Shown here in pieces: positions 1 to 58,629 of a stretch of 58,629 bases of DNA; position 1 is the stretch's first letter; each line of letters starts with the position of its first letter. This DNA comes from Halieaceae bacterium. Lineage in GTDB: Bacteria; Pseudomonadota; Gammaproteobacteria; Pseudomonadales; Halieaceae. The notes under the pieces were generated by a model, which worked only from the letters and a program-made list of their open reading frames with translations, ran no database searches and was not told where the DNA came from. Made by a program: the position numbers and the translations under genes. The stretch lies in contig JAQWLX010000012.1 of assembly GCA_029247075.1 (NCBI GenBank), positions 1 through 58,629 of the forward strand, read 5' to 3'.

Positions 1-1
1 C

Positions 2-199
2 AGTCGTCTTGAGCACGCAGCTCAAAACCTAACTAATGTCTCGGCGAATACCGCAGCATCAAGGAGTCGAATCCTCGATGCGGACTATGCGCGTCAGACT
101 ACAGAATTAGCCCGAACCCAGATCATTGCGCAGGCAGGAACTGCGATGCTGGCCCAGGCTAACCAGATCAAGCAGACAGTTTTATCACTACTTAAGTAG
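2..199 (+). CDS. fliC: flagellin, C-terminal fragment (5' end lies outside the window)
   Basis: Frame 2 reads [65 protein letters not shown] then TAG at 197-199. This is the conserved flagellin C-terminal D0 helix pattern. Confidence 0.9.
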
Positions 200-218
200 T
201 GAACGGTCCCCCTCCTGA

Positions 219-242
219 CCCGGCTTCGGCCGGGTTTTTTTT
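219..242 (+). terminator. Rho-independent terminator after flagellin
   Basis: GC stem CCCGGC (219-224), loop TTCG, GCCGGG (229-234), followed by a T8 run (235-242). It starts 20 nt after the flagellin stop. Confidence 0.85.
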
Positions 243-313
243 AATTTAAATCAATTAGTTATAGTAAAAATCTACTCTTTTGAAATAAAAACTAAAAAAA
301 TACACTTTTGCCC

Positions 314-340
314 TAAAGTTTTAATGAATAGTGTCGATTT
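314..340 (+). promoter_or_regulatory. sigma28 (FliA)-type promoter upstream of flaG
   Basis: TAAAGTTT (314-321) - 11 nt - GTCGATTT (333-340). The same geometry recurs at 3522, 28965 and 33409(-). Confidence 0.6.
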
Positions 341-450
341 CAGCTATGAGAAAAATTATTTCTGCCACTATGTATGGCAGTGCCCGCACGCGATTCGCTC
401 GGGAATAAAAGGGGGAGACCAGTTCAAACTGGTCCCAAAAGGTGTGAGAA

Positions 451-849
451 ATGGCTAGTATAGAGGGCACTATTGCGCCCGCATCAAGCATGGAAATAGC
501 GCAGGCTAATGCTTCACATAAAAGGACGGTAGAATCACTGCGTCCAGCGCCAGTTACTGGCAACGTATCAGCAATCAGTTCGAAGCAGAGAAGTTCCAGA
601 GCACAAAATATTTCTGAGATGCGAACTACTGAGGCGCAAATTCAGGATGCTTTAAATCGCCTAAGAGCGCATGCCAGGACACCCAAAAACCTTAACTTCC
701 GATTAGATCAGGTTTCTAATAGATGGATGGTTACGGTGAGGGATGAAAGTACTGGTAAGGTGGTAAGAGAAGTTCCTGGTGATGCTGTGCTTAAAGTAGC
801 GCACAATATAGAGAACTTGAAGGGAATACTGTTCGATCAGGTTCTGTAG
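451..849 (+). CDS. flaG: FlaG family flagellar protein
   Basis: 132-aa ORF directly after flagellin. The C-terminal half (LNFRLDQVSNRWMVTVRDESTGKVVREVPGDAVLKVAHNI) fits the FlaG pattern. SD AAGGTG lies upstream. Confidence 0.8.
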   Translation: MASIEGTIAPASSMEIAQANASHKRTVESLRPAPVTGNVSAISSKQRSSRAQNISEMRTTEAQIQDALNRLRAHARTPKNLNFRLDQVSNRWMVTVRDESTGKVVREVPGDAVLKVAHNIENLKGILFDQVL

Positions 850-941
850 GCTATACTTGTTTCACGATAGGTCGACTTTCGTGGAGAAAGAAGTAGTCTA
901 TTTTTCCGTGTAGCGTCCTAACGCATACGCGGAGAACTCTT

Positions 942-2633
942 ATGATTTTAAAAACGTTACGAGAATTGATCACTATTATATTTGTCGCTTGTTTAATTGG
1001 CGCTGCAATGTCCTTGGTGACCAATATGTTTGTCTCTGGTGTGGAAGCGGTTGGTGCACTTCGTGCTCAAGACACTTTTTTTAAGCTCGAGATTAAAGGT
1101 CAACTTTTCTCGGTTGGTAGCGTGGTTTTTCTTTGGATCACGGCGTTTGCAGTCTATTTTGTCAAGACATCACTCGGTATCAAGGCATGGGCTGGTCCTG
1201 CAGACTCGATTTATGCAGCTCATCAGAGTCGCGAACCCCTTGATCTAAAACGAGGATTTGGTTCGACTTTTGCCGCTTTTTTGTCGGCTAGTGGAGGAGC
1301 GGCGGTTGGTCAGTATGGTCCCCTTGTCCATTTTGGTGCCACAATGGGGGTATGGGTAAAGCGGTTTCTATCACCCTCCTTGTCTAATGAGGTCTATCTT
1401 GGCTGCGGTGTGGCCGCAGCGATATCAGCGGGATTCAATGCACCGATTGCTGGGATTATTTTTGCCCATGAGGCGATTCTTCGATTGTTTTCTATTCGCG
1501 CTGTTGCACCTATCTCTATTGCGGCAATTACTGCCAGCGCGGTGGATCGTTTTCTTTTCCCCAGTGACGTGACTTTTGCCATTGAAGCAGTTCTTCCGCC
1601 TTTGATTGAAATACTACCTGCTTTAATTGCCATCACCCCGATTTTGTCGCTGGTGGCTTTGGCATTCATGCTTTCGTTGCGCACCGCGCAGCGCACGGCG
1701 GCAAAATTTAGGGGACCTCCTTTTGTCCTTACTTTCTTGGCGGCTACATTGTGCGGTCTACTTGGTGTTTTTCTTCCCGATGTGCTTGGGCTTGGTATGG
1801 TTCAGATAAAACAAATGTTGTCGGGAGAATTCGCACTCAGCATGCTGGTTTTATTGCTCCTGGGTAAGCTTGTAGCTACTACCCTTTGTATTGGTTTTGG
1901 TTTGTTCGGAGGTGTTTTCGGTCCGGCAATTTTTATTGGTATTGCCGCGGGCGGTGTTTTAGGTGGTGTGGCAGAGGCGTTGGGACTTTCAAACTTTGCT
2001 CTTGTTGCAAGTGTTGCCTCTATGGCAGCGGTTAGTGCCTCAGTGATTGGTGCGCCCATCACTGCAACAATTATTATCCTTGAATTGACACAGTCTTATG
2101 AATTTGCCGTTGCCGCCATGGTAACTGTAATGTTATGTAATCTAATTACGCAGCGGGTTTTTGCTTTGTCTTTTTTTGATCGGCAGCTTTTGGATAGGGG
2201 TGTCGATTTGCGCGGCGGTCGCGAAGCGATTCATCTAAACCAAATTTTTTCATCGGAATTAGCCACCAACGATGGGATCGTTTTAGATAGCACTACTGAT
2301 GGGAATCAGGCAAGGGCTATACTAGAGGAAAGGTCACTGACAGAGGCTTACATTTGTGGAGAAGGCGGCGTGCTAATGGGTAAAGTGTCTCTTTTTCATA
2401 CCCTTAAAGCTCAAAATAACCCTGTAAAGGACTATATGGATACAGATCCTTTCTTTCTTTCTGGCACTGATACCCTTGCACATGCCATGTCAAAAGTGGC
2501 AAATTTCGTTGGAGAGAGCATACCAATAGTAGATAAGGAGACAGGTATCTTGATTGGAACTGTAACTGAAGGAGATTTGTTTAACGCGGTCATTGGGGTA
2601 CAAGGTGAGATAGTCAAGCAGGAGCGGGGCTAA
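942..2633 (+). CDS. ClC-family voltage-gated anion channel with C-terminal CBS pair
   Basis: 563 aa, polytopic. ClC blocks: GQYGPLVHFGA (cf. GREGPxVxxG), GFNAPIAGIIFAHE, GGVFGPAIFIG (GxFxP), GAPITATIIILELTQSY. C-terminal CBS-like segments (IPIVDKETGILIGTVTEGDL). SD GGAGAA before the ATG. Confidence 0.85.
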   Translation: MILKTLRELITIIFVACLIGAAMSLVTNMFVSGVEAVGALRAQDTFFKLEIKGQLFSVGSVVFLWITAFAVYFVKTSLGIKAWAGPADSIYAAHQSREPLDLKRGFGSTFAAFLSASGGAAVGQYGPLVHFGATMGVWVKRFLSPSLSNEVYLGCGVAAAISAGFNAPIAGIIFAHEAILRLFSIRAVAPISIAAITASAVDRFLFPSDVTFAIEAVLPPLIEILPALIAITPILSLVALAFMLSLRTAQRTAAKFRGPPFVLTFLAATLCGLLGVFLPDVLGLGMVQIKQMLSGEFALSMLVLLLLGKLVATTLCIGFGLFGGVFGPAIFIGIAAGGVLGGVAEALGLSNFALVASVASMAAVSASVIGAPITATIIILELTQSYEFAVAAMVTVMLCNLITQRVFALSFFDRQLLDRGVDLRGGREAIHLNQIFSSELATNDGIVLDSTTDGNQARAILEERSLTEAYICGEGGVLMGKVSLFHTLKAQNNPVKDYMDTDPFFLSGTDTLAHAMSKVANFVGESIPIVDKETGILIGTVTEGDLFNAVIGVQGEIVKQERG

Positions 2634-3487
2634 TGTCTTGCCGCTTTTCCTCGATTTTAGCTTTTGTTTTCTTAATTTCGTCAGCTTTTACTAGTGTTGA
2701 GTTAGAAGCGTCTCTGGAAGCTGGTATACGAGCCAAGGAACGTGGTCACTACGCGACTGCAATTCGTGCCTGGAAATCGCTAGCAAAAAAAGGAGATCCG
2801 CCGGCACAAAATAATATCGGCCACATGTACGAAGAGGGGCTAGGTGTCGCTCAAAACTACGCGGAGGCTATGAGCTGGTATAAAAAAGCCGCCGAAAGCA
2901 AGCTGCCAGAAGCTCAGTACAATGTAGGATTGCTTTATTATCATGGTTACGGTGTGGCGAAAAACCCCCGAGAAGCAATTAAATGGTTCAAATTATCTTC
3001 CAGAAAGAACCTTCCAGAGGCGCAGTACGTGATGGGTCTCGCGCATCACGAAGGAAAAGGCGTTCGCCTTGATTATAGGGAAGCCCTCTCGTGGTTTGCT
3101 AAATCGGCGAAGCAAAATCACCCGCCTGCTCAATTCATGTACGGTTTTATGTTTCAAGCAGCAGAAGGAATAGAGCCAGATCCCATGCGCGCCTATGCCT
3201 GGTCGAAATTGGCTGAGCTAAATAAGCAACCCGAGTCAGACGCAATTTACAATCTGGCTGCTCTGTCATTAGACAAAAAACAAATCTTGCAGGCGGAGGC
3301 AATTGCGAGCCTATGTTTTGGTTCTGCTTTGACGGATTGCCCTCTGCTTGAGAATGGCCCGTTAAAAGTGATTATCGATACTGATTCAGCGTCACCCCCT
3401 GAGACGAAAACTTCCCTCAAAGCTAGTCAACTTAAGGCCGCGGCTCAGGATGCTTACGAATCAATGGTCGAAAAACTAGGTTTATAA
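2633..3487 (+). CDS. secreted Sel1-repeat (SLR/TPR-like) protein; possible MotX-like stator/T-ring component
   Basis: Signal peptide (ILAFVFLISSAFTSVE). Tandem Sel1 units (AQNNIGHMYEEGLGVAQNYAEAMSWYKKAA; AQYNVGLLYYHGYGVAKNPREAIKWF; AQYVMGLAHHEGKGVRLDYREALSWF; AQFMYGFMF...). The ATG overlaps the ClC stop (TAATG). The Sel1 call is confident; the MotX assignment is inference only. Confidence 0.8.
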   Translation: MSCRFSSILAFVFLISSAFTSVELEASLEAGIRAKERGHYATAIRAWKSLAKKGDPPAQNNIGHMYEEGLGVAQNYAEAMSWYKKAAESKLPEAQYNVGLLYYHGYGVAKNPREAIKWFKLSSRKNLPEAQYVMGLAHHEGKGVRLDYREALSWFAKSAKQNHPPAQFMYGFMFQAAEGIEPDPMRAYAWSKLAELNKQPESDAIYNLAALSLDKKQILQAEAIASLCFGSALTDCPLLENGPLKVIIDTDSASPPETKTSLKASQLKAAAQDAYESMVEKLGL

Positions 3488-3521
3488 GTAAGAAAAACTT
3501 TCTTAAAAGGCTTCAGTCCCC

Positions 3522-3548
3522 TAAAGCGACGCGTTGATCGACCGATTT
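3522..3548 (+). promoter_or_regulatory. sigma28-type promoter upstream of fliS
   Basis: TAAAGCGA (3522-3529) - 11 nt - ACCGATTT (3541-3548), 40 nt before the fliS ATG. Confidence 0.5.
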
Positions 3549-3587
3549 ATAAGGCATTAAGCAATCGCAACAATAAGGCGTTTAGAC

Positions 3588-4007
3588 ATGAGCCCTAGAA
3601 ACAGACTCTTAGCAATGAACCAGTACAAGGGAGTGGATACAGGAGCTACCGCAGAGTATGCCGACGGTGTACAACTTATCCAAATGTTATTTTCTGCGCT
3701 CATGGATTCAATTAGTGATGCAGATGGCCATATACAGCGTGGCGACTTAGTCAAAAAGGGAGACAGTATCACTCGTGCCCAGAAAATTGTTAGCGGATTG
3801 CGACTTTCTCTAGACTTTGAACGAGGCGGTGAGCTGGCGCGAAATTTGGACGATCTTTATGAGTATGCTAATAGACGGCTCATTAACGCTAGTGCAAGTA
3901 ACGATGTTGAGGCGCTTAGAGAAGTCAAGGAAATCATCTCTGACATAAGTTCAGCCTGGCAGTTGATCCCGTCTCTCATGAAGCCTAGTGATACTGCAGC
4001 AGCTTAA
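3588..4007 (+). CDS. fliS: flagellin-specific export chaperone FliS
   Basis: 139 aa. LIQMLFSALMDSI...RAQKIVSGLRLSLDFERGGELARNLDDLYEYANRRLINA is the typical FliS four-helix pattern. Confidence 0.9.
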   Translation: MSPRNRLLAMNQYKGVDTGATAEYADGVQLIQMLFSALMDSISDADGHIQRGDLVKKGDSITRAQKIVSGLRLSLDFERGGELARNLDDLYEYANRRLINASASNDVEALREVKEIISDISSAWQLIPSLMKPSDTAAA

Positions 4008-4107
4008 TTTCATTTAACTTCGCATATAATACTGGCGCACTAGTTCCTCCCTAAATCTTCATATCATCGCGAGCTTCGCTCATATGTAATAGAATGAGTG
4101 GAGCGGC

Positions 4108-5193
4108 ATGTTTTTGCTGCTATTTGAAATTAGTTGGGAGAAACGCGAAATTAAGCTTCAGGATGTTGTATTTGGCGCCGCAATGAGAGAGATCTGGCAG
4201 ATTGTGGATGCGGCAGCAGCTAGTGATGCGCCCGTTATGATTCGCGGAGAGACTGGTGTAGGCAAAGAAGTGGCTGCGAGACAGGTTCATCAGCGCTCTG
4301 GCAGGGCCGGTGGCACGTTCGTGCCTATCAACTGCGGAGCAGTTCCATCAGAGCTCTTGGAAAGTGAGCTTTTTGGCCATCGAAAAGGTGCGTTTACAGG
4401 CGCTATCTCTGATCATAAAGGTCGGTTCGAGATTGCTGATGGTGGTACATTATTCCTTGATGAAATTGGAGATATGCCAGCGCATCTTCAGGTGAAAATC
4501 CTAAGAGTCCTTGAAGATAAGGCGATTACCCCTGTTGGCGCTATCCAAGAAACTGAGGTGAATGTAAGAATTATCGCTGCAACGCATCAGGATCTGGAGA
4601 AAATGATCCTGTCAGGTAGTTTTCGCGAAGACCTTTATTATCGACTCAATGTAATACCGGTTAATGTTCCACCGTTAAGAGAAAGGCGAGAAGAATTTGA
4701 TGATTTTCTCGATTTTTTTTCTAAGAAACATGCTGGTGAAAATGAGCGAATTACTTTCTCTTCTTTAACAAGGGAGCGACTCAGAGACTATCACTGGCCA
4801 GGCAATGTGCGTGAATTATCAAATCTGGTAGCACGCTTTAACGCGCTTTGGCCAGCATCGGAAATAGATATTTCGACTATCCCAAGGTCTATGTTGCCGC
4901 CTGGGATGAGATCTTCGCTCTCAGTTGGAGTCGATGCCTCCGCAAATATTGCATTGAATGACAGCCAAAGCGAGGTGGAAGCTATTATTGGACTTGCACA
5001 AGGCTGGCAGTCTGATAACGGAGAAAGAGACGGTGAGATAGAAATGCGGCAGATACTTCAAGATGTTGAATCGAAGCTTATATCTGCGGCTCTAGAAGAT
5101 TCAGATGGTAATGTTTCCGCTGCTGCCAAGCGGCTTAACATGCAACGGACAACATTAATTCAGCGGATTGCAAAGCTTGGGTTAAGAGACTGA
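4108..5193 (+). CDS. sigma54-dependent transcriptional activator lacking any N-terminal regulatory domain (AAA+ plus Fis-type HTH only)
   Basis: 361 aa. Walker A GETGVGKE begins ~45 aa from the start. GAFTGA loop (GHRKGAFTGA), Walker B LFLDEIG, WPGNVREL, C-terminal HTH NVSAAAKRLNMQRTTLIQRI. An in-frame TAG at 4090-4092 rules out N-terminal extension. Confidence 0.9.
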   Translation: MFLLLFEISWEKREIKLQDVVFGAAMREIWQIVDAAAASDAPVMIRGETGVGKEVAARQVHQRSGRAGGTFVPINCGAVPSELLESELFGHRKGAFTGAISDHKGRFEIADGGTLFLDEIGDMPAHLQVKILRVLEDKAITPVGAIQETEVNVRIIAATHQDLEKMILSGSFREDLYYRLNVIPVNVPPLRERREEFDDFLDFFSKKHAGENERITFSSLTRERLRDYHWPGNVRELSNLVARFNALWPASEIDISTIPRSMLPPGMRSSLSVGVDASANIALNDSQSEVEAIIGLAQGWQSDNGERDGEIEMRQILQDVESKLISAALEDSDGNVSAAAKRLNMQRTTLIQRIAKLGLRD

Positions 5194-5339
5194 GCAGTGT
5201 TTTGAGTATTCCGTGGTAACTTTTGTCCTTTTATAAAGCTGTCAAAAACTCGTCTTTTCCCGACTTAATAGTGACAATTTTCTATTTTTAAAGCCCTTAA
5301 ATAAACATAAATTATTGTTTTTAAACAATAAAAATAAAT

Positions 5340-5355
5340 TGGCATCCTATTTGCT
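5340..5355 (+). promoter_or_regulatory. sigma54 (-24/-12) promoter upstream of the second EBP and fliE operon
   Basis: TGGCAT-CCTAT-TTGCT. GG (5341-42) and GC (5353-54) are 12 nt apart. It lies 44 nt before the ATG at 5399. Confidence 0.8.
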
Positions 5356-5398
5356 TTAAATAAGTACTCAATTACTGTTTTTAGCCAAAGGAAATGCT

Positions 5399-6883
5399 AT
5401 GAGTTCAGATATTAACCCACGTATAGGTTGGATTTATGGAGATGGTGATGTTACTAGCCTGCTTGAGACGAGTGCATCAATAGAGGCGGAAATCATACCT
5501 TTGTCAGGATGGGAAGAGGCAGTCGACCAGGGTGGTGAGTGGTCGGCAATTATCATTGAGTTGTCCAAAAATGTAAAAGAGTTAGAGCATTTAATTAGGG
5601 AAACTGATTTTGGAGGTAATACTCCAATTATTGCCCTTGTCTCAAGGAATGATTTTGAAATTGGTATTAATTCAATGGCTGTTGGAGCCAGTGCAGTCAT
5701 TCAAAAAGAAGAACTAACGCCCGCCAAATTGGTCAAGAAACTTTCCTCATTCGACAATAATTTTTCTGATAGCCAAGAAACTATTTCAGTATCGACAGAA
5801 TTTGTCGACAGCATAGAAGCTCCTATTGACTCTCCTGAAACGAAATCTACTAATGAATCTTCTTATGTTTTTGTCGATCCGTTATCTCAAAGTTTATTTG
5901 CACTTGCGCAACGCGTTGCCAGAGCAGATGTATCAGTGCTTGTGCAGGGTGCGACAGGAGCCGGTAAAGAGGTGCTGGCAAAGGTTGTTCATCAATCCTC
6001 TCAAAGATCACAGCAACCGTACATCAGCATGAATTGTGCTGCGATACCAGAAAACTTGGCTGAGGGAATGCTTTTTGGTCATGAAAAAGGATCCTTTACA
6101 GGCGCTACAAGAACTCAAAAAGGCCTTTTTGAACAAGCGAATGGAGGGACAATTTTTCTTGATGAAATTGGAGAGATGCCTCTTGCGTTGCAGTCAAAGT
6201 TATTGCGTGTTTTGCAAGAAAAAACATTAACTAGGATTGGTGGAGAAAAATCTTTAAATCTAGACGTAAGAGTAATCGCGGCAACTAATCGGAATCTTAC
6301 CGATCTGATTAGTGCAAGATTATTTCGTGAAGATTTATATTTCAGATTAAGCGCATTTAAATTAACCATTCCACCATTGGCCAGCAGACGCTTAGATATT
6401 GCGCCGCTGGTTGATCTGATGCTTTCAAAGCACAGCGAATCGCTTGGCCGTGAAGTTGGTATTACTACTTCTGCTATGAATGAGCTAATGCATTACGGTT
6501 GGCCTGGTAACGTACGAGAACTTGAAAACGTTATTTCACGCGCCATTGTAATGAGTGATGGTGATCACATCGATGCTTGTCACATACTCCTTGATGATAT
6601 CAGACCCAATGATGGTTGGCAGGAGCTAGGTGATCAAACAGCCTCGGTAATGCAGAAATTAATATCTTCCAACCCATTTCAGGATGGTTTTGAAATAAAT
6701 ACCGGTGTTTTGGGTAGTTCAGTGAAGCAAACTGAGTGCAACACCATTCTGGCTGCATTGCAGGCGAGTAAAAATAGAGCAGAAGCAGCTGTCAAATTAG
6801 GAATTAGTCCTAGAACCTTGCGGCATAAGCTTAAGAAGCTAAGAGATGGTGGGATGCAAGTGCCACAGGCTTATGCGCGGTAG
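5399..6883 (+). CDS. sigma54-dependent flagellar activator with FleQ/FlrA-like (receiver-like, apparently non-phosphorylatable) N-terminal domain
   Basis: 494 aa. N-terminal ~120 aa is REC-like, with IIIELS where the D of hhhhD is expected. AAA+ core GATGAGKE, GSFTGA, IFLDEIGEM, WPGNVRELEN. C-terminal HTH NRAEAAVKLGISPRTLRHKL. Confidence 0.85.
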   Translation: MSSDINPRIGWIYGDGDVTSLLETSASIEAEIIPLSGWEEAVDQGGEWSAIIIELSKNVKELEHLIRETDFGGNTPIIALVSRNDFEIGINSMAVGASAVIQKEELTPAKLVKKLSSFDNNFSDSQETISVSTEFVDSIEAPIDSPETKSTNESSYVFVDPLSQSLFALAQRVARADVSVLVQGATGAGKEVLAKVVHQSSQRSQQPYISMNCAAIPENLAEGMLFGHEKGSFTGATRTQKGLFEQANGGTIFLDEIGEMPLALQSKLLRVLQEKTLTRIGGEKSLNLDVRVIAATNRNLTDLISARLFREDLYFRLSAFKLTIPPLASRRLDIAPLVDLMLSKHSESLGREVGITTSAMNELMHYGWPGNVRELENVISRAIVMSDGDHIDACHILLDDIRPNDGWQELGDQTASVMQKLISSNPFQDGFEINTGVLGSSVKQTECNTILAALQASKNRAEAAVKLGISPRTLRHKLKKLRDGGMQVPQAYAR

Positions 6884-6892
6884 GAGGTAGTT

Positions 6893-7231
6893 ATGAAAGT
6901 AGAACAAAATCCAATAGCACAGTCTTTGCTCGAGCAGATACGCCAGCACCAGCAACAGATAAGTGAAACTCGAATAGAAGCTGGTTTTGAGGTCGATTCA
7001 AAGACTAATCAGGTTAATTTTTCAGAGCTAGTGGGTAGCGCTCTAGACGAGGTCAATGCGCTAAAGAAGTCCTCAGCGGCTTCAGCGGCGGCATATGAAT
7101 CGGGGGTGGATATCCCCTTATCTGATGTAATGGTCAATATGCAAAAAGCATCGTTAGCTTTTGAAGCGACGCTCCAAGTACGAAATAAAGTACTAAAAGC
7201 ATACGAAGACATAATGAATATGCCAGTTTAA
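6893..7231 (+). CDS. fliE: flagellar hook-basal body complex protein FliE
   Basis: 112 aa. The C-terminus DVMVNMQKASLAFEATLQVRNKVLKAYEDIMNMPV is typical FliE. SD AGGAGG. Confidence 0.92.
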   Translation: MKVEQNPIAQSLLEQIRQHQQQISETRIEAGFEVDSKTNQVNFSELVGSALDEVNALKKSSAASAAAYESGVDIPLSDVMVNMQKASLAFEATLQVRNKVLKAYEDIMNMPV

Positions 7232-7257
7232 CAAATTCACTTTAGGGGATGATTTAA

Positions 7258-9066
7258 ATGGAAGCGACAGCGACTTTACCAGGCCAAACGCCTTTGCAGA
7301 TAGGGGCTGATGATGCGGCGAATATGCCTGCGGCTTCAGCAGGCGCTCCACCGGCAAAAACTCAAACTTCACCAGCCGGTAGTGCTTTTCCTACTGTTTC
7401 AGAGATCTTTGACACTCCATTAGTGCGTAAGGCTATGCCGGGTATAATAGTGGTTATTTCCCTAATGTTATTAATGTTAGCTTACCTCTGGATTCAGGAT
7501 AGTGGTCACAGAGCTTTGTATCCAGAGATGTCAGATTCTGATCGACAGGCAGCTTACGACGCGTTGCGAGCAGCAGATTTTAATGTCCAAGTCGATTCAT
7601 CGACGGGTGTTATAAGTGTGCCGGTAGGGCGGTATTACGAGGCGCGCATGTTATTGGCCTCCTCAGGATTGCCGCGTGAGGCAAATACGACCGCTGTGGA
7701 TGCGCTTTCATCCGATTCTTCAATGATGACAAGCCAGTTTATGGAGCAGGCTCGCTATAGTGCAGCTATAGAAGCGGAGTTGGCAAAAAGCATAGTGAAA
7801 ATCTCGACTATAGATGCCGCGCGCGTGCACCTGGCGACGACCAAAAGATCTCCATTTATGCGAAGAAAGACCGAATCAAGTGCGTCAGTTATTTTAGTTC
7901 CCCATGCTGGTCGAGCGGTTTCGCATGCACAGGTTCAAGCGATAACACATTTAGTTTCATCAAGTGTGCCTTATTTGTCCGCTGATAACGTTGTGGTTGT
8001 AGATCAGATGGGAGAACTGCTAACTAAAGATGAAGATAGTATAGGTCAGATCGTAGGTATATTTACTGAATATGAGCGTGATCTCGAGGAGCAATACAGA
8101 AGCAGAATAAACGCTATTTTGGGACCGTTGGTAGGACTGCAGAATATTAGGGCAGAAGTTGACGTAGCGGTTGATTTCACTCAGCTTGAGTCAACGTATG
8201 AAAATTTTGATCGAGATAACGTTGGAGGTGAGGCCAGATCTGAATCTATAAGTATAGAAAGAGACTCAGGGGGGGACGAATCAGGAGGTATTCCCGGAGC
8301 TACTACTATGGTGTTAGAGAGCGCCACTGCGCCACAAGCTGACGAGGATGAGGAAGGCGAAGACAGGATAACCAGCAGTAGTACAACTCGTAACTACGAA
8401 CTGGATAAAGAGACAACATACATTAAGCAACCAGGTGGATCGATACAGCGATTATCGGTAGCGGTTGTAGTAAATCAGGAACAGGTCATGCTCCCTGAGG
8501 CAGAAGGTGAGGAATCAGAGGTAGCTCGAGCAGTAGATCAGGAAAAACTCGTTAGGTTAGAGAATCTGGTTCGCGGGGTTGTAGGTTTTGATGAAGCTCG
8601 AGGAGATAATGTAACCTTAGTAACATCCACGTTTGATATACCAGAAGAAATTGTTGATACAACGAAATGGTATGAGAGCCACTATTTACTCAGTGTTGTC
8701 CAGGTAATAGCGGGTCTTTTGGTGTTTGGCTTGCTAATGCAAATGGTTGTTCGGCCGGTGTTGGGTCATTTCCTAAGCGGAGGTAGTTTGGGTGAAATAG
8801 ATCCTGTGACTGGATTGCCATTAGAGACCGTTGGAGGTGTCGATGGAGCAGGAGCGATCGGAGCTGATGGCATGCTTGAAATGGGAGAAGGTGAAACACT
8901 TGAAGATATAAAGGCAAAGCTCAAGCCTAAAAAATCCAGTATTTCTCCAGAAATGCTTGATACGGCCAACACCTATGATGACAAGGTAGCATTGGTAAGG
9001 TTATTAGTTTCAGAGGATTCAGGCAGGGTTGCAAACGTGTTGAAGAAAATGGTTTCACCTGAGTAA
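7258..9066 (+). CDS. fliF: flagellar MS-ring protein FliF
   Basis: 602 aa. Two TM segments (IIVVISLMLLMLAYLWI; LLSVVQVIAGLLVFGLLMQMVV) flank a YscJ/FliF-type periplasmic core. Position between fliE and fliG. Confidence 0.93.
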   Translation: MEATATLPGQTPLQIGADDAANMPAASAGAPPAKTQTSPAGSAFPTVSEIFDTPLVRKAMPGIIVVISLMLLMLAYLWIQDSGHRALYPEMSDSDRQAAYDALRAADFNVQVDSSTGVISVPVGRYYEARMLLASSGLPREANTTAVDALSSDSSMMTSQFMEQARYSAAIEAELAKSIVKISTIDAARVHLATTKRSPFMRRKTESSASVILVPHAGRAVSHAQVQAITHLVSSSVPYLSADNVVVVDQMGELLTKDEDSIGQIVGIFTEYERDLEEQYRSRINAILGPLVGLQNIRAEVDVAVDFTQLESTYENFDRDNVGGEARSESISIERDSGGDESGGIPGATTMVLESATAPQADEDEEGEDRITSSSTTRNYELDKETTYIKQPGGSIQRLSVAVVVNQEQVMLPEAEGEESEVARAVDQEKLVRLENLVRGVVGFDEARGDNVTLVTSTFDIPEEIVDTTKWYESHYLLSVVQVIAGLLVFGLLMQMVVRPVLGHFLSGGSLGEIDPVTGLPLETVGGVDGAGAIGADGMLEMGEGETLEDIKAKLKPKKSSISPEMLDTANTYDDKVALVRLLVSEDSGRVANVLKKMVSPE

Positions 9067-9103
9067 ACAAATCAATAGTTGAAACCGATTAGGAGAAAAT
9101 TAG

Positions 9104-10174
9104 ATGGCTGAAGCAAACGAAGAAGAACAAGATAGTAAAAGTGCTGCGGCACCCTTGTCAGACGCCGTTAAAGCAGAAATTGAAGCATTGACTGGCGCGG
9201 ACCGCGCTGCGGTTATTATGCTTTTGCTCGGTGAACAACAAGCGGCAGATATTATTCGATATTTGTCACCCAGAGAAGTTCAAAATCTTGGTGCATGTAT
9301 GGTTGCAGTAGCGGACCTTTCCCAGGAGGCTGTTAGTGCTGTCTTGGATGATTTTGTTTCGACGATTAAAAATCAGACTAATTTAGGTCTTGGAACAACC
9401 GATTACGTTGAAAGCATTCTCAAACGAGCACTTGGAGAGGACAAAGCCGCCACAGTGCTTGGACGAATTATGCCGGGGTCCACAAGTAAAGGTTTGGAGA
9501 TTTTAAGGTGGATGGATGCAAGATCAATCGGTGAGATGATACAAGATGAACATCCTCAGGTAATAGCAATTATTTTATCAGTGCTCGAATACGATGTTGC
9601 AGCAGATGTGCTAAATTTTCTGACGGCGGATATACGTGCTGAAGTTGTTCAACGTATTGCAATGCTTGACACCGTTCAGCCAAATGCCATGGAAAAACTT
9701 GAATCAATTATGAAGAAGCAATTTTCAAACAGCTCATCTGCTAAATCATCTAGCTTTGGGGGAATTGGTGCAGCAGCCAAAATCATGAATTTTACGAAAG
9801 TCGAATTGGAAAGTACGGTTCTTCAGGGTGTGGCGGATGTTGATGAAGAGCTAGCCTTAAAAATCCAAGACAACATGTTCACCTTTGATAACTTATCGGC
9901 TCTAGATAATCGAGGGGTACAGGTACTTATGCGTAATGTTGAATCTGACATGTTGATGATTAGTCTTAAGGGGGCTGATGAACCAGTTAAAGATAAATTT
10001 TTGGATAATATGTCCTCCCGAGCGAAAGTTATGTTTCTTGACGAAATGGAAGCTAAAGGACCTATTAGGATCACTGATGTGGAAGAAGCTCAAAAAAGTA
10101 TCGTGCGTATAGCCAGGAAGCTGTCCGATGCGGGCGAGCTTGTTTTGGCCGGAAGGGGTGATGATTTTGTCTAG
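9104..10174 (+). CDS. fliG: flagellar motor switch protein FliG
   Basis: 356 aa. LTGADRAAVIMLLLGEQQAADI, EHPQVIAIILSVLE, MFTFDNL and the charged C-terminal torque-helix region. Confidence 0.95.
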   Translation: MAEANEEEQDSKSAAAPLSDAVKAEIEALTGADRAAVIMLLLGEQQAADIIRYLSPREVQNLGACMVAVADLSQEAVSAVLDDFVSTIKNQTNLGLGTTDYVESILKRALGEDKAATVLGRIMPGSTSKGLEILRWMDARSIGEMIQDEHPQVIAIILSVLEYDVAADVLNFLTADIRAEVVQRIAMLDTVQPNAMEKLESIMKKQFSNSSSAKSSSFGGIGAAAKIMNFTKVELESTVLQGVADVDEELALKIQDNMFTFDNLSALDNRGVQVLMRNVESDMLMISLKGADEPVKDKFLDNMSSRAKVMFLDEMEAKGPIRITDVEEAQKSIVRIARKLSDAGELVLAGRGDDFV

Positions 10175-11201
10175 TGAAGATGGAAATGTAAGTTGGAAGC
10201 TGAATGATTTGATTCACGCTTCCCGACGAGCGGCTTATCGGCGATATGAATCTCTTGAGCATTCAGATAAGGAACAGGAATTTCTGCCCTGGACACCTAC
10301 AATGCTTAAGTTAATAGATGATCAGATAGTAGAAGCTGGTGCCGAGAACCAGCAAGTCGATTCGGCTATTGATTTACCTGATAAAAAAGAATCTTTGGAG
10401 CCAACTGTTGAGGAAAAACTAGTTCCGGAAGAGGAAATGATATCGAAAATACAGGAAAGCTATCAAAGAGGTTTTGATGAAGGTAAAGCAGCTACAGAAT
10501 CTGATTTAGCCGATAAATTTCTTAAACTAAACAAATTGATAGAGGGATTTACTAGTTTTAAGGAGAATCTGGAGGGTTTTCATTCGCCGCTAGTTAAATT
10601 GTCTTTAGCACTTGCTAATCATCTAGCGAGAGCTGAGCTAAGACTTGATGGCACAGCAATAGAAGAACTCGTTCGTCAGAGCCTTTTTGCTATTGAAAGT
10701 TCTACTGAAAATTCAGTAGTTGTATATCTAGCAGAAGAAGATTTCGAGCATGCACATAATATCTTAGGCGAGACTTATCCAAATGTGAAATTTGAGATCG
10801 ATCATGACTTTTCTTCGGGTAGCTTGCGTGTTGTTATGGACGATACGTCGATAGAAGATTTAATTGAAAATCGGCTGGATGCTCTTTCTGATCAATTATT
10901 TCTATCGCAAAACCAGTTAAATTCAGGTCGTCAGCAATTTCTTGGCTCAGATATAAATAATGATGGAGAGAAATTAATTAGTTCAGACGGAGAAGTATCC
11001 GATCCTAGCGATACCATAATGTCAAAACCGATAGCCTCCGCTGATGAAGGGCATGATTTGAAAAACGACAACTTAATTGATGAGTTGTCTTCACCTCCTT
11101 TATCGGAAGAGCCAAGTGCAGAAATTACTGCGACCGAAGATGGCTTTGGCAAAACGCCTGAAGAAGTTGAATTCGATTCAGAGAATAACGATGATCACTG
11201 A
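10161..11201 (+). CDS. fliH: flagellar export regulator FliH with long acidic C-terminal tail
   Basis: The track ORF starts at 10128. I prefer the ATG at 10161, which has SD GGAAGGGG and a 14-nt overlap with fliG. FliH core (SYQRGFDEGKAA...LRVVMDDTSIEDLIENRLDAL) plus a ~95-aa D/E/S-rich tail. Confidence 0.85.
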   Translation: MILSSEDGNVSWKLNDLIHASRRAAYRRYESLEHSDKEQEFLPWTPTMLKLIDDQIVEAGAENQQVDSAIDLPDKKESLEPTVEEKLVPEEEMISKIQESYQRGFDEGKAATESDLADKFLKLNKLIEGFTSFKENLEGFHSPLVKLSLALANHLARAELRLDGTAIEELVRQSLFAIESSTENSVVVYLAEEDFEHAHNILGETYPNVKFEIDHDFSSGSLRVVMDDTSIEDLIENRLDALSDQLFLSQNQLNSGRQQFLGSDINNDGEKLISSDGEVSDPSDTIMSKPIASADEGHDLKNDNLIDELSSPPLSEEPSAEITATEDGFGKTPEEVEFDSENNDDH

Positions 11202-12528
11202 GTTTTCGACCCAGGTAGATCAATATATTGGAAGGCTCAATCCGACACCTCTGGAACCTTCTGGAAGGCTTTTGCGAGTTGTAGGAATGACGGTCGAAGT
11301 TTCAGGAGTAGCAGCGCCAGTTGGAGCGAAATGTCGCATATCTACAGCATCTAACAATGGTTATATCGAGGCAGAGGTGGTGGGATTTAATAATGACGTT
11401 CTTTTTTTAATGCCGTACGGCTCTATTGAGGGTGTGGCACCAGGCGCGAGCGTAACGGTGGTTAACCGATTCCCAATGGTAAATGTTAGTAGAGACATGC
11501 TAGGCAGAGTAGTGAATGCCCAGGGTGAGCCTATCGATGGGCTCGGTCAAATAAAATCTTCTGAATCTTGCGGGCTATTTGGTTTTCCAATTAATCCTAT
11601 GGAGCGCGGGCCGGTGGAACACGCTCTAGATACTGGGATAAAGGCGATTAATTGTTGTTTGACTCTTGGTCAAGGTCAACGAATCGGGTTGGTGGCGGGT
11701 TCCGGCGTGGGTAAGAGCGTTCTCTTGGCTATGCTGGCAAGAAATACTGCTGCCGATGTCGTGGTTATTGGGCTTGTAGGGGAACGGGGCAGAGAAGTAC
11801 AGGAGTTTGTTAGTACCACCCTAGGCGAAGCGGGACTCAGAAAATCAATTGTAGTTGCTTCACCCACATATGATCCTCCAGTTGCTCGTTTAAAGGCTGC
11901 GCATTTAGCCCATGTTATTGCTGAGTATTTTCGAGATCGTGGAAAAAGAGTTTTGCTATTGTTTGATAGTTTGACGCGAGTTGCGCATGCGCAACGTGAG
12001 ATAGGGCTAGCGGTGGGCGAGCCACCTACAGCAAAAGGCTACCCTCCCTCTGTTTTTGCATTATTGCCGAGCTTGATAGAAAGAGCGGGAGTTGGGGCAC
12101 ATGGACATGGTTCTATTACTGCCATCTATACCTTACTAGCTGAAGGTGATGATAGGGCAGATCCGATAGTTGATATCGCCCGCGCTTCTCTTGACGGACA
12201 AGTTATGCTTTCGAGAGATTTAGCTGATGCAGCTCACTATCCCTCAATCGATCTTAACGGATCCATTTCTCGGATAATGGACAACCTTGTTGATAAGGAA
12301 CAGGTGAATCTAGCTAATCGATTGAGGCGTTATTGGTCTCTTTACAGACAAAACATAGATCTCATACAAGTTGGAGCATATGAGGCAGGTACGAATACCG
12401 AGCTTGATGAAGCTATTGAATTAATTGGAAACATCACTGAATTCCTGCGCCAGGAAAGCGAAGATAATTTTTCTTTTGAAGATTGCTGGAAAGCATTGAA
12501 AGCCTGCATTAGAAGGGATGAACGATGA
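11191..12528 (+). CDS. fliI: flagellum-specific T3SS ATPase FliI
   Basis: The track ORF starts at 11077 inside fliH. The likely start is ATG 11191 (MITEFSTQVDQYI), overlapping the fliH stop. Walker A GSGVGKS, Walker B RVLLLFDSLTR. Confidence 0.95.
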   Translation: MITEFSTQVDQYIGRLNPTPLEPSGRLLRVVGMTVEVSGVAAPVGAKCRISTASNNGYIEAEVVGFNNDVLFLMPYGSIEGVAPGASVTVVNRFPMVNVSRDMLGRVVNAQGEPIDGLGQIKSSESCGLFGFPINPMERGPVEHALDTGIKAINCCLTLGQGQRIGLVAGSGVGKSVLLAMLARNTAADVVVIGLVGERGREVQEFVSTTLGEAGLRKSIVVASPTYDPPVARLKAAHLAHVIAEYFRDRGKRVLLLFDSLTRVAHAQREIGLAVGEPPTAKGYPPSVFALLPSLIERAGVGAHGHGSITAIYTLLAEGDDRADPIVDIARASLDGQVMLSRDLADAAHYPSIDLNGSISRIMDNLVDKEQVNLANRLRRYWSLYRQNIDLIQVGAYEAGTNTELDEAIELIGNITEFLRQESEDNFSFEDCWKALKACIRRDER

Positions 12529-12965
12529 CGCAGGCATGGAGAGTTTTATCTGAAAAGCGTGCCCAAGAGGTTACAAAGGCTCAGGTTGTAGTCGCCACCT
12601 GCGTTGCAAAGAAGAAGACCATTGAGGAACAAATGGAAAAATTGGATGAACTTATAAGTGAATATAGTAAGGAACTATTCAGAGCTAAGCAAGATGGTCT
12701 AGCTGACGTTGGAGCAAGCAATCTTCGACGTCAATTTATAGCAGAAGTTCAGCAAGCTAGGGACGGTCTAAATCACGAAAATTCCATGTTGGAGGTTGAT
12801 CTTCGAGTGGCCCGAGAAGCGCTACAAGAGACTCGCTTAGAGGAAATGAAAGCAAAAAAAATGCTGGAAAGAGACCAAGAACGAACTGAGAAAAATAATA
12901 ATTTACACGAGCGTAAGGATTTTGAATCAACAGCACTCAATCAATTTAACCTAAGAAATGTTTGA
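12525..12965 (+). CDS. fliJ: flagellar export chaperone/stalk protein FliJ
   Basis: 146-aa coiled-coil protein. ATGA overlap with fliI. Canonical position. Confidence 0.85.
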   Translation: MTQAWRVLSEKRAQEVTKAQVVVATCVAKKKTIEEQMEKLDELISEYSKELFRAKQDGLADVGASNLRRQFIAEVQQARDGLNHENSMLEVDLRVAREALQETRLEEMKAKKMLERDQERTEKNNNLHERKDFESTALNQFNLRNV

Positions 12966-12981
12966 TGGCACAGTATTTGCT
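12966..12981 (+). promoter_or_regulatory. sigma54 promoter upstream of fliK
   Basis: TGGCAC-AGTAT-TTGCT, starting immediately after the fliJ stop and 45 nt before the fliK start. Confidence 0.8.
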
Positions 12982-13025
12982 ATATACCTAGTACATAAAT
13001 TGATTGAAAAAAAAGAGGCCGAGCC

Positions 13026-14807
13026 TTGAAAAACACAATAGACAACATGTTCCTCTCTACATCCGCAGCAGATAAGGGTTTGGACGGTATTGCCTCCATA
13101 GCAGGTCCCGAAGTCGACTCAGATGTGCAGGGGTTTGAGACCACTTTTCGGCAAGCGCTGGCCGCCATTGACAGGTCGAGAAGTGGCAAGGACTTGCCAA
13201 AAAAATTACTAGAGTTTGATCCTGAAAAGTTAGCCGGCATGGCTTTGACGCAAAAGAAGCTCAGTTCAGATTCAACTGTCCTAATCGGAGATGCTGATTT
13301 AAGCAATCAAACGGTTATCGCTTTTGCCGCATTGCAGGGTATGGACGCTGAATCACTTAAAACGCTCTTTGAGAAACCTATTCTAGGTGATACAGAGGAG
13401 ATGAAAGACGCCTCAGAGAATGTAAAAATATTGACTGATAATTCGTTGGACGAATTTGTTGGAATGCCTCCTGGATCTGTGGAACAGACTGTAAGGGCGC
13501 TTGAAGAACAAGGTCTTTTACCTGAGATTCCCATTAGAGGATTAAAAGAAAAACTAGATTTTGAACATATTTCCGACGGTAAAATCAACTTGAAAAGCCA
13601 CGTAGATACTGGAAAAAAATTTTCCGAAGCAGAATCTATGTTCCAAAGAGCAGATGGACAAGTCGAAAACATAACTAATAATTGGTTGAACCTTAGGACT
13701 GGAGAAAACGCAGTAAATTCGACCGAGGTGCGTGGTATGGCTTCTCGTAAAAGTGCAGATTTTCCGCACAATAATACTGCTATAGATGCTGTAGATAGTG
13801 AGTTAGAGTCTGTTGCGCGAGAATCAGCAGTGATCGGAAAAGATTCTGTTGCGATTTCTTCCAATAAAGGTGTTAAGCCTGGGCACTCAGATTTAAGAAC
13901 GGCACCAGGTGTAACCTCAGGAATCGATACTTCTGAATCGGATTTGACCAGGATTGATCTTAAGAAGTTAAATATAAGCTCAGCGGTTGATACCAATGCA
14001 AACTCGAGTCCTAGGCCAGAAACAGGTTTAAAGAAAGAGATCGAAATTAATTCTGGATTCGTAAATTCTTCAGGACCGCGTCATGAGAAAGTACAGGCTA
14101 GATCAGATTCGGAGCAACTCTTGGAATTTGAAGAAATACAGTTAACAAAAGATAACAAAATATCGAGTGCTCCATCTTCTGTTTTGCAGGCGACAAGAAC
14201 GATTAATGATGTAGTGCCTCAATCTCAGTATGTTAATTCCATCGGACCAGCAAAACCAGTAATACAGCAGGCTAATTTAACTGGCTCAGTACCAGTTGGA
14301 GAGGTAGCTGGATTAGAGGTAGTGGGATCAAGCTCAGATTCGAATACAACTTTAGACACTCTTACTCAACCGAAAGGGTTAAGTCCAAGGGTAGCCGTAG
14401 ATGATTTGCCTGGCAAATTAACAGCGTTAGTTCAGCAACGAATAGTTAATGGTTTAAAGGTGGAAGGCTGGCGTTATCAAGTACACTTGCACCCAGAAGA
14501 GTTAGGTAGTGTAGAAATTCAAATGGAGATGATCGATGGCCGCTTGGAAGCTCGTATCTTGGCGAGTAACGTCGCTGCAAGAGATTTATTGAATGAGCAT
14601 CTTGCAAGGTTGGAAGAATCTTTACAAAACGGTGGGATTAAGGAAAGTATGGTACAAGTAGGTTTGGAACAAAGACAGGATTCTAAAAAGTCATTTGATT
14701 CGAGTGACGGTAATCAAGAAAATCAGACCGAACTTGCAGATGGCGATGAAAGTGAGATTGATGATGCGGGACAAAGTAATGATGGTGAATTAGACGTTTT
14801 TGTCTAA
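13026..14807 (+). CDS. fliK: flagellar hook-length control protein FliK
   Basis: 593 aa. TTG start preceded by AAGAGG. Low-complexity central part. C-terminal Flg_hook-type domain (YQVHLHPEELGSVEIQMEMIDGRLEARILASNVAARDLLNEHLARLEESL). Confidence 0.88.
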   Translation: MKNTIDNMFLSTSAADKGLDGIASIAGPEVDSDVQGFETTFRQALAAIDRSRSGKDLPKKLLEFDPEKLAGMALTQKKLSSDSTVLIGDADLSNQTVIAFAALQGMDAESLKTLFEKPILGDTEEMKDASENVKILTDNSLDEFVGMPPGSVEQTVRALEEQGLLPEIPIRGLKEKLDFEHISDGKINLKSHVDTGKKFSEAESMFQRADGQVENITNNWLNLRTGENAVNSTEVRGMASRKSADFPHNNTAIDAVDSELESVARESAVIGKDSVAISSNKGVKPGHSDLRTAPGVTSGIDTSESDLTRIDLKKLNISSAVDTNANSSPRPETGLKKEIEINSGFVNSSGPRHEKVQARSDSEQLLEFEEIQLTKDNKISSAPSSVLQATRTINDVVPQSQYVNSIGPAKPVIQQANLTGSVPVGEVAGLEVVGSSSDSNTTLDTLTQPKGLSPRVAVDDLPGKLTALVQQRIVNGLKVEGWRYQVHLHPEELGSVEIQMEMIDGRLEARILASNVAARDLLNEHLARLEESLQNGGIKESMVQVGLEQRQDSKKSFDSSDGNQENQTELADGDESEIDDAGQSNDGELDVFV

Positions 14808-14831
14808 ATAGGATGATCGTGAGGAACCAAA

Positions 14832-15401
14832 ATGGCTGAAGAAGAAGTACAGGAAGAAGAAAAGCAAAAACCCCCGATAGTGATGATTGTTTTAGTAATT
14901 GTCGGCGTGCTTCTGCTTGTTGGTATTACAATGTTCGGTACGTTGTTTGCCACGGGATTTTTTGATGCCGAGGAAGAAACAGCAGAAGAAGCTATAGCAG
15001 CCTTAGAAGAGGAAGAGGAAGCCGATGCTGAAGCATTGGCAAGTTCGGGGCCACAGCTTTTAGAATTACCTGAGAAAGAAAAGCTTGATACTGTGTATTT
15101 CAAGATACCTCAGTCGCTCGTATCGAATGTGAAAGATTCAAGAAAGGTAATGCAAATTACAGTTCAAGTATCTACTCATTACGACCAACAGGTGATCGAT
15201 AATATAGAAAAGCACTCTCCTGCGTTGATATCTGAGATGCTTAATGTTCTTGGTGGGATAACGGAGAAAGATATAAAAGATAGTGAGTTTAAGCAAATAT
15301 TGGCTGACGATCTTAAGTTGGTAATGAACGCGACACTTGAGGAGCGAGAAGACTTTGGTGGTATTGAGAATGTTTACTTCGTTGAATTTATTATTCAGTA
15401 A
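14832..15401 (+). CDS. fliL: flagellar basal body-associated protein FliL
   Basis: 189 aa. Single N-terminal TM (IVMIVLVIVGVLLLVGITMF), acidic linker, FliL-type C-terminal domain. Position before fliM. Confidence 0.85.
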   Translation: MAEEEVQEEEKQKPPIVMIVLVIVGVLLLVGITMFGTLFATGFFDAEEETAEEAIAALEEEEEADAEALASSGPQLLELPEKEKLDTVYFKIPQSLVSNVKDSRKVMQITVQVSTHYDQQVIDNIEKHSPALISEMLNVLGGITEKDIKDSEFKQILADDLKLVMNATLEEREDFGGIENVYFVEFIIQ

Positions 15402-15428
15402 TTTTAGTTTTTGGATGGAATTGATGTA

Positions 15429-16424
15429 ATGGCTGCTGATGGAAATTTATTATCTACTGAAGAGCTAGGTGCGCTCACCGCAGGTATAGACGATGGGTCC
15501 ATTGCGGTGGATACAGGTATTAATACTGGAGCTCAGGTAGTCAGGCACGATATAGCGAGTGAAGATAGTTCGCTGGGCATTAATACCGGTGCGATAGATA
15601 TGATCAATGAGCGCTTTGTCCGACATTTTCGAAGCGGTTTGGTTGACGTGTTGCGAACTACTCCCAAGATGGCCCAGGGCGAGGTAAGTACACTTCCTTT
15701 CAGTGAATACTTAAACCCTCTCGAAGCACCGCTCTCAGTCAATATCGTAAGATTAAACCCTATGCGGGGTTATTCTTTGATGGTAATAGATCCAAATCTT
15801 ATTTTTGCTTGTCTTGACAATTTTTTCGGTGGTTTTGGTCATGGCATAGGCGAATTGCCACAAGGCCGCCTCTTTACTCCCACAGAAAACTCTATAATAA
15901 ATTTACTGGTAGATATTATGTTCGCAAGTTTACAGGAAGCATGGGCGCCAGTTATGCCGATGTCTTGCGAGAAGGTAAGCACCGAAGTTAATCCGCAATT
16001 CGCTCAGATAGCTGATGAAATGGATTTGGTCGTATGGAGTCAGTTTAAGATGAGTATAGGCGATACTGTCGAAGGATCAGTAGACATTGTCTATCCCCAT
16101 GGAGCGTTAAAACCGATAAGAGATTTGCTGAGAAGCAGAGTGCAAACTGGCGATGATGACGATGCCTCGGCTTCTGAGTGGAGCCAACAATTAAGGACAG
16201 CTTCTGGCGATGCCAAGCTGGATATCAACGTTACCTTAGCAAATATAAATGCATCAATAGGGGAAATGGAGCGGTGGAAGGACGGAGATGTACTTTATTT
16301 CTCCAATCCTGACCATGCAACAGTTCGAGTGGCTGGTACGCCAATGTTTTCAGCAGATGTAGGTACTAGTGGACCACAAGCTGCCGTTAAGATTGTAGAT
16401 GCAATATCTCCCCCCAAGAATTAG
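15429..16424 (+). CDS. fliM: flagellar motor switch protein FliM
   Basis: The track start is TTG 15411. ATG 15429 gives MAADGNLLSTEELGALT, which resembles the LSQxEIDxLL CheY-P binding motif. FliM middle domain and SpoA-like C-terminus. Confidence 0.93.
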   Translation: MAADGNLLSTEELGALTAGIDDGSIAVDTGINTGAQVVRHDIASEDSSLGINTGAIDMINERFVRHFRSGLVDVLRTTPKMAQGEVSTLPFSEYLNPLEAPLSVNIVRLNPMRGYSLMVIDPNLIFACLDNFFGGFGHGIGELPQGRLFTPTENSIINLLVDIMFASLQEAWAPVMPMSCEKVSTEVNPQFAQIADEMDLVVWSQFKMSIGDTVEGSVDIVYPHGALKPIRDLLRSRVQTGDDDDASASEWSQQLRTASGDAKLDINVTLANINASIGEMERWKDGDVLYFSNPDHATVRVAGTPMFSADVGTSGPQAAVKIVDAISPPKN

Positions 16425-16441
16425 AGAATTAGGAGTTCAAC

Positions 16442-16780
16442 ATGGAAAATGAGGAAGCAATCGAAGAAGAAGTCCAGACTGAAGAAGGAACTGACATCGG
16501 ATCTTCCGAAGATGGTAAGGCAAGTATAGATCCGGATATACTTCAAAATATTCCCGTGACAATTTCGGTAGAGGTAGGGCGGACGTCACTAAAAATAAAA
16601 GATTTAATGCGTCTTACTCAAGGCAGTGTAGTCGAGCTTGAGAGACTCGCCGGTGAACCTTTAGATCTTTTCGTAAATAGTACGTTGGTGGCTCAGGGAG
16701 AAGTAGTTTTAGTTAACGACAGGTATGGAGTTCGACTTACTTCTGTAGTTCCGGCAGCAGAAAGAATTAGGAATTTATAG
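16442..16780 (+). CDS. fliN: flagellar motor switch protein FliN
   Basis: 112 aa. SpoA domain IPVTISVEVGRTSLKIKDLMRLTQGSVVELERLAGEPLDLFVNSTLVAQGEVVLVNDRYGVRL. Confidence 0.95.
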   Translation: MENEEAIEEEVQTEEGTDIGSSEDGKASIDPDILQNIPVTISVEVGRTSLKIKDLMRLTQGSVVELERLAGEPLDLFVNSTLVAQGEVVLVNDRYGVRLTSVVPAAERIRNL

Positions 16781-16783
16781 CAG

Positions 16784-17074
16784 TTGCCAATGCTTGATTG
16801 GGTCTCATACGTTGGGCCTGTGCTGTTGGTGTTAATCCTTCTGGCAGGGACCCTTTTTATTCTCACTCGCGTAAATAAATTCCAGGTTGCACAGGATGGA
16901 GAGCACTTCAAGATCAGGAGACTTCACAGCTTTGGTCCGCGACAGCAGATAGTCGTTGTAGAGTATCAAGAGGAATGCTATCTTCTGGGCGTAACTCAGT
17001 ACTCTATTACTTCGATTGCGAAGGTGGAAAAGCGATCCTCAGAAACTCAATTAGAGGAAAAGGTTCTAGATTAG
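16784..17074 (+). CDS. fliO: flagellar biosynthesis protein FliO
   Basis: ~95 aa with a single TM (VGPVLLVLILLAGTLFIL). Position between fliN and fliP. An ATG at 16790 is an alternative start. Confidence 0.75.
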   Translation: MPMLDWVSYVGPVLLVLILLAGTLFILTRVNKFQVAQDGEHFKIRRLHSFGPRQQIVVVEYQEECYLLGVTQYSITSIAKVEKRSSETQLEEKVLD

Positions 17075-17104
17075 ACTCGCAATGGTGCGGCGTCAGGTGA
17101 TTGA

Positions 17105-17860
17105 ATGAGCGCTTCCAAAATATCGCATAGGGCTTTTTTATTACTGGCAGTTTTTTCTCCCATGCCAATTTCTGCCCAAACAGGTGTACCTTTAATCAAT
17201 GTTGTCCAAGATGCCGCAGGAGGCTCTGAGTACAGCCTGAGTTTAGAGATCCTGGTCTTAATGACGGTGCTTACGTTGTTACCGTCGATCGTTATTATGA
17301 TGACTTCCTTCGTACGTATAATCATTGTTATGTCGTTATTGAGACAGGCATTAGGAACAGCGCAAACTCCTCCAAATCAAGTTCTCATTGGCTTATCACT
17401 TTTTCTGACTTATTTTGTCATGGCGCCGGTTTTGACAAATATATACGAAGAAGCTTTTGATCCCTATGTAAATGAAAGAATTTCCGCACAAGAGGCTATG
17501 GATAAGGCTGCAATTCCCTTACGTGAATTCATGCTTGCCCAGACAAGGGAAGACGATATTCTTATGTTCGCGGAGATAGCGGATCATGATTTGACTGGAG
17601 ATCCAGCTGATATACCGTTTCGTGTACTAGCCCCCTCATTTATGACCTCCGAGCTAAAGACAGCTTTTACAATAGGATTTTTAATATATATTCCATTTGT
17701 GATTATTGATTTGGTGGTCGCTTCAGTTCTTATGTCAATGGGTATGATGATGCTTTCACCTATGATGATTTCAATGCCATTTAAGCTAATGCTTTTTGTT
17801 CTTGCGGACGGTTGGGCATTAATAACACAATCTTTAACCACTAGTTTTGCTGTCACCTAG
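17105..17860 (+). CDS. fliP: flagellar export gate protein FliP
   Basis: 251 aa. Signal peptide, then conserved MTSFVRIIIVMSLLRQALG and PNQVLIGLSLFLTYFVMAPV blocks. Confidence 0.95.
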   Translation: MSASKISHRAFLLLAVFSPMPISAQTGVPLINVVQDAAGGSEYSLSLEILVLMTVLTLLPSIVIMMTSFVRIIIVMSLLRQALGTAQTPPNQVLIGLSLFLTYFVMAPVLTNIYEEAFDPYVNERISAQEAMDKAAIPLREFMLAQTREDDILMFAEIADHDLTGDPADIPFRVLAPSFMTSELKTAFTIGFLIYIPFVIIDLVVASVLMSMGMMMLSPMMISMPFKLMLFVLADGWALITQSLTTSFAVT

Positions 17861-17875
17861 AGCGAGGAGGTCTTT

Positions 17876-18145
17876 TTGAATGTTGGTGATGTAATAACGA
17901 TTGGGCAGGATGCGCTATGGACAGCTGTGCTTATCGCAAGTCCTTTGTTAGGGACTGCTTTGGTTCTGGGCGTTGTAATTGGTGTTCTGCAGGCTGCAAC
18001 TTCCATTCAAGAGATGACGCTAAGCTTTATACCTAAATTAGCTGGAATGGTCTTAGCTTTATCACTTTTTGGAGCATGGCAGATTTCGACAATTATAAGA
18101 TTTTTTGAATACATCGTTGAGTACATTCCTACCATACTTTTGTAA
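17876..18145 (+). CDS. fliQ: flagellar export gate protein FliQ
   Basis: 89 aa, two TM helices (LGVVIGVLQAATSIQEMTLSFIPKL). Confidence 0.93.
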   Translation: MNVGDVITIGQDALWTAVLIASPLLGTALVLGVVIGVLQAATSIQEMTLSFIPKLAGMVLALSLFGAWQISTIIRFFEYIVEYIPTILL

Positions 18146-18912
18146 TGGATTTTTTAGTTTCAGAAATCGTATCGCTGTTCTACACGTTTTTATGGCCACT
18201 TATTCGTTTTTCCGCATTTTTTCTAACCGCTCCTCTGTTCTCTTTGGCGGCTGTTTCCGTGCGGATTCGAATTACCTTAGCGTTTTTGTTGACGTGGGTA
18301 GTCTATCCTTTTTTGGACCTTCCAATAATAGATCCTCTCTCGCCACTTGGAATAAGCGAAGTATTTGTCCAGGCAGCGATTGGAGCCATTGGGGGCATCA
18401 TTTTACAGCTTGTTAATGCTGCATTTGTAGTGGGTGGTCAGTCGATGAGTGCTTCAATGGGGCTGGCTATGGCAAATATGGTTGATCCCAATATGGGTAA
18501 CGTGCCGGTTCTCTCGCAATTTTTATTGATTTGCGGAATTTTAGTTTTCATGATCTTGGGAGGACATCTAATAGTCATTCAAATTATGGCTAATAGTTTT
18601 CAAACGCTTCCTATAGGCAGCCCTTTGTCAATGTTAGATTTGATTCAGGGAGTTCTCTTCTGGTCAGGTAGTATGTTTGTTGGTGCTTTAATGATTGCTT
18701 TGCCTGTTTTGGCTTCTTTGTTGTTTATTAATCTAGGTTTGGGTGTGATAACTAGATCAGCCCCTGCACTGAATATTTTTTCGCTTGGGTTTCCTGCCAT
18801 GATTTTAGGGGGTATGGTTATCATTGTTATATCAATGCCGGGATTTGTTCGCCGAGCAGAGTCACTTTGGTTTATAGCCTTTGACAGAATTAGAGAGACT
18901 TACGGAATATAA
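18145..18912 (+). CDS. fliR: flagellar export gate protein FliR
   Basis: 255 aa, polytopic. TAATG coupling to fliQ. Confidence 0.93.
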   Translation: MDFLVSEIVSLFYTFLWPLIRFSAFFLTAPLFSLAAVSVRIRITLAFLLTWVVYPFLDLPIIDPLSPLGISEVFVQAAIGAIGGIILQLVNAAFVVGGQSMSASMGLAMANMVDPNMGNVPVLSQFLLICGILVFMILGGHLIVIQIMANSFQTLPIGSPLSMLDLIQGVLFWSGSMFVGALMIALPVLASLLFINLGLGVITRSAPALNIFSLGFPAMILGGMVIIVISMPGFVRRAESLWFIAFDRIRETYGI

Positions 18913-18914
18913 TT

Positions 18915-20072
18915 ATGGCTGAAGAGAGTCAACAAGAAGACAAAACAGAAGAACCGACAGCGAAGCGTCTTGAAAAAGCAAGAGAGGAAGGCCAGGCCAT
19001 TCGTTCTCAGGATTTGAATGTTGCGGTCATGGTCATGATGGTTGTAATAACTATGTACGCCTTTGGTGGAGCACTAATAGATTCGTTACTGGAAGTATTC
19101 TCGAGAGGTTTTGTATTCGATAGAAGGTTGGTTTTTTCGGAGCAGTTATTCTCTGGCGTGGTCGGTACAGAGCTTAGAGATGCATTTTGGGTCATTGCAC
19201 CTATACTGGTACTAACTATTATTTTGGCCATTATTCCCTCAGCCACTCTGGGAGGGTTTATTTTTTCCTTCAAAGCTGTGGCACCTAAGCTTTCTAAATT
19301 AAGCCTCATTAATGGATTTAAGAGAATCTTTGGCACCAAAGCGCTCATAGAATTAGCTAAGGCAATTTTAAAATTCCTTCTCATAGGGTCATCGTTGTTT
19401 ATCGTCTATACGATGTATGCAAAAGATTTCATTTATTTGTCTGTGATGGCGATTAAGCCGGCGATTGAAAGTGCCGCCAACATGCTGTCGCTGGGAATGT
19501 TATTTGTCTGTATAAGTCTCATATTGGTAGCGTTAGTCGACGTGCCATACCAGATTGTCTCTTTTAAAAATCGCATGAAAATGACTAAACAGGAGGTCAA
19601 GGATGAACGCAAAGAGATGGAAGGACAGCCGGAGGTGCGAGCTCGTATAAAGCAACGCCAGCGCGATATGGCAATGCAATCAATGCTTGAAGCTTTACCT
19701 ACTGCAGACGTTGTTGTAACTAACCCTGAACATTTTGCAGTAGCACTTGCTTATGATCCTAATGGCAGTGATCCACCGAGAGTCGTAGCAAGGGGAGCAG
19801 ACTTCATGGCTTTACGTATTCGTGATCGCGCTACACAAGAAGGCATTTCGCTTTTTGAAGCTCCACCTTTGGCTAGGGCCCTGTATTTTACCACCGATGT
19901 TGGTAGTTTTATTCCTGAGGCGTTATATCACGCAGTCGCCCAGGTAATAGCTTATGTTTTTTCCATTGGAACATTTAGCGCTTCTGGAGAATATCAACGT
20001 CCCAAACCCAAAGTGCCACCTGAACTGGACTTCGATGAAACAGGTAAATTAAAGGATGAAGTCATTCAATGA
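18915..20072 (+). CDS. flhB: flagellar export switch protein FlhB
   Basis: 385 aa. N-terminal EEPTAKRLEKAREEGQ, four TM helices. The autocleavage region VVVTNPEHFAVALAYD reads NPEH instead of NPTH. Confidence 0.95.
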   Translation: MAEESQQEDKTEEPTAKRLEKAREEGQAIRSQDLNVAVMVMMVVITMYAFGGALIDSLLEVFSRGFVFDRRLVFSEQLFSGVVGTELRDAFWVIAPILVLTIILAIIPSATLGGFIFSFKAVAPKLSKLSLINGFKRIFGTKALIELAKAILKFLLIGSSLFIVYTMYAKDFIYLSVMAIKPAIESAANMLSLGMLFVCISLILVALVDVPYQIVSFKNRMKMTKQEVKDERKEMEGQPEVRARIKQRQRDMAMQSMLEALPTADVVVTNPEHFAVALAYDPNGSDPPRVVARGADFMALRIRDRATQEGISLFEAPPLARALYFTTDVGSFIPEALYHAVAQVIAYVFSIGTFSASGEYQRPKPKVPPELDFDETGKLKDEVIQ

Positions 20073-21565
20073 GCAACTCCGATATAGAAAATAACAAACA
20101 AAAAAAATCCATAGATAGCTGGATGGAAGGTGATATGTTGTTTTTGCGCGAGCAGGACAAGATGCAAATAAGCTCAATTCCAGTGCGTCTATCTCAGGAT
20201 AATCCCTACGTTGTTATATGTGGGCCCAAGGTGGATTTACTAAATTATTATTTTGAATATTTGTACGCGCAATTAAAGGGCAGTGACCAATATGAGCTAG
20301 AAGTATTTTTTTCTGTAACTACAGATGCTCTGCTGGATTTTTACAACAAGCGCCTAGCAGATATTAGCGTAAATGCAGCGAAAAGTGCGACTGATTCCGA
20401 GTTATATAGAAAAATTTTAGTCATCAGTGATTGTACTGGTATGGCTAAAAACGAGTGGGATTTACTGGCTAGGCTGCTGATTGATTTTCCGGGTGCAAAC
20501 TGTGGTGTATTAATAATATGCGAGGAACCTTTCAACCAACAAGTGGAAGCATTTTTTAAACTTTTAGGTTCTCGTTTGACGCGCTGTTATTGTAATTTTC
20601 CAGATACTCGTGAGCTTGTTAGTTTTCTAGATGCATCTTCTGTGACCCCCTATCATTCTCACAATAAGAAAACATTAGCTGCTTTGGGGATAACAGGAGC
20701 AGATCTAGAAGTAGATCACTCAAAAAGTCATTCAGAGGAAAGTGATGCGGATATTTCTCCGGAGGCTTCAGGAGAAAAGAAATTTAATAAGTTTCTATTC
20801 TTTACCTTTGTTCTTGTTTTGGTTGTCGCTTTTGGAGTTGCTTACCTATTAAATCATGATAACGATACTGACTTTGAGGTGGTCGATCAAACTATCGCTA
20901 ATGATGATAATGATTCAATTTTAGCTCAAAAAGATCGAGATCAGTTGACCACCAAAGAAAGTGGCAATCATTTATCGGATGCTGTAATTGAAGAGGAAAT
21001 GGAAGAAATCATTTCGTTCTCGGAGGGAAATATTGCCGTCCAGATGGTTGGTTTGTCTAAGGAAGAGGATGTTGTCGAGTCTCAAATTAAGGAATTAAAC
21101 ACGAATGACCCAATAAATGAAGTTGCATTTGAAGAGCAAGCTGAAACGGTAGAAGAAGATATATCATCTATAACGGTTGATGCAATCTCGTTGTCCGAGG
21201 ACTCACAAGAGGTTGAAGAGGTTAATGAGCAAATTTTGGAAGAGCAAGATGATGATTTATCCAAAGACAAGATTGAGTCTTCGATCGATATTGCAGCCTA
21301 TTACCTGCAGCATGCGGCGTTGAGTTCTGAGTCTGCTGCAAACACAGCCGCAAGAGAAGCCTTTACTAATTTTTCAACCGCATTTTCACTGCCACAGTTT
21401 TCGCAAGCAAAACTCTGGCATGTAGTTTTTTCTGGGCCTTATGCTACGCGTACAGAAGCTATGAATGTTGCTAAAGAAAATGGGGTGACTGCCGATGTTG
21501 TCATAGTAAGAGGAACGTATGTGGCTTCCAGAGTTCCTTCCGAGGTAGAAGATGACGGAAGGTGA
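20069..21565 (+). CDS. bitopic protein: degenerate P-loop-like N-terminal domain, TM helix, acidic linker, C-terminal SPOR-like peptidoglycan-binding domain
   Basis: 498 aa. The ATG overlaps the flhB stop (ATGA). VVICGPKVD sits at the Walker A position and ILVISD at Walker B. TM FLFFTFVLVLVVAFGVAYLL. The C-terminus YYLQHAALSSESAANTAA...LWHVVFSGPYATRTEAMNVAKENG resembles DamX/FtsN SPOR domains. Confidence 0.6.
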   Translation: MSNSDIENNKQKKSIDSWMEGDMLFLREQDKMQISSIPVRLSQDNPYVVICGPKVDLLNYYFEYLYAQLKGSDQYELEVFFSVTTDALLDFYNKRLADISVNAAKSATDSELYRKILVISDCTGMAKNEWDLLARLLIDFPGANCGVLIICEEPFNQQVEAFFKLLGSRLTRCYCNFPDTRELVSFLDASSVTPYHSHNKKTLAALGITGADLEVDHSKSHSEESDADISPEASGEKKFNKFLFFTFVLVLVVAFGVAYLLNHDNDTDFEVVDQTIANDDNDSILAQKDRDQLTTKESGNHLSDAVIEEEMEEIISFSEGNIAVQMVGLSKEEDVVESQIKELNTNDPINEVAFEEQAETVEEDISSITVDAISLSEDSQEVEEVNEQILEEQDDDLSKDKIESSIDIAAYYLQHAALSSESAANTAAREAFTNFSTAFSLPQFSQAKLWHVVFSGPYATRTEAMNVAKENGVTADVVIVRGTYVASRVPSEVEDDGR

Positions 21566-21875
21566 AATCTACCGAAAATCTGGCGAAAATGAAAAAATCG
21601 GTAGTATTTCAGGAAGCCCTATTGAAAAAACACTTCCTCTTGATAACTCAGTTACCCTGGATTATCCCGCAAGTGAAGATAAAGATATTGAGGAAGCTGC
21701 GGAGTCTAAGGCTTTACAAGACATTCCGGATACTAGAGCAAAACTATTAATGCAAGGCAAAGCACGCTTTCCGGTTTCAGAAGATGTGTCAGTCGGCCCC
21801 TTTGCAGAGCGCATAAAGAAATTGCGAAGCACGGTGGCTTCAATAATGGAGAATTTGCGGAGCACTAAGGGATAG
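21552..21875 (+). CDS. small hydrophilic acidic protein of unknown function
   Basis: 107 aa. 14-nt overlap with the preceding gene. No TM helix and no motif I recognise. Confidence 0.5.
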   Translation: MTEGEIYRKSGENEKIGSISGSPIEKTLPLDNSVTLDYPASEDKDIEEAAESKALQDIPDTRAKLLMQGKARFPVSEDVSVGPFAERIKKLRSTVASIMENLRSTKG

Positions 21876-21886
21876 AGGATTTTATT

Positions 21887-22870
21887 TTGGCGGATGAAGA
21901 AGAAAAAATTGTAGAAGCTGATTCTGAAACTGAAGAGACTCTCGATGATCAGGGATCGCAAGTCTCTGAAGCGAGTGAAGGATCTGAAGCGGAAGCCGAA
22001 GAGTCCACAGAAGTAAATGACCAAGATTCCGACCTCAACAATGAAGAAACGAACTCCGCCGAAGATATAACTGAGGTTATAATGACGGGTGCTGAAGTTA
22101 TTAGTCAACTAGAAGGCTTAATACCGACGGCGCTTGATGCGGCTGAGGCATCTACTTCAGCTAGTGAAGCAAGCCTGAGCACCATGAGACGTTTGTCGTT
22201 GACGCAGACTGAACTTGATGGAAGGCTGGAAAGAAATAACCTGCTTTTTGCGCAACAGTCTAACCAAATTAAGCTTATATTAGCTGCCGTGAGCTCGGTA
22301 TTAGCTGTGGCCGTCATGGTTTTCATTTTTATGATAATTCAACTTTCTTCAAGAGTTTCTGAGGTAGATGCTTTGGTCATGGCGGTTACAAAGCGAGTAG
22401 TGAAAATGAATCAAAGTTTGGAGCTATTTGAAGAACTTCAGTTTGATATTCGTATCTTAGCGGAAAAACAAGCTAACGCTACTTTGAAATATGAAGGCCT
22501 TGAAGAAGTAGTAATGGGAGCTTCAAATACCTTGGTAGAGCTTAAGTCAGATCTTCCGGCGGCTACTGCGACCAGTGTTTCTACAGAAGTGAGTGAAGTT
22601 AACAAAGAGATAGAGCAGCTTCAGCAGACTCTCACCACCCAACGCAGCACGGTATCCGATTTGTCTGGGTCGATAAAAAGGCTAACGAATACTGTTGGTG
22701 CTATGCAGGGAAAGATGACAAATCTATATTCTCTAGAAAACCAAGTAGAGGCTTTGGTTACATTAACTAGAGAACGATATCTTGACGTACTAGAGAAGAA
22801 GAATGATGCCGTAGAAGATGAAGTCGAGCTTGAAGAGCCTTCTGATATTGTTTTGTACAAGGCAGATTAG
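21887..22870 (+). CDS. single-pass membrane protein with acidic N-terminus and long coiled-coil C-terminal region, unknown function
   Basis: 327 aa. TTG start 12 nt after the previous stop. D/E/S-rich first ~70 aa. TM LILAAVSSVLAVAVMVFIFMIIQL. Heptad-like remainder. Confidence 0.55.
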   Translation: MADEEEKIVEADSETEETLDDQGSQVSEASEGSEAEAEESTEVNDQDSDLNNEETNSAEDITEVIMTGAEVISQLEGLIPTALDAAEASTSASEASLSTMRRLSLTQTELDGRLERNNLLFAQQSNQIKLILAAVSSVLAVAVMVFIFMIIQLSSRVSEVDALVMAVTKRVVKMNQSLELFEELQFDIRILAEKQANATLKYEGLEEVVMGASNTLVELKSDLPAATATSVSTEVSEVNKEIEQLQQTLTTQRSTVSDLSGSIKRLTNTVGAMQGKMTNLYSLENQVEALVTLTRERYLDVLEKKNDAVEDEVELEEPSDIVLYKAD

Positions 22871-22887
22871 ATTAATAAACATTGTCA

Positions 22888-23475
22888 TTATTTGCCCATA
22901 GCACTAATTAACCCTTGGGAAAAATCTCCGGGGAATGGTAATTTAGCTTGGTCAAAAAGAGCAGCAATAGAATCATCGATGCTCATCCGTAATCGATCCT
23001 GGTCGCTCTTTTCATCCGTATTTGCTAGCTCGTATCCCGAATTGTAAAGCACAGCGCAATGCTCAGAAGGTAGCCATGATTGCACCGCTCCTCGCAGAGT
23101 ATTTATCGAATCTAAATTCCCCGGATTTTTTTTTATGCCACCGCTTTGTGAATCTGAATAACCTGATTGAAGGAGAATTTGTATATGTTTTTTTAGGATA
23201 ATTTCATAACGCTGCCTAACTGTTTCAATATTTTCTGCTTCGATATCAGTGTTTCTGCCCGTCAATGCATCCCATAATTCTTTTCCTTGCAAATCGTCGC
23301 TATTTTCTGAAGGGTTTTTTTTATTTCCTGATGCAGGTTCTATCGAAGATTTATTTTTGCTTTGTAGTATGCTCCTCGTAACCTCTTCGAGCTTACCCAT
23401 ACGGCCAATAATATAAAGTAGTAGTATTATTATTGCCAAGCCAGTAGCCAACATTAGTGTGAAGCTTACTGACAT
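22888..23475 (-). CDS. membrane-anchored protein of unknown function (downstream partner in the fliA operon)
   Basis: The track ORF runs to 23580. The likely start is ATG 23475 (MSVSFTLMLATGLAIIILLLYIIG), sharing TAATG with the upstream stop. 195 aa with an N-terminal TM. Confidence 0.55.
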   Translation of the reverse strand: MSVSFTLMLATGLAIIILLLYIIGRMGKLEEVTRSILQSKNKSSIEPASGNKKNPSENSDDLQGKELWDALTGRNTDIEAENIETVRQRYEIILKKHIQILLQSGYSDSQSGGIKKNPGNLDSINTLRGAVQSWLPSEHCAVLYNSGYELANTDEKSDQDRLRMSIDDSIAALFDQAKLPFPGDFSQGLISAMGK

Positions 23476-23990
23476 TAACTGGCTTTCTCTGCAGTATCTT
23501 CTTCTTGATCTTCCAGACCTAATTCTGTAGCAAGAAAGCGAAGGCATTGTAAACTTTGAGCAACACCTAACTCTTCCCAAATCTCATCCGCAATAGCTTG
23601 AACTTTTTCAATAGCTTTTTCTCCGGAAATTTCCATAGTCTGATAGAGCCCGGCAATTAAGAAGATCTTGTCTGCGGGCTCCTTAGGTAGATAAGCAAAA
23701 AAGTTACCAGTATTAGTCTTTATGACCTTAAATAGCGCTGGTTCGGGTGGTTCAGGTTTTGTTTCTCCTTGTGCGATTGCCTGCAGGCAAAGGTGGTCAT
23801 AAATTTCCGCCTTTTTGGCTCCTTCGATAAAAGTTAGGTCAATGTGTGAACGTGTTCTAAAGGCTATTCTAGACCTTAGCGCTCTATCTACGCGTTTATC
23901 TTCCTTAATTGCGTCGAGAATTTTTTCAAACTCTCCTTTGGCCTGTGCCATGGCCCTTTGGTTGCCTTTTGATCTTGAGAAAAGAGACAT
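23475..23990 (-). CDS. cytoplasmic protein of unknown function immediately downstream of fliA
   Basis: 171 aa, starting 14 nt after the fliA stop. No recognisable motif. Confidence 0.55.
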   Translation of the reverse strand: MSLFSRSKGNQRAMAQAKGEFEKILDAIKEDKRVDRALRSRIAFRTRSHIDLTFIEGAKKAEIYDHLCLQAIAQGETKPEPPEPALFKVIKTNTGNFFAYLPKEPADKIFLIAGLYQTMEISGEKAIEKVQAIADEIWEELGVAQSLQCLRFLATELGLEDQEEDTAEKAS

Positions 23991-24004
23991 ATTTTGCCTA
24001 CGCT

Positions 24005-24733
24005 CTAACTAATTTTTTTATTGATAGTAGCACGCAATTTCTTAGCAGTCGCAGAAAGAATTTGCGAAACTCGGGACTCATTTACACCTATAATTGCTCC
24101 AATCTCTTTCAGGTGAAGTTCTTTTTCATAATATAGAGAAAGCACAAGTTGATCTCGTTCAGGTAGATTTTTTATTTCATCGGCAAGCATTGAGCGTACT
24201 TCATCATCTTGAACAGACTCTTGAGGGTTTATAGAGTGAGAACGGGTGTCGACTCTCTCGCTGAGTGCAGAAGAGCTTTCTTCGGTTATAGTTTGAAAAC
24301 GATTAGCATGCTCTCGTTCATGTTCAAATTGATCCAAACTAATCCCCAAATGATCTGCAACCTCTGAATTTCTAGGTTCTCGACCTAGTTTGTTATTAAG
24401 AGTTTTTATTGCTTCGTTATGAGATTTTATATTTGAAATAGCCGATCTCGGAAGACTGGAAAGTCTCCTAACTTCATCCAGAATAGAGCCTTTAATTCGA
24501 GTTTTTGCAAAGAAATCAAATTCTACGCCTTCATCAGAACGGAAATTTTTAACCGCCTCCATTAGGCCGATCGTGCCTACTTGAATCATGTCATCGAGTT
24601 CAATGATATCGGGAATACGGGCCTTTAAGTGAAGAGCTATACGCTTGACCAACGCAAGATTATGTAATACCGCATTATCTCCCAGCGCCTCGTTCTGGAT
24701 TTCACCGTAGGTCCTGACTCCATCCCTAACCAC
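24005..24733 (-). CDS. fliA: flagellar sigma factor sigma28 (FliA)
   Basis: 242 aa, GTG start. Region 2 DDMIQVGTIGLMEAVKNF, region 4 HTH LHLKEIGAIIGVNESRVSQI. Follows flhG. Confidence 0.93.
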   Translation of the reverse strand: MVRDGVRTYGEIQNEALGDNAVLHNLALVKRIALHLKARIPDIIELDDMIQVGTIGLMEAVKNFRSDEGVEFDFFAKTRIKGSILDEVRRLSSLPRSAISNIKSHNEAIKTLNNKLGREPRNSEVADHLGISLDQFEHEREHANRFQTITEESSSALSERVDTRSHSINPQESVQDDEVRSMLADEIKNLPERDQLVLSLYYEKELHLKEIGAIIGVNESRVSQILSATAKKLRATINKKIS

Positions 24734-25562
24734 CTAACGAAGCGCTCCGGCTGGGCGAGTGTAATTGGTTGAAAAAAAACTGTAGTCCACCAGTGTCATC
24801 CATCTTACTACTAAGATTATTAACGAAGTTGGCTAGGTTTCTAAATTCTCGAGCACTTTGAGAATTCGGAAGGCAGGATACAATTGGCAAAGCTTTCTTC
24901 CAAGCCAGAGGTATTGCGTCGTCTTGCTTCACAAACCCAGCATAGGATGCTTCGAAACCCAAAAACTTAACAATGACTTTATTTAAATTCCTAAATAATT
25001 GACTCCCATGTTCCATTCCCGTTACTTCGTTAGGTAACAAGTATATGTCTTGTGTTATACCTTCTAAGAATAAAACTTTAATCGTCGCATAGGCATCTGC
25101 AATGGAAGACGGGTCGTCCTTTAGAACAATAATACGATGGTGGCAAGCGCCTAAAAGAGATACGACAGAAGTAGATATACCTGCAGCCGTATCAATAATA
25201 AAAATATCGTACTGCTTGGTAAGGGAAGAAAATGCCTGTATAACCGAACCAGTTTCTTTTTCAGAGAGGGACGCTAGATCCTTTAATCCACTTGCGCCAG
25301 GGACGAGATCCACACCGCTGCTGGTCTTTACTACTACCTCATCAAGTGTTTTACCACCAGACAGCACGTGGCTAAAGTTATATTCACTTGCAGCCCCCAA
25401 AGCAAGCTGAACATTCGCCAAGCCTAGGTCTCCGTCTAGCAAAAGTACGTCCAGACCCTGTTTCACTAGAGCTGCTGCTATATTTACCGAAACAGTAGTC
25501 TTCCCAACTCCGCCTTTTCCGCTCGATATACCAATTACCTTTGTAGGTTTTTTAAGTGACAT
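24726..25562 (-). CDS. flhG: MinD/ParA-type flagellar number regulator FlhG (FleN)
   Basis: 278 aa. Deviant Walker A SSGKGGVGKTT. Position between flhF and fliA. Confidence 0.92.
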   Translation of the reverse strand: MSLKKPTKVIGISSGKGGVGKTTVSVNIAAALVKQGLDVLLLDGDLGLANVQLALGAASEYNFSHVLSGGKTLDEVVVKTSSGVDLVPGASGLKDLASLSEKETGSVIQAFSSLTKQYDIFIIDTAAGISTSVVSLLGACHHRIIVLKDDPSSIADAYATIKVLFLEGITQDIYLLPNEVTGMEHGSQLFRNLNKVIVKFLGFEASYAGFVKQDDAIPLAWKKALPIVSCLPNSQSAREFRNLANFVNNLSSKMDDTGGLQFFFNQLHSPSRSASLGG

Positions 25563-25571
25563 AAATTATGC

Positions 25572-26732
25572 TCACGATGACGCCCTTGGCGTCATATCCA
25601 ATGGTATCTGATTATGATTTATCGACCATTCAAGGTCAAAGTCTTCGCAAATAAGATTTTCAATCTTTTCGGCCAATTCTTTGTCGAATTTTATTTGTTT
25701 GGGATCTGCGACATCCCTTCCAAAGGTTCCGCTAGAAATATTTACACCTTTTTCCAGAAGCACACCTAAAGTCTCCCACGGCACATGATCTTGCTCAAGA
25801 CGAGTAAGCATAACTGAATGGATTTTATCTTCTCCAATAGAGCTAATAATCTCACGAGTACTGCTTTCACTAGAATCACATGCCACTACAGGACAAACTA
25901 CCACATTTGGTAATACTTTCTCTATGGCAGTTATATCTTCTTTGGTGTTTGCTCCGGAGGTGTCTATAATCATCACTCCCTTTCCTAGCTCGTTGGATAC
26001 CTTTTTTAGTTCGTTGGTATTTTGAATGCGATAACTCTCTGCGCCAAGTCGATTGGCGATGACCTGGCAGGTGCTCCAGGATCCAAGTCTTTTGTCACAA
26101 TAACTTACAATAGCAACCCTTCCCTCATTATCTGTTTCTAAAATCCTAGAAGCCAACCTAGCAGCCATTGATGTTTTTCCTGAACCCGGATTGCCAACAA
26201 TTAAAAGATTCTGTCCGGGTTGAACATTAATCTCAGGCTTGATCAACCCGTTGTGAATCACCGATACTATGTGATCAACTACTTCATTAGGTGTGGCGTG
26301 AGAGGGAATCGCGTCTATCCAAGCTTTCCTCATAGACTCAGGGATCCCGATTTCTTCAAGCTCGCTCCACAAGATCTGCTGATGTGATGAAGACAACTTT
26401 GGTCTATAAAGCCAGTTAGCAGACGTCTTCTTACTCATCTTTTCCATTTCAGAGCGGAATTCCATCAATTCTTTCCTCAAGATATCGAGGGTAACACCAG
26501 CTCGCTCATCATCTGTATCAGTTACTTCTTTATCTGGGACTTGTTTAATTTCGAGTGGCTCTTTGGCCATATCGACTAGATCGACAAGTCCATCTCCTTC
26601 GATGGCGATAATAATTTCATTTTTATTCTCTGATCTAGAGTTGGAAATCACTAGTGCCTCATCTCCAAATGAACGCCGTATTTTTTCCATCACGGACCGA
26701 GAGTCCGGACCAACTATTTTTTCAAGTCTCAT
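25572..26732 (-). CDS. flhF: SRP-type GTPase FlhF (flagellar placement)
   Basis: 386 aa. G1 GNPGSGKTS, G3 IIDTSG. Overlaps the flhA stop (ATGA). Confidence 0.9.
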   Translation of the reverse strand: MRLEKIVGPDSRSVMEKIRRSFGDEALVISNSRSENKNEIIIAIEGDGLVDLVDMAKEPLEIKQVPDKEVTDTDDERAGVTLDILRKELMEFRSEMEKMSKKTSANWLYRPKLSSSHQQILWSELEEIGIPESMRKAWIDAIPSHATPNEVVDHIVSVIHNGLIKPEINVQPGQNLLIVGNPGSGKTSMAARLASRILETDNEGRVAIVSYCDKRLGSWSTCQVIANRLGAESYRIQNTNELKKVSNELGKGVMIIDTSGANTKEDITAIEKVLPNVVVCPVVACDSSESSTREIISSIGEDKIHSVMLTRLEQDHVPWETLGVLLEKGVNISSGTFGRDVADPKQIKFDKELAEKIENLICEDFDLEWSINHNQIPLDMTPRASS

Positions 26733-28858
26733 TCTTCATTCTCCTGCTCTTGGGTATCTATTGTGGCGACTACGGTAATGTCCTGATCTTCCGGAATTTC
26801 GGTATAGGATAAGACCGTTAAGCCTGGTATTCGTTGGCGTGCTGAACGAGAAAGCCAAGGTCTCAACGCTGGCGAAATCACCAGTACGGCTGGTAGGCCC
26901 TTTTGCTCGACTGACTCCGATTCTTTTTTGAGGGCTTTAAATAGGCTTTCTGCTAATTTTGGATCGATAATAAGTGAACCGTTCCTTTCGCTTTGTTGCA
27001 GCACATTAGTGATTATCTGCTCAAGTTTTGGTTCAAGGGTCATTACTGGTAATGCTTCGTCGACGCTAATCAAATTTTGCATAATGAAGCGACCTAATCT
27101 AGGTCTAACCAAAGCAGTTAACTGGTCGGGGTCGCTAGATTTTCCAGCCTCTGAGGATAGCACATCGATGACTGATCTCATGTCTCTTACGCTAATGCCT
27201 TCAGCTAGCAAATTTTGAAGAACTTTAGTGATTATCGATAGCGACATTTTATCTGGTACCAGTTCTTCTACTAGCTTAGGCGATCTCTCTGCAACTTTAT
27301 CAAGCAGTTGCTGAGTTTCATCGTGGCTAAGAAGTTCTGATGAATTATCCAGTAGAATGGTGTTTAGATGCGTGGCGATTGCTGTTGCAGGGTCGACAAC
27401 CGTATAACCAAGGGTCCGTGCATAGTCTCTCTGAGAGCTATCAATCCAATATGCGTCGAGGCCAAATGCGGGTTCCTTTGTTGGTGTCCCGTTAAGTTCT
27501 CCATGTACGTCACCTGGATTTATTGCTAACTCCTGACCGACCTTAATTTCACCTTTTCCACGCACTACACCACTGATGACGATATTGTAGGCATCAGGTT
27601 GTAGTTCAAGGTTATCTCTTATCCTTATTGGCTGAACTAAGAAACCTAACTCTGCCGAAAGTTTTTTCCGAACACCTTTTATTTTTGTTAATAAAGTGCC
27701 GCCCGACTCAGGACTTACCAATGGAATGAGGCCGTAACCGATATCCACCCCAACCAGGTCTACCTGATCTAGATCGGCCCAATCTAACTCTTCTTCCTCG
27801 GATTGTTCCTGTTTTTCCGTACTATCGATTGCCGCGGTTGTATCTTGATTTCTGCGAAGAATCGAAACGCCGATCGCTATAGCACCACCGCTAATAGCAA
27901 TAAATATGAAATGGGGCATTCCGGGAACAAGACCAAGGGTGAGTATGATTGCTGCGGCTACGAAGAAAGCAAGTGGGTTCGATAGTTGCGTCGCTGCTTG
28001 TGAATATACGGTCTCTTGAGTGGTAACCCTAGTTACTATGATGGCCGTGGAGAGAGATAGTAAAAGAGAAGGGATCTGCGCTACCAATCCATCTCCTATG
28101 GTTAAAAGCACATATATCCGACCTGCTTCGGAAAAGCTAAGGTCATGTTGAGCTATTCCAATCATTAATCCCCCGAGGATATTGATGACAAGAATTAATA
28201 ACCCTGCAATAGCGTCGCCTCGAACGAATTTAGAGGCACCATCCATAGAACCATAAAAATCGGATTCCTGAGAGAGCTCTTCCCGTTTAATCTTTGCCGT
28301 ATTTTGGTCGATTACACCAGCATTCAGATCGGCATCGATAGCCATTTGTTTTCCTGGCATCGCATCAAGAGTAAATCTAGCGATGACCTCGGATACTCTC
28401 CCTGCACCCTTGGTTACTACAATAAAGTTAATGATCATCAATATGGCGAAAACGATGAAACCGACCACATAATTACCAGCTATTACAAATTCTCCGAATG
28501 CCTGTATAACTTTTCCAGCGGCATCAGAACCTTCATGTCCGTGAACTAGCACCACTCGCGTAGAAGCGACATTCAGACCAAGTCTAAGCATGGTCGCGAA
28601 AAGTAATATGAGTGGAAAAGATGAAAATTCAAGAGGAGCTTTGACGTGAACTGCGATCATGATGATTACGAGCCCTAGTATTATGTTAAAAGTGAACAAA
28701 AAATCGAGTAGAAATGGCGGCAAAGGCAGCACGAGCATCGAAATGATGAGCAAAAGAAGTAATGGAATGCCTAGCGTAGATAGTTCAAAAGTCGACATCG
28801 ATTGTCGAAATGATGACATAGAGAGCGTTGCCATAAAAATAAAACCCCTATAAAACAA
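26729..28858 (-). CDS. flhA: flagellar export gate protein FlhA
   Basis: 709 aa. Conserved FVRGDAIAGLLILVINILGGLMIGI, 8 TM helices, large cytoplasmic C-domain. The start may be a downstream ATG at 28834. Confidence 0.95.
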   Translation of the reverse strand: MFYRGFIFMATLSMSSFRQSMSTFELSTLGIPLLLLLIISMLVLPLPPFLLDFLFTFNIILGLVIIMIAVHVKAPLEFSSFPLILLFATMLRLGLNVASTRVVLVHGHEGSDAAGKVIQAFGEFVIAGNYVVGFIVFAILMIINFIVVTKGAGRVSEVIARFTLDAMPGKQMAIDADLNAGVIDQNTAKIKREELSQESDFYGSMDGASKFVRGDAIAGLLILVINILGGLMIGIAQHDLSFSEAGRIYVLLTIGDGLVAQIPSLLLSLSTAIIVTRVTTQETVYSQAATQLSNPLAFFVAAAIILTLGLVPGMPHFIFIAISGGAIAIGVSILRRNQDTTAAIDSTEKQEQSEEEELDWADLDQVDLVGVDIGYGLIPLVSPESGGTLLTKIKGVRKKLSAELGFLVQPIRIRDNLELQPDAYNIVISGVVRGKGEIKVGQELAINPGDVHGELNGTPTKEPAFGLDAYWIDSSQRDYARTLGYTVVDPATAIATHLNTILLDNSSELLSHDETQQLLDKVAERSPKLVEELVPDKMSLSIITKVLQNLLAEGISVRDMRSVIDVLSSEAGKSSDPDQLTALVRPRLGRFIMQNLISVDEALPVMTLEPKLEQIITNVLQQSERNGSLIIDPKLAESLFKALKKESESVEQKGLPAVLVISPALRPWLSRSARQRIPGLTVLSYTEIPEDQDITVVATIDTQEQENEE

Positions 28859-28907
28859 TTACTTAATATTAACTAGTGCTTTTTATTCAAATATCAACTA
28901 CATGTAT

Positions 28908-28923
28908 TGCAAGGGTTGTGCCA
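28908..28923 (-). promoter_or_regulatory. sigma54 promoter for the flhA-flhF-flhG-fliA operon
   Basis: The reverse complement reads TGGCAC-AACCC-TTGCA, ~50 nt upstream of the flhA start. Confidence 0.8.
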
Positions 28924-28964
28924 AAAACGTTGTTCATGCCTTACTAAGGCTATGTTTGAATCAC

Positions 28965-28991
28965 TAAAGAATTTATTGAGAATGTCGATTT
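28965..28991 (+). promoter_or_regulatory. sigma28-type promoter for the flgP-like operon
   Basis: TAAAGAAT (28965-72) - 11 nt - GTCGATTT (28984-91), ~60 nt before ATG 29053. Confidence 0.6.
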
Positions 28992-29052
28992 ACTTGAGTG
29001 TTGGACTAGGTTTAGCCTATAAGTTTTTGTTGTAGTGCGAGGATTACGAGAT

Positions 29053-29565
29053 ATGAAGATAAAAAAGAAAGCTTTATCCGCTGCGTTGCTGCTGTTTCTA
29101 AGCAATATGTTGCTTAGCTCTGCCATTTTTGCAGATCATCGTGCTTCTCACAAAAACGTTCGACCTACTGCCAGTTCGGGTGGTTCGGTTAGAGCTTTGG
29201 TCGAAGACCAATACACTGTGACAGCCACTGGTTATGCAGTAATTGCGGTTCAGCGCCATAGTAATCCTGCGCAGCAGCGTTTGATGGCGATAAGGGCAGG
29301 AAAGATGGATGCCTATCGATCTCTTGCAGCTCAAGTATATGGTCAGCATGTGAATTCGACCACTACCCTTGGCGACTTGATAGTCGGTAGTGATGTTTTC
29401 AGAGCGAGAATCGAGGGCGTGATTTATGGTGCGGAGCTTGTAAGTATTGAAACTGTAGGTGATGATACTTATGCTGTCACACTCAGTCTGAACCCGCGAG
29501 TAGTAAACGATTTGAGAAAATTATACTTAAAATATTCTAACCAATTTGCAAGAAAGGCTTCATAA
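29053..29565 (+). CDS. flgP: LPP20/FlgP-family flagellar basal-disk protein, apparently not lipidated
   Basis: The track ORF starts at GTG 29035. ATG 29053 has SD GAGGA. Signal peptide with no Cys. TATGYAVIAV...QQRLMAIRAGKMDAYRSLAAQVYG...EGVIYGAELV...DDTYAVTLSL fits the LPP20/FlgP pattern. Confidence 0.7.
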   Translation: MKIKKKALSAALLLFLSNMLLSSAIFADHRASHKNVRPTASSGGSVRALVEDQYTVTATGYAVIAVQRHSNPAQQRLMAIRAGKMDAYRSLAAQVYGQHVNSTTTLGDLIVGSDVFRARIEGVIYGAELVSIETVGDDTYAVTLSLNPRVVNDLRKLYLKYSNQFARKAS

Positions 29566-29592
29566 GTCAAAATTCTTGCGCTCGGAAGTGCG

Positions 29593-30750
29593 ATGAGTGA
29601 TCCCAGAGGGTATAAAAATTGGCTCAGGTTAGTGTCCACCCTGATTTTTTTCGTGTTTTTTTTCGGAGGGTACGCCTATGCGGATGATAAATTATCTGCG
29701 GAGGAGAGATTGGAAGCCTTACGTCAGTCCTTACTAGACGAGGCGTTGAGCGGTGAAATAGACATTGTGTCAAGTGCTTATGTAGGCTCAGATGGCCAAA
29801 TGCATGAGTCGGCCTATATTACTGCAAATAAGTCTGTTCGAGGTGTTAGGGTAGTAGGGTACGTGAATCCGGAGCCTTCCAGTTCGCCTGCTCCACCCCG
29901 CCGGCGTTCAAAGGATAACTGTGTCTCAAAACGTTACCGTCCCCAGTTGGTTGTTTCGGCGATTCCCCGTGGCAATCCAAACACTAGAGTGGGTTCGGTT
30001 TACTTAAGTGCTGTGGTATCTGAGACGCGTGAAAAATTACTAGAAAATCTAAGAAATAATTCACAAGTGGTTGTTGTAGAAAGTGATGAGGGTTTGTATG
30101 AAACAGAATATGACGCGATCCTAGCACGAGTCGACCAAGGAGTCGGTTCTTATAAGCTAAATGTGGAAATCGGTTTAAGCACTACTCAAGCCGGGAAAAT
30201 TGACAAAGGGATTTACCAGGCAGGTAAAGCAGCGAATAGCATTTGGCAATATGTTCCGTTCTTTAACGTTTACCGAGGATCTCCGGCAAATATAGCTGGA
30301 GGTATAAACTACAAACTTAAAGTAAACCAGGTAGACCAGCCCAAAATAGTATTTGCTGCAAATGAAGAAATTAGTTTTAGGAGTGAGCCAGAGCCAACTC
30401 GAGCTACGGTTTTGCCGAGTAAGCTTCGAGAAGAAATCAGGGGATCAGTTGGAGATATCCTTGAAGAAGTTTTGGGCGGCTTGCTATGCGAGCCTGAAAG
30501 AATCGTCACACGACGTGCCCAAGACGGAACATACTCGTTGCTTGCTGGACAAGCAGCGGGAGTAACTTCTGGTGATCAGTTTATTTTAGTGAGGACGGCG
30601 ATCTGGGATCGTGACCGACTTGATATTAACGATGTTGCGGAATTGGCGTTAGCGAGAGTGGAGTTTGTCTATAAAAATGAGTCGGCGATTAAAGTGATCG
30701 CCGGACCGAATGCCCCAGATTCCGGAAGTCTCATAGCCATACCATTTTGA
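29593..30750 (+). CDS. secreted protein of unknown function; possible FlgT/FlgO-like outer ring component (context and size only)
   Basis: 385 aa. N-terminal signal/anchor (LVSTLIFFVFFFGGYAYA). Follows the flgP-like gene in the same sigma28 operon. No motif I can name with certainty. Confidence 0.45.
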   Translation: MSDPRGYKNWLRLVSTLIFFVFFFGGYAYADDKLSAEERLEALRQSLLDEALSGEIDIVSSAYVGSDGQMHESAYITANKSVRGVRVVGYVNPEPSSSPAPPRRRSKDNCVSKRYRPQLVVSAIPRGNPNTRVGSVYLSAVVSETREKLLENLRNNSQVVVVESDEGLYETEYDAILARVDQGVGSYKLNVEIGLSTTQAGKIDKGIYQAGKAANSIWQYVPFFNVYRGSPANIAGGINYKLKVNQVDQPKIVFAANEEISFRSEPEPTRATVLPSKLREEIRGSVGDILEEVLGGLLCEPERIVTRRAQDGTYSLLAGQAAGVTSGDQFILVRTAIWDRDRLDINDVAELALARVEFVYKNESAIKVIAGPNAPDSGSLIAIPF

Positions 30751-30760
30751 GGTGATAGAT

Positions 30761-31174
30761 ATGAATTCTTGGAAATATTGTTTTGCGTGCCTTGTCTTCT
30801 TGTTACCGATTAATCTAGCGGCAGGAAACGATTCGGTGGACAGTGCTCTGGCAACTTTGCTGGGTACAGATGTTGCCAATGGGAAGGCAGTTAAAAAGCA
30901 ATCTGGAAGCTATGGGTCTACCTATAACGTCCGTCGCGGAGATACCCTCGACGCAATCATAAGACAAAGTTTTAATACTTCAAAAATCCGAAGACCGATT
31001 ATTCGTCAGGCATTTGTTAAGGCAAATCCAGGTGTATTCCGTCGAGGAAATCCTAATTGGATGTATGCTGGTAAGGTGTTGACCATGCCAGAGGTTAAAG
31101 ATTTTCAGAAAGCTATTTTTGTGGATGGTGCCCCGACTGCTAGCGGCAAACGTGATTGGGTTAGTTATCCTTAA
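30761..31174 (+). CDS. secreted FimV/HubP-type LysM domain protein
   Basis: The track start is GTG 30752. ATG 30761 follows GAGGTG. Signal peptide. YNVRRGDTLDAIIRQ...AFVKANPGVFRRGNPNWMYAGKVLTMP resembles the FimV N-terminal LysM. Confidence 0.65.
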   Translation: MNSWKYCFACLVFLLPINLAAGNDSVDSALATLLGTDVANGKAVKKQSGSYGSTYNVRRGDTLDAIIRQSFNTSKIRRPIIRQAFVKANPGVFRRGNPNWMYAGKVLTMPEVKDFQKAIFVDGAPTASGKRDWVSYP

Positions 31175-31186
31175 AACGAATTTCCA

Positions 31187-32299
31187 ATGACAAGCGGAGT
31201 AGAACAGCTAGGCCTTTCCTCTCGACCTTTGAGTGGCGTGTTAGTCAATCAACCTCCTATACAAATCACGGAAGCAATTGCGAAAGAACTTCAGCTACGA
31301 GATGGTCAAATTGTAAAGGCATTGGTAGAGCATGGCGGTAAACATTTACTGCTTAGTGCAAATGAGAGGAGTTTCAGTCTGCCGGTAGGATCAATATATT
31401 CCGCTGGAGCTACGCTAAGTCTTCGGTATGCCACCAGCATCTATGGCAAGCATTTATTGCCGACTAGTCAGCCTGCGTCCTCGAAAAACGTTTCTTTGAG
31501 CAGAACTCCCACTACTACTGCGTCTCCTTCAGGTTTGGTGCAACTTGCACTTTCATACTTAGGGAAGCTTAATAGTGTGGGCTTGGGGTCGCAGGATCTT
31601 GCATCTATTCTAGGAGTTTCTGGATTTGCTGTATCAGTAGATAAATCGAGAGATAAAGGTGTATCTGAAAAGGTGCGATTGCCGCAGTTTCCCTCAAAAA
31701 GCTCCAGAATCACACCTAGACTAGTGGCCGACGCGCTGCTCCATTCAGGCTTATTTTCAGAGTCGATCTCGACCGATAAGTTGCGAGGCAGGCTGGATAT
31801 AAAACAAACTTTGCTCTGGTTACGAGAAGCGTACTCGCAAGATATCGACCAGATAGTAAAGATTTCAGGGGCAATTGACGCGATTGAATTAGCCCAAATA
31901 GAGAGCTTGATCGCTCAAGAAAGACGTGAGGTGTTGTATCGCTTTGCTTTTCCCTTTCAGGAAGGTAGTAGTGTCCAGGTCGAGATAGAGGGGCGCAACC
32001 AGGGTGGAAACAAAGGAGGTCGTTCTTGGTCAATTGCATTAGATACGGTTGATCCAAGTTTGGGAGATGTTTCGGTAAAAGCCTCCCTCCTTGATAAAGG
32101 TGCTCTAGATATAACGTTCTGGGCTGATAGACCAGGGACAGTGTCGTTGATGAAGAATATGTTGTCCGAGTTAACTTTTGAATTAGAGAGATACCAAATT
32201 ACCGTGACCAACACGAATGTAATAATAGGGAGAAGGGTTAGGGAGAATTCAGCTTCAAACGCTGAAGTACAAGGCTCTTTCCTTGATTTGGAGACATAG
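31187..32299 (+). CDS. second FliK-like protein (C-terminal Flg_hook-type domain)
   Basis: 370 aa. The C-terminus DPSLGDVSVKASLLDKGALDITFWADRPGTVSLMKNMLSELTFELERYQITV follows the LG.V.V...G.l.v.f.a....r..L...L..L...L pattern of FliK C-domains. Confidence 0.6.
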   Translation: MTSGVEQLGLSSRPLSGVLVNQPPIQITEAIAKELQLRDGQIVKALVEHGGKHLLLSANERSFSLPVGSIYSAGATLSLRYATSIYGKHLLPTSQPASSKNVSLSRTPTTTASPSGLVQLALSYLGKLNSVGLGSQDLASILGVSGFAVSVDKSRDKGVSEKVRLPQFPSKSSRITPRLVADALLHSGLFSESISTDKLRGRLDIKQTLLWLREAYSQDIDQIVKISGAIDAIELAQIESLIAQERREVLYRFAFPFQEGSSVQVEIEGRNQGGNKGGRSWSIALDTVDPSLGDVSVKASLLDKGALDITFWADRPGTVSLMKNMLSELTFELERYQITVTNTNVIIGRRVRENSASNAEVQGSFLDLET

Positions 32300-32308
32300 G
32301 TGTAATGC

Positions 32309-32584
32309 ATGATGGGTGACTCGGAAAAGAAAGCGGTTGCACTAAAATACGAGCAACATTCTACGCCAAGAGTTATCGCGAAAGGCGATTATGAGATTGC
32401 AGAAGCCATGATACAGAATGCGATTGCTCAGGGAATCCCGATAACTAGCGATCCAGCTTTAGTCGGAGTGCTGATGAATTTAGAATTGAATGAAGAAATT
32501 CCAGAGGAGTTGTATGTAGCTGTTGCAGTTATCTTATCTTGGGTGTATTGGCTTAGAGGGGATACTCCTGAAAGCTTGAGATAG
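32309..32584 (+). CDS. stand-alone FlhB C-terminal (CC) domain protein (FlhX/YlqH-like T3SS switch-domain paralogue)
   Basis: 91 aa. KAVALKYEQHSTPRVIAKGDYEIAEAMIQNAIAQGIPITSDPALVGVLMNLELNEEIPEELYVAVAVILSWVY matches the post-NPTH part of FlhB/YscU proteins. Confidence 0.8.
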   Translation: MMGDSEKKAVALKYEQHSTPRVIAKGDYEIAEAMIQNAIAQGIPITSDPALVGVLMNLELNEEIPEELYVAVAVILSWVYWLRGDTPESLR

Positions 32585-32588
32585 ACGG

Positions 32589-33017
32589 TCAGGTTTTCTT
32601 AATTGGCGTGTTATATTTTGGCTTAGCAAGGCCGCCTGCCTTAGTATACACCTCGACATCATCGGTCGCAGAGCCTTCCCTAAGAGATGCCAGCGCCCCT
32701 TTTACCGCCTCGAGTTTTCTATTAATAAGAATTTCATTTCGTCTATGAAGTTCATGACAGCGATCTATCAGTATCTTAATAGAAGAAACTTCTTCTTGGT
32801 GGGATTGAGAAATTTCTGAAGTATCTGATGCATTGATAGACTCAATGAGTCCATCAGTTCCCAATACCTCCATAATTGCAATTTTTCGAGGCTGAAGTCT
32901 ATCGAAAGAATCCATATCCTGTTGTTTCAAAGCTGAAAATTCCTGCTCTAAAATTTTCTCAAGAGTCTCTAGTTGAATACTAATTTGCTTAGGTTGATCG
33001 GGAGCGTCTTTGGCCAT
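32589..33017 (-). CDS. flgN: flagellar chaperone FlgN
   Basis: 142 aa, helical. LEKILEQEFSALKQQDMDSFDRLQPRK. Position downstream of flgM. Confidence 0.8.
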   Translation of the reverse strand: MAKDAPDQPKQISIQLETLEKILEQEFSALKQQDMDSFDRLQPRKIAIMEVLGTDGLIESINASDTSEISQSHQEEVSSIKILIDRCHELHRRNEILINRKLEAVKGALASLREGSATDDVEVYTKAGGLAKPKYNTPIKKT

Positions 33018-33055
33018 ACTTAGGGTTTATCCCTTAGCTAAAAAACCCGTTTGAA

Positions 33056-33364
33056 TTAATTTGGGTCTGAAATCAGTTGCTCAAGAGCAAAGAAGCTTTC
33101 CGCGATTCGCTTCTCGTCGAGAGGATACTCCCCTTTAGCAATCATCTCTTTGATTTGATTTACTTTTTCCGAGTCAAACTCGGCGGATTCCAATGCTGCT
33201 GTAGTTGCTTCGCTAAGCTTAATCTCATCGCTACCAACTTTCGAGGGCGCGCCAGCGGTCGGAGCCTCAGTTGATTTATCTCCTGAGCTTACTTTTTTGA
33301 ACGTGTCTGCACTTTGGACAGACCGCGTCTTGTCTACACTTGGGGTCACTGAATCGCTCATCAT
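33056..33364 (-). CDS. flgM: anti-sigma28 factor FlgM
   Basis: 102 aa. The C-terminus EKVNQIKEMIAKGEYPLDEKRIAESFFALE is typical FlgM. Confidence 0.88.
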   Translation of the reverse strand: MMSDSVTPSVDKTRSVQSADTFKKVSSGDKSTEAPTAGAPSKVGSDEIKLSEATTAALESAEFDSEKVNQIKEMIAKGEYPLDEKRIAESFFALEQLISDPN

Positions 33365-33408
33365 TTACTCACCTGCACCCATCTAAGATGCTTTTTCGCT
33401 TACCACCT

Positions 33409-33435
33409 TAATCGACAATAGTACCTTAATCTTTA
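33409..33435 (-). promoter_or_regulatory. sigma28-type promoter for flgM-flgN
   Basis: The reverse complement reads TAAAGATT - 11 nt - GTCGATTA, ~45 nt upstream of the flgM start. Confidence 0.6.
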
Positions 33436-33452
33436 ATGCTAACTCATTTTTT

Positions 33453-34523
33453 TTAATTAGGTAACGTAACTTTGCCCACTCCAGCCACGCGCGCAACCAC
33501 ATTTTCCCCCGAATCAGGGTTTTTTAGCTTAATAAGATCACCCATCAGGCCGTTTTCTTGCGCGATTAGCGTTACGGCGATATTAAGCGAGCCTTTCTTT
33601 ATACTTAACGTTGTGGCTTCTCCGGAACGAACAAGCGGCGCTGGGCGAACATCCGAGTGTCGCAAAAGAGTGTCTGATCTCAGGAGTCTGACGGCTTGCA
33701 CTCGCCCTAACGTACTTAAATTAAGCACCGAATTCCTTGGTATCTTATCGTTCGTGCTGCGCATCTCAGTATTTGTATTGTCTACCAGACTTCCATATCG
33801 AATGTTTTCGGTAACAAAAAGCGCTCTTTTCCTCTCGTTAAAGTCTATCCTAGAAAGAAGTCGACCCGCTCGTAACTGACGCGCGGCTACACTTCCATTT
33901 ATTAGTCTCGTGGGGAATATCTGGTTTGCGGTCGTGCGCGACTCAGCAATAATTATTTTTTTTATACTTGATGCAGTTAATTTAGACTTCGCCTCTACAT
34001 CATGAATTAATTTGTGTGCCACCACTGCTTTCTCGATATCTGTTGTTAACGCAATTTGTCCTGGCTTAACTGGACGTCTGAGGACGACCAAGCCTAGATT
34101 TTTTCTATCTATAATTGATTTAGAAAATTTTCCTTCCATTCTCTCCAATATTAGCTCTTTGCTAGTTAACGGATGGCCTCGTTCAAAGCTTCCTATATAT
34201 ACTGGGACATCGCGTATCTCCGTAATACTAATGGAGATATAGGATCTCCATTTGGCGGATTTGCATTCGACAAGTAGGGAATTTTCTGACTTCTCAAAAA
34301 AACTTATCTTAAAGTTTTCTGCGCAGAGTGGAGGGGAAAAGCTGGGGTGAAGAGGTCTTAAGCTCACTTGATCAGATGAGATTTCTAGTGAATTACCGAC
34401 GTACTGCTTTACAGCAGCTTCCAGCACGATTTTTGGATCCACCGGCGTATCCGTCTTACTCCAAACAGTACAAGCGCAACCTAAAAAGCTGATAAGTAAG
34501 AGCTTAAGCCATCTAATCTGCAT
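33453..34523 (-). CDS. flgA: P-ring assembly chaperone FlgA (unusually long)
   Basis: 356 aa. Signal peptide. The C-terminus LVRSGEATTLSIKKGSLNIAVTLIAQENGLMGDLIKLKNPDSGENVVARV is the canonical FlgA end. Additional SAF-like segments lie upstream. Confidence 0.85.
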   Translation of the reverse strand: MQIRWLKLLLISFLGCACTVWSKTDTPVDPKIVLEAAVKQYVGNSLEISSDQVSLRPLHPSFSPPLCAENFKISFFEKSENSLLVECKSAKWRSYISISITEIRDVPVYIGSFERGHPLTSKELILERMEGKFSKSIIDRKNLGLVVLRRPVKPGQIALTTDIEKAVVAHKLIHDVEAKSKLTASSIKKIIIAESRTTANQIFPTRLINGSVAARQLRAGRLLSRIDFNERKRALFVTENIRYGSLVDNTNTEMRSTNDKIPRNSVLNLSTLGRVQAVRLLRSDTLLRHSDVRPAPLVRSGEATTLSIKKGSLNIAVTLIAQENGLMGDLIKLKNPDSGENVVARVAGVGKVTLPN

Positions 34524-34701
34524 TAATTAAGTATCAACTTTGTTTGGATAATCAGCAAGTACTACTCGGATTTTGCTTACGGCAACCTGTTGCCGCATTG
34601 CCACAAAATAATAGCCAGTTTATGCCGGTTAAATTTAATTAGAAATACCTTATAACCCATAAATATATGATTAATAGGGAAAATTAACCATATATAGGAT
34701 T

Positions 34702-34717
34702 TGGCACGTTGCTTGCT
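34702..34717 (+). promoter_or_regulatory. sigma54 promoter for the flgB operon
   Basis: TGGCAC-GTTGC-TTGCT, ~70 nt before the flgB ATG. Confidence 0.85.
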
Positions 34718-34785
34718 CTATTCAAGTATGAAATGCCGATAAAAATGTAAATCGGCTATTAACTAAGGAACTTTAGGGGAAAAAA

Positions 34786-35175
34786 ATGCCATTGTTAGAT
34801 AGAGCATTAGGAATACACCAGCATGCACTGCCACTGCGTAATGCAAGGATATCGACCTTGGCAAGCAACATCGCCAATGCAGATACACCTGGGTTCAAGG
34901 CTAAGGATATTGACTTCAAAAAAGCTATTAAAGCTCATATGGGTCAGGGCGCTATGGCTGTCACTAACAAGAAACATTTTCGCCATCCCTCGGTTGCAAA
35001 TGGTTCATTCCCAACTTTCTTTGAAAAAGCGCTTAACCCGAGTCCCGATGGAAATACCGTAGAAATTGGTGTCCAGCAAGCCAAGTTTGGTCGTGCGGCG
35101 GGCCGCTATGAAGCAACTATAAATTTTATAGAGGGTCGTATTAGCGGAGTTCGCAAGGCGTTAAGGGGGGAATAA
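34786..35175 (+). CDS. flgB: flagellar proximal rod protein FlgB
   Basis: 129 aa. N-terminus LRNARISTLASNIANADTPGFKAKD. Confidence 0.93.
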   Translation: MPLLDRALGIHQHALPLRNARISTLASNIANADTPGFKAKDIDFKKAIKAHMGQGAMAVTNKKHFRHPSVANGSFPTFFEKALNPSPDGNTVEIGVQQAKFGRAAGRYEATINFIEGRISGVRKALRGE

Positions 35176-35178
35176 ATT

Positions 35179-35604
35179 ATGAGTATTGAAAATAATATGA
35201 ACGTAGCGGGGAGTGCCCTCGCCGCACAAATGGTTCGACTTAACGCCATCGCTTCAAACATCGCTAACGCAAGTGTGTTAGCTGGTTCAGAGGAAGAGGC
35301 ATTTCGGGCTAAACGTGCTGTTTTTCAATCGATTGTCGGTGAGTACGTTCAGAAATATGGAAAAGAGTTGGAAGGTGGGGTCGTGATCGATGAAATCGTA
35401 GATGATCCAAGTGCAGTAAAAAAGCTGCACCAGCCCTGGAACGAAGTCGCAGATAAGGATGGCTATGTATACGCATCTAACGTGAATGAAATTGAGGAAA
35501 TGGTCGAAATGTTGGCCGCCTCCAGAAGTTACCAGAACAACGTTCAAGTCATTACAACGTCGAAAGAACTTCTCCTTCGCACCCTTGATTTAGCGAAGGC
35601 TTAA
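35179..35604 (+). CDS. flgC: flagellar proximal rod protein FlgC
   Basis: 141 aa. RLNAIASNIANA and C-terminal EEMVEMLAASRSYQNNVQVITTSKELLLRTLDL. Confidence 0.95.
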   Translation: MSIENNMNVAGSALAAQMVRLNAIASNIANASVLAGSEEEAFRAKRAVFQSIVGEYVQKYGKELEGGVVIDEIVDDPSAVKKLHQPWNEVADKDGYVYASNVNEIEEMVEMLAASRSYQNNVQVITTSKELLLRTLDLAKA

Positions 35605-35620
35605 ACATAGAGGATAGATT

Positions 35621-36316
35621 ATGCCTAGTACTGTACAACAAGCTGCGACCAGTTTTTTGACCTCTGACTCTTATGAGGCACAGCAGCGCGCCAAGTTAAC
35701 TCAGACAGAAGAAGATTTGGGAAGAGATGCATTTTTACAATTATTTACCACCCAGCTTCAAAATCAAAACCCGCTCGATCCTATGGAGAACGAGGCATTT
35801 GTGTCTCAGTTAGCCCAGTTTTCATCTCTGGAAGCGATGAAAGGAATGCAGGCCTCATTGGAGGATGTGTCATCACGAATGCGTGATGATCAATTTTTAG
35901 CTGGAGCAAACCTCCTTGGCAAAAAGGTTTCACTAGAGGGAGGGTTGGTTGTTGCGGGTGAAGGTATCCCGGGGCAAGGAACATTAAATTTACCCGAGGG
36001 CGCTGATGCAATTATTTTTAGCGTCTACGATCGAGATTCAGGGGAGTTGGTCGATCGCGAGGAAATGGGTGCTCATAGCCCGGGTATGTTGCCATTGGCC
36101 TGGGATGGAACGGATAGCGGAGGCAACCCTGCGCCTTATGGAAACTATGTTATGAGCGCAACCATTGTCAAAGACGGAGCTTTGGAACCTATAGCGGTTA
36201 AAACTTCGTCTACAGTTCGTGCGGTCAATTGGAATGCAGAAGCCCAATCGATAGAAGTAGAAGTCGATGGGGGATTAGTGCTCAGTCTCGAAGAGATGAG
36301 TCGAATAGAAATTTAA
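35621..36316 (+). CDS. flgD: hook capping/scaffold protein FlgD
   Basis: 231 aa. DAFLQLFTTQLQNQNPLDPM motif. FlgD Ig-like C-terminal part. Confidence 0.93.
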   Translation: MPSTVQQAATSFLTSDSYEAQQRAKLTQTEEDLGRDAFLQLFTTQLQNQNPLDPMENEAFVSQLAQFSSLEAMKGMQASLEDVSSRMRDDQFLAGANLLGKKVSLEGGLVVAGEGIPGQGTLNLPEGADAIIFSVYDRDSGELVDREEMGAHSPGMLPLAWDGTDSGGNPAPYGNYVMSATIVKDGALEPIAVKTSSTVRAVNWNAEAQSIEVEVDGGLVLSLEEMSRIEI

Positions 36317-36341
36317 ATTTTAACGGTCGAGGAAACGCCAA

Positions 36342-39290
36342 ATGTCATTTTATACCTCATTAACAGGATTAAACGCAGCCACTACCGAGCTTGCGGTAAC
36401 CTCAAACAACATTGCTAACGCCGGAACCTCCGGTTTTAAACGATCCGATGCTGACTTCGGTGACATTTTCGCAACGTCACCTTTGCAGCGTGCGGCGAGT
36501 GTGATCGGTGCCGGGGTATCGCTTAAATCGGTGTCTCAGGAATTCAGTCAGGGAAACATTGAGTTTTCAGCGAACTCTCTGGACCTGGCGATTACCGGTG
36601 ACGGTTTCTTCGCATTGGAATCTCCAGACGGTACCAAGATATTTACGCGTAACGGTGGTTTTATGCTCAACGAGCAAAACCAGATGGTTAACGCGGCGGG
36701 TCAGGCCTTGATGTCATTGCCGGTTGACTCGACAAATACTGCGGATTTTAGTGCGCCTCTGACTGCGATGACAATTCCAAGACAAACGGTTGCAGAATTT
36801 AGAGCGACTACTAGCGTGGAGTTGGGTCTTAACCTGCCATCTACTAGCGAGCCGATTACAGAAATCTTTAATCCGAATAATCCAGAGACTTACCACAAAA
36901 CAACTTCTTTGACGGTGTATGGAGCTTCAGGTTCGAGCCACCTTGCAACGATTTACTATGTGAAGACCGGAGAAGCCACAGCGGCTGATCCATTCAACAA
37001 ATGGCAGACGCACGTTTACATTGATGATCAAAAGGTGACACCTCGCCTGATTCAGTCCGCTGATACTGCGGGTGATAAATATTACGTTAACAAGTACGGA
37101 GAATTGAAAACTGAGTTGGAATTATTGGCGTTGCAGCGAACCAGTGCAGAAAGTGAAAAATATTTGATTACGACCGGTACGCAGTACAAGAAATATTCTT
37201 ACGATCAATTGTCAACTCCGATCAACTCGCAGCCCGCTGCGGTTGAAATGAAGATACCGGCCACATCGCCTTATACCGATAACTTGAATCTGACAAATAA
37301 CCAGGACGGTGTGGACTTTTCAACTTTTACACGAGCAAATTTGAAAGACATGTTTAATCTAAGCATTGATGGCTCTCCATTAGTATCGATAGGTTTAGAG
37401 CATTTAGCGGGAGATGCGCTTAAGCTTTCAGGTAACCAGATCGCGTTTGAACTCCAGAATGTTTTAAACAGCCGTTTCGGGGATGGAAAACGTTTTGATT
37501 TTGGTGCTGCGGCGACTGATGCTGAAGCCGCGCTAGGGAAAATAACGTTATATCGAGAAGCTCCCGTTTGGACAGGGGCGGCATGGTCAGTCCCGAAAAA
37601 TATCACCTTAGATCTTAGGGCACTTGTCGCGGCAGCGGGCGCAACTTACAACGTTGATGCCAATGGTGAGGTTCCTCCAGAGGAACTTGCCGAGATAATC
37701 ACAACCGCACTTGATGCGAACGCTGCATCTGGTAACAAAGATTTTGAGGACATAGAAGTAATCTATGACTACGAGAATCTGGGTTTCCGGTTTACACAAG
37801 GCGGGACCAAAAAAGATAATATATACGTCGCAAGCACAGCCGGGTCGGGAACTAATTCCTTGTTCGGTGTCAAAGAAATCACTGTTCCGACTGGCGGTGA
37901 TGTTGCAGAAGATAACCCGCCAACTTACGGCACGCTACTGCCTCCGCTCGATAGCAACCAGGCAATCACTTTATTAGGCAACGTCCTTCCAAATGGAACT
38001 GGGGAACGTGCTTTAGCTGACCAACGCTATGGCCTTCAGGTGTCATATGCGGACGGTCAGTTTAATATCACGTCGGGCCAAACCGGTGATACATCCAGTA
38101 TCCAGGTGACAGTAAATAGTACGACTGCTGGAACCCCTCCCGTTACAACTTTGAGCCCGGCTTCACTGTTAGCAACAGATTTGCTAGGGATTAATGCAAA
38201 CGGACATGAAGTTTCTCCGCAGGTCTCGACGATAGCGAACTTACCTACAATACGTGGTCAGGCATCACAGGCTGCGGTAGTTCATGGTGGTCCGATGGGG
38301 GTTGATCCCTCAGCATCTTTCGCGGTGACACCAGCTAATAGAACATTAACCTGTATTGTCGATGGTATTTCTTCCCAGATTACGCTGACAGAAGGTCAGT
38401 ACTCGATCGGAACCTTCACAACGCACTTACAGGAAAAGATTAACCTGATGGCGGACGGTCTTGGACGAAGTGTATCGGGCATTACCGTCGGGTTTGATGA
38501 TGCCACCGAGCAACTAATTGTTACAGGTGGTACAGCTAAGTCAGATTCATTTATCCAGATCGCAGGTTCTTCAGACTGGGGACTTGATAACGTAGAAGCC
38601 GCGTTTGCAAAGGTATCAACCTACATTCAGTTGTATCCAGATCAACAGGGAAGTGCTGATGTTTACGTTGCACAGGACACTGACGGAAATTGGGAAGAGA
38701 CTACCGATAAAGGTGAATTTGATGAACAGGACATTCCTTATTGGACACCGATCTTCTTGGATCGTGGTGAGCTGACCTTTGATACATCGGGTACCTTGGT
38801 ATCACCGATGGGCGGTGCAGAACTTCAAAGTGATGGCATCACCGGAACATCAATTGCGGTCGCGTACGATGGAAGTACTCAGTTTAACAGCCCCTTCGCT
38901 GTATTAAGTCAGAACCAGAATGGTGCGGCTGAAGGAGATTTGGTTGGCGTTAACATCGGCGATAACGGATTGGTGGTTGCCAGTTATTCAAACGGATCCC
39001 AGAAGTCTCTCGGTAAGATCATTATTGCGAACTTTGCCACGCCGAAAGGTCTGCGTCAGATTGGTGATGCGAGCTTCTTCGCGACCTCTGAATCTGGCGA
39101 AGCGGCATACGGAGAACCCGGTGCGGCAGGTTTCGGAACACTGAGAGCCGGTGCACGAGAAAGATCAAACGTGGACTTGACCGGTGAACTGGTTGACCTA
39201 ATCACTGCGCAACGGAACTTCCAAGCTAATGCCAAGGCGATTGAGACGAGTTCTTCGTTGACGCAAACCATCATTAATATCCGCGGATAA
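36342..39290 (+). CDS. flgE: flagellar hook protein FlgE, giant form
   Basis: 982 aa. N-terminus MSFYTSLTGLNAATTELAVTSNNIANAGTSGFKRS. C-terminus SNVDLTGELVDLITAQRNFQANAKAIETSSSLTQTIINI. A ~600-aa central insertion. Confidence 0.93.
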   Translation: MSFYTSLTGLNAATTELAVTSNNIANAGTSGFKRSDADFGDIFATSPLQRAASVIGAGVSLKSVSQEFSQGNIEFSANSLDLAITGDGFFALESPDGTKIFTRNGGFMLNEQNQMVNAAGQALMSLPVDSTNTADFSAPLTAMTIPRQTVAEFRATTSVELGLNLPSTSEPITEIFNPNNPETYHKTTSLTVYGASGSSHLATIYYVKTGEATAADPFNKWQTHVYIDDQKVTPRLIQSADTAGDKYYVNKYGELKTELELLALQRTSAESEKYLITTGTQYKKYSYDQLSTPINSQPAAVEMKIPATSPYTDNLNLTNNQDGVDFSTFTRANLKDMFNLSIDGSPLVSIGLEHLAGDALKLSGNQIAFELQNVLNSRFGDGKRFDFGAAATDAEAALGKITLYREAPVWTGAAWSVPKNITLDLRALVAAAGATYNVDANGEVPPEELAEIITTALDANAASGNKDFEDIEVIYDYENLGFRFTQGGTKKDNIYVASTAGSGTNSLFGVKEITVPTGGDVAEDNPPTYGTLLPPLDSNQAITLLGNVLPNGTGERALADQRYGLQVSYADGQFNITSGQTGDTSSIQVTVNSTTAGTPPVTTLSPASLLATDLLGINANGHEVSPQVSTIANLPTIRGQASQAAVVHGGPMGVDPSASFAVTPANRTLTCIVDGISSQITLTEGQYSIGTFTTHLQEKINLMADGLGRSVSGITVGFDDATEQLIVTGGTAKSDSFIQIAGSSDWGLDNVEAAFAKVSTYIQLYPDQQGSADVYVAQDTDGNWEETTDKGEFDEQDIPYWTPIFLDRGELTFDTSGTLVSPMGGAELQSDGITGTSIAVAYDGSTQFNSPFAVLSQNQNGAAEGDLVGVNIGDNGLVVASYSNGSQKSLGKIIIANFATPKGLRQIGDASFFATSESGEAAYGEPGAAGFGTLRAGARERSNVDLTGELVDLITAQRNFQANAKAIETSSSLTQTIINIRG

Positions 39291-39313
39291 ATGAGTTAGA
39301 TAGGTAACCGACA

Positions 39314-40087
39314 ATGGACAGACTAGCTTATACAGCACTTTCAGGAGTCTTGGCGCAAGGTTATGTCAGAACCCAACTAGCGCACGAACTTTCTAACGTC
39401 TCTACACCTGGTTTTAAAAAAGGTGGTGGTGCAACACTCGAGTTTAGAGAGGTTATTGGAGAAGGTTTTCCCACTCGATATCAGCCTGTTAACAATATGG
39501 CCGACGGTTCAGTGGATCTATCCCCTGGTGCCCCGATGATATCAACGGGTAACGAAATGGATGTTGCTATGAACTATAAGACGGTCATGGGAATTCAAGC
39601 TGAGGATGGAAGTGTGGCATTTACTCGACGTGGCGACATGCGTGTTACGGCAAGTGGTGTTGTGGAGCTTGGGAACGGTTTAGTTGTTCTAGGCGATGAT
39701 GGTGGGCCACTTACAGTGCCGCCTGGCGTTAGAATAACTTTTGGTAGGAATGGCGGTGTCTATGCCGCCAATCTTGATAATCGAGAAGAGCAACCTCAAT
39801 TGATAACAAACTTAATGCTTCGCGATGCAAGTCAAGCAGGTTTGGTTAGACGTATGGACGGACTTTACGAATTACCCACCGCAAAGGGCGCTGGTGGAGA
39901 CTTTGAAAGTGGTCCAAACAAGATTGAGATTGAGTCCGGGCGTCTTGAGAGTAGTAATGTGAGCCCGATTGAGGCACTCGTGTCACTAATGGAATTTAAT
40001 CGATCTTTCGAAACCCAGATTAAGGTAATCAAGAGTGTGAGTGAACTTGATTCAAGTGGTCAAGATTTGATGAAACTGCGGGCTTAA
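39314..40087 (+). CDS. flgF: flagellar proximal rod protein FlgF
   Basis: 257 aa. LSNVSTPGFKK and C-terminal SNVSPIEALVSLMEFNRSFETQIKVIKS. Confidence 0.93.
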   Translation: MDRLAYTALSGVLAQGYVRTQLAHELSNVSTPGFKKGGGATLEFREVIGEGFPTRYQPVNNMADGSVDLSPGAPMISTGNEMDVAMNYKTVMGIQAEDGSVAFTRRGDMRVTASGVVELGNGLVVLGDDGGPLTVPPGVRITFGRNGGVYAANLDNREEQPQLITNLMLRDASQAGLVRRMDGLYELPTAKGAGGDFESGPNKIEIESGRLESSNVSPIEALVSLMEFNRSFETQIKVIKSVSELDSSGQDLMKLRA

Positions 40088-40113
40088 GGCTCGTAACAAG
40101 GAGGAGTAAGTAA

Positions 40114-40899
40114 ATGGATGCATCAATGTGGGTAGCCAAGACGGGCCTGACTGCGCAATCAACCAAGATGACAGTGATTGCCAACAATTTAGCGAACGTC
40201 AACACGGTTGGTTTTAAGAAAGACCGTGCCATGTTTGAGGAACTGTTGTACCAAACAATTGCTCAGGCTGGTGGTCAGACCGACGCAACCAATGAAGATC
40301 CTACAGGATTCATGCTTGGAACAGGTACGAGAATTATTTCTACCGAGAAAATTCATTCACAGGGCAATATGATCTCCACTGAAAATTCATTTGACCTGGC
40401 AGTTTCCGGCGATGGATTTTTTGCGATTACGCAACAAGATGGAACCTATGCTTACACTCGAGACGGTTCATTTAAAATTTCGTCAGAGGGTCAGGTGGTG
40501 ACTACAGGAGGTCAGCCACTTTTCCCCGCAATAACTATTCCAGTTGATGCAGCAAGCATAACGATAGGTAGAGATGGGACAGTCACTGCAGAACTTGCTG
40601 GTGGTGGTGGCTCGACGCAGTTAGGTTCAATTCAGCTTTCTCGATTTCTAAATAAGTCTGGTTTGATGCCAATGGGAAGAAATTTATATGGTCAAACTGA
40701 AGCCAGTGGTATTGCAGAAACAGGTGTTCCTAGCGAAAACGGATTCGGTGGATTGGTTCAAGGGATGTTAGAGGCATCTAATGTCAATGTGGTTGAAGAG
40801 ATGGTCAGCATGATTGAGACGCAGCGAGCGTATGAAATCAATTCTAAAGCAATCTCCGCTGCAGATGGCATGCTCCGGTTCTTAAACAATAATTTATAA
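40114..40899 (+). CDS. flgG: flagellar distal rod protein FlgG
   Basis: 261 aa. ANNLANVNTVGFKKDRAMFEEL and SNVNVVEEMVSMIETQRAYEINSKAISAAD. Confidence 0.96.
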   Translation: MDASMWVAKTGLTAQSTKMTVIANNLANVNTVGFKKDRAMFEELLYQTIAQAGGQTDATNEDPTGFMLGTGTRIISTEKIHSQGNMISTENSFDLAVSGDGFFAITQQDGTYAYTRDGSFKISSEGQVVTTGGQPLFPAITIPVDAASITIGRDGTVTAELAGGGGSTQLGSIQLSRFLNKSGLMPMGRNLYGQTEASGIAETGVPSENGFGGLVQGMLEASNVNVVEEMVSMIETQRAYEINSKAISAADGMLRFLNNNL

Positions 40900-40910
40900 G
40901 GTCATGAGAC

Positions 40911-41597
40911 ATGAATAAATTTTTATTAATTCTCATAATGGTAACGTTAATTTCCGCTTGCGGGACAATGCCCCCAACCGCTGACCGATTTGCAAGATCT
41001 GCCGTTGGTGCGCCGGTACAGGTTGAAGCCAAGCCTAGTTACGCAACAGGCTCAATTTTTACTAACGGAACAGACTTGTATCCGACTACGCGGACATACC
41101 AGGCGGGTGAGTTATTTATCGGTGATTTGATCACAGTAGTACTTACGGAGACTACAAATTCAACTAGAAGTTCTGGTGTGACGGCTTCAAGAAATTCTAC
41201 TAACGATGTGCTGGGCGCATCACAGGCAGGAGCAATCCTACCAAGCAGTTCCTTTTTTGAAAACTTTGGAATGGGTGGTGCGAACATAACCCATTCTGGT
41301 ACGGGAACCTCGGGGCAGGCCGCCACCTTGACAGGACAAATCGGCACTGTCGTTACAGATGTTCTACCTAATGGGAATTTAATTATAGCTGGTCAAAAGC
41401 AGCTTTCCTTTACCGAAGGAACTGAGTTTATACAGATATCAGGAATCATTCGGCCTGAAGATGTGCAACCAAATAATACGATTTTATCTACCAGGATTGC
41501 GCAGGCAGAAATTTCATATAGTGGTACAGGAGCATTATCGGATGCTGCCAAACCAGGATGGATGACTCGAGTGTTGTTCTCTGTTTGGCCATTTTAG
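40911..41597 (+). CDS. flgH: flagellar L-ring lipoprotein FlgH
   Basis: 228 aa. Lipobox LISAC. GDLITVVLTE...NGNLIIAGQKQL...ISGIIRPEDV pattern. Confidence 0.95.
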   Translation: MNKFLLILIMVTLISACGTMPPTADRFARSAVGAPVQVEAKPSYATGSIFTNGTDLYPTTRTYQAGELFIGDLITVVLTETTNSTRSSGVTASRNSTNDVLGASQAGAILPSSSFFENFGMGGANITHSGTGTSGQAATLTGQIGTVVTDVLPNGNLIIAGQKQLSFTEGTEFIQISGIIRPEDVQPNNTILSTRIAQAEISYSGTGALSDAAKPGWMTRVLFSVWPF

Positions 41598-41607
41598 GGG
41601 GCTAGTA

Positions 41608-42762
41608 ATGTTAAAAGAAAAAATAATTCATATTTGTTTGGTGGCGCTTTTTTTTGCAGCACCTATACAAGCAGATCGGGTAAAAGACCTAGTTGATATC
41701 GGTGGGGTGAGAAGCAACCAATTAATTGGTTACGGGATAGTTGCAGGGCTTGCAGGAACCGGTGATGGTAAGGATTTGCCTTGGACTGGTCAGTCAATGA
41801 AGTCACTATTATCCCGTCTTGGAGCTAGTGTTGATGGTCCTGTGTCGGACTACGATTTAGATGGTTTGAGAGCGATTGCGGGGCAGAATGCAAATAAAGA
41901 CATTAAGGTAGAAAATCTTGCTGCGGTAATGGTTACTGCTGACTTACCTGCCTTTGCTAAACCTGGTCAACGATTTGATGTCAATGTATCTACGATGGGT
42001 AAAGCATCGAGCTTGCGAGGTGGTACCTTGATTATGACCGAGATGAGAGGTATCGATGGGCAAATCTATGGGCTTGCGCAAGGTCCTTTGACGGTCACTG
42101 GAATATCTGCTGATGCGGCAGGAACCAGCGTGGAAATAGGCGTCGCTACCGCTGGTAGAATTCCGAACGGAGCCATTGTGGAGCGAGCAGTGGAGACCCC
42201 GTTTACTTCTTCAGATCATCTTGTTCTTAATGTCCGAGATGCGGATTTTTCCACTACTAATGCAATAGCGGGGGCGGTTAATAACGAATTCGGTGCTGGC
42301 ACTGCGGTGGCAGTTGACGGAGTTTCAGTGGCTATTAGAGCACCAGATCAACAGAGTGCTCGCGTGGCTTTCATGAGTGCCGTACAGGATCTAGAAATCG
42401 AGCCAGGACAGCCAGCAGCTCGAGTAATTGTTAATGCACGAACCGGGACAGCGGTAATCAATCGATCGGTGAAGTTAAGTGCTGCTGCGGTATCTCACGG
42501 TACAATTTCCGTGAAGATAGATACATTTAACCAGGTTACGCAAGCACAGCCCTTTGCTCCAGCTGGAGATCAGGTAGTCCAGAATGCAGAGGTTACAGTG
42601 GAAGAACAGGAGGGCGACATGTTCGTGTTTGATGAAAGTGTAGAACTACAGGATATCGTTGATGCAATTAATGCGGTTGGTGGAACACCTTCTTCACTTA
42701 TCGCAATTTTAGAGGCACTAAAACGCTCCGGCAGTCTCAAGGCCGAGTTGATAGTGATTTAA
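41608..42762 (+). CDS. flgI: flagellar P-ring protein FlgI
   Basis: 384 aa. Signal peptide, then RVKDLVDIGGVRSNQLIGYGIVAGLAGTGD. C-terminus LIAILEALKRSGSLKAELIVI. Confidence 0.96.
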   Translation: MLKEKIIHICLVALFFAAPIQADRVKDLVDIGGVRSNQLIGYGIVAGLAGTGDGKDLPWTGQSMKSLLSRLGASVDGPVSDYDLDGLRAIAGQNANKDIKVENLAAVMVTADLPAFAKPGQRFDVNVSTMGKASSLRGGTLIMTEMRGIDGQIYGLAQGPLTVTGISADAAGTSVEIGVATAGRIPNGAIVERAVETPFTSSDHLVLNVRDADFSTTNAIAGAVNNEFGAGTAVAVDGVSVAIRAPDQQSARVAFMSAVQDLEIEPGQPAARVIVNARTGTAVINRSVKLSAAAVSHGTISVKIDTFNQVTQAQPFAPAGDQVVQNAEVTVEEQEGDMFVFDESVELQDIVDAINAVGGTPSSLIAILEALKRSGSLKAELIVI

Positions 42763-42764
42763 TT

Positions 42765-43091
42765 ATGGAAATTTCTTCAGATCATTACGATTTTAAAGGA
42801 CTGGGCGAACTTCGGGCGCGAGCCGATAGTCGCTCAGAAGAATCAGCACGCGAGGCCGGAAAGCAGTTTGAAGCTATGTTTTTCAAGATGATGCTTAAGT
42901 CTATGAGAGAAGCTTCCGAGCCCTTGAAGAGTGACTTATTTGATAGCGCGGCGATGGATAATTATACAGAGATGTTTGACGCCCAAGTTTCCCAGGCGAT
43001 GGCGCAAAGAGGTTCTTTGGGTGTCGCTGATTGGCTTGTACAGCATCTTAATACAGTAGGAGCGATCCGCAGTAATGGATCAGATGATTAG
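42765..43091 (+). CDS. flgJ: FlgJ, rod-binding domain only (no peptidoglycan hydrolase domain)
   Basis: 108 aa. AREAGKQFEAMFFKMMLKSMRE...MFDAQVSQAMAQRGSLGVADWLVQHL is the rod-binding domain. The ORF stops at 43091 and flgK begins at 43100. Confidence 0.88.
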   Translation: MEISSDHYDFKGLGELRARADSRSEESAREAGKQFEAMFFKMMLKSMREASEPLKSDLFDSAAMDNYTEMFDAQVSQAMAQRGSLGVADWLVQHLNTVGAIRSNGSDD

Positions 43092-43099
43092 CTAGTACT

Positions 43100-46081
43100 A
43101 TGGCAGACATACTTTCAGTTGGCACGTCAGCAGTAAATGTCTATCGACAGGCGCTGACGACCGTCAGTAACAATATCGCTAATATGAATACTGAAGGATA
43201 TTCCCGTCAGGAAGCGATATCGACTCAAAATTTGCCCACTGAGCAAGGTCAGTCTTTTATTGGAACAGGTTCGTCACTCAAGCGAATTACCCGAAGTTAC
43301 GATCAATTTCTTGAAGGTAACTTGAGGCAAAGTAATAGCGAATTATCGTCGCAAACACCTTTGATTAACTACTCCCAGCGCATAGTCGATATTATGGGAG
43401 ATTCACAGTCAGGACTTGCCGGGGCACTAGACAAATTCTTTAGTGACGCCGAAGTGTTGAGTACGGATCCGGCGTCGGGCGGACTGAGAACGACATTCCT
43501 GGCATCCAGTGAAAGCCTAGTTTCTAGGATACGATCTATCTCGCAATCTCTGTCTGACGTTGTCCGCGATGTTAATGGGGAGACAGAGACGGTAGTTAAT
43601 GCAATAAATGAGAAAGCTAGCCAACTAGCGTTTTTAAATGGACAGATGGCGAGTAATCCGAGCAAGCTGAGCCAGAACCCTGCTTTAATGGATTCACGTG
43701 ATTTGCTACTCCACGAGTTATCCGGATTAGTCAAAATTAAGGTCACTGAAAATTCTGCGGGCCTGGTCGATGTAGAGTTAGCTGGTGCTGGCGCTGCTGG
43801 GACCATTGTGAATGGAATAAAATCTCGCGATATTGGTGTGCAGACCTATGCAGAAGCAACTAAAAAATCACTAGTTTCAGCGGACCCCGCGGGTGATTCG
43901 GTCCCTCTTCCTGCGATTCAAGGAGGTGAGTTGGGAGGATTAATAAGCCTCAGGAACGCTGCCTTGATGGAGACCGTCGAGGATTTTGATCTTTTTGTAG
44001 AAGGTTTTGCGAACGAAATAAATAAAATTCATTCTGGGAGTATGGATAAGAAGAATCAAAGCGGTGCTCAATTATTTGCCACGGCACCTGTAGTGGAGTT
44101 AGTCAGTAGTGACATGAGGGCTGAGAGCCCGGCTACTGCGATTGTAACAGATGTTAAAAATACGGTGCCTTCACTAGATGTCACCTGGTACGCACAAGAT
44201 AAGAAATTTCTTGTGCAAGATGGGATCGCTGACAAGTGGTTTGATAGTGCGACGGCAACAGGCATAGGAAAAATTAAAACCAATGGTCTGGAAATTGATA
44301 TAACGAAAACCTTGTCAAACAGGCAGAAAATTACTTTATCGGTTTTGAGCAGGCCTGCAGAGACGATTAAGGTAGGAATAGCGAATGGCGATGAAATCGC
44401 CGCCGCCGATAGGTTGCGCGTGATTGTCGATACGGCAAACAATGGAGATTCGAAAGCCGCGATTACCTATGATCCAGAAAGAGCCGATGTTGCGTTGCCA
44501 GGTTTTGATTTAGGTTCTTTGGTCACGGGATCAAAAGTATTAAATAATCTTGTGACCACAGATAATATAAAGCCTTGGAGCTATTTGACTGCAGGATCTA
44601 CTGGATCAAGTGTTGTCTTAGATGTACCCGTTGGGAATACGACCCGGATTGACTTGATCACTAAAGATGGAGTCCATCTTTTGGGTAAACAACCCACCAA
44701 CACGTCTTTATGGCTCACAGGTAATAGTTTTTTTAACGAGGGAGTCTCTTATAGCTCTACTTATCTAAATAAGACCGGATCAAACGCGTTTCTTGATCTG
44801 GACGTGACTTTTGGATTCAGTCAAGCGAAATCCTCTATGTTGTCGGCTTCATCGCCGAACGAATTTACTAGTGCTAGCGTGAATGCTTACACGAACTCGA
44901 CCGCTTCGAGTGTAGACTGGATTGCAAATGGCGCTTTATCACTTAACGGCATATCTCTTAACGCACTTACCGTTCCAAATAGCGGACCAACTGCAACCAC
45001 CTCTGCAAACACGTTGGCCACTTGGCTAAATGCTCAATCAGGTGCGACCGGTGTCACAGCTACAGCTGTCACAGAAATAAATGTCACGAAAAAGCAGGCT
45101 AATTTTGGTCAGGGTCTTACGATAAATGGAACCACCATTAACAATGCAAATACGGCGACGACTTTAAGTCAACTAGCGGATCGTATTGGTGCGATGAGTG
45201 CAACCACCGGTGTTGACGCGTACCTTGGGCTGGATGACAACATAGTATTAACCAATACCGCTGGGAATGAGGGAAAAAATATTGCTATTGGTAGCACGTC
45301 TGTTCCGAACACGCTTGGTGTCACAGATGCCACCTATTCAGGAAAACTCAAGCTCAGCGCCGCCAGTAATATCAAGTTTCAAGTCAACGAGGTTGCAGGG
45401 ACTCTGGGTTATCTCTCCGAACTTTCCAAATTAGGAATATCGGGCGGTGTTTATATAGACGGTGTGGTCCCTGAAGATTTAGCGGTGTTGGTTACGGACA
45501 CCACCGCATCGAATGTAAATATCGAGGCGAGGGTGGCAAGCAAGGCGCCTGATTCTGAGCTAAATCCGCAGCCAGAGGATCCTATAAAACTCGATTTTCT
45601 TGCGGGTGGATTGGTCACTATTACAGATACAAAAACAGATACGGTAGTGAGAAAACAGACGTTTGATCCACTAAAACCAATAATTTACAAAGGAGTCGAC
45701 ATTCGTTTTGATAATGCACCCCTGGTGGGAGATAGCTTTGTAGTTGAATCAAATCTAGATGCGCCCGGCGACAACGGTGGTATCCGAAGAATTGCTCTTT
45801 TGCAGACTCAACCTATCTTTCTTGGTAGTCGAAATGCTGGGGACGCATATACCGATATAGTTAATGACATGGGTGCTAAGGGATTTGTAGCAGAGATATC
45901 TCAGCAGGCGCTAGAGGTGGTTTACACGCAAGCGGTGGAGGCCGAGTCCGCGGCTTCGGGCGTTACTTTGGATAAAGAAGCTGCTGATTTGGTTCGTTAC
46001 CAACAATCCTTTCAGGCAGCGGCCCAGGTTATACAAGTATCGACACGTTTGTTTGACTCGATTATTCAAGCAACCCGTTAA
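43100..46081 (+). CDS. flgK: hook-filament junction protein FlgK (HAP1), very long form
   Basis: 993 aa. N-terminus LSVGTSAVNVYRQALTTVSNNIANMNTEGYSRQ. C-terminus GVTLDKEAADLVRYQQSFQAAAQVIQVSTRLFDSII. Confidence 0.93.
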   Translation: MADILSVGTSAVNVYRQALTTVSNNIANMNTEGYSRQEAISTQNLPTEQGQSFIGTGSSLKRITRSYDQFLEGNLRQSNSELSSQTPLINYSQRIVDIMGDSQSGLAGALDKFFSDAEVLSTDPASGGLRTTFLASSESLVSRIRSISQSLSDVVRDVNGETETVVNAINEKASQLAFLNGQMASNPSKLSQNPALMDSRDLLLHELSGLVKIKVTENSAGLVDVELAGAGAAGTIVNGIKSRDIGVQTYAEATKKSLVSADPAGDSVPLPAIQGGELGGLISLRNAALMETVEDFDLFVEGFANEINKIHSGSMDKKNQSGAQLFATAPVVELVSSDMRAESPATAIVTDVKNTVPSLDVTWYAQDKKFLVQDGIADKWFDSATATGIGKIKTNGLEIDITKTLSNRQKITLSVLSRPAETIKVGIANGDEIAAADRLRVIVDTANNGDSKAAITYDPERADVALPGFDLGSLVTGSKVLNNLVTTDNIKPWSYLTAGSTGSSVVLDVPVGNTTRIDLITKDGVHLLGKQPTNTSLWLTGNSFFNEGVSYSSTYLNKTGSNAFLDLDVTFGFSQAKSSMLSASSPNEFTSASVNAYTNSTASSVDWIANGALSLNGISLNALTVPNSGPTATTSANTLATWLNAQSGATGVTATAVTEINVTKKQANFGQGLTINGTTINNANTATTLSQLADRIGAMSATTGVDAYLGLDDNIVLTNTAGNEGKNIAIGSTSVPNTLGVTDATYSGKLKLSAASNIKFQVNEVAGTLGYLSELSKLGISGGVYIDGVVPEDLAVLVTDTTASNVNIEARVASKAPDSELNPQPEDPIKLDFLAGGLVTITDTKTDTVVRKQTFDPLKPIIYKGVDIRFDNAPLVGDSFVVESNLDAPGDNGGIRRIALLQTQPIFLGSRNAGDAYTDIVNDMGAKGFVAEISQQALEVVYTQAVEAESAASGVTLDKEAADLVRYQQSFQAAAQVIQVSTRLFDSIIQATR

Positions 46082-46100
46082 TTATTGAGAATTTAATGTT

Positions 46101-47306
46101 ATGAAAGTCTCTACTTCACAAATGTTTCTCAGCACAAGCTCTCAGCTTGCAAAGCAAAGTGGTCGAATCAATGAGTTACAGGCAAAAATTAGCACAGGGG
46201 AGAAGCTACTTTCACCAAGTGAAGAGCCGCAGAGAGCGGCATTAATTAATCAATTGGAATCTACGGCTAGTCAGATATCCACTTATCAAAAGAACCTGGA
46301 CAAAGTGGATGGGCGTTTGTCGATTGAAGAGGCCATTTTGACTTCGGTTGATAATATTATGGGAAGGATTAGAGATCTTTCTCTTGCCGCCGCCTCCGGA
46401 ACTTATTCTTCCGGTGACAAGGCCATCGTAGTTCAGGAAATGCGAGGTTTAAGAGATGAATTGCTATCACTTGCAAATTCGCAAGACTCCGGCAGCAATT
46501 ATATTTTTGCGGGAACAAAAGTGACCACGACACCGTACCAGGAAAACGCGGCTGGGGAGGTCACATATTTTGGAGATTCCTCTTCAGCAGTTGTCTCTAC
46601 GGGACCAAATAGCAACGTAAAGCTTAATCGTCCAGGTACTGAGGTGTTTTCTAAGGTTACTGATGGAGGTGTAGATTATAACTTCTTTGATGTGATCGAT
46701 GGAATGGCCGATGCATTAATGGGCACTGCAAAGCAGGAAACAGTCTCAAACTCTTATGCGACTTCTGCAACGGCATTAAATTCTGGTTCTGCATTTAACC
46801 TGAATGTATCTGTTGGAAAGACGAGCCCTACTAATACGACCATAAATGTCACGACAGATACCCCAGAGGGTGTTGTTACCGCTATCAATGCATCATCAAC
46901 AGGTCTTAAAGCAAAACTTGCTAAAGAAGATCCCGGTTCTGATGTTGTTCGAGTGTATATCGAAGGACCTGGTGGAGAAGAAGGAATTTTTACCATTTCT
47001 TCCACACCTAATATGGGATTTTCCAACAACGATAGGATTCAAAAAGGTATTGGTCGTGTCTCTGACTCTAAGAATCGAGCGACTGACGCGCTTGTTGGTA
47101 TTGGGGTTTCTATGTCCGTCGTTAACGAAAAGAAAGATGTTAATGAAGAAAGAGACCTTGCGATCAAAAAACTTATCTCGTCCGAGAAAGATCTCGATTA
47201 TGCACTTGCGGTCACTGAGCTTTCTTCTGAAATCATTGCTTTAGAGGCGCTGCAAAGTAGTTTCGCCAAGATTTCCCAGATGAGTCTTTTTGACTATCTT
47301 AGGTAA
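46101..47306 (+). CDS. flgL: hook-filament junction protein FlgL (HAP3) with inserted FliD-like module
   Basis: 401 aa. Flagellin-like N-terminus (RINELQAKISTGEKLLSPSEEP) and C-terminus (LSSEIIALEALQSSFAKISQMSLFDYL). Confidence 0.9.
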   Translation: MKVSTSQMFLSTSSQLAKQSGRINELQAKISTGEKLLSPSEEPQRAALINQLESTASQISTYQKNLDKVDGRLSIEEAILTSVDNIMGRIRDLSLAAASGTYSSGDKAIVVQEMRGLRDELLSLANSQDSGSNYIFAGTKVTTTPYQENAAGEVTYFGDSSSAVVSTGPNSNVKLNRPGTEVFSKVTDGGVDYNFFDVIDGMADALMGTAKQETVSNSYATSATALNSGSAFNLNVSVGKTSPTNTTINVTTDTPEGVVTAINASSTGLKAKLAKEDPGSDVVRVYIEGPGGEEGIFTISSTPNMGFSNNDRIQKGIGRVSDSKNRATDALVGIGVSMSVVNEKKDVNEERDLAIKKLISSEKDLDYALAVTELSSEIIALEALQSSFAKISQMSLFDYLR

Positions 47307-47319
47307 TGGATAAATACTA

Positions 47320-48759
47320 ATGAGTGAAGTGAGTAGCGCTACAGATACGACTAATTCGATCATGCAGGCACTTGATGTCGGTACGGGAATCAATATTAAA
47401 GATTTGGCCCAGTCGTTAGCAGATGCTGAAAATAAGCCAAATATGGATCGAATTTCTGACAAAATCACGCAAAGAGAAACCGCTATCTCTGGATATGGCG
47501 TTTTATCAAATAGTGTCAAAACTGTAAAGACTGCCTTAGAGGCATTAAATGATTTGGGAGAACTTTCGACCAAGGCTGCTACGCTTTCAAGCACCACATC
47601 GATTGATGTGAGCAACGTTAATTCGACGGCAATAGCTGGTAGTTATTCAATGACCGTGAGTCAACTTGCCAGTTCCCAACAGTTAATTTCGAATGCCTCT
47701 GCATCTAGCTCCACAGTATTAAATTCCGGGTCAGCATTTAATATAAGTGTTGCTGTTGGTGCAACTAGCCCTGTTAATTCCACTATAGCCGTGACATCCG
47801 ATACGCCAGCGGGAGTTGTGTCTGCGATTAATGAGTCTTCAACTGGCCTCAAGGCCTTTTTAGTTCAGGAGAATTCCGCGAGTACTAGCGTCAAGATTAT
47901 GGTCCAGGGTCCTTCTGGAGCAGAGGGGCAGTTCACTATTTCATCGACACCAAATTTGGGTTTCTCCACTAATGGAAATGCTTTGCCGACTGCACAAAAT
48001 GCAGTGATGACATTGAATGGTCTTACCGGTATTCAGAGATCGAGTAATGAGTTTTCGGACTTGATTCCAGGTACCACTGTAAAACTTAAAGCCACCACCG
48101 GTTCAGCGGTTTCACTTTCTATAAGTGAAGATAGAAGTATTGCTAAGACTTCCATCCAGGCTTTGGTGACGGCATACAATGATTTTGAGACAACGGTAGA
48201 TGAATTGCTGAACGAGGACTCCACGAATTTTTCATATAGTGGTTCTCTTTCAGATGACAGCAGCACGACCAGACTAGTCAAACAAAAGGTAGCTGACGCA
48301 ATAAAAGCAACTTCTTCTACGCAATCTGGGACTATGAAAGCATTAATTGATATTGGAGTGTCTTCAGATCGATACGGGCAACTTACTATAGATAACACAA
48401 AATTGGATGCAGCACTTTCCTCTAATTTTAGTGATGTTGCCAAGATGCTTAGTGCAAATACCGATAATCAAACTGTGTACGATACTGCTAATAAAGGGCT
48501 GGCAACCGATGCGATTATCATTCTAGATGATCTAACGTCAGCTAATGGGACAATTAAAACAAGCACTGCCAGTACTACAAAAACAATAGACAGATACCAG
48601 GAGCAGCTTGAAAAACTAGAAACCAGGTTACAGAAGGCCTATGACAGTTATATCGAGCAGTTCGCTGCAATGGAGTCGTTGGTTGAGTCGTTCAATAGTA
48701 CTGGGGATTACCTAACTGGTCAGTTTAAGGCAATGGAAAATGCTTATAGTAACAATTAA
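47320..48759 (+). CDS. fliD: filament cap protein FliD (HAP2)
   Basis: 479 aa. N-terminus INIKDLAQSLADAENKP...ITQRETAISGYG. C-terminus YDSYIEQFAAMESLVESFNSTGDYL. Confidence 0.92.
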   Translation: MSEVSSATDTTNSIMQALDVGTGINIKDLAQSLADAENKPNMDRISDKITQRETAISGYGVLSNSVKTVKTALEALNDLGELSTKAATLSSTTSIDVSNVNSTAIAGSYSMTVSQLASSQQLISNASASSSTVLNSGSAFNISVAVGATSPVNSTIAVTSDTPAGVVSAINESSTGLKAFLVQENSASTSVKIMVQGPSGAEGQFTISSTPNLGFSTNGNALPTAQNAVMTLNGLTGIQRSSNEFSDLIPGTTVKLKATTGSAVSLSISEDRSIAKTSIQALVTAYNDFETTVDELLNEDSTNFSYSGSLSDDSSTTRLVKQKVADAIKATSSTQSGTMKALIDIGVSSDRYGQLTIDNTKLDAALSSNFSDVAKMLSANTDNQTVYDTANKGLATDAIIILDDLTSANGTIKTSTASTTKTIDRYQEQLEKLETRLQKAYDSYIEQFAAMESLVESFNSTGDYLTGQFKAMENAYSNN

Positions 48760-49028
48760 CTTTCTTCAATAATTTCTAGAGTTGTTTTTTTCCACATTAG
48801 TCTGCCATCTGTCTCAATTCTTTTCTCTGGTACGCAATCAAGATAGACACTTCCAACTAAAATCACAGCGCCAAGTGAATAAGCTTTGCCCTCATATAAA
48901 CATGTGCGGCTATTGTTACTACTGTCCATAATAACTATAGGCTTGGCCTTGGCCGCAAAATTATTGCTGTAAGCCAGAGAACTAAAAGATACCACAAAGA
49001 GAATTAGTGAAAATCTCCTCATGCTCAT
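48756..49028 (-). CDS. small secreted protein (DUF1496-like?)
   Basis: The track ORF runs to 49088. The signal peptide begins at M21 (MSMRRFSLILFVVSFSSLAYS). Two Cys in CLYEGKAYSLGAVILVGSVYLDC. The family guess is from memory only. Confidence 0.5.
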   Translation of the reverse strand: MSMRRFSLILFVVSFSSLAYSNNFAAKAKPIVIMDSSNNSRTCLYEGKAYSLGAVILVGSVYLDCVPEKRIETDGRLMWKKTTLEIIEES

Positions 49029-49105
49029 TAAGAAAGCTGAGATTTTAAAATTGATTTGCTTAGTTAAGGTATTTGAAAAACGATACACGCACTTTACTCC
49101 CTCAG

Positions 49106-50026
49106 TTATTCAGATTTACGATGTTCTCTAGCAAGTTCTAAAATAGCCTTTGCATGCTCTTCGCTTATATCATATCGCTTGCGAAGATCTTCTAAATGTT
49201 CCTCTTCTGTTGCAGTCACTTCTCCATCTTCTAGTGCATGCGCCACTTCCGCTTTAAATATTTCTTTCCGCCTAGCCATCTGATTAGAAAAAGCGGTGGC
49301 GACTATACCTGTTAATAAAGCGACAGTAAGCACTCCCATCATTGCTGTCGCAGCTCCCACAAACTTTCCGGCTATGGTGATTGGTGATACATCTCCATAG
49401 CCGACGGTGGTAAGTGTGATAATTGACCACCACATTGCATGTGGTATTGAACTGAATACTTCCGGTTGAACCTCATTTTCGATTAGATAGATTAGGGTGC
49501 TGGCAATGAAAAACGCAATCGTAAATAGATAAAAGGCAGCGGCAAAAGTGCCTCGTTCATCTCGGATTGCTGAAAAAAGATCCTCCAGTGCGGTGGAGTA
49601 GTGAGAAATTTTAAACAGACGTAGCATTCTCATTACCCTTAGCCATCTAAGGTCAACGCTGGTCATAACGAGTGCAGCGATGCTCGGCAGTATTGCTAGC
49701 AGATCGATCAAACCATGACCGCTGAGAATATATGCCATCCGTTTTTCTAAAGGTCCAGCATCTGGCATATCTTCGCGAGCAGGAGCGCACCAAATTCTGA
49801 GACAGTATTCGATGCTAAAAATAAATACAGAAAATATTTCAAAAACAAAAAACTCTTTCGAATAGGCAGCATTTATACTTGAAACTGACTCAAGAGAAAT
49901 GGCTATCAGATTAAGGATAATTAAGCTACCGAGGATAATGTCACATATTCTGCTTGCTTGGCTCGTATGCGCTCCACCTTTCTCTAAGATCTTGTAAATT
50001 CGAACTTGTGTGGGTGAGGAAGCCAT
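49106..50026 (-). CDS. voltage-gated (Kv-type, 6TM) potassium channel
   Basis: 306 aa. S4-like LRWLRVMRMLRLFKISH. Selectivity filter TTVGYGD. Confidence 0.88.
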   Translation of the reverse strand: MASSPTQVRIYKILEKGGAHTSQASRICDIILGSLIILNLIAISLESVSSINAAYSKEFFVFEIFSVFIFSIEYCLRIWCAPAREDMPDAGPLEKRMAYILSGHGLIDLLAILPSIAALVMTSVDLRWLRVMRMLRLFKISHYSTALEDLFSAIRDERGTFAAAFYLFTIAFFIASTLIYLIENEVQPEVFSSIPHAMWWSIITLTTVGYGDVSPITIAGKFVGAATAMMGVLTVALLTGIVATAFSNQMARRKEIFKAEVAHALEDGEVTATEEEHLEDLRKRYDISEEHAKAILELAREHRKSE

Positions 50027-50107
50027 GTAACTTATTTTCCTTTTGTGCTACCGAGGATTTGTGCTATTGATAGTGTAATTATACGTTAGCAAAACAGAAG
50101 GTCAAAA

Positions 50108-50530
50108 ATGCCTAGAATTGTTTTCAAAGTGTTATTTAGTGCTGGTTTAATTTTGGCAATAAGTTCGCGAATTGTTATAGCAAATACTCTTTACTGTGAA
50201 CTGTTTTTTGATAGCTCTATTCAGCCAGTTAGTCTGAAATTAGATATTTTTGCTGATGGTTCTGCCTCTGCGCTACTTGATGACCAGTCGGTTTGGATTC
50301 AAAGAGCAAAAAAGACAAGATTGTCCAGTACTGAAGTTTTCTATCAATTTCAACTGGAGCCAAAGCCACCTAACCAACGCGAATCGCGTTTAGAGCTCTA
50401 TTTGTCTCGTTTTTCCTTGAAGCTCTACGGACGCAGAGAAGATCGTGTTAAGGGAGAAGTAGTATCTAGCGCAGAATATAATAATATGCAGTGCAGAAAA
50501 GAGGTAGTTATTGAGTTATTGCCAAATTGA
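50108..50530 (+). CDS. secreted hypothetical protein
   Basis: 140 aa. N-terminal signal-like segment VLFSAGLILAISSRIVIA. No recognised motif. Confidence 0.45.
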   Translation: MPRIVFKVLFSAGLILAISSRIVIANTLYCELFFDSSIQPVSLKLDIFADGSASALLDDQSVWIQRAKKTRLSSTEVFYQFQLEPKPPNQRESRLELYLSRFSLKLYGRREDRVKGEVVSSAEYNNMQCRKEVVIELLPN

Positions 50531-50532
50531 AA

Positions 50533-50886
50533 TTAGATTTTCTCCATGATATCCGCGACCGATTTCCCGTCTGTAATTTGGCTAGTTTTTGTCATATCAA
50601 CCAGGTAGATAGTTTCATACTCATGGCTTTTAATAAGGCTTATAAGTTTTTGCCATTCGCCGGTTTCTTGCAACAGTTGGAGGTCTTCTTTGCTGTGGAT
50701 CATTATTCGCACATGAGAATGAGGATGCTGCTGGCTAGATCCCTCTATATCAAGAACAACTCCAATTTCTTTACTGGTTTTCTCGATTAATAAGCTTGGG
50801 CAGTCATCCACCCAGCCTTCGACAAATGCACCAAAAGTGTCTTCCAAGGATTTTTGACATGGGTTATTAGCCGTCGTTTGCGTCAT
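50533..50886 (-). CDS. hypothetical cytoplasmic protein
   Basis: 117-aa ORF, preferred over the antisense 87-aa ORF at 50527-50790. No recognised motif. Confidence 0.45.
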   Translation of the reverse strand: MTQTTANNPCQKSLEDTFGAFVEGWVDDCPSLLIEKTSKEIGVVLDIEGSSQQHPHSHVRIMIHSKEDLQLLQETGEWQKLISLIKSHEYETIYLVDMTKTSQITDGKSVADIMEKI

Positions 50887-51014
50887 TTGATGGATTCCCG
50901 TCGCATATTAAGAGAATTATTTAAAAAATTATCTACCAAGTCTAAACGCTACTATCTATGTGTCGATTGTCAAGAGATGATTCGGGAAAATCTAGCTAAA
51001 GAGATTTTAAAATA

Positions 51015-53888
51015 ATGCCAATTGTTTTAGTAATTTTGCAATATAGGGCGATCAAAGCTGGATTGTTTGCTCTATTAATGGTGTTTGCTAATTGCAATCT
51101 AGCGGCTGATTGTACTTTGGATATCCTACTAACATCTCAAGCTGAGATAGATGACTTTACTTGTGATGCAGGAGGTACGGTCGTTTCCGGGAATCTGGCT
51201 ATCGATGATGTGGTTGAATATGAAATACAAAATGTAAACGGACTTTCAGAATTAACTCGCGTGGATGGAGATTTTATTCTACGCAATAACAATGGTCTGC
51301 GTACTATTGAAAGCCTAGTCGGCATCCTTGAAGTTGGTGGAGACTTGATTATCGAAGATCATCTACAGCTGCGGAATATTGATGGATTGTCTGGTTTAAC
51401 TACAATCGGTAATGCTCTTGTCTTGCGCACCAACTATGGACTCCAAAATATAAATGGGCTTTCATCTCTAATTAGCATTGGAAATGATTTAATCATCCAA
51501 GAAAATGATGTTCTCCAAAATGTCAATGGACTGAATTTGATTGAAACCATCGTCGCCGATTTGGTTATAAGAGACAATTCTTTGCTTGATAATGTAGATG
51601 GACTGGAGGCTTTAACTAGTATCGGTAGAGATTTTATTTTTCGTAACAATCCAGCTCCCGATAATCTGGCTGGATTATCTGCTCTCGAAACTGTTGGTAG
51701 AGATTTTATCATTCTAGATAATTATAAGCTGAACAACTTAGATGGTCTTTCCTCTCTAAAATCTATAATTAGGAATTTAGACATACAATTTAATCCTGCC
51801 CTAGCTAACTTCGATGGCCTCTTAGCACTGGAAAATATCGGTCAAGATTTGATTATTATTAGAAACCAAGCGCTTGAGAAATTGGATGGTTTAGTAGCTC
51901 TAACTACTATCGGTAGAGATTTAGTTATTAAAAATAATGAAATTCTTAAAAGTCTTGTAGGTGTTAATGCGTTAACGTCGATAGGCGGTGATTTTTCCCT
52001 GCTAGAATTCCCAGATATTGTTGGCTTATCTTCTCTTTCGTCGATAGGTGGAAATTTTTATATTTTTGACAATCCTAAGCTTACTGATATTGATGAACTT
52101 TCATCACTTTCTTCCATTGGCGGTGATTTATATATTTATGCGAATCCTAAATTGAAAAATGTTGATGGATTGGCTGCACTATCTTCTGTGGGTGGAAATG
52201 TTCATATTTATGACAATGACGAACTGACAAATTTAGGTAATAGGAATGGAGAAACTTTGGCTCAAAATAATGGTTTATCAGGTCTCGAAACCATTGCCGG
52301 CGATCTTCATGTTTACAACAATTATGCTTTGAATAGTTGCGGTGGCCTGGCACCTGTTTTGGGATTTCCTTCCTTACCACCTCAAGTAGCCGGTGATGTA
52401 AGAATTGGGATCGAAGGGGGTCTTGTAGGAAACGGTTTTGGAGTATATGGATCAAATTCTATAGATCAATGTTTTTCTCGTTGGGCTGTCCATTGTGCAG
52501 ACAGCAATATAAAGCTAGACAAACAGGCTGAAATTGATGCCTTCCAGGCTAATTATGGAGCGTGTGAGCGAATTTCTGACACATTGTGGGTAATCGGGAA
52601 TGACGTCACAGATTTATCCGGATTATCGAATATAACTAGTGTGGGAGGAGACTTAATTATTGGCAATAGTCTGCTTCTTAATGACCTAACTGCATTAAAT
52701 ATTAATAGAGTAGGTGGTGGATTAACTATCCAAAGTAATCAGTCTTTATCTAGTTTAGAAGGACTTGAGGAAGTAGTCAGTGTTAAAAAGGGTTTACGTA
52801 TCTATAACAATATAAGGCTTACGAATGTAAATGGGCTCTCCAACCTTGTTTTAGTCGGCGGCTATCTAAGCATTCTTTCTAATGACACTATCAAAGATCT
52901 TAGCGGATTCGGGTCACTTGTCAGTATCGGTGGTGACTTGAATATAGAAAGCAATGGCATTTCTCTTTCTAATTTAAATGGCTTTGAAAGTTTAATACAG
53001 GTAAATGGTGGGATTAATATTGAAAGTAATTTTGGCCTGCAAAATATTGACGGATTGAGTAATGTTAGTTTTGCGGGAGATTATGTGGCCGTTTTGAATA
53101 ATCTTCTGTTGACCGATGTGGATGGTTTGTCAGGGCTGGCCCACGTTCCAAATTACCTTAGTCTTCAACGAAATCCATCACTTACCGATATTACAGCTTT
53201 ATTGGGTTTGATTACTGTTGGACAAAATAACGCCGAGGAAAATGTCAAAACCAGGTTAGAAAGAACCCTAGATAGATCAACGAATTCAATTAGCGGACTT
53301 TATGTCAAAGACAATGAAAAGCTGTCAGAATGTGAGAGTCTGTCGCTCTTGCTTGGGGCTCCACAAGGTCCTCCACACGACTCAGTACGCGGCATTATCG
53401 ACATAGAATCAAACCAGTTGGGATGCAGTTCTATGGAGGAAGTGTTGGATTTTTCTAACTATGTAGAGCGAGAAAACCTCAATCATGCCTCAACTTGTAA
53501 AGCAGAATCCCCTAGAGAAAGTTTTAAGTTACTATCGCAAGAAGGTGGCGTCTTAAATACCGAAATAAACCGTTCTATTAATATTATTTGTCCTATAGCC
53601 AGAGCATCATTATCATCTCCCTTTATAGACACAGAAGTTTTTGCCGTAAAATTGAGGGCGAAAAATCATAGCTCTAAAACCAGTTCTCTTAACTGTGAAT
53701 ATAACGAATATGTGGCTCGCTCTAAGATTAATGGGGTTGCAAATGAGCTGGACTTTCAGCCGTCTCAGATAAAGGAAGCTTTTTGGAGATTTCTTAAGCC
53801 TTCGTCTTCATTAAGCAGTTTTAGTGTTACCTGCCTATTACCAGCGCAAATTAGTATCGTTTCGCTGAAGACGTTTTTTGCTTATTGA
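51015..53888 (+). CDS. large secreted protein built from two arrays of 24-residue receptor-L-domain/LRR-like repeats
   Basis: 957 aa. N-terminal hydrophobic signal. Repeated unit N(L/V)DGLSxLxxIGxDLxIxxNxxLx. Each array is preceded by QAEIDxF and closed by a Cys-containing LxxCxxL..LG.P segment. Confidence 0.8.
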   Translation: MPIVLVILQYRAIKAGLFALLMVFANCNLAADCTLDILLTSQAEIDDFTCDAGGTVVSGNLAIDDVVEYEIQNVNGLSELTRVDGDFILRNNNGLRTIESLVGILEVGGDLIIEDHLQLRNIDGLSGLTTIGNALVLRTNYGLQNINGLSSLISIGNDLIIQENDVLQNVNGLNLIETIVADLVIRDNSLLDNVDGLEALTSIGRDFIFRNNPAPDNLAGLSALETVGRDFIILDNYKLNNLDGLSSLKSIIRNLDIQFNPALANFDGLLALENIGQDLIIIRNQALEKLDGLVALTTIGRDLVIKNNEILKSLVGVNALTSIGGDFSLLEFPDIVGLSSLSSIGGNFYIFDNPKLTDIDELSSLSSIGGDLYIYANPKLKNVDGLAALSSVGGNVHIYDNDELTNLGNRNGETLAQNNGLSGLETIAGDLHVYNNYALNSCGGLAPVLGFPSLPPQVAGDVRIGIEGGLVGNGFGVYGSNSIDQCFSRWAVHCADSNIKLDKQAEIDAFQANYGACERISDTLWVIGNDVTDLSGLSNITSVGGDLIIGNSLLLNDLTALNINRVGGGLTIQSNQSLSSLEGLEEVVSVKKGLRIYNNIRLTNVNGLSNLVLVGGYLSILSNDTIKDLSGFGSLVSIGGDLNIESNGISLSNLNGFESLIQVNGGINIESNFGLQNIDGLSNVSFAGDYVAVLNNLLLTDVDGLSGLAHVPNYLSLQRNPSLTDITALLGLITVGQNNAEENVKTRLERTLDRSTNSISGLYVKDNEKLSECESLSLLLGAPQGPPHDSVRGIIDIESNQLGCSSMEEVLDFSNYVERENLNHASTCKAESPRESFKLLSQEGGVLNTEINRSINIICPIARASLSSPFIDTEVFAVKLRAKNHSSKTSSLNCEYNEYVARSKINGVANELDFQPSQIKEAFWRFLKPSSSLSSFSVTCLLPAQISIVSLKTFFAY
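51225..53220 (+). repeat. in-frame tandem 72-nt (24-codon) degenerate repeats within the 957-aa gene (approximate bounds)
   Basis: By my count there are ~15 units in array 1 (approx 51225-52335) and ~9-10 units in array 2 (approx 52611-53220). They are divergent at the nucleotide level, so they are protein repeats, not CRISPR. Confidence 0.7.
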
Positions 53889-54185
53889 TAAGAGGTTAGT
53901 CTTTGGAGAGATAAAGCCTCAACTGTTTTTTATTTATAATTAATATTTTAACGATCAAAACTATAGTGCATCTTAGTGATGGGCTTCCCATGCCGTTAAT
54001 TTTCAATACTCTGTTACGATTTGTAGAAAAAAATAAAAGACGGTTTTTTTGCAGGCGCTTAATACCCTCTAGGATGAGGATTATGTTAGCTGTTGGATTA
54101 AAAAAACTGGTAATATAAATTGCAGAATCGGTTCTTATTTGTGTTCGGGCAGTTTTTTAATTCACGGCTTCTCTGGTATTGAAGA

Positions 54186-54629
54186 TTGGAATCTACGTTA
54201 ATAAAAGGATCCTGGAGTCAGGAGGAAATTGATACCTTCCTTAGGGATAGTGTAATCCCTGCCAGACTTGCATGTATCGGATCAGACGGATTCCCTAGAG
54301 TAGTTTCATTATGGTTTACCTATATGCGCTCTCGCCTTTTATGTGTTGCTCACCGATCTTCCGATACGATTAAGATACTAGAAAGAAATAACAAGGTAGG
54401 TTTTGAGGTGGCACCCAACGACCCGCCTTATTATGGAGTCAGAGGTCAGGGAAAAGTAGAGTTAGCTAGCTTGGGAGATCCAGAAATTCTCGAAACCTTA
54501 ATTACCCGTTATCTGGGCAGCGCGCGTTCTTCGTTAGCTGAATGGCTTCTCGGAAGAGTCGATGATGAGGTTTTAATTACAATAAAACCGCTGAGATTAT
54601 TTTCTTGGGATTATCGTCACCGAATGTGA
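54186..54629 (+). CDS. pyridoxamine 5'-phosphate oxidase (PNPOx)-family FMN-binding protein
   Basis: 147 aa, TTG start. FPRVVSLWFTY...NNKVGFEV...YYGVRGQGKVEL fits the PNPOx-like split barrel pattern. Confidence 0.55.
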   Translation: MESTLIKGSWSQEEIDTFLRDSVIPARLACIGSDGFPRVVSLWFTYMRSRLLCVAHRSSDTIKILERNNKVGFEVAPNDPPYYGVRGQGKVELASLGDPEILETLITRYLGSARSSLAEWLLGRVDDEVLITIKPLRLFSWDYRHRM

Positions 54630-54702
54630 GGTTTTTATTTTCAGGGCTTACAACGTTTCAATCACTCATCGAATTAAGTATTTAAATAGAGGTCAGGTCA
54701 TA

Positions 54703-55178
54703 ATGCGATTTTTTTAATTTATATATTTTTTCTCTTACTTCCTGCAGTTAGTCACGCGAATTCTGAAACTGAATTTGTGGGTAAAAATCCTATTATTTTG
54801 ATAGCTCGAATTTTCGTAAAACCAGGCCTCGTCGAAGAATACTTGGAAATTGCGGAGGAAGTAGATAATGAGACTCAAAAGTAGGAACTGGGTATGATTT
54901 TTCATAATTTCGATTCAGATCCAGATAATGAACTAGCGTTTACATGGAGTGAGATATATCTAAATAGTGAAGCTCTTATTTTTCATCTCAATGCAGCTCA
55001 TGCTCAGGACTATATTAAAAAACACGGCCAGCTTGCAAATAGTTTTGAAATAGAAATTTATGGAAATCTATCGTTGGAGGCTATTCGATCAGTTAAAAAT
55101 CTTGGATTGCCTTTTAAGCATTTTAAAACAACCAGAGTAGGTTATGTTAGGGGCGAATACTTTAAAAATTTGAATTAA
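54703..55178 (+). pseudogene. disrupted ABM (antibiotic biosynthesis monooxygenase)-like gene with signal peptide
   Basis: ATG 54703 runs into a T7 tract (54709-54715) and stops. The shifted frame reads FLIYIFFLLLPAVSHANSETEFVGKNPIILIARIFVKPGLVEEYLEIAEEVDNETQK, then an in-frame TAG (54882-84), then ELGMIFHNFDSDPDNELAFTWSEIY... (track ORF 54894-55178). Confidence 0.5.
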
Positions 55179-55193
55179 GAGACGTTGAGAATT

Positions 55194-55400
55194 TTAGTCT
55201 TTAAATTCCACATCTTTCTTGGATGAAACGTTCCTCTCATTCGAGTCGTGTTCCACTTTTTTATAAGAGAAAAATTTACTCCATTTTATCCTGTTATCTC
55301 GATTAGTTTGCTTAGAAGAAGCCTTGAACCGCATCAAGAAAAAGAAAATAAATGCGGAAAATATACCTAGAGCGGCGAAAAAAAAAGTTGATATTGACAT
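55194..55400 (-). CDS. small membrane protein, unknown function
   Basis: 68 aa with an N-terminal TM (FFFAALGIFSAFIFFFLM). It starts 8 nt after the stop of the upstream BI-1-like gene. Confidence 0.35.
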   Translation of the reverse strand: MSISTFFFAALGIFSAFIFFFLMRFKASSKQTNRDNRIKWSKFFSYKKVEHDSNERNVSSKKDVEFKD

Positions 55401-55407
55401 GCTATCG

Positions 55408-56199
55408 CTATCGACTGCGTAATTTCATGAGAAGTCTTAGTATTTCTACATACAACCAGATTAGTGTCGCTACAAGCGCCATTGCTCCAAACCATTCTAT
55501 AAACTTTGGGGCTCCCTGCTCATGTGCCTGCTCAATAATATCGAAGTCTAGAACTAAATTTAGAGCTGCAAGGGCTACGACAAACAGACTAAATAATATT
55601 GCTGACGTTCCATTTCCGGAGATAAAGGAAAATGAGGATCCAGTAAATGCCGCATAAGCGAAGTTAAACAAATAGGTTAGGAAAATTCCCATTGTTGCGG
55701 AAAATACAATTAATAGAAAGTTTTGATTGGGCCTAATCACACCAGTTTTATAGGCAAATAGCAGTGAGGCCGCCACAAAGAACGTTAGAGATACTGCCTG
55801 AATGACTATCCCCGGAAACATGGTCTCTGCTTGCTGCGACAGGAGCCCTATCCCAAAACCCATACCCAGTGCGTATATTGGAGCTGTTTTAGGTGCCAAA
55901 TGTGGCCTTGGATTGATAATCCATCCAATAAAGAAAAAATAAAATCCGAACGTTGCGATGCCAGCGATGGCTGCGGATAGCATTCCAAGAACGGAAAGTG
56001 TCGATACCAATGGCCCTTGGAAATTCCAGCTCACGGTCGCCGTGAGCACGGTAAGAAAAAGTAAGATCCCTGTTTTATCGACAGTCCCCTGTAGGGTCAT
56101 TCTCTCATCGGTACTTGAGGCTCTGGTGGAAAATGCATTTGACCTAATTATTGGATTGCCCGACCTGCCGAAAGTATCTAACGCAGCATGTTTTGACAT
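55408..56199 (-). CDS. Bax inhibitor-1/YccA-family integral membrane protein
   Basis: 263 aa, ~7 TM helices. N-terminus GRSGNPIIRSNAFS and C-terminus LVATLIWLYVEILRLLMKL resemble the BI-1/YccA-like family. Confidence 0.6.
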   Translation of the reverse strand: MSKHAALDTFGRSGNPIIRSNAFSTRASSTDERMTLQGTVDKTGILLFLTVLTATVSWNFQGPLVSTLSVLGMLSAAIAGIATFGFYFFFIGWIINPRPHLAPKTAPIYALGMGFGIGLLSQQAETMFPGIVIQAVSLTFFVAASLLFAYKTGVIRPNQNFLLIVFSATMGIFLTYLFNFAYAAFTGSSFSFISGNGTSAILFSLFVVALAALNLVLDFDIIEQAHEQGAPKFIEWFGAMALVATLIWLYVEILRLLMKLRSR

Positions 56200-56263
56200 A
56201 ATACTAATTCCTCCTAAAACGTACTTTATCGCTGACGAATGAAAGTAAGTTATCTACTATTCT

Positions 56264-56446
56264 TTAATCGTGGTCTCCATATTTGCCTCTGTGAAGCGGC
56301 TTGGAATACTCTTGTCCGCCGCATTCCCAACTCTTACCAAGGCAGGCGCCTGTTAAATCGTTCATAGATATACCAAACATGGGTGTTAAAATAAGTACCC
56401 ATAGAAAAAAGCCTATTGCGGCCACTATTAACCCTTCGTGTTTCAT
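56264..56446 (-). CDS. small membrane protein, unknown function
   Basis: 60 aa with one TM (LIVAAIGFFLWVLILTPMF) and a Cys-containing tail. Confidence 0.3.
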   Translation of the reverse strand: MKHEGLIVAAIGFFLWVLILTPMFGISMNDLTGACLGKSWECGGQEYSKPLHRGKYGDHD

Positions 56447-57501
56447 TGAACCTTCCTTTTCCCGATTACTAATTTAAAAGTTTCGTGTCGGCTTGCTTAA
56501 ATTTTTACTTGAGCCAATTTTCTACTATAAATACTTAATAAACTTTCTTGTAACTTACGTACCTTATATATCAAGCGGATCTCTATCAGAAAATTCTCAT
56601 TACTCGTATTCGCAAGCCCAGAACTTTTTCTAAATTTACTAAAACTTACCTACCATTCAAGGATTATTTCAAAATTAAATTGCAGTTTTTACTTGTTTAT
56701 TCCTCTGTATACTCTCTTGTCATGATTCTCTGCTCTTCCCAAAGCGAGAACCAGTCATAAATAATAAGCGTTAAAATTCCTAGGGTGGTAATTAGGATCA
56801 GGCTTTTTTTTATATTCGACACTATTTGATTGGATTCTTTCATGAGTAGCGAGTATTTTGAATATAGATATATCCAGCCTTACTAAAGGGAGCAGAGTTT
56901 AATTTACCTTGCCTGAATTAGGAAGCAATGCGATCAATATTTACCCAAAAATGTATAAAAGGTTATGAGTAAACTTAATGCAAAAGTATGTCGACAACTA
57001 TGGGAACGAAAACTATTTAGATGAGATCGTGACATTACCCATTGATAATCACAGGCAAGATACCCAGAGTGAGGAGCCTTGGCGGCGGCTATTCCAAGTA
57101 TATTCTGGTTTGAACTCTTCCCACGCAAAGAAATTATGATATGGGCTAATAAAGAGATATAGAGCATTGGATGGAGAGAAATCCAATTGAATCTCCAAAA
57201 AGGTGGGATCTTGAGGCGAATGAGTGGAAAAAAGAGCAAGAAGCGAGAATTAAAAAGCGTCAAGAACTTGACGGACTTATTGCTATTGAAGATAAATCAG
57301 CAATCGCCAACTTTTGTAGAAAAAACGGCGTTTGGTATAGCACCAAAAAGCTTATTGGAGATTAGTGAAATTTGTGGGAAGGCGTCGAAGCTAACTTTAG
57401 GAGCTATGATAGTACCCTGTAACCGGTTAAATGAGGTTTTAGGTTTATCTGAATCTGTCTACCGTAGGGAAACGTATTAAGTAGCAAAGAAATTTTTATT
57501 A

Positions 57502-58629
57502 ATGACTGACCCAGATTATAGTTCAACCTACAAGCGATTTGTTCTCGCTATGCTTACTATAGTCTACGCACTTAATTTTATTGATCGTCAAATCTTAGTC
57601 ATCCTACAAGAATCTATTAAAGCGGACATGGGCTTCTCTGATGTTCAGCTTGGGTTGTTGAGTGGATTTTCTTTCGCACTGGTTTATGTAATCGCTGGAA
57701 TTCCAATTGCTTATCTTGCCGACCGCAGCAACAGGAGAAATATTATAACCGTGGCGCTTTCAGTGTGGAGTGGTATGACAGTACTTTCAGGGTTTGCTCA
57801 GAACTATGCGCATCTTTTAATTGCTCGTATTGGTGTTGGTTTGGGAGAGGCAGGAGGTAGTCCTCCAGCCCACTCGATGATCAGTGATTACTATCCGCCA
57901 GAGCGTCGAGGGACTGCATTATCAATCTATTCTGCAGGTGTTTACATCGGCATCTTATTTGGCTTCTTGTTTGGCGGAGCTATAGCAGAGCACTATGGCT
58001 GGCGATCAGCATTTTTTATCATGGGAATTCCAGGTATTTTATTCGCGCTGATTTTTAAAATAACTGTCAGAGAACCCGTTAGGGGAAGGTGGGAGACAGA
58101 TACGGATCAAGATAATCCATCACTTAAGGAGACGATTTCAACACTGCGTCGATTGCCCACATTTTGGTATCTTGCGATGGGGTCAGCACTCTCTGCATTT
58201 GTTGGCTATGGTAATGGTAACTTTTTTCCTTCTTTTTTGATTCGCAATCACGGAATGACACTGACCGAGGTCGGAATGACCTTAGCAATAACGGCAGGTG
58301 TTATGGGTGCGATAGGAAGCTACCTAGGTGGTTATCTTGCTGATCTCTTGGGTAAGGAAGACAAGCGCTGGTATATATGGGTCCCGCTAATTGGTGGCAT
58401 GCTCGGCTTTTTCCCGAGTTTCTATATCCTTCTCGCTGACGACACTCGGAACGTATTAATTTGCGTGGCCTTTGTAAATTTAGTGACGACAACATATCTT
58501 GGGCCAGTACTAGCTATCTCCCACTCCATGGTTCCTGCGGGTATGCGGGCACTCACTTCGGCAATTCTCTTCTTTATTCTGAACATCATTGGTTTGGGTT
58601 TGGGGCCGCTTACGACCGGACTCCTAAGC
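57502..58629 (+). CDS. MFS transporter (3' end outside the window)
   Basis: Open frame from ATG 57502 to the window end (376 codons). YALNFIDRQILVILQESIKADMGFSDVQLGLLSGFSFALVY and ARIGVGLGEAGGSPPAHSMISDYYPPERRG are typical MFS motifs. Confidence 0.85.
   Translation, partial: MTDPDYSSTYKRFVLAMLTIVYALNFIDRQILVILQESIKADMGFSDVQLGLLSGFSFALVYVIAGIPIAYLADRSNRRNIITVALSVWSGMTVLSGFAQNYAHLLIARIGVGLGEAGGSPPAHSMISDYYPPERRGTALSIYSAGVYIGILFGFLFGGAIAEHYGWRSAFFIMGIPGILFALIFKITVREPVRGRWETDTDQDNPSLKETISTLRRLPTFWYLAMGSALSAFVGYGNGNFFPSFLIRNHGMTLTEVGMTLAITAGVMGAIGSYLGGYLADLLGKEDKRWYIWVPLIGGMLGFFPSFYILLADDTRNVLICVAFVNLVTTTYLGPVLAISHSMVPAGMRALTSAILFFILNIIGLGLGPLTTGLLS

Follow-up and report, generated by a model that had tools for sequence, protein, structure and literature searches.

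A ClC-family protein without the transport glutamates and a Sel1-repeat protein encoded together in polar flagellar clusters of marine Gammaproteobacteria

In the 58,629-nt stretch of Halieaceae DNA analysed here (the window), a CLC-family protein (ClC) and a secreted Sel1-repeat protein (Sel1) are encoded in tandem between flaG and fliS. The preferred explanation, to which a probability of about 0.45 is assigned, is that both genes form a module of the polar Na+-type (PomAB) flagellar clusters found in a clade of uncultured marine Gammaproteobacteria, a membership that reflects descent and probably function too. Sel1 orthologues were collected from 42 metagenome loci, and flagellar genes—usually those for PomA/PomB-type stators—are present at 39 of them, showing that the linkage with flagellar genes noted in the initial annotation is not confined to this window. 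This conservation hints at an undescribed tie between ion channels and the sodium-driven motor, and no prior description of the ClC-Sel1 flagellar arrangement was found in the literature, as the initial annotation had presumed.

Organization and expression signals of the locus

The coordinates and gene calls previously given for flaG, ClC, Sel1, and fliS were all correct on re-checking, and fliD has indeed moved to the 3' side of flgL. The relevant features of the window are the following:

2–196, + strand: 3' end of a flagellin gene (tblastn with the L014 flagellin, 78% identity, 65 aa; stop codon at 196–198)
217–236, + strand: intrinsic terminator 3' of the flagellin gene (8-bp stem with six G-C pairs, then a T-run)
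314–340, + strand: sigma-28-like promoter 5' of flaG, TAAAGTTT-N11-GTCGATTT (motif with fixed spacing)
451–849, + strand: flaG (Pfam FlaG, 2.2e-17)
847–941, + strand: structured flaG–ClC spacer with two hairpins (MFE −39.7 kcal/mol, z = −6.1)
942–2633, + strand: ClC gene, 563-aa CLC-family protein ending in a CBS pair (Pfam Voltage_CLC, 3e-60; CBS, 5.6e-9)
2620–2635, + strand: AGGAG ribosome-binding site (2620–2624) and TAATG overlap from ClC to Sel1, read in the sequence
2633–3487, + strand: Sel1 gene, predicted secreted Sel1-repeat protein of 284 aa (Pfam Sel1, 4.6e-36)
3522–3548, + strand: sigma-28-like promoter 5' of fliS (motif)
3588–4007, + strand: fliS (Pfam FliS, 1.6e-32; TIGR00208, 83 bits)
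46101–48759, + strand: flgL (46101–47306), then the relocated fliD (47320–48759) (Pfam Flagellin_N, FliD_N/FliD_C)
49106–50026, − strand: gene for a Kv-type voltage-gated K+ channel (Pfam Ion_trans, 4e-33)

The order flgK-flgL-fliD is also found in loci L014, L016, L023, L028–32, L048, and L059, and pomAB is absent from the window. The overlap between the ClC stop codon (TAA, 2631–2633) and the Sel1 start codon (ATG, 2633–2635), already described as TAATG at 2631–2635, was borne out, with one base shared. Over 37 loci, the gap between both genes ranges from −14 to +146 nt and is of 3 nt or less in about half of them; judging from these junctions, ClC and Sel1 are translationally coupled.

The sigma-28-like motif, with the same spacing, occurs at five sites in the window (before flaG, fliS, the flgP-like gene, flgM, and flgA), compared to 2 matches in the 253 kb of control loci searched. 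Nine other loci (L001, L002, L009, L010, L025, L037, L041, L043, and L047) have an equivalent site between Sel1 and fliS. Among 29 loci, a strict sigma-28 regular expression matched nothing 5' of ClC or Sel1; a position weight matrix detected convincing sites directly 5' of ClC in only a few lineages (L039, L042, L053, L056 (15.2 bits), L043 (11.5), and L044 (10.4)), and none directly before ClC in the window. Here, with no G+C-rich terminator called in the spacer between the two genes, ClC would be transcribed together with flaG from the sigma-28-type promoter, as part of the late flagellar class. Hairpin 2 of the spacer (902–936) buries the ClC Shine-Dalgarno sequence GGAG (931–934), the core GCGUCCUAACGC is identical in the three sequences compared, and the pairing of the outer stem survives base changes in L001 and L106. 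These predicted hairpins could attenuate read-through or translation of ClC.

A CLC subfamily with tyrosine at the gating position

ClC is a member of the CLC superfamily (PF00654; Voltage_CLC 204.6 bits, gathering cutoff 24.8) that matches ClC-ec1 at 1e-22 in phmmer. The top Foldseek matches of its AF2 model (pLDDT 71.8) include CLC-2, AtCLCa, CLC-7, CLC-K, and ClC-ec1 (E ~1e-15), with a TM-score of ~0.7 normalised to ClC-ec1, and residues 437–562 fold in the model into two beta-alpha-beta-beta-alpha units. Similarity to CLC-F chains is weak (E 1e-5); the Glu_ex by which CLC-F fluoride/H+ antiporters, mostly controlled by a fluoride riboswitch, are recognised is a Tyr in ClC, and neither a fluoride riboswitch nor any other Rfam element was detected in positions 1–4200. 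Residue equivalences were established from the phmmer pairwise alignment and a family-profile alignment to ClC-ec1:

1191–1205, + strand: A84-G-P-A-D88, equivalent to S107-G-I-P-E111 in the profile alignment, with the central Ser replaced by Ala
1308–1322, + strand: GQYGP, equivalent to GREGP, with Tyr125 (codon 1314–1316) at the gating Glu_ex E148 and Gln124 at R147
1461–1478, + strand: FAHEAI, equivalent to FIIEEM, with E177 at the conserved E202 and A178 replacing Glu_in E203
1908–1925, + strand: GGVFGP (GxFxP; GGIFAP in ClC-ec1), with the F357 equivalent kept
2082–2099, + strand: ELTQSY (EMTDNY in ClC-ec1), with the central Tyr Y445 kept as Y386
2424–2594, + strand: second of the two cytoplasmic CBS motifs (Pfam CBS, residues 495–551)

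The loss of both transport glutamates, first proposed by eye, is upheld by the profile, which places Tyr at E148 and Ala at E203 and no Glu at either the gating or the internal position; likewise, the GxFxP motif and the central Tyr, reported as retained, align with F357 and Y445. The GSGIPE loop is degenerate, as the initial annotation stated, but its register had to be refined. The family profile pairs S107 with A84, G108 with G85, I109 with P86, P110 with A87, and E111 with D88, whereas the phmmer pairwise alignment is out of register by one residue. In this profile register, GPAD simply carries its Asp where GSGIPE has its ordinary Glu, and that Asp was ruled out as a substitute gating carboxylate. 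Most relatives hold a His at the S107 position.

GQYGP is invariant in 119/119 full-length close homologues, and, of 141 representative relatives (50% clustering, down to ~30% identity), 105 have Tyr at Glu_ex, so the pattern is not due to chance. The intact motif in those close homologues, together with the large size of the family, also discards ClC as a decaying gene or pseudogene. A His at position 176, beside the E202 equivalent, is typical of the Tyr-type proteins (97 of 105 representatives), whereas most Glu-type proteins have Leu. The Glu_in position is occupied by Ala or Val in relatives (Val in 55/105 of the Tyr-type), a channel-like trait, and E177 is invariant among the representatives. 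These alignments place ClC in a large natural subfamily of CLCs that carry Tyr at Glu_ex and either Ala or Val at Glu_in and lack the central Ser, the other pore residues (E202, F357, and Y445 equivalents) and a CBS pair being retained.

Neutralisation of Glu_ex uncouples H+ in the CLC exchangers studied so far. From the loss of this residue, it is reasonable to infer that ClC would be a channel rather than an exchanger, and that it presumably cannot run the Cl-/H+ exchange cycle because it has no protonatable gating residue. The bulky Tyr, however, might plug the pore instead of opening it. Glu_ex (E148) is critical in CLCs, E202 is conserved in all of them, a few exchangers carry a non-dissociable residue at Glu_in, and CLC channels have a Val at that position (PMC3519907), while the prokaryotic CLCs with solved structures are all transporters (bioRxiv 10.1101/2025.07.07.663545).

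ClC shares with ClC-ec1 (E. coli ClcA) the fold and the pore scaffold, including the E202, F357, and Y445 equivalents. It differs from that protein in the changes from Glu_ex to Tyr, Glu_in to Ala, S107 to Ala, and R147 to Gln, in a C-terminal CBS pair absent from ClC-ec1, and in its location in a flagellar operon, as opposed to the acid-resistance physiology of ClC-ec1. CLC-K channels, which have no gating Glu, resemble ClC in their non-protonatable gating residue, a small hydrophobic residue at Glu_in, and CBS domains. In addition, CLC-K/barttin, CLC-7/OSTM1, and ClC-3/TMEM9 are pairs with an accessory subunit, just as ClC is paired genetically with the small extracytoplasmic Sel1. Unlike CLC-K, ClC is bacterial and holds Tyr rather than Val/Leu, and its putative partner is a predicted soluble periplasmic Sel1 solenoid instead of a membrane protein. 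Also unlike these CLC/subunit pairs, the ClC and Sel1 genes each occur alone as well.

The Sel1-repeat protein and its genomic context

The Sel1 protein (PF08238, 122.4 bits against a cutoff of 30.7) holds a signal-like hydrophobic segment at the N-terminus, followed by a helical solenoid (residues ~40–230). Cys228 and Cys236 are invariant in an alignment of 46 orthologues, and the C-terminal extension (237–284) is found only in the closest relatives. The top Foldseek matches of its AF2 model (pLDDT 90.5) are generic Sel1 proteins (4e-11). The proposed resemblance to MotX does not extend to orthology, which was rejected with the equivalog model NF047621 from NCBIfam (21.7 bits against a cutoff of 330), scoring below MerG, AlgK, and ExoR. 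The Sel1 family profile and fold did match MotX, but the MotX PDB chains 8z5n_C and 9yfg reach 33–35 bits with the profile compared to 343 bits for generic Sel1 proteins, and MotX ranks 34th in Foldseek with 15% identity. A faint match to the NCBIfam FlcA C-terminal model (21 bits) was also obtained. The signal-like N-terminus, the Cys228/Cys236 pair, and the adjacency to pomAB in relatives are compatible with a MotX-type protein, MotX being periplasmic, disulfide-containing, and needed along with MotY to recruit the PomAB stator.

Regarding the outer-ring candidates that had been pointed out in the window, the FlgP-like one persists as a weak match (LPP20, 24.5 bits, below the cutoff of 25.9), and nothing matched the FlgT and FlgO models. 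NCBIfam detected no FlgT, FlgO, or MotY in unannotated ORFs, and no MotY in any flank.

In Vibrio, motX is a stand-alone gene. MotX, which together with MotY forms the T-ring of Vibrio and Shewanella, is a small periplasmic Sel1-like repeat protein, as the protein described here would also be. MotX is linked to PomAB by experiments (PMC7990780, PMC6375700), whereas Sel1 is linked by gene adjacency; moreover, Sel1 is non-orthologous, its gene lies in or beside stator and late-flagellar operons, usually coupled to ClC, and no MotY/FlgT partner was detected. Na+ stators are accompanied by extra periplasmic rings (PMC6375700), and lineage-specific alpha-solenoid repeat proteins, such as PflA/PflB from Campylobacter and FlcA/BB0236 from Borrelia, recruit or stabilise stators (PMC7990780). 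These TPR-type proteins are similar to Sel1 in their alpha-solenoid architecture, with no specific sequence relationship and a different lineage and cluster context, the motor role of Sel1 being a putative one.

Taken over every locus, the Sel1 orthologues fall into 41 clusters at 90% identity and 21 clusters at 70%, and 36 of the 42 loci are informative. ClC lies directly upstream of Sel1 in 24 of these, and Sel1 occurs without ClC in the other 12; conversely, ClC is found without Sel1 in L005, L012, L100, L102, and L105. The flagellar link proposed in the initial annotation stands as a conserved one (39/42 loci with Sel1 orthologues), and ClC and Sel1 are not an obligatory pair. The order flaG-ClC-Sel1-fliS recurs in relatives whose ClC is 92%, 60%, and 52% identical, and at least six different gene orders are seen; despite these numerous rearrangements, both ClC and Sel1 have kept late flagellar or stator genes as neighbours. 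The Sel1 gene adjoins or shares an operon with pomA-pomB in many loci: pomA-pomB-Sel1-fliS runs on a single strand in L051, L052, L054, and L055, and ClC-Sel1 converges with pomB-pomB-pomA in L014 and L026–29. The neighbouring stator gene is PomA-like (331 bits, versus 192 bits for MotA). Tyr-type ClCs of just 35–40% identity are still encoded beside fliS, flagellin, or flhB.

Outside flagellar clusters, a dctQ/M48(-yaaD) locus holds ClC alone (L005–7, L012) or ClC-Sel1 (L018/19). As their motifs are intact, at least ClC must be useful without flagellar neighbours. These loci nest within the flagellar type-D clade, flagellar and non-flagellar types interleave by similarity among ClCs of 52–56% identity (P0032–P0120), which makes similarity a poor guide to the context of many of them, and a relative of the GRYGP type is located among stress genes. 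Some homologues are labelled Porticoccaceae or Pseudomonadales (few records carry labels), and abundant bacterioplankton of coastal waters seem to be among the carriers.

The Kv protein holds a TTVGYGD filter and an S4 Arg repeat, and matches Kv1.3 at 2e-28. With orthologues beside fliS or pomB in L016/17, L024, L025, L038, L043, L058, and L059, this Kv-type K+ channel joins ClC as a conserved ion channel of the flagellar clusters.

Alternative explanations and significance

Under the preferred reading of a flagellar module, ClC would be an H+-uncoupled, channel-like anion pathway gated via its cytoplasmic CBS domains. Sel1 would be exported and disulfide-stabilised, and would serve the stator as an adaptor in the periplasm, analogous—not orthologous—to MotX, PflA/PflB, and FlcA. 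Together, ClC and Kv would tune the membrane potential and the ion balance, and thereby the sodium-motive force behind the motor of these very small cells. Both the channel behaviour and the motor role are inferred from sequence and gene context. The physiological logic is not obvious, because an open Cl- conductance would depolarise the cell at a normal resting potential. The separable genes, the dctQ/M48 loci, the lack, in the window, of a sigma-28 site directly before ClC, the spacer hairpins, and the absence of pomAB from the window count against a motor module.

Several of these observations would be accommodated if ClC served general anion homeostasis, perhaps with Sel1 as a periplasmic accessory, and its gene, once captured in an ancestral flagellar cluster, had merely stayed put through inertia, playing no part in motility. 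The intact genes of the dctQ/M48-yaaD locus, nested in the type-D clade as expected after loss of flagellar neighbours, agree with such hitch-hiking, as do the absence of ClC from a third of the Sel1 loci, the GRYGP-type relative among stress genes, and the lack of a dedicated flagellar promoter before ClC in the window. It is nevertheless considered rather unlikely, given that the association outlasts at least six architectures and reaches 35–40% identity, always by late or stator genes, that sigma-28-like sites stand directly 5' of ClC in several lineages, and that Sel1 is repeatedly found in or beside the pomAB operon even without ClC.

It is improbable that ClC is still a coupled transporter, or one for nitrate or another oxyanion, working through Tyr125, the co-varying His176, and E177. 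Exchangers with a non-dissociable Glu_in exist and E202 is present in all CLCs (PMC3519907), matching the invariant E177 here, His176 does co-vary with Tyr125, and ClC has another residue in place of the central-site Ser, which has an influence on anion selectivity. However, Glu_ex is critical (PMC3519907), Tyr is not protonatable near physiological pH, and the locus offers neither an Rfam element such as the fluoride riboswitch (1–4200) nor nitrate/nitrite genes near ClC. Even more doubtful is that Sel1 is simply the MotX of this lineage, an ordinary Vibrio-like T-ring gene beside an irrelevant transporter. The common fold, the signal-like N-terminus with two invariant Cys, the adjacency to or shared operon with PomA/PomB-type stators, and the weak FlgP-like gene would fit; the profile and structural scores given above, the undetected FlgT, FlgO, and MotY, the ClC-Sel1 translational coupling as the commonest state, and the persistence of the pair outside flagellar loci speak against it.

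Beyond the preferred module, a bolder and improbable version depicts an "electrical" control unit of the flagellar regulon, in which a natural Tyr-type H+-uncoupled CLC channel, a Sel1 beta-subunit or adaptor docking ClC to the PomAB stator ring, and Kv would control membrane potential and sodium-motive force locally, and with them motor speed or stopping. If true, a CLC channel and a CLC accessory subunit would be documented in bacteria for the first time, as would ion channels that are flagellar components.

How one CLC fold yields both channels and exchangers is unresolved (bioRxiv 10.1101/2025.07.07.663545), and the clade with Tyr at Glu_ex, a co-varying His, and no central Ser represents an unexplored natural experiment for CLC biophysics that is directly expressible. 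A periplasmic Sel1 tied to PomAB, if true, would be another independently recruited, lineage-specific stator scaffold, and, with ClC and Kv genes conserved in flagellar clusters, the way in which membrane electrophysiology relates to motor output would become accessible to genetics.

Genetic organization and expression of the ClC–Sel1 pair

The window begins within a flagellin gene and carries the ClC gene (encoding a CLC-family protein) and the Sel1 gene (encoding a secreted Sel1-repeat protein) between flaG and fliS, as follows:

2-196: flagellin gene, 3' end
217-236: strong terminator
451-849: flaG
942-2633: ClC, 563 aa, with a CBS pair
2633-3487: Sel1-repeat protein, 284 aa
3588-4007: fliS, followed by two sigma-54 activators and then fliE through fliO
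46101-47306: flgL
47320-48759: fliD, directly after flgL
49106-50026, minus strand: voltage-gated (Kv-type) K+ channel, directly after fliD

The ClC stop codon TAA (2631-2633) and the Sel1 start codon ATG (2633-2635) have one base in common, with AGGAG 9 nt upstream. Both this overlap and the placement of fliD behind flgL, described in the initial annotation, were confirmed. The rest of the window is made up of a polar-type flagellar cluster, including fliA, flhF, flhG, flhA, flgM, flgN, and flgA, while pomAB, encoding the Na+-type stator, was not found in the window. Of the outer-ring candidates that the initial annotation also listed, the FlgP-like protein is a weak call (LPP20, 24.5 bits, below the cutoff of 25.9). 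The FlgT, FlgO, and MotY models gave no match.

FlgE (982 aa; 36342-39290) and FlgK (993 aa; 43100-46081) are giant axial proteins, and giant flagellins of 1186 aa are encoded in relatives whose ClC is 60% identical (L002-4; L002 1-7217). FlgL and FliD hold a common segment of 171 aa with 43% identity (46734-47198 and 47677-48189), which points to a domain that one of these two adjoining proteins gained by insertion or that passed between them. Several ORFs inside the cluster, at 29593-31174 and 20069-23990, have weak or no family match and are candidates for lineage-specific motor or polarity components: a 385-aa ORF behind the FlgP-like gene, a LysM/FimV-like protein of 140 aa, a SPOR-domain protein of 498 aa, and proteins of 230 and 171 aa on the minus strand.

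A sigma-28-like motif, TAAAG-N15-(G/C)(T/C)CGAT(T/A)(T/A), is present with identical spacing upstream of five window genes, namely flaG (314), fliS (3522), the flgP-like gene (28965), flgM, and flgA, compared to two matches in 253 kb of control loci; the site before fliS is kept in nine related loci. As no such site lies directly before the window ClC, and the scan called no G+C-rich terminator in the interval after flaG, ClC is probably transcribed by read-through from the flaG promoter. In some relatives, ClC has a strong sigma-28-like site of its own, scoring 15.2 bits in L039, L042, L053, and L056, 11.5 bits in L043, and 10.4 bits in L044. The flaG–ClC spacer (847-941) has a stable predicted fold of two hairpins (-39.7 kcal/mol, z = -6.1), in which the second hairpin (902-936) buries the ClC Shine-Dalgarno sequence. 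This second hairpin has an invariant GCGUCCUAACGC core and an outer stem that stays paired despite base changes in both L001 and L106 (three sequences only), and it may act in translational control or in processing. No Rfam family scored above the gathering threshold at the start of the window, including this region.

A conserved CLC subfamily with tyrosine at the gating position

Residue equivalences with ClC-ec1 were obtained by phmmer against its PDB chains and from a family-profile alignment including it, and both agree:

E148 (gating glutamate, Glu_ex): Y125, codon 1314-1316
R147: Q124
E202: E177, kept
E203 (internal proton-transfer glutamate, Glu_in): A178
F357: F326, kept
Y445: Y386, kept

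In the S107 loop, where the pairwise alignment runs one residue out of register, the family-profile alignment pairs S107-G-I-P-E111 with A84-G-P-A-D88, a register settled by sister-group members reading GIPDVI or GIPQVM. The calls originally made by eye (Tyr at the gating Glu, Ala at the internal Glu, and the central Tyr kept) are therefore right. The conserved Asp of GPAD was rejected as a substitute gating carboxylate, because in this register it corresponds to the Glu of GSGIPE.

Of the 120 best homologues (52-100% identity), 119 are full-length, and every one of these keeps the motifs GQYGP, xGPAD(S/T), FAHEA(I/V), and ELTxSY; the window ClC is a member of a conserved subfamily and not a product of decay. 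Exhaustive searching of 1.84 billion cluster representatives with HMMER recovered 683 relatives at E <= 1e-30. Among the best 150 of them, 141 cover the Glu_ex site, which is occupied by Tyr in 105, Glu in 34, and Leu and Phe in one each. In this Tyr-type group, the R147 position is mostly Gln, E202 is invariant, and E203 is replaced by Ala or Val; the I201 position is His in 97 of the 105 sequences, whereas most Glu-type sequences of the sister group have Leu there. A single GRYGP-type relative lies among stress genes on a short contig. The AF2 model, of moderate confidence (pLDDT 71.8), matches the structures of CLC-2, AtCLCa, CLC-7, CLC-K, and ClC-ec1. E202 is conserved across all CLCs, and a dissociable Glu_in is absent from a few exchangers (Lim et al., PMC3519907). 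According to a 2025 survey (bioRxiv 10.1101/2025.07.07.663545), every prokaryotic CLC whose structure has been solved is a transporter. Neither a natural Tyr at Glu_ex nor a ClC within a flagellar cluster turned up in a literature search.

The Sel1 protein and its flagellar neighborhood

The 46 orthologues of the Sel1 protein (44-96% identical, about 232-285 aa) all have a hydrophobic N-terminal segment of the kind seen in Sec signal peptides, together with four to five Sel1 repeats. Two cysteines near the C-terminus (C228 and C236) are invariant, and the window protein and its closest relatives have an extra tail of ~45 aa. AF2 predicts a confident all-helical solenoid (pLDDT 90.5). MotX orthology was rejected for this protein: it scores 21.7 bits with the NCBIfam MotX equivalog (cutoff 330), which is outscored by the MerG, AlgK, and ExoR models; the family profile gives MotX PDB chains 33-35 bits versus 343 bits for generic Sel1 proteins; and Foldseek places MotX (8z5n_C) 34th, with 15% identity.

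The synteny and the linkage to flagellar genes hold in other genomes. The order flaG-ClC-Sel1-fliS-fleQ recurs in three sets of loci, with ClC identities of 92% (L001/L008, a single-cell genome), 60% (L002-4), and 52% (L009/L010). A metagenome scan with the Sel1 alignment yielded 42 orthologue loci (L020-L061), with 38 generic Sel1 loci as controls; by tblastn mapping, 39 of the 42 contain clear flagellar genes. ClC lies immediately upstream of Sel1 in 24 of 36 informative loci and is absent from the other 12. Gaps between ClC and Sel1, taken over 37 loci, run from -14 to +146 nt (<=3 nt in about half). When loci from other searches are included, clustering of the Sel1 orthologues gives 41 groups at 90% identity and 21 at 70%. 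Gene orders vary widely among lineages:

Gene orders around Sel1 and ClC (L-numbers, loci found by homology to either window protein)
Type A: flaG-ClC-Sel1-fliS (window, L001-4, L009/10, L041)
Type B: flagellin-flaG-ClC-Sel1, convergent with pomB-pomB-pomA, then fliD-flgL-flgK (L014, L026-29, and others)
Type C: flagellin-(flaG)-Sel1 adjoining pomB-pomB-pomA, without ClC (L016, L021, L048)
Type D: two sigma-54 activators divergent from ClC-Sel1-fliS-Kv, then pomB-pomB-pomA (L022, L038, L043)
Type E: pomA-pomB-Sel1-fliS, one strand (L051, L052, L054, L055)
Type F: Sel1-fliS-Kv adjoining pomB, the contig lacking the region upstream of Sel1 (L024, L025)
Type G: divergent fliS-ClC-Sel1 type (L058-61)
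Distant Tyr-type ClC: fliS-x-ClC-x-fliS-fleQ-fliE-fliF (L100)
Distant Tyr-type ClC: flagellin, then ClC-fliS with a 4-nt gap (L105)
Distant Tyr-type ClC: ClC convergent with flhB-fliR-fliQ-fliP-fliN (L102)

The distant Tyr-type ClCs, at only 35-39% identity to the window protein, still have flagellar genes as neighbours, and Sel1 is missing wherever tblastn and Pfam allowed a call. In one lineage, flaG and ClC are separated by an inserted gene for a GT41 glycosyltransferase of 794 aa (L009 7269-9653, minus strand), likely a flagellin-glycosylation context.

The stator adjoining Sel1 is PomA-like (NCBIfam PomA 331 bits versus MotA 192 bits). Its operon comprises PomA and two long PomB-like paralogues of 394-416 aa (L014 10837-14813; also L016, L023, L028-32, L038, L043, L048, L059), and almost always beside pomA lies a divergently transcribed gene for an Lcl_C-domain protein (PF07603), which may be another uncharacterised motor accessory. 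The Kv-type channel of the window (TTVGYGD filter, S4 Arg repeats, 2e-28 to Kv1.3) has orthologues beside fliS or pomB in L016/17, L024, L025, L038, L043, L058, and L059, giving several of these flagellar clusters a second conserved ion channel.

Functional interpretation

In the main rival explanation, ClC is a housekeeping protein whose gene hitch-hikes with the flagellar genes, and Sel1 may be an accessory subunit of it. Real support for this explanation comes from the separability of ClC and Sel1, and from a dctMQ/M48-peptidase/yaaD locus that holds either the pair (L018/19; dctMQ-ClC-Sel1-M48-yaaD, L018 5028-11541) or ClC alone (L005-7, L012; dctMQ-ClC-M48-yaaD, L005 7262-12145), where no flagellar genes were found within 8 kb. 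In a neighbour-joining tree, these ClCs nest within the flagellar type-D clade, and the same M48-yaaD flank ends type-D flagellar clusters (L038 17137-18621; L043 17724-20137). The simplest reading is that flagellar neighbours were lost stepwise, sparing ClC with or without Sel1. Since all ClC motifs are intact in these loci, at least ClC is useful in the absence of adjacent flagellar genes.

Concerning the flagellar reading, an unusual CLC subfamily is conserved, a secreted Sel1 protein is tightly coupled to it, and despite many rearrangements both genes have kept late flagellar and PomAB stator genes as neighbours. Of the initial interpretation, the residue pattern, the synteny, which is conserved, and the stator link stand, but not the MotX identity. 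With its only protonatable gate residue lost, ClC would be expected to lack Cl-/H+ exchange and to act as an uncoupled, channel-like anion pathway regulated by its CBS domains. The Sel1 protein would act as a periplasmic adaptor at the stator, a role analogous to that of MotX, PflA/PflB, and FlcA (PMC7990780; PMC6375700), to which it is not orthologous. As a Kv-type channel is also conserved in several clusters, it is an attractive, although speculative, possibility that both channels set the membrane potential driving the Na+ motor. This arrangement, which was not found described, combines two known kinds of components: CLC proteins and repeat-protein accessories of the motor.

Follow-up and report, generated by a model that had tools for sequence, protein, structure and literature searches.

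A candidate flagellar module linked to flhB, encoding a predicted pseudo-AAA+ SPOR-domain protein

What do the three open reading frames that directly follow flhB in this Halieaceae flagellar cluster encode, and do they serve the flagellum? In the 58,629-nucleotide stretch of DNA that we analyzed (hereafter the window), these frames, which we call orfA, orfB and orfC, lie on the plus strand, and flhA, flhF, flhG and fliA lie on the minus strand. The genes that concern us are the following.

18915 to 20072, plus strand: flhB, export-gate switch protein (Pfam Bac_export_2, 391.9 bits)
20069 to 21565, plus strand: orfA, ORF of 498 aa, its ATG overlapping the flhB TGA as ATGA
21552 to 21875, plus strand: orfB, ORF of 107 aa, with a 14-nt overlap with orfA
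21887 to 22870, plus strand: orfC, ORF of 327 aa with a TTG start, after an 11-nt gap behind orfB
22888 to 23475, minus strand: orfD, 195 aa from its ATG, with an N-terminal transmembrane (TM) helix; has homologues, no family match
23475 to 23990, minus strand: orfE, soluble protein of 171 aa encoded immediately after fliA; has homologues, no family match

The ORF and family calls bear out the layout proposed in an earlier sequence-only reading of this DNA, which had placed three genes directly after flhB, with flhA on the opposite strand, and had given the same close spacing, from the ATGA at the flhB stop to orfC just after orfB. An AGAGGA Shine-Dalgarno sequence precedes the orfC start. When codons were compared between the window and the related locus L001, third positions held most of the differences; because of this bias, and because homologues exist, orfA, orfB and orfC are real genes.

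To define the product of orfA, we divided the protein into four consecutive parts, a pseudo-AAA+ domain, a TM helix, an acidic linker and a SPOR domain.

20069 to 20776, plus strand: cytoplasmic N-domain, aa 1-236 (AF2 model, Foldseek and motif columns)
20786 to 20860, plus strand: TM helix, about aa 240-264 (Kyte-Doolittle peak 2.76, one hydrophobic segment)
20861 to 21283, plus strand: periplasmic linker, about aa 265-405 (net charge about -40, poorly conserved)
21284 to 21523, plus strand: SPOR domain, about aa 406-485 (Pfam PF05036)

The TM helix is flanked by KKFNK on its N-side and by an acidic stretch on its C-side, from which we infer a bitopic inner-membrane protein with its N-terminus in and its C-terminus out; the linker of about 140 residues is disordered in the predicted model. 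Single membrane segment and charge distribution thus agree with the bitopic protein with an acidic linker that had been proposed. The DamX/FtsN-type SPOR domain that had been read at the C-terminus was also recovered, as Pfam SPOR matches residues 410-469 above its curated cut-off (E = 6e-8, 33.3 bits against a cut-off of 21) and hhalign aligns the C-terminus with the SPOR domain of E. coli DamX (probability 95%, E = 3e-8). Two of the three DamX localization residues are kept, both on the face that binds glycan, a Gln (Q414 for DamX Q351) and a Trp (W450 for DamX W385), and a Ser that is important in DamX is replaced by A417. Like DamX, FtsN and DedD, the orfA product is an N-in bitopic protein whose SPOR domain stands at the C-terminus, behind a long periplasmic spacer of low complexity, but its cytoplasmic domain is an AAA+-like fold of about 230 residues that is unrelated to the DamX N-terminus.

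The N-domain has no Pfam or PDB match by sequence. Its AF2 model (pLDDT 88, pTM 0.80, from a 149-sequence alignment) has an AAA+-like alpha/beta core with a helical lid, and all 50 of the PDB matches listed by Foldseek were AAA+ modules, 45 of them at E ≤ 1e-3 (best match E = 5e-5, TM ~0.45). In the model, VVICGPKVD occupies the beta1/alpha1 loop and ILVISD lies on beta3. The Asp at the Walker B position (D121) is retained in 130 of 149 family members, and the Walker A lysine is absent from the corresponding alignment column in all 149. Since no family member has this lysine, the N-domain is, on the modeled fold, a pseudo-ATPase, an AAA+ fold without a P-loop, as the degenerate motif had first suggested. 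The best structural matches were clamp-loader delta (HolA) and other degenerate AAA+ modules (1jr3_D, 3glh_A, 8giy_A and 1jqj). The delta subunit of the clamp loader is AAA+-like but binds no ATP, and it serves solely as a binding module. The resemblance to HolA is one of fold alone (TM ~0.45, 12-15% identity), with no functional or evolutionary tie of orfA to DNA replication, and the orfA N-domain is most likely a docking module. An ExeA/AAA-type assignment had also been proposed; its layout and its AAA+-type fold stand, but kinship with ExeA/GspA is not supported. We could detect no relationship of orfA to these proteins, as none of 92 family members matched any AAA Pfam model and hhalign of the N-domain against E. 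coli GspA returned nothing.

The gene neighborhood of orfA homologues was compared in the best 80 metagenomic loci, with counts taken only where the neighboring sequence had room. In all 70 loci with upstream room, the gene directly upstream of orfA was flhB in the same orientation. Nine more sampled homologues, with E-values as weak as 4e-7, also followed flhB; linked homologues reached down to about 20% identity. The single exception, L009, has an intact orfA from which the upstream flagellar operon has been deleted, leaving a frameshifted remnant of the flhB 3' end. On these comparisons the orfA family, whose named members are Porticoccaceae/SAR92 hypothetical proteins, is undescribed and tightly tied to flhB across distant homologues. 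Translational coupling to flhB, which the sequence-only reading had also claimed, fits the ATGA seen here but does not extend to the whole family; spacing in related loci runs from -1 to 139 nt (median 58), with overlaps in only some clades. In the convergent operon flhA-flhF-flhG-fliA-orfE-orfD, the last gene, orfD, was found in convergent orientation in 27 of the 35 loci that had room for it, and both orfD and orfE have homologues in five loci (L001, L004, L007, L010 and L093). Neither matches a curated family, and we regard them as co-conserved neighbors whose membership of the module is uncertain.

These data also bear on whether orfA could be a housekeeping division or cell-wall SPOR protein like DamX or DedD that is merely a neighbor of flhB and plays no part in the flagellum. 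The alignment with the DamX SPOR domain, the source annotations that label some family-member fragments DedD, DamX or RodZ, and the survival of an intact orfA in L009 would all suit this explanation. However, the invariant same-strand linkage to flhB, often with overlap, places the gene in a different setting from DamX, FtsN and DedD, whose genes are found with aroKB-dam or divisome genes. With orfC, orfD and orfE co-conserved, an N-domain unlike that of DamX and a flagellar sigma-factor motif embedded in orfA itself (see below), we consider a housekeeping role very improbable.

The partner proteins had been described as lacking recognizable motifs, and searches of orfB and orfC against Pfam, NCBIfam and PDB gave only coiled-coil noise and no curated family. 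The orfB product is small and acidic, with neither a TM helix nor a signal peptide, and evolves fast (differences by codon position 22/23/43). We found 13 homologues, and the only feature that recurs in distant loci is a C-terminal helix motif, F.ERI.K[LV][KR]; a slot of 288-1110 nt between orfA and orfC is nevertheless kept in all 50 loci, and orfC was found downstream of orfA in every one of the 50 with downstream room. The orfC product, with 39 close homologues and further conservation in distant flhB-linked loci, begins with an acidic tail, which is followed by a helix with the conserved sequence LDAAEA and by a TM helix (about aa 128-152, nt 22268-22342). Two further segments are conserved, QLSSRVSxVDAxLVAVxKRVVxMN next to the membrane and VEALVTLxRERYLDxL after the coiled coil, and the C-terminal tail resembles [ILV]x[YF]P. 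Its predicted topology is that of a conserved bitopic coiled-coil protein. One locus, L093, has orfA without orfB or orfC, and the three genes therefore need not act as one unit.

To ask how the genes would be expressed, we examined two promoter motifs.

12966 to 12980, plus strand: sigma-54 promoter consensus TGGCACAGTATTTGC (perfect TGGCAC-N5-TTGC), between fliJ and fliK
21472 to 21499, plus strand: candidate FliA (sigma-28) promoter, TAAAG-N14-GCCGATGT, inside the orfA 3' end

The predicted sigma-54 site is one of only three perfect consensus matches in the window, each of which lies between genes and ahead of a flagellar operon, and the site likely starts a fliK-fliLMNOPQR-flhB-orfA(-orfB-orfC) transcript. 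Because orfA is co-oriented with flhB and overlaps it or lies close behind, gene order shows it to be made together with the export gate. The stretch from flhB to orfC had been said to contain no promoter, and no sigma-70-like site or terminator is conspicuous there, but the sigma-28-type motif lies within it, at 21472-21496 and 56 nt before the orfB ATG. TAAAG-N16-CGAT occurs six times in the window (0.71 expected), and the other five sites lie between genes and precede flaG, fliS, the LPP20 gene, flgM and flgA. Across the 80 related loci, 52 of 53 occurrences were on the coding strand, either at this position or about 75 nt before orfC. As this FliA-type motif is conserved ahead of orfB/orfC, expression of orfB and orfC is probably not from the sigma-54 promoter alone, contrary to the proposal that all three genes depend on it.

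A late-class motif ahead of orfC, or of orfB and orfC, is what one might expect if the module served the mature motor as a periplasmic scaffold or stator-associated anchor, comparable to the MotX/MotY T-ring, FliL or PflA/PflB, with the orfC coiled coil ringing the basal body and the orfA SPOR domain tying it to the wall. An orfC homologue adjoins motA/motB in L008 and L094, and proteins encoded in the window, LPP20 (FlgP-like) and Sel1 (weakly MotX-like), suggest an elaborated motor. The late promoter and the motAB adjacency also fit such a stator or scaffold role, which counts against the tether that we propose below. Against it, orfA is coupled to an early gene, flhB, and occurs in L093 without orfC; a stator anchor has no obvious need of a cytoplasmic pseudo-AAA+ domain, and SPOR ligands, being concentrated at septa, are not uniformly available. 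We consider this explanation unlikely.

Another explanation, that of the sequence-only reading, takes its cue from FlgJ. As had been claimed, the FlgJ encoded here (42765-43091, 108 aa) lacks a hydrolase domain, its match being confined to the rod-binding domain (positions 3-90 of the 294-position FlgJ model), and the scanned ORFs of the window yielded no lytic-enzyme domain. The orfA protein might then act as ExeA/GspA does, binding peptidoglycan around the growing rod and organizing or recruiting lytic activity for rod/P-ring crossing in place of the FlgJ muramidase. ExeA/GspA likewise crosses the inner membrane once, by a single TM helix, with an AAA+-fold domain in the cytoplasm and a domain that binds peptidoglycan in the periplasm; its gene lies beside that of a bitopic partner, ExeB/GspB, and the pair serves a large envelope-spanning machine (PMC9239104). 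Co-expression of orfA with early export-gate genes would also suit such a role. The likeness is one of architecture, however, as orfA has no detectable sequence kinship with GspA, its context is flagellar and not a T2SS, and orfB and orfC match no curated family. Without a Walker A motif orfA cannot be an ATPase, and ExeA needs its nucleotide-binding site in order to function. The cluster holds no amidase or lytic transglycosylase, and no flagellar hole-making enzyme is known to produce peptide-free glycans. Such glycans, made by amidases, are the SPOR ligand (PMC6895207), and orfA carries SPOR and not PF01471. It is possible that orfA helps the rod across the sacculus, but we doubt that it does so in the manner of ExeA.

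The denuded glycans to which SPOR domains bind are septal (PMC6895207). As the targets of this domain are amidase-made glycans of septa and new poles, the orfA SPOR domain points to polar placement or anchoring, and by analogy would favor it at least as strongly as sacculus crossing. The system encoded here is polar, with FlhF and FlhG. HubP/FimV, which act with FlhF/FlhG in polar flagellar placement (PMC12918733), are also single-pass proteins that join a periplasmic peptidoglycan-binding domain to a cytoplasmic interaction region, but in reversed topology (the LysM domain is N-terminal and periplasmic, the acidic region cytoplasmic), with LysM in place of SPOR, no AAA+-like domain and genes outside the flagellar operon. 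In S. meliloti, the SPOR protein RgsS selects the new pole with AmiC (PMC7822825). Type IVa pili offer a further precedent, as peptidoglycan-binding AMIN domains place their machine in advance at future division sites (PMC5285504); in PilQ, as in the logic proposed here, a domain that binds septal peptidoglycan brings an envelope machine to the future pole with no dedicated hydrolase. This parallel is in mechanism only, as the PilQ domain is AMIN and not SPOR, belongs to the secretin itself and not to a separate bitopic adaptor, and serves a pilus and not a flagellum.

From these comparisons, we tentatively propose, at a probability of roughly 45%, that orfA, orfB and orfC form a dedicated accessory module of the flagellum, specific to the lineage of Porticoccaceae/SAR92-type marine Gammaproteobacteria, which tethers the basal body during its assembly to peptidoglycan of the septum or new pole. 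Through its SPOR domain, orfA would bind the denuded, amidase-processed strands typical of the division septum and newborn pole, and its pseudo-AAA+ domain would grip the nascent basal body from the cytoplasmic side by way of FlhB-C, FlhA-C or FlhF/FlhG, so that orfA would tie early flagellar assembly to peptidoglycan at these sites. The orfB product may be a small cytoplasmic partner, and orfC, with a late top-up by FliA, may extend the orfA tether in the periplasm. The rod may be installed while the new-pole or septal wall is under construction, which would explain a FlgJ without a muramidase domain. If this proposal is correct, the orfA family would be the first to connect SPOR domains with flagella.

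The three ORFs that the sequence-only reading had placed behind flhB (498, 107 and 327 aa; here orfA, orfB and orfC) were all found at those positions, followed by two minus-strand genes, orfD and orfE, that converge on orfC:

18915-20072, plus strand: flhB (Pfam Bac_export_2, 391.9 bits)
20069-21565, plus strand: orfA, 498 aa; its ATG overlaps the flhB TGA
21552-21875, plus strand: orfB, 107 aa; 14-nt overlap with orfA
21887-22870, plus strand: orfC, 327 aa, TTG start; 11 nt past orfB, with an AGAGGA ribosome-binding site
22888-23475, minus strand: orfD, 195 aa, N-terminal TM helix
23475-23990, minus strand: orfE, 171 aa, soluble

Homologues exist for each of the three plus-strand genes, and their differences from the metagenomic locus L001 are concentrated at third codon positions (first/second/third: orfA 108/68/210, orfB 22/23/43, orfC 44/22/122), so on this comparative evidence we consider them genuine genes; orfB is clearly the least constrained by the same comparison. 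On the minus strand, flhA, flhF, flhG and fliA converge with the flhB-orfC block, and the rest of the window carries flaG, fliS, two sigma-54 activators, fliE to fliR, flgA to flgL and fliD, an almost complete polar flagellar regulon. The flagellar system of the window is polar, with FlhF and FlhG. No gsp genes were found in the window, where the neighbours of orfA are flagellar, and motA/motB and che genes were likewise not found there. FlgJ does lack a hydrolase domain, as had been noticed earlier: the protein is 108 aa long and spans only the rod-binding third of the FlgJ model.

Several other features of the regulon deserve description. The orfD and orfE genes close the flhA-flhF-flhG-fliA operon, downstream of fliA, and are kept in the distant loci L001, L004, L007, L010 and L093. 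Neither has any match in Pfam or NCBIfam; where they lie, and the one TM helix of orfD, bring FipA-like FlhF partners to mind, and a search of both for DUF2802 gave no match. Divergent from flhA lies a conserved sub-cluster (29035-32299, plus strand) that encodes an LPP20/FlgP-like lipoprotein (176 aa), 385-aa and 140-aa proteins of no family, and a 370-aa protein bearing a FliK-type Flg_hook domain, a second FliK-like gene. For the 140-aa protein, matches to LysM and FimV_core are weak and below threshold. In three related loci (L008, L010 and L011) the counterpart of this set ends in an ORF of 97-127 aa that resembles the FlhB C-terminal domain, and in L010 a clear LysM protein (189 aa) directly follows orfC. 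Between a CLC channel gene and fliS, a 284-aa Sel1-repeat protein (2633-3487, plus strand) shows weak, sub-threshold resemblance to Vibrio MotX and the spirochaete collar protein FlcA, and may be a T-ring-like motor accessory. Two proteins are unusually long, the hook protein FlgE (982 aa; 36342-39290, plus strand) and the hook-associated protein FlgK (993 aa; 43100-46081, plus strand), which implies large inserted domains. Genes for a CLC chloride channel with a CBS domain (942-2633, plus strand) and a voltage-gated-type Ion_trans channel (49106-50026, minus strand) flank or break into the regulon, and a 957-aa protein matching Receptor L-domain is encoded at 51015-53888.

The linkage of orfA to flhB extends well beyond the window. 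Close homologues of orfA are 68-93% identical and come from marine metagenomes and single-cell genomes of an uncultured gammaproteobacterium, and every distant homologue on a readable contig lies directly downstream of flhB (P0064 from SAR92/Porticoccaceae, P0067, P0071, P0103, P0180, P0116, P0145 and P0207, the last at E=4e-7). A metagenome scan returned 283 relatives, and we counted synteny in the best 80 loci. Among these, flhB was directly upstream on the same strand in all 70 loci with room upstream, at a gap of -1 to 139 nt (median 58); an orfC homologue lay 288-1110 nt downstream in 50 of 50 loci with room, leaving an orfB-sized slot; and a convergent orfD was present in 27 of 35 with room. 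Nine sampled contexts outside these 80 loci, the distant homologues named above among them, agree on the flhB linkage. The synteny comparison proposed earlier, which asked if homologues always follow flhB, was thus borne out with one apparent exception, the sediment-metagenome locus L009, where an intact 619-aa orfA homologue sits amid the his operon, mutY, yggX and porin genes. Directly before this gene (L009 7815-8005) stand the last ~60 codons of flhB as a frameshifted remnant, and a non-flagellar paralogue was rejected on that account; the locus appears to record a deletion that removed the flagellar operon and spared orfA.

The trio is not indivisible, because the locus L093 has orfA without orfB or orfC. 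In the contig L007, which derives from long reads, three small ORFs fill the orfB slot (11789-12328) and flhA is broken in two (17416-19523); these splits are probably assembly frameshifts rather than biology. Named members of the family are all annotated as 'hypothetical' or 'SPOR domain-containing' and come from Porticoccaceae, SAR92 or Cellvibrionales MAGs, and the lineage carrying the module is narrow and mostly uncultured.

We then consider how these genes might be expressed. The window contains three perfect sigma-54 consensus sites (TGGCAC-N5-TTGC), all intergenic, and the first of them is the sigma-54 promoter already recognised at 12966:

12966-12980, plus strand: perfect sigma-54 consensus before fliK
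28909-28923, minus strand: perfect sigma-54 consensus before flhA
34702-34716, plus strand: perfect sigma-54 consensus before flgB

A one-mismatch sigma-54 site lies at 5340, ahead of the second sigma-54 activator gene. For sigma-28, a loose scan that allowed 3 mismatches gave uninformative noise and was replaced by the exact pattern TAAAG-N16-CGAT with shuffle controls, which we take to be the sigma-28 consensus TAAAG-N14-GCCGATAA. The window has six copies of this pattern where 0.71 would be expected, a count that none of the shuffles attained:

314-338, plus strand: TAAAG-N16-CGAT, intergenic
3522-3546, plus strand: TAAAG-N16-CGAT, intergenic
28965-28989, plus strand: TAAAG-N16-CGAT, intergenic
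33411-33435, minus strand: TAAAG-N16-CGAT, intergenic
34751-34775, minus strand: TAAAG-N16-CGAT, intergenic
21472-21496, plus strand: TAAAG-N16-CGAT, within orfA in its SPOR-coding 3' part, 56 nt upstream of the orfB start codon

The five intergenic copies stand upstream of flaG, fliS, the LPP20 (FlgP-like) gene, flgM and flgA, all have a 14-nt spacer, and define a putative local FliA promoter consensus. In the 613 kb of the 80 metagenomic loci, scanned on both strands, we observed 53 occurrences, 52 of which lie on the coding strand at two places: the 3' end of orfA, as in the window, and the 3' part of orfB, ~75 nt before orfC. At least one site is present in 39 of the 56 loci with an orfC match. 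Given this conserved sigma-28-type motif at two places, orfC, and in the window's clade orfB too, would not simply be co-expressed with the export gate; very probably orfC is also a FliA-dependent late gene, and very probably so is orfB in that clade. The earlier proposal that all three genes are made only with the export gate from the sigma-54 promoter is, on this result, probably incorrect for orfB and orfC. Its premise, that neither promoter nor terminator follows flhB, stands in part: a generic scan from flhB to orfC gave no noteworthy sigma-70-like promoter or terminator, but the region does contain the sigma-28-type motif at 21472-21496. A late promoter is also what one would expect if the module were a periplasmic scaffold or stator anchor, and motAB adjoin the module in L008 and L094; we hold this reading to be unlikely.

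By its conserved operon position and candidate flagellar promoters, orfA qualifies, on an operational definition, as a gene of the flagellar regulon, and we conclude with a probability of roughly 85% that orfA, orfB and orfC form a dedicated flagellar accessory module. The contrary view, that orfA is a housekeeping SPOR division protein whose adjacency to flhB is incidental, would accommodate L009 and some of the source annotations. It conflicts with the 70/70 flhB synteny and with the flagellar promoter motif within orfA, and we judge it highly improbable.

The domain architecture of orfA is close to certain. Pfam SPOR (PF05036) matches residues 410-469 (E=6e-8, 33.3 bits, curated gathering cut-off 21), and was found at the C-terminus of 40 of 92 distant family members (E<0.01). 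When the 92-member family profile was aligned with the E. coli DamX SPOR domain by hhalign, the probability was 95% (E=3e-8), with the alignment confined to the SPOR region (profile positions 386-479 against DamX residues 333-427). These two results uphold the initial identification of a DamX/FtsN-type SPOR domain at the C-terminus, whereas phmmer with the SPOR segment against PDB sequences gave no match. DamX residues Q351, S354 and W385 are needed for septal localisation, as mutagenesis of DamX and FtsN has established. In the hhalign alignment orfA Q414 corresponds to DamX Q351 and W450 to W385, with A417 in place of S354, so that the glycan-binding face retains the Gln of strand 1 and the aromatic residue of strand 3. 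The protein has one hydrophobic segment (~residues 240-264), preceded by KKFNK and followed by a linker of net charge ~-40, from which we infer that it is bitopic, N-in/C-out, as are DamX or FtsN.

The N-terminal domain (residues 1-236) presented a different picture. As a single sequence or as a close-homologue profile it matched nothing in Pfam, NCBIfam or PDB sequences, and none of the AAA or P-loop Pfam models matched orfA, any of its 9 close homologues or any of the 92 distant family members. With this domain alone as query, an exhaustive profile search recovered 218 relatives (82 scoring below 1e-10), mostly proteins of 450-660 aa with the domain at the N-terminus. A full-length AlphaFold2 model built on the 9 close homologues was unusable (pLDDT 38). 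We modeled the N-domain using an alignment of 149 diverse sequences from the exhaustive search, and this model (pLDDT 88, pTM 0.80) has a beta-alpha-beta core and a helical lid, a predicted arrangement that conforms to the AAA+ core (Rossmann-like, beta5-1-4-3-2 type, plus helical lid). Foldseek against the PDB gave 45 matches at E<=1e-3, and all 50 matches listed were AAA+ modules (clamp-loader subunits, RFC/Rad24, ORC, NSF/Sec18, dynein AAA domains and ClpA), at TM scores of only about 0.4-0.47. Among the best matches are 1jr3_D, 3glh_A, 8giy_A and 1jqj, which we take to be the clamp-loader delta subunit. Clamp-loader delta is an AAA+-like protein that does not bind ATP.

In the model, the proposed degenerate Walker A (VVICGPKVD) and Walker B-like (ILVISD) segments fall where they should, at the beta1-alpha1 loop and beta3. 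The Walker A motif GxxxxGK[ST] is absent: GK[ST] occurs at the P-loop position in 0 of 149 family members, this position reading CGPKVD in the window's orfA and S-D-N-E-A in the family consensus. The Walker B Asp (D121) is kept in 130 of 149, with Ala or Cys as the next residue and the catalytic Glu in none. Because no member has GK[ST] and the Walker B Asp never has Glu next to it, the data support a pseudo-ATPase, as had been predicted for orfA, and extend this assignment to the whole family. Profile searches and structure prediction, both suggested earlier as checks on orfA, had different outcomes: SPOR similarity was detected and P-loop similarity in Pfam, NCBIfam or PDB sequences was not; AlphaFold2 and Foldseek support an AAA+-type fold.

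The two partner proteins were described as devoid of recognisable motifs, and neither matches a curated family in Pfam or NCBIfam. When we compared an orfC profile with PDB and Pfam, the matches were to generic coiled coil only; those to cavin (caveolae-associated), reovirus sigma-1, GCN4 chimeras, DUF4763 and DUF7310 were below or near threshold and were judged compositional. By its own conserved sequence features, orfC is a well-defined family: distant loci keep an LDAAEA helix ahead of the single TM segment, strong conservation next to the membrane (QLSSRVSxVDAxLVAVxKRVVxMN), the segment VEALVTLxRERYLDxL and, at the C-terminus, a short [ILV]x[YF]P-like tail. Its N-terminal region of ~125 residues, the first ~100 very acidic, has no signal peptide, and we infer from this that the region is cytoplasmic and the coiled coil periplasmic. 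In the fast-diverging orfB protein there is neither a TM helix nor a signal peptide; phmmer found no match between it and the small ORFs that occupy its position in distant loci, in which a short C-terminal helix motif is the sole recurring feature. Since the sigma-28-like DNA motif occupies the same place, the constraint on this helix motif may act on the DNA and not on the protein.

The closest parallel drawn by the sequence-only reading was with ExeA/GspA, the type II secretion accessory that pairs with ExeB/GspB. The layouts are similar (PMC9239104), but the module lacks the defining sequence features of ExeA/GspA, which carries the peptidoglycan-binding domain PF01471 and works with the T2SS secretin and GspB, whereas orfA has a SPOR domain and flagellar neighbours. 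We observed no N-domain match when the 149-sequence profile was aligned by hhalign with E. coli K-12 GspA as a single-sequence template (probability 0.6%), and with no AAA Pfam match either, both an ExeA/GspA-type N-domain and membership of orfA in the ExeA family were rejected, within the limits that a single-sequence template sets. An ExeA-like helper for crossing the wall would fit the truncated FlgJ; as orfA has no detectable homology to ExeA and no ATPase, and as there is no known reason for denuded glycans to occur at the rod, we regard such a role as doubtful. Resemblance to DamX and FtsN lies in the periplasmic half of orfA: DamX as a whole is not matched, only the SPOR region aligns, and E. 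coli damX lies in the aroK-aroB-damX-dam neighbourhood as opposed to that of flhB and orfC. In logic the module is like HubP/FimV (PMC12918733) and the PilQ AMIN domains. The orfA sequence has the features that define a SPOR domain and lacks those of active AAA+ ATPases, and we class the protein as a bitopic accessory of an envelope machine, predicted to bind peptidoglycan, that combines a new degenerate AAA+ family with a SPOR domain. We found no report of a SPOR-domain flagellar protein in the literature searched, the coverage of which was incomplete; to that extent a flagellar context would be new for SPOR domains.

SPOR domains bind glycan strands from which amidases have removed the peptides; such strands are mostly found at the septum and, as a consequence, at the newborn pole (PMC6895207). 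In S. meliloti, RgsS, a SPOR protein, acts with AmiC to select the new pole (PMC7822825). For the type IVa pilus of P. aeruginosa, it is the peptidoglycan-binding AMIN domains of PilQ that take the machine to future division sites, where it is 'pre-installed' without a dedicated hydrolase (PMC5285504). By analogy with these systems, our proposal is that, as the export gate and MS ring form, orfA would tie them to the peptidoglycan of the septum or new pole, with its dead AAA+ domain as the docking module. Once FliA is active, orfC might extend or stabilise the tether in the periplasm, and such a tether could also account for the FlgJ muramidase being dispensable. As a specific mechanism this proposal is tentative, and we put it at slightly less than even odds. 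A broader and more speculative idea, to which we give perhaps one chance in four, is that polar flagella in this lineage are pre-installed at the division septum: a SPOR protein produced along with the export gate would read amidase-denuded septal glycans and nucleate the basal body in the open-walled nascent pole, a peptidoglycan-encoded cue acting alongside or upstream of FlhF/FlhG. If so, the FlgJ muramidase would be dispensable, and the cue would be carried by a pseudo-AAA+ adaptor family without described relatives.

Outside a few model species there are only partial answers to two questions: what guides a polar flagellum to the pole, and by what means the rod crosses the cell wall if FlgJ lacks its hydrolase domain. 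The observation itself is solid and the synteny striking, and the hypothesis would bear on both flagellar placement and wall passage. Whatever the mechanism, these analyses define new protein families linked to the flagellum (three, perhaps five), a degenerate AAA+ domain family that is likewise new, and a lineage-specific candidate FliA promoter motif within coding sequence. Through this module the flagellar export gate is linked to a domain known for recognising the peptide-free glycan of septa, and the module occurs in an abundant marine group (SAR92/Porticoccaceae). If the tether or pre-installation proposal is right, it would add a cell-wall-encoded cue to the FlhF/FlhG/HubP picture and extend the type IV pilus pre-installation principle to flagella.

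Follow-up and report, generated by a model that had tools for sequence, protein, structure and literature searches.

The gene pair and its operon

The window, i.e. the whole stretch of 58,629 nucleotides of a Halieaceae bacterium that has been analysed, contains two open reading frames that lie 9 nt apart in a common reading frame on the forward strand: the first (31187-32299) encodes a protein of 370 residues and the second (32309-32584) a protein of 91 residues, exactly as an earlier, sequence-only reading of this DNA had claimed. The two genes stand last in a five-gene operon, preceded by the genes of a FlgP homologue, a 385-aa protein and a LysM protein. The features of the operon, along with those of the flagellar genes to which it is compared, are the following:

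13026..14807, forward strand: canonical fliK, 593 aa; Flg_hook 62.6 bits; downstream of a sigma-54-type motif
18915..20072, forward strand: canonical flhB, 385 aa, with the NPEH cleavage motif, sequence VVVTNPEHFAVALAY
24005..24733, reverse strand: fliA (sigma-28), with domains Sigma70_r2/r3/r4, between fleN and two unknown genes
28909..28923, reverse strand: sigma-54-type motif TGGCACAACCCTTGC of the divergent flhA-flhF-fleN-fliA operon; kept in the relative L003
28965..28992, forward strand: sigma-28 (FliA)-type motif of the five-gene operon, CTAAAG-N14-GTCGATTT; sequence TAAAGAATTTATTGAGAATGTCGAT at 28965-28989, 46 nt upstream of gene 1
29035..29565, forward strand: gene 1, FlgP homologue (LPP20 family), a secreted ring protein; PDB sequence matches, Pfam LPP20 24.5 bits
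29593..30750, forward strand: gene 2, 385-aa protein, a syntenic partner; a homologue occupies this place in about 40 loci
30752..31174, forward strand: gene 3, 140-aa LysM/FimV-core-like protein; weak TIGR03505 FimV_core and LysM matches, syntenic in about 45 loci
31187..32299, forward strand: gene 4, fliK2, 370 aa; identified by Pfam, AlphaFold, Foldseek and family alignment
32290..32294, forward strand: Shine-Dalgarno sequence GGAGA for flhX, within the 3' end of fliK2
32309..32584, forward strand: gene 5, flhX, 91 aa, a stand-alone FlhB-CC homologue; identified by Pfam, NCBIfam and PDB alignment

The pair is the fliK2-flhX of this bacterium, conserved accessory genes of flagellar type III export, and genome-wide Pfam matches place it together with canonical fliK and flhB in one flagellar system. 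As the genome has only two Flg_hook and two Bac_export_2 matches, in a single cluster, the pair is not part of a second flagellar system, and such an origin is ruled out. The genomes of relatives likewise have a strong Flg_hook match and a weak one, with flhX next to the latter. The fliK position of the fliHIJ-fliK-fliL block belongs to the gene of the 593-aa FliK (13026); FliK2 sits in the sigma-28-type operon.

The pair is not new: it has already been named fliK2-flhX and is common among flagellar systems across phyla. The window adds no new kind; what is new here is the recognition of FliK2 as a full-length family, predicted to be without a ruler, and of the conserved octapeptide at its C-terminus.

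The FliK2 protein

The FliK-type C-terminal domain that had been read in the 370-aa protein is found by Pfam, by the family-wide signal, and by AlphaFold and Foldseek. The Pfam search that had been suggested as a check finds Flg_hook at residues 276-345 of the ORF with 28.6 bits (E 1.3e-6), slightly missing the gathering score of 29.8, and with 31.6 bits, above the cut-off, in the six-frame genome search. Across the family, Flg_hook matches 57 of 73 sequences (best 1.2e-14), i.e. the FliK2 of the window and 56 of the 65 ORFs that lie directly upstream of flhX relatives in beta-, gamma- and deltaproteobacteria and in Nitrospirota. The layout of the protein is as follows:

31259..31462, forward strand: N-terminal beta domain (residues 25-92); AlphaFold pLDDT 74-84; conserved GLRDGQxVxAxV
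31532..31921, forward strand: central helical region (residues 116-245), from AlphaFold secondary structure; conserved E192, K206 and Q237
31931..32227, forward strand: T3S4 / Flg_hook switch-type domain (residues 249-347); Pfam, pLDDT 85-97, Foldseek and hhalign
32273..32296, forward strand: C-terminal octapeptide GSFLDLET; family motif G-x-[VLF]-[LIV]-D-x-x-[ATV]-COOH

Foldseek ranks the SS domain of PscP first among the matches of the T3S4 model (5cuk; prob 1.0, rmsd 2.4 Å, 66 columns) and FliK-C (2rrl) second, and hhalign aligns the same domain with residues 481-551 of the canonical FliK. At the level of single sequences, BLASTP finds no similarity between FliK2 and the canonical FliK of the same genome, the PDB sequence search with FliK2 gives no match, and word-indexed homologue searches return close relatives only, with no named Pseudomonas protein among them. 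PscP, the best structural match, is together with YscP and the HpaC of Xanthomonas an injectisome T3S4 protein; their target is the membrane-bound gate protein of the injectisome, and we know of no gene for a free CC-domain partner that accompanies them.

What FliK2 has in common with the canonical FliK is the T3S4 fold, the C-terminal peptide with an Asp at position -4, and an FlhB-CC-type domain as putative partner; the two differ in that FliK has a disordered ruler and a sigma-54-type promoter, while FliK2 has predicted folded beta and helical parts and a sigma-28-type promoter. According to the AlphaFold model, FliK2 is predicted to lack a long disordered N-terminal ruler and to have the folded beta domain and the helical region in its place, the beta domain matching no family in the Pfam search. 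Predicted disorder is confined to residues 1-21, which nevertheless begin with a conserved M-[IL]-x-G-x-E, and to residues 94-113, a Pro/Ser-rich linker whose length varies in the family alignment. The family consists of full-length proteins of 350-400 aa (381 representatives at E<=1e-3), and its alignment has no conserved FxxxPhi gate-recognition motif in the N-terminus.

These features bear on the idea that FliK2 is a secreted late substrate, i.e. a second measuring or checkpoint protein, with FlhX as its private docking adaptor or chaperone. The conserved start of the disordered N-terminus and the variable linker are consistent with this idea, as is the co-transcription, in this lineage, with the genes of two proteins that work extracytoplasmically, FlgP and a LysM protein; the predicted folding of the N-terminal and central parts, unlike a ruler, the lack of a conserved FxxxPhi, and the occurrence of the pair without ring genes in Pseudomonas-type genomes argue against it, and we regard it as quite improbable. 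The hook-filament junction and the outer FlgP ring are examples of sites at which a secreted FliK2 could work.

In 44 of 48 members of the FliK2 family, the protein ends precisely with the octapeptide motif. Canonical FliK tails, which follow the pattern Phi-D-x-[YF]-[AVI]-COOH (...GELDVFV in the canonical FliK of the window), share with it the Asp at -4 and the hydrophobic nature of position -5, but position -2 is charged in FliK2 and aromatic in FliK. Since the canonical FliK bears the same kind of tail, the tail of FliK2 is a FliK feature; the last five residues of FliK have been proposed to engage FlhB-CC (PMC13344023). There is no support for the tail of FliK2 taking the place of VVVTN, the FlhB-CN strand paired with CC: in an AlphaFold model of FliK2 and FlhX as a single read-through chain, a modelling device only, for which the common frame was used and the stops were read as Q, the tail and the linker are disordered (pLDDT 30-38).

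The FlhX protein

The 91 residues of FlhX include neither TM nor CN parts. The suggested search for Bac_export_2 finds the Pfam model with 61.5 bits at its extreme end (model positions 262-335 of 335). The best NCBIfam model, TIGR00789 flhB_rel, scores 79.2 bits, below its curated cut-off of 117.35, so that the assignment of FlhX to the family rests on Pfam, architecture and context. The protein aligns with residues 274-351 of Salmonella FlhB (PDB 3b0z chain B, a chain that begins at P270), the homologous strand starting at residue 9; the homologous part thus begins directly after the position of NPTH. Identity with residues 270-349 of the canonical FlhB of the window is 34%, and none of 73 FlhX family ORFs has an NPxH within its first 40 residues. 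The 91-aa protein is therefore, as had been proposed, a mimic of the cleaved FlhB fragment, equivalent to FlhB residues ~274-351, with NPxH absent.

In the lack of TM and CN parts and in its homology to the post-NPTH part of FlhB, FlhX is the same kind of small stand-alone protein as FlhX of Helicobacter pylori (HP1575) and YlqH of Bacillus subtilis, and it differs from these TIGR00789 proteins in scoring below the cut-off of the model (79 vs 117 bits). To our knowledge, flhX of H. pylori is not adjacent to a FliK-like gene, and H. pylori is the only organism in which the function of stand-alone FlhX/YlqH proteins has been tested; there, FlhX can reportedly replace part of the function of a deleted FlhB-CC, and the loss of flhX alone is said to have little effect.

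The canonical FlhB had been singled out for its NPEH motif, which is indeed seen in VVVTNPEHFAVALAY. This motif is nothing special, since PEH is also found in the solved FlhB-C 6z0w, and we see no connection between it and the idea of a second, late specificity event or of a modulator of FlhB. Natural FliK2-FlhX fusions were considered and rejected: seven long 'FlhX' ORFs (L008, L012, L014, L021, L023, L036 and L047) carry Bac_export_2 only and are start-codon overshoots in GC-rich DNA.

The strand by which FlhB-CC pairs with FlhB-CN is retained by FlhX in the alignment. The pocket of FlhB where early substrates dock is made of A286, P287, A341 and L344 (PMC13344023), and P20, A73 and L76 of FlhX, which vary little or not at all across the family, align with P287, A341 and L344. 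By this alignment FlhX appears to retain the hydrophobic pocket residues for docking early (rod/hook-type) subunits, even if their conservation may reflect folding alone.

Both the retained strand and the retained pocket would suit an FlhX that takes the place of the gate's own CC on the membrane-bound FlhB-TM/CN stump and restores or maintains early export, with FliK2 as its holder and later, acting from the cytoplasm, its ejector. The replacement of a deleted FlhB-CC by H. pylori FlhX, as reported by Wand et al. 2006, points the same way; so does the abolition of early secretion in Salmonella when FlhB-CC is lost, since early secretion needs CC and a replaceable CC would reset the gate. One example would be the assembly of new basal bodies while sigma-28 is already active. 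On the other side, re-opening early export after filament assembly seems wasteful, the operon of Pseudomonas putida is strictly class IV, and nothing points to the gate's own CC being limiting; we consider this explanation rather unlikely.

Conservation of the pairing

Most flagellated genomes of this order, and several other phyla, have flhX, nearly always directly 3' of a Flg_hook gene. Within the order, flhX directly follows the FliK2 match in 29 of 29 complete loci; the thirtieth locus (L102) ends before the site of flhX and is left out of the count. Of 62 loci, 26 show an ATGA overlap of the two genes and 51 a spacing of -4 to +12 nt. The whole five-gene module recurs in about 45 loci of Burkholderiales and Porticoccaceae-like bacteria, while fliK2-flhX stands alone, with no ring genes beside it, in Pseudomonas-type genomes.

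Such conservation bears on whether the pair could be vestigial or neutral, i.e. a decaying duplicate of fliK and of the 3' part of flhB that is functionless now. No phenotype is known, the Pfam score of FliK2 lies at the threshold, and H. pylori reportedly suffers little from the loss of flhX alone (Wand 2006; Smith 2009), all of which would fit decay; the ORFs are nevertheless intact, conserved over their full length and supplied with invariant motifs in hundreds of genomes of several phyla, their translational coupling is preserved and a FliA-type promoter is retained, so that we give this explanation hardly any credence.

Promoter motifs and neighbouring genes

The sigma-28-type motif of the operon, TAAAG-N14-GTCGAT, has the same form as the motif that precedes flgM, and motifs of this type with the same spacing also occur before flaG, fliS and flgA. 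The pattern TAAAG-N16-CGAT matches seven times in the window, six of the seven sites, all with the same spacing, preceding flagellar genes, the classic flgM position included; five of these six are intergenic, and the site at 21472 lies within the 3' end of a SPOR gene. The motif of the operon is kept in L003 (80% identical), and T[AC]AAG-N14-GCCGAT is found upstream of gene 1 in 23 of the 40 loci with synteny, where 1.6 would be expected. A separate sigma-28 promoter for fliK2 is rejected, as such a motif is lacking directly before fliK2 in the window and, in 60 related loci, throughout the adjacent 300 nt. The sigma-54-type motif of the divergent operon is also found before fliK (12966) and flgB (34702).

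The placement of the pair in a sigma-28-type operon, which the sequence-only reading had put forward, is thus upheld by the presence of the motif, by its conservation in relatives and by the FliA dependence of the probably orthologous operon of P. putida (bioRxiv 10.1101/2021.08.29.457346; PMC5026340). The accompanying statement that outer-ring genes are co-transcribed with the pair stands for gene 1, whose product matches the FlgP chains of solved motors (9yfg, 9yec, 9yds and 8z5n; E 5e-17 to 3e-14), and fails for the others; gene 2 has no match in Pfam, NCBIfam or the PDB.

Comparison with the Pseudomonas putida pair

In P. putida KT2440, the adjacent genes PP_4328/PP_4329 have been named fliK2-flhX and are FliA-dependent, class IV genes (bioRxiv 10.1101/2021.08.29.457346; PMC5026340). 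As in the window, they encode a protein with the FliK C-terminal domain (IPR021136/Flg_hook) and an FlhB-CC-like protein, in a genome that also has a normal fliK and flhB; the P. putida genes make up an operon of two, driven by a promoter of its own, whereas the pair of the window forms genes 4 and 5 of an operon headed by FlgP. The FliK2 profile matches the flhX-adjacent protein of a pseudomonad-like genome (6.5 Mb, 64% GC) at 1.4e-19, a protein that is longer (542 aa) than that of the window (370 aa). From profile, domain and synteny, FliK2 of the window is probably orthologous to PP_4328.

A possible role at the export gate

How the flagellar export-specificity switch works is a matter of continuing debate. 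A 2026 study proposes that the cleaved C-domain of FlhB is ejected by FliK and that the gate, once it has lost this domain, is locked in the late mode (PMC13344023); in Salmonella, the loss of FlhB-CC coincides with the activation of sigma-28. Against this background, we tentatively favour, with somewhat less than even confidence, the explanation that a cytoplasmic FliK2-FlhX complex, made late, stabilises the late export state. FlhX is a soluble copy of FlhB-CC/CCD that apparently keeps the early-subunit pocket, and FliK2 carries the two elements of FliK that act on FlhB-CC, i.e. the T3S4 fold and the extreme C-terminal peptide. Through translational coupling, the two proteins would be made together and could form a cytoplasmic complex that mimics the encounter of FliK-C with FlhB-CC. 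The disorder of the FliK2 tail and linker in the read-through model (pLDDT 30-38) counts against such a complex. Since the pair is probably transcribed from a FliA promoter, it would appear only once the hook-basal body is finished and FlgM is gone, at a time when, according to the 2026 model, the gate's own FlhB-CC would already have been ejected. FlhX might then soak up leftover early subunits or FliK, and FliK2 might keep FlhX, and possibly also ejected or still-bound FlhB-CC, off the gate.

A bolder reading, which we hold to be unlikely, is that the pair acts as a second FliK-C:FlhB-CC 'lock and key', timed by sigma-28, that controls whether gates carry CC: gates might be returned to the early mode by FlhX, and FliK2, working from the cytoplasm and measuring no length, might remove CC from them. 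If this were true, the CC-ejection switch would be reversible or tunable in most polar flagellates.

As widespread free copies of the two interacting parts of the switch, which probably appear late, FliK2 and FlhX are an obvious candidate for a player in the switch. The obligate pairing, the pocket of FlhX and the terminal peptide of FliK2 offer handles for tests in laboratory strains, and the FlgP-containing five-gene module of Burkholderiales and Porticoccaceae-like bacteria offers a further one.

Two observations concern the place and the time of action. The replacement of FlhB-CC by FlhX in H. pylori, as reported by Wand et al. 2006, points to docking at the gate and speaks against a cytoplasmic sponge. 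In cells with an old flagellum, sigma-28 genes are on during the assembly of a new basal body, so that 'late' need not mean post-switch for every machine.

Products of the fliK2 and flhX genes

The 58.6-kb flagellar cluster of the window belongs to a metagenome-assembled genome of 2.1 Mb that is ~71% complete. The two ORFs that the sequence-only reading had described besides the canonical fliK and flhB are both present at the expected coordinates, as the last genes of a tight five-gene block (gaps of 27, 1, 12 and 9 nt):

Gene 1: FlgP homologue, matching the sequences of FlgP chains from solved motors in the PDB (E 5e-17 to 3e-14)
Gene 2: 385-aa protein without Pfam, NCBIfam or PDB relative
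Gene 3: 140-aa LysM/FimV-core-like protein
Gene 4: 31187-32299, + strand, fliK2, 370-aa ORF
Gene 5: 32309-32584, + strand, flhX, 91-aa ORF, 9 nt 3' of fliK2 and in the same frame; its ribosome-binding site, GGAGA, lies within the last fliK2 codons

There is no second flagellar system: Bac_export_2 and Flg_hook have only two matches each in the genome, and all four fall within this cluster. Two proteins of the cluster, FlgE (36342-39290, 982 aa) and FlgK (43100-46081, 993 aa), are more than twice their usual size.

A FliK-type C-terminal domain had been proposed for FliK2 from the sequence, and the Pfam search agrees: Flg_hook covers residues 276-345, scoring 28.6 bits on the ORF, just under the gathering score of 29.8, and 31.6 bits, over this cut-off, in the six-frame genome search. 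The AlphaFold model of FliK2, built on a 48-sequence alignment (mean pLDDT 72), predicts that residues 1-21 are disordered, followed by a beta domain with a conserved GLRDGQxVxAxV motif (residues 25-92), a variable, Pro/Ser-rich linker (residues 94-113), a helical region (residues 116-245), an alpha/beta domain (residues 249-347, pLDDT 85-92) and a disordered tail. The first-ranked Foldseek match in the PDB is the substrate-specificity-switch domain of PscP (5cuk; probability 1.0, rmsd 2.4 Å over 66 columns), followed by the C-terminal domain of FliK (2rrl); hhalign places FliK2 280-351 onto the Flg_hook region of the FliK encoded in the same genome (residues 481-551), and BLASTP detects no similarity between these two proteins. 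Given the predicted layout and the structural and hhalign matches, FliK2 is, on the model, a T3S4 protein without a ruler.

The exact C-terminus of the FliK2 family, G-x-[VLF]-[LIV]-D-x-x-[ATV]-COOH, is found in 44 of the 48 members; canonical FliK proteins of the same order (fetched loci L116-L124) end in [G/Q]-x-[VLI]-D-x-[YF]-[AVI]-COOH, that of the window ends in GELDVFV (14787-14807), and both kinds of tail have an aspartate at position -4 and a hydrophobic residue at position -5. We have found no mention of the FliK2 motif in the literature surveyed. For Salmonella FliK, it has been proposed that the final five residues engage FlhB-CC, the cleaved C-domain of FlhB, and flip the switch (PMC13344023).

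FlhX matches the final 74 positions of Bac_export_2 (Pfam, 61.5 bits), TIGR00789 'FlhB-like' scores best among the NCBIfam models, and comparison to solved structures aligns it with Salmonella FlhB 274-351. The first residue of chain B in 3b0z is P270, so the homology of FlhX begins just after the NPTH position, with the strand AVALKY; the eight residues that precede this strand contain no NPxH. The earlier description of FlhX as an equivalent of FlhB-CC that starts right after this position is thus borne out by the Pfam match and the alignment. The canonical FlhB (18915-20072) carries NPEH, as had also been stated; this variant is not remarkable, because the solved FlhB-C 6z0w likewise reads PEH. 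In Salmonella FlhB, the counterparts of FlhX residues P20, A73 and L76 are P287, A341 and L344, and that of T19 is A286, with P20 and A73 being invariant and L76 nearly invariant in the FlhX alignment; in FlhB, A286/P287/A341/L344 form the early-substrate docking pocket (PMC13344023; PMC8983047).

Conservation of the gene pair

With each species represented by one genome, a pattern scan has returned >517 relatives of the 91-aa FlhX. Across 80 fetched loci, the gene directly 5' of flhX is nearly always an ORF of 350-470 aa, spaced by -4 to +12 nt in 51 of the 62 clean cases and overlapping flhX by ATGA in 26. Flg_hook is matched by 57 of 73 scanned sequences, i.e. by FliK2 of the window and by 56 of 65 upstream ORFs (best 1.2e-14), which belong to beta-, gamma- and deltaproteobacteria and Nitrospirota; a weak match also occurs in Paenibacillus. 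At four loci flhX is preceded by another kind of gene: an AMP-binding enzyme, not a Flg_hook protein, in Desulfamplus (L057:4078-5991), a 1525-aa PKD-repeat protein, again not a Flg_hook protein, in Desulfobacteraceae (L068:1421-5995), and proteins without a Pfam match in Chitinivibrionia (927 aa, L061:3211-5991) and Paenibacillus (635 aa, L070:4070-5974).

The FliK2 profile retrieves 381 cluster representatives at E<=1e-3, and since many of them, 350-400 aa long, align over their entire length, FliK2 is, judged from these alignments, a full-length family and more than a shared domain. Of 151 genomes (97 genera) in the order of the window, 46 (33 genera) contain a match to the profile, and flhX lies immediately 3' of the match in all 29 complete loci (30 fetched; L102 ends at the contig end); some 85-90 of the 151 genomes have a stand-alone FlhX ORF. 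Relatives typically contain one strong Flg_hook match, the canonical FliK without an adjoining flhX, and one weak match that adjoins flhX. That the pair is vestigial appears very improbable.

Operon and promoters

The pattern TAAAG-N16-CGAT has seven matches in the window, six of which have identical spacing (TAAAG-N14-G[TC]CGAT) and are located 5' of flagellar genes; they are listed with a neighbouring sigma-54-type motif:

314, sigma-28-type, before flaG
3522, sigma-28-type, before fliS
21472, sigma-28-type, before orf107; internal, lying within the final part of the SPOR gene
28909-28923, opposite strand, sigma-54-type TGGCAC-N5-TTGC, before flhA
28965-28992, sigma-28-type CTAAAGAATTTATTGAGAATGTCGATTT, before the flgP operon, in the 176-nt region between it and the divergent flhA
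33435, - strand, sigma-28-type, before flgM
34775, - strand, sigma-28-type, before flgA

The site before flgM is a textbook sigma-28 target, and the motif before flgP shares its form and spacing. The earlier promoter call stands at the level of sequence. This motif, together with the lack of any promoter-like or sigma-28-like site from gene 1 to flhX, supports a single putative sigma-28 transcript that spans flgP to flhX. Motifs of the sigma-54 type also occur ahead of fliK and flgB. A sigma-28 motif is not what one would expect ahead of flgA, an early gene for a P-ring chaperone.

The genes flhX (+) and flgN (-) are convergent, with stop codons 4 nt apart and no terminator-like hairpin between them (32582-32591); the putative sigma-28 transcript of flgP-flhX and that of flgM-flgN must run into each other's coding regions.

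The full module flgP-orf385-LysM-fliK2-flhX, with convergent flgN-flgM-flgA and then flgBCDE following it, is found in about 45 loci from Porticoccaceae/SAR92/HTCC2207-type gammaproteobacteria and Burkholderiales (Limnohabitans, Comamonadaceae, Polaromonas). T[AC]AAG-N14-GCCGAT occurs ahead of the first module gene in 23 of 40 loci with the module (1.6 expected from shuffles), and within 300 nt of fliK2 itself in 0 of 60 loci; in L003, a relative with 80% identity, the sigma-28 motif and the sigma-54 motif are both retained. In this group, the motif distribution suggests, fliK2-flhX has evidently been brought under the FlgP ring-gene promoter. Genes 1 to 3 (29035-31174; loci L003-L054) make up a conserved trio that accompanies the pair in both Burkholderiales and Porticoccaceae-like gammaproteobacteria. 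In Desulfobacterales, a Flg_hook protein and flhX are located between fleN-fliA and flgF-flgG-flgA-flgH-flgI (L051, L055, L056, L058, L059, L071, L078), a context different from the flgP module, but equally conserved.

Proposed role of the pair

The same pair has already been named in Pseudomonas putida, where PP_4328 (fliK2) has a FliK C-terminal domain and unknown function, PP_4329 (flhX) is an orthologue of H. pylori HP1575, continuous co-transcription has been shown, and the fliK2-flhX operon, described as uncharacterized, is assigned to class IV, with FliA being essential (bioRxiv 10.1101/2021.08.29.457346). The pair of the window is another member of this known, but uncharacterised, kind, and would be of low surprise to a specialist.

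In the proposal for Salmonella, the cleaved FlhB C-domain holds the gate in early mode until, at hook-basal body completion and sigma-28 gene switch-on, FliK ejects it for degradation; its loss abolishes early export (PMC13344023). For testing this CC-ejection model, the fliK2-flhX pair lies ready to hand and is of moderate value. Seen in this light, FliK2 and FlhX would be free copies of the two interacting parts, made only after the ejection. We tentatively favour a cytoplasmic FliK2:FlhX complex that would stabilise the late export state, by analogy with the known FliK-C:FlhB-C interaction and from the obligate coupling of the genes; the FlhX pocket may bind leftover early subunits or FliK, and FliK2 may keep CC-type domains away from the gate. 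Somewhat less probable is the main rival, a 'spare part' role drawn from H. pylori, with FlhX docking on the FlhB stump under the control of FliK2. An unlikely alternative is that FliK2 is a secreted late checkpoint protein. As its one direct test, the favoured complex was modelled as a single chain by in-frame read-through, purely a modelling device, in which the tail and linker stayed disordered.

A lone pair outside any flagellar cluster occurs, within the same order, in a genome of 6.5 Mb and 64% GC (L115:6551-8505; G078:C35), where it diverges from ccmABCDEF and has moeA after it; the first protein of the pair (542 aa) matches Flg_hook with 62.5 bits and the FliK2 profile at 1.4e-19, and the pair is preceded by a TCAAG-N14-GCCGTTAT motif.
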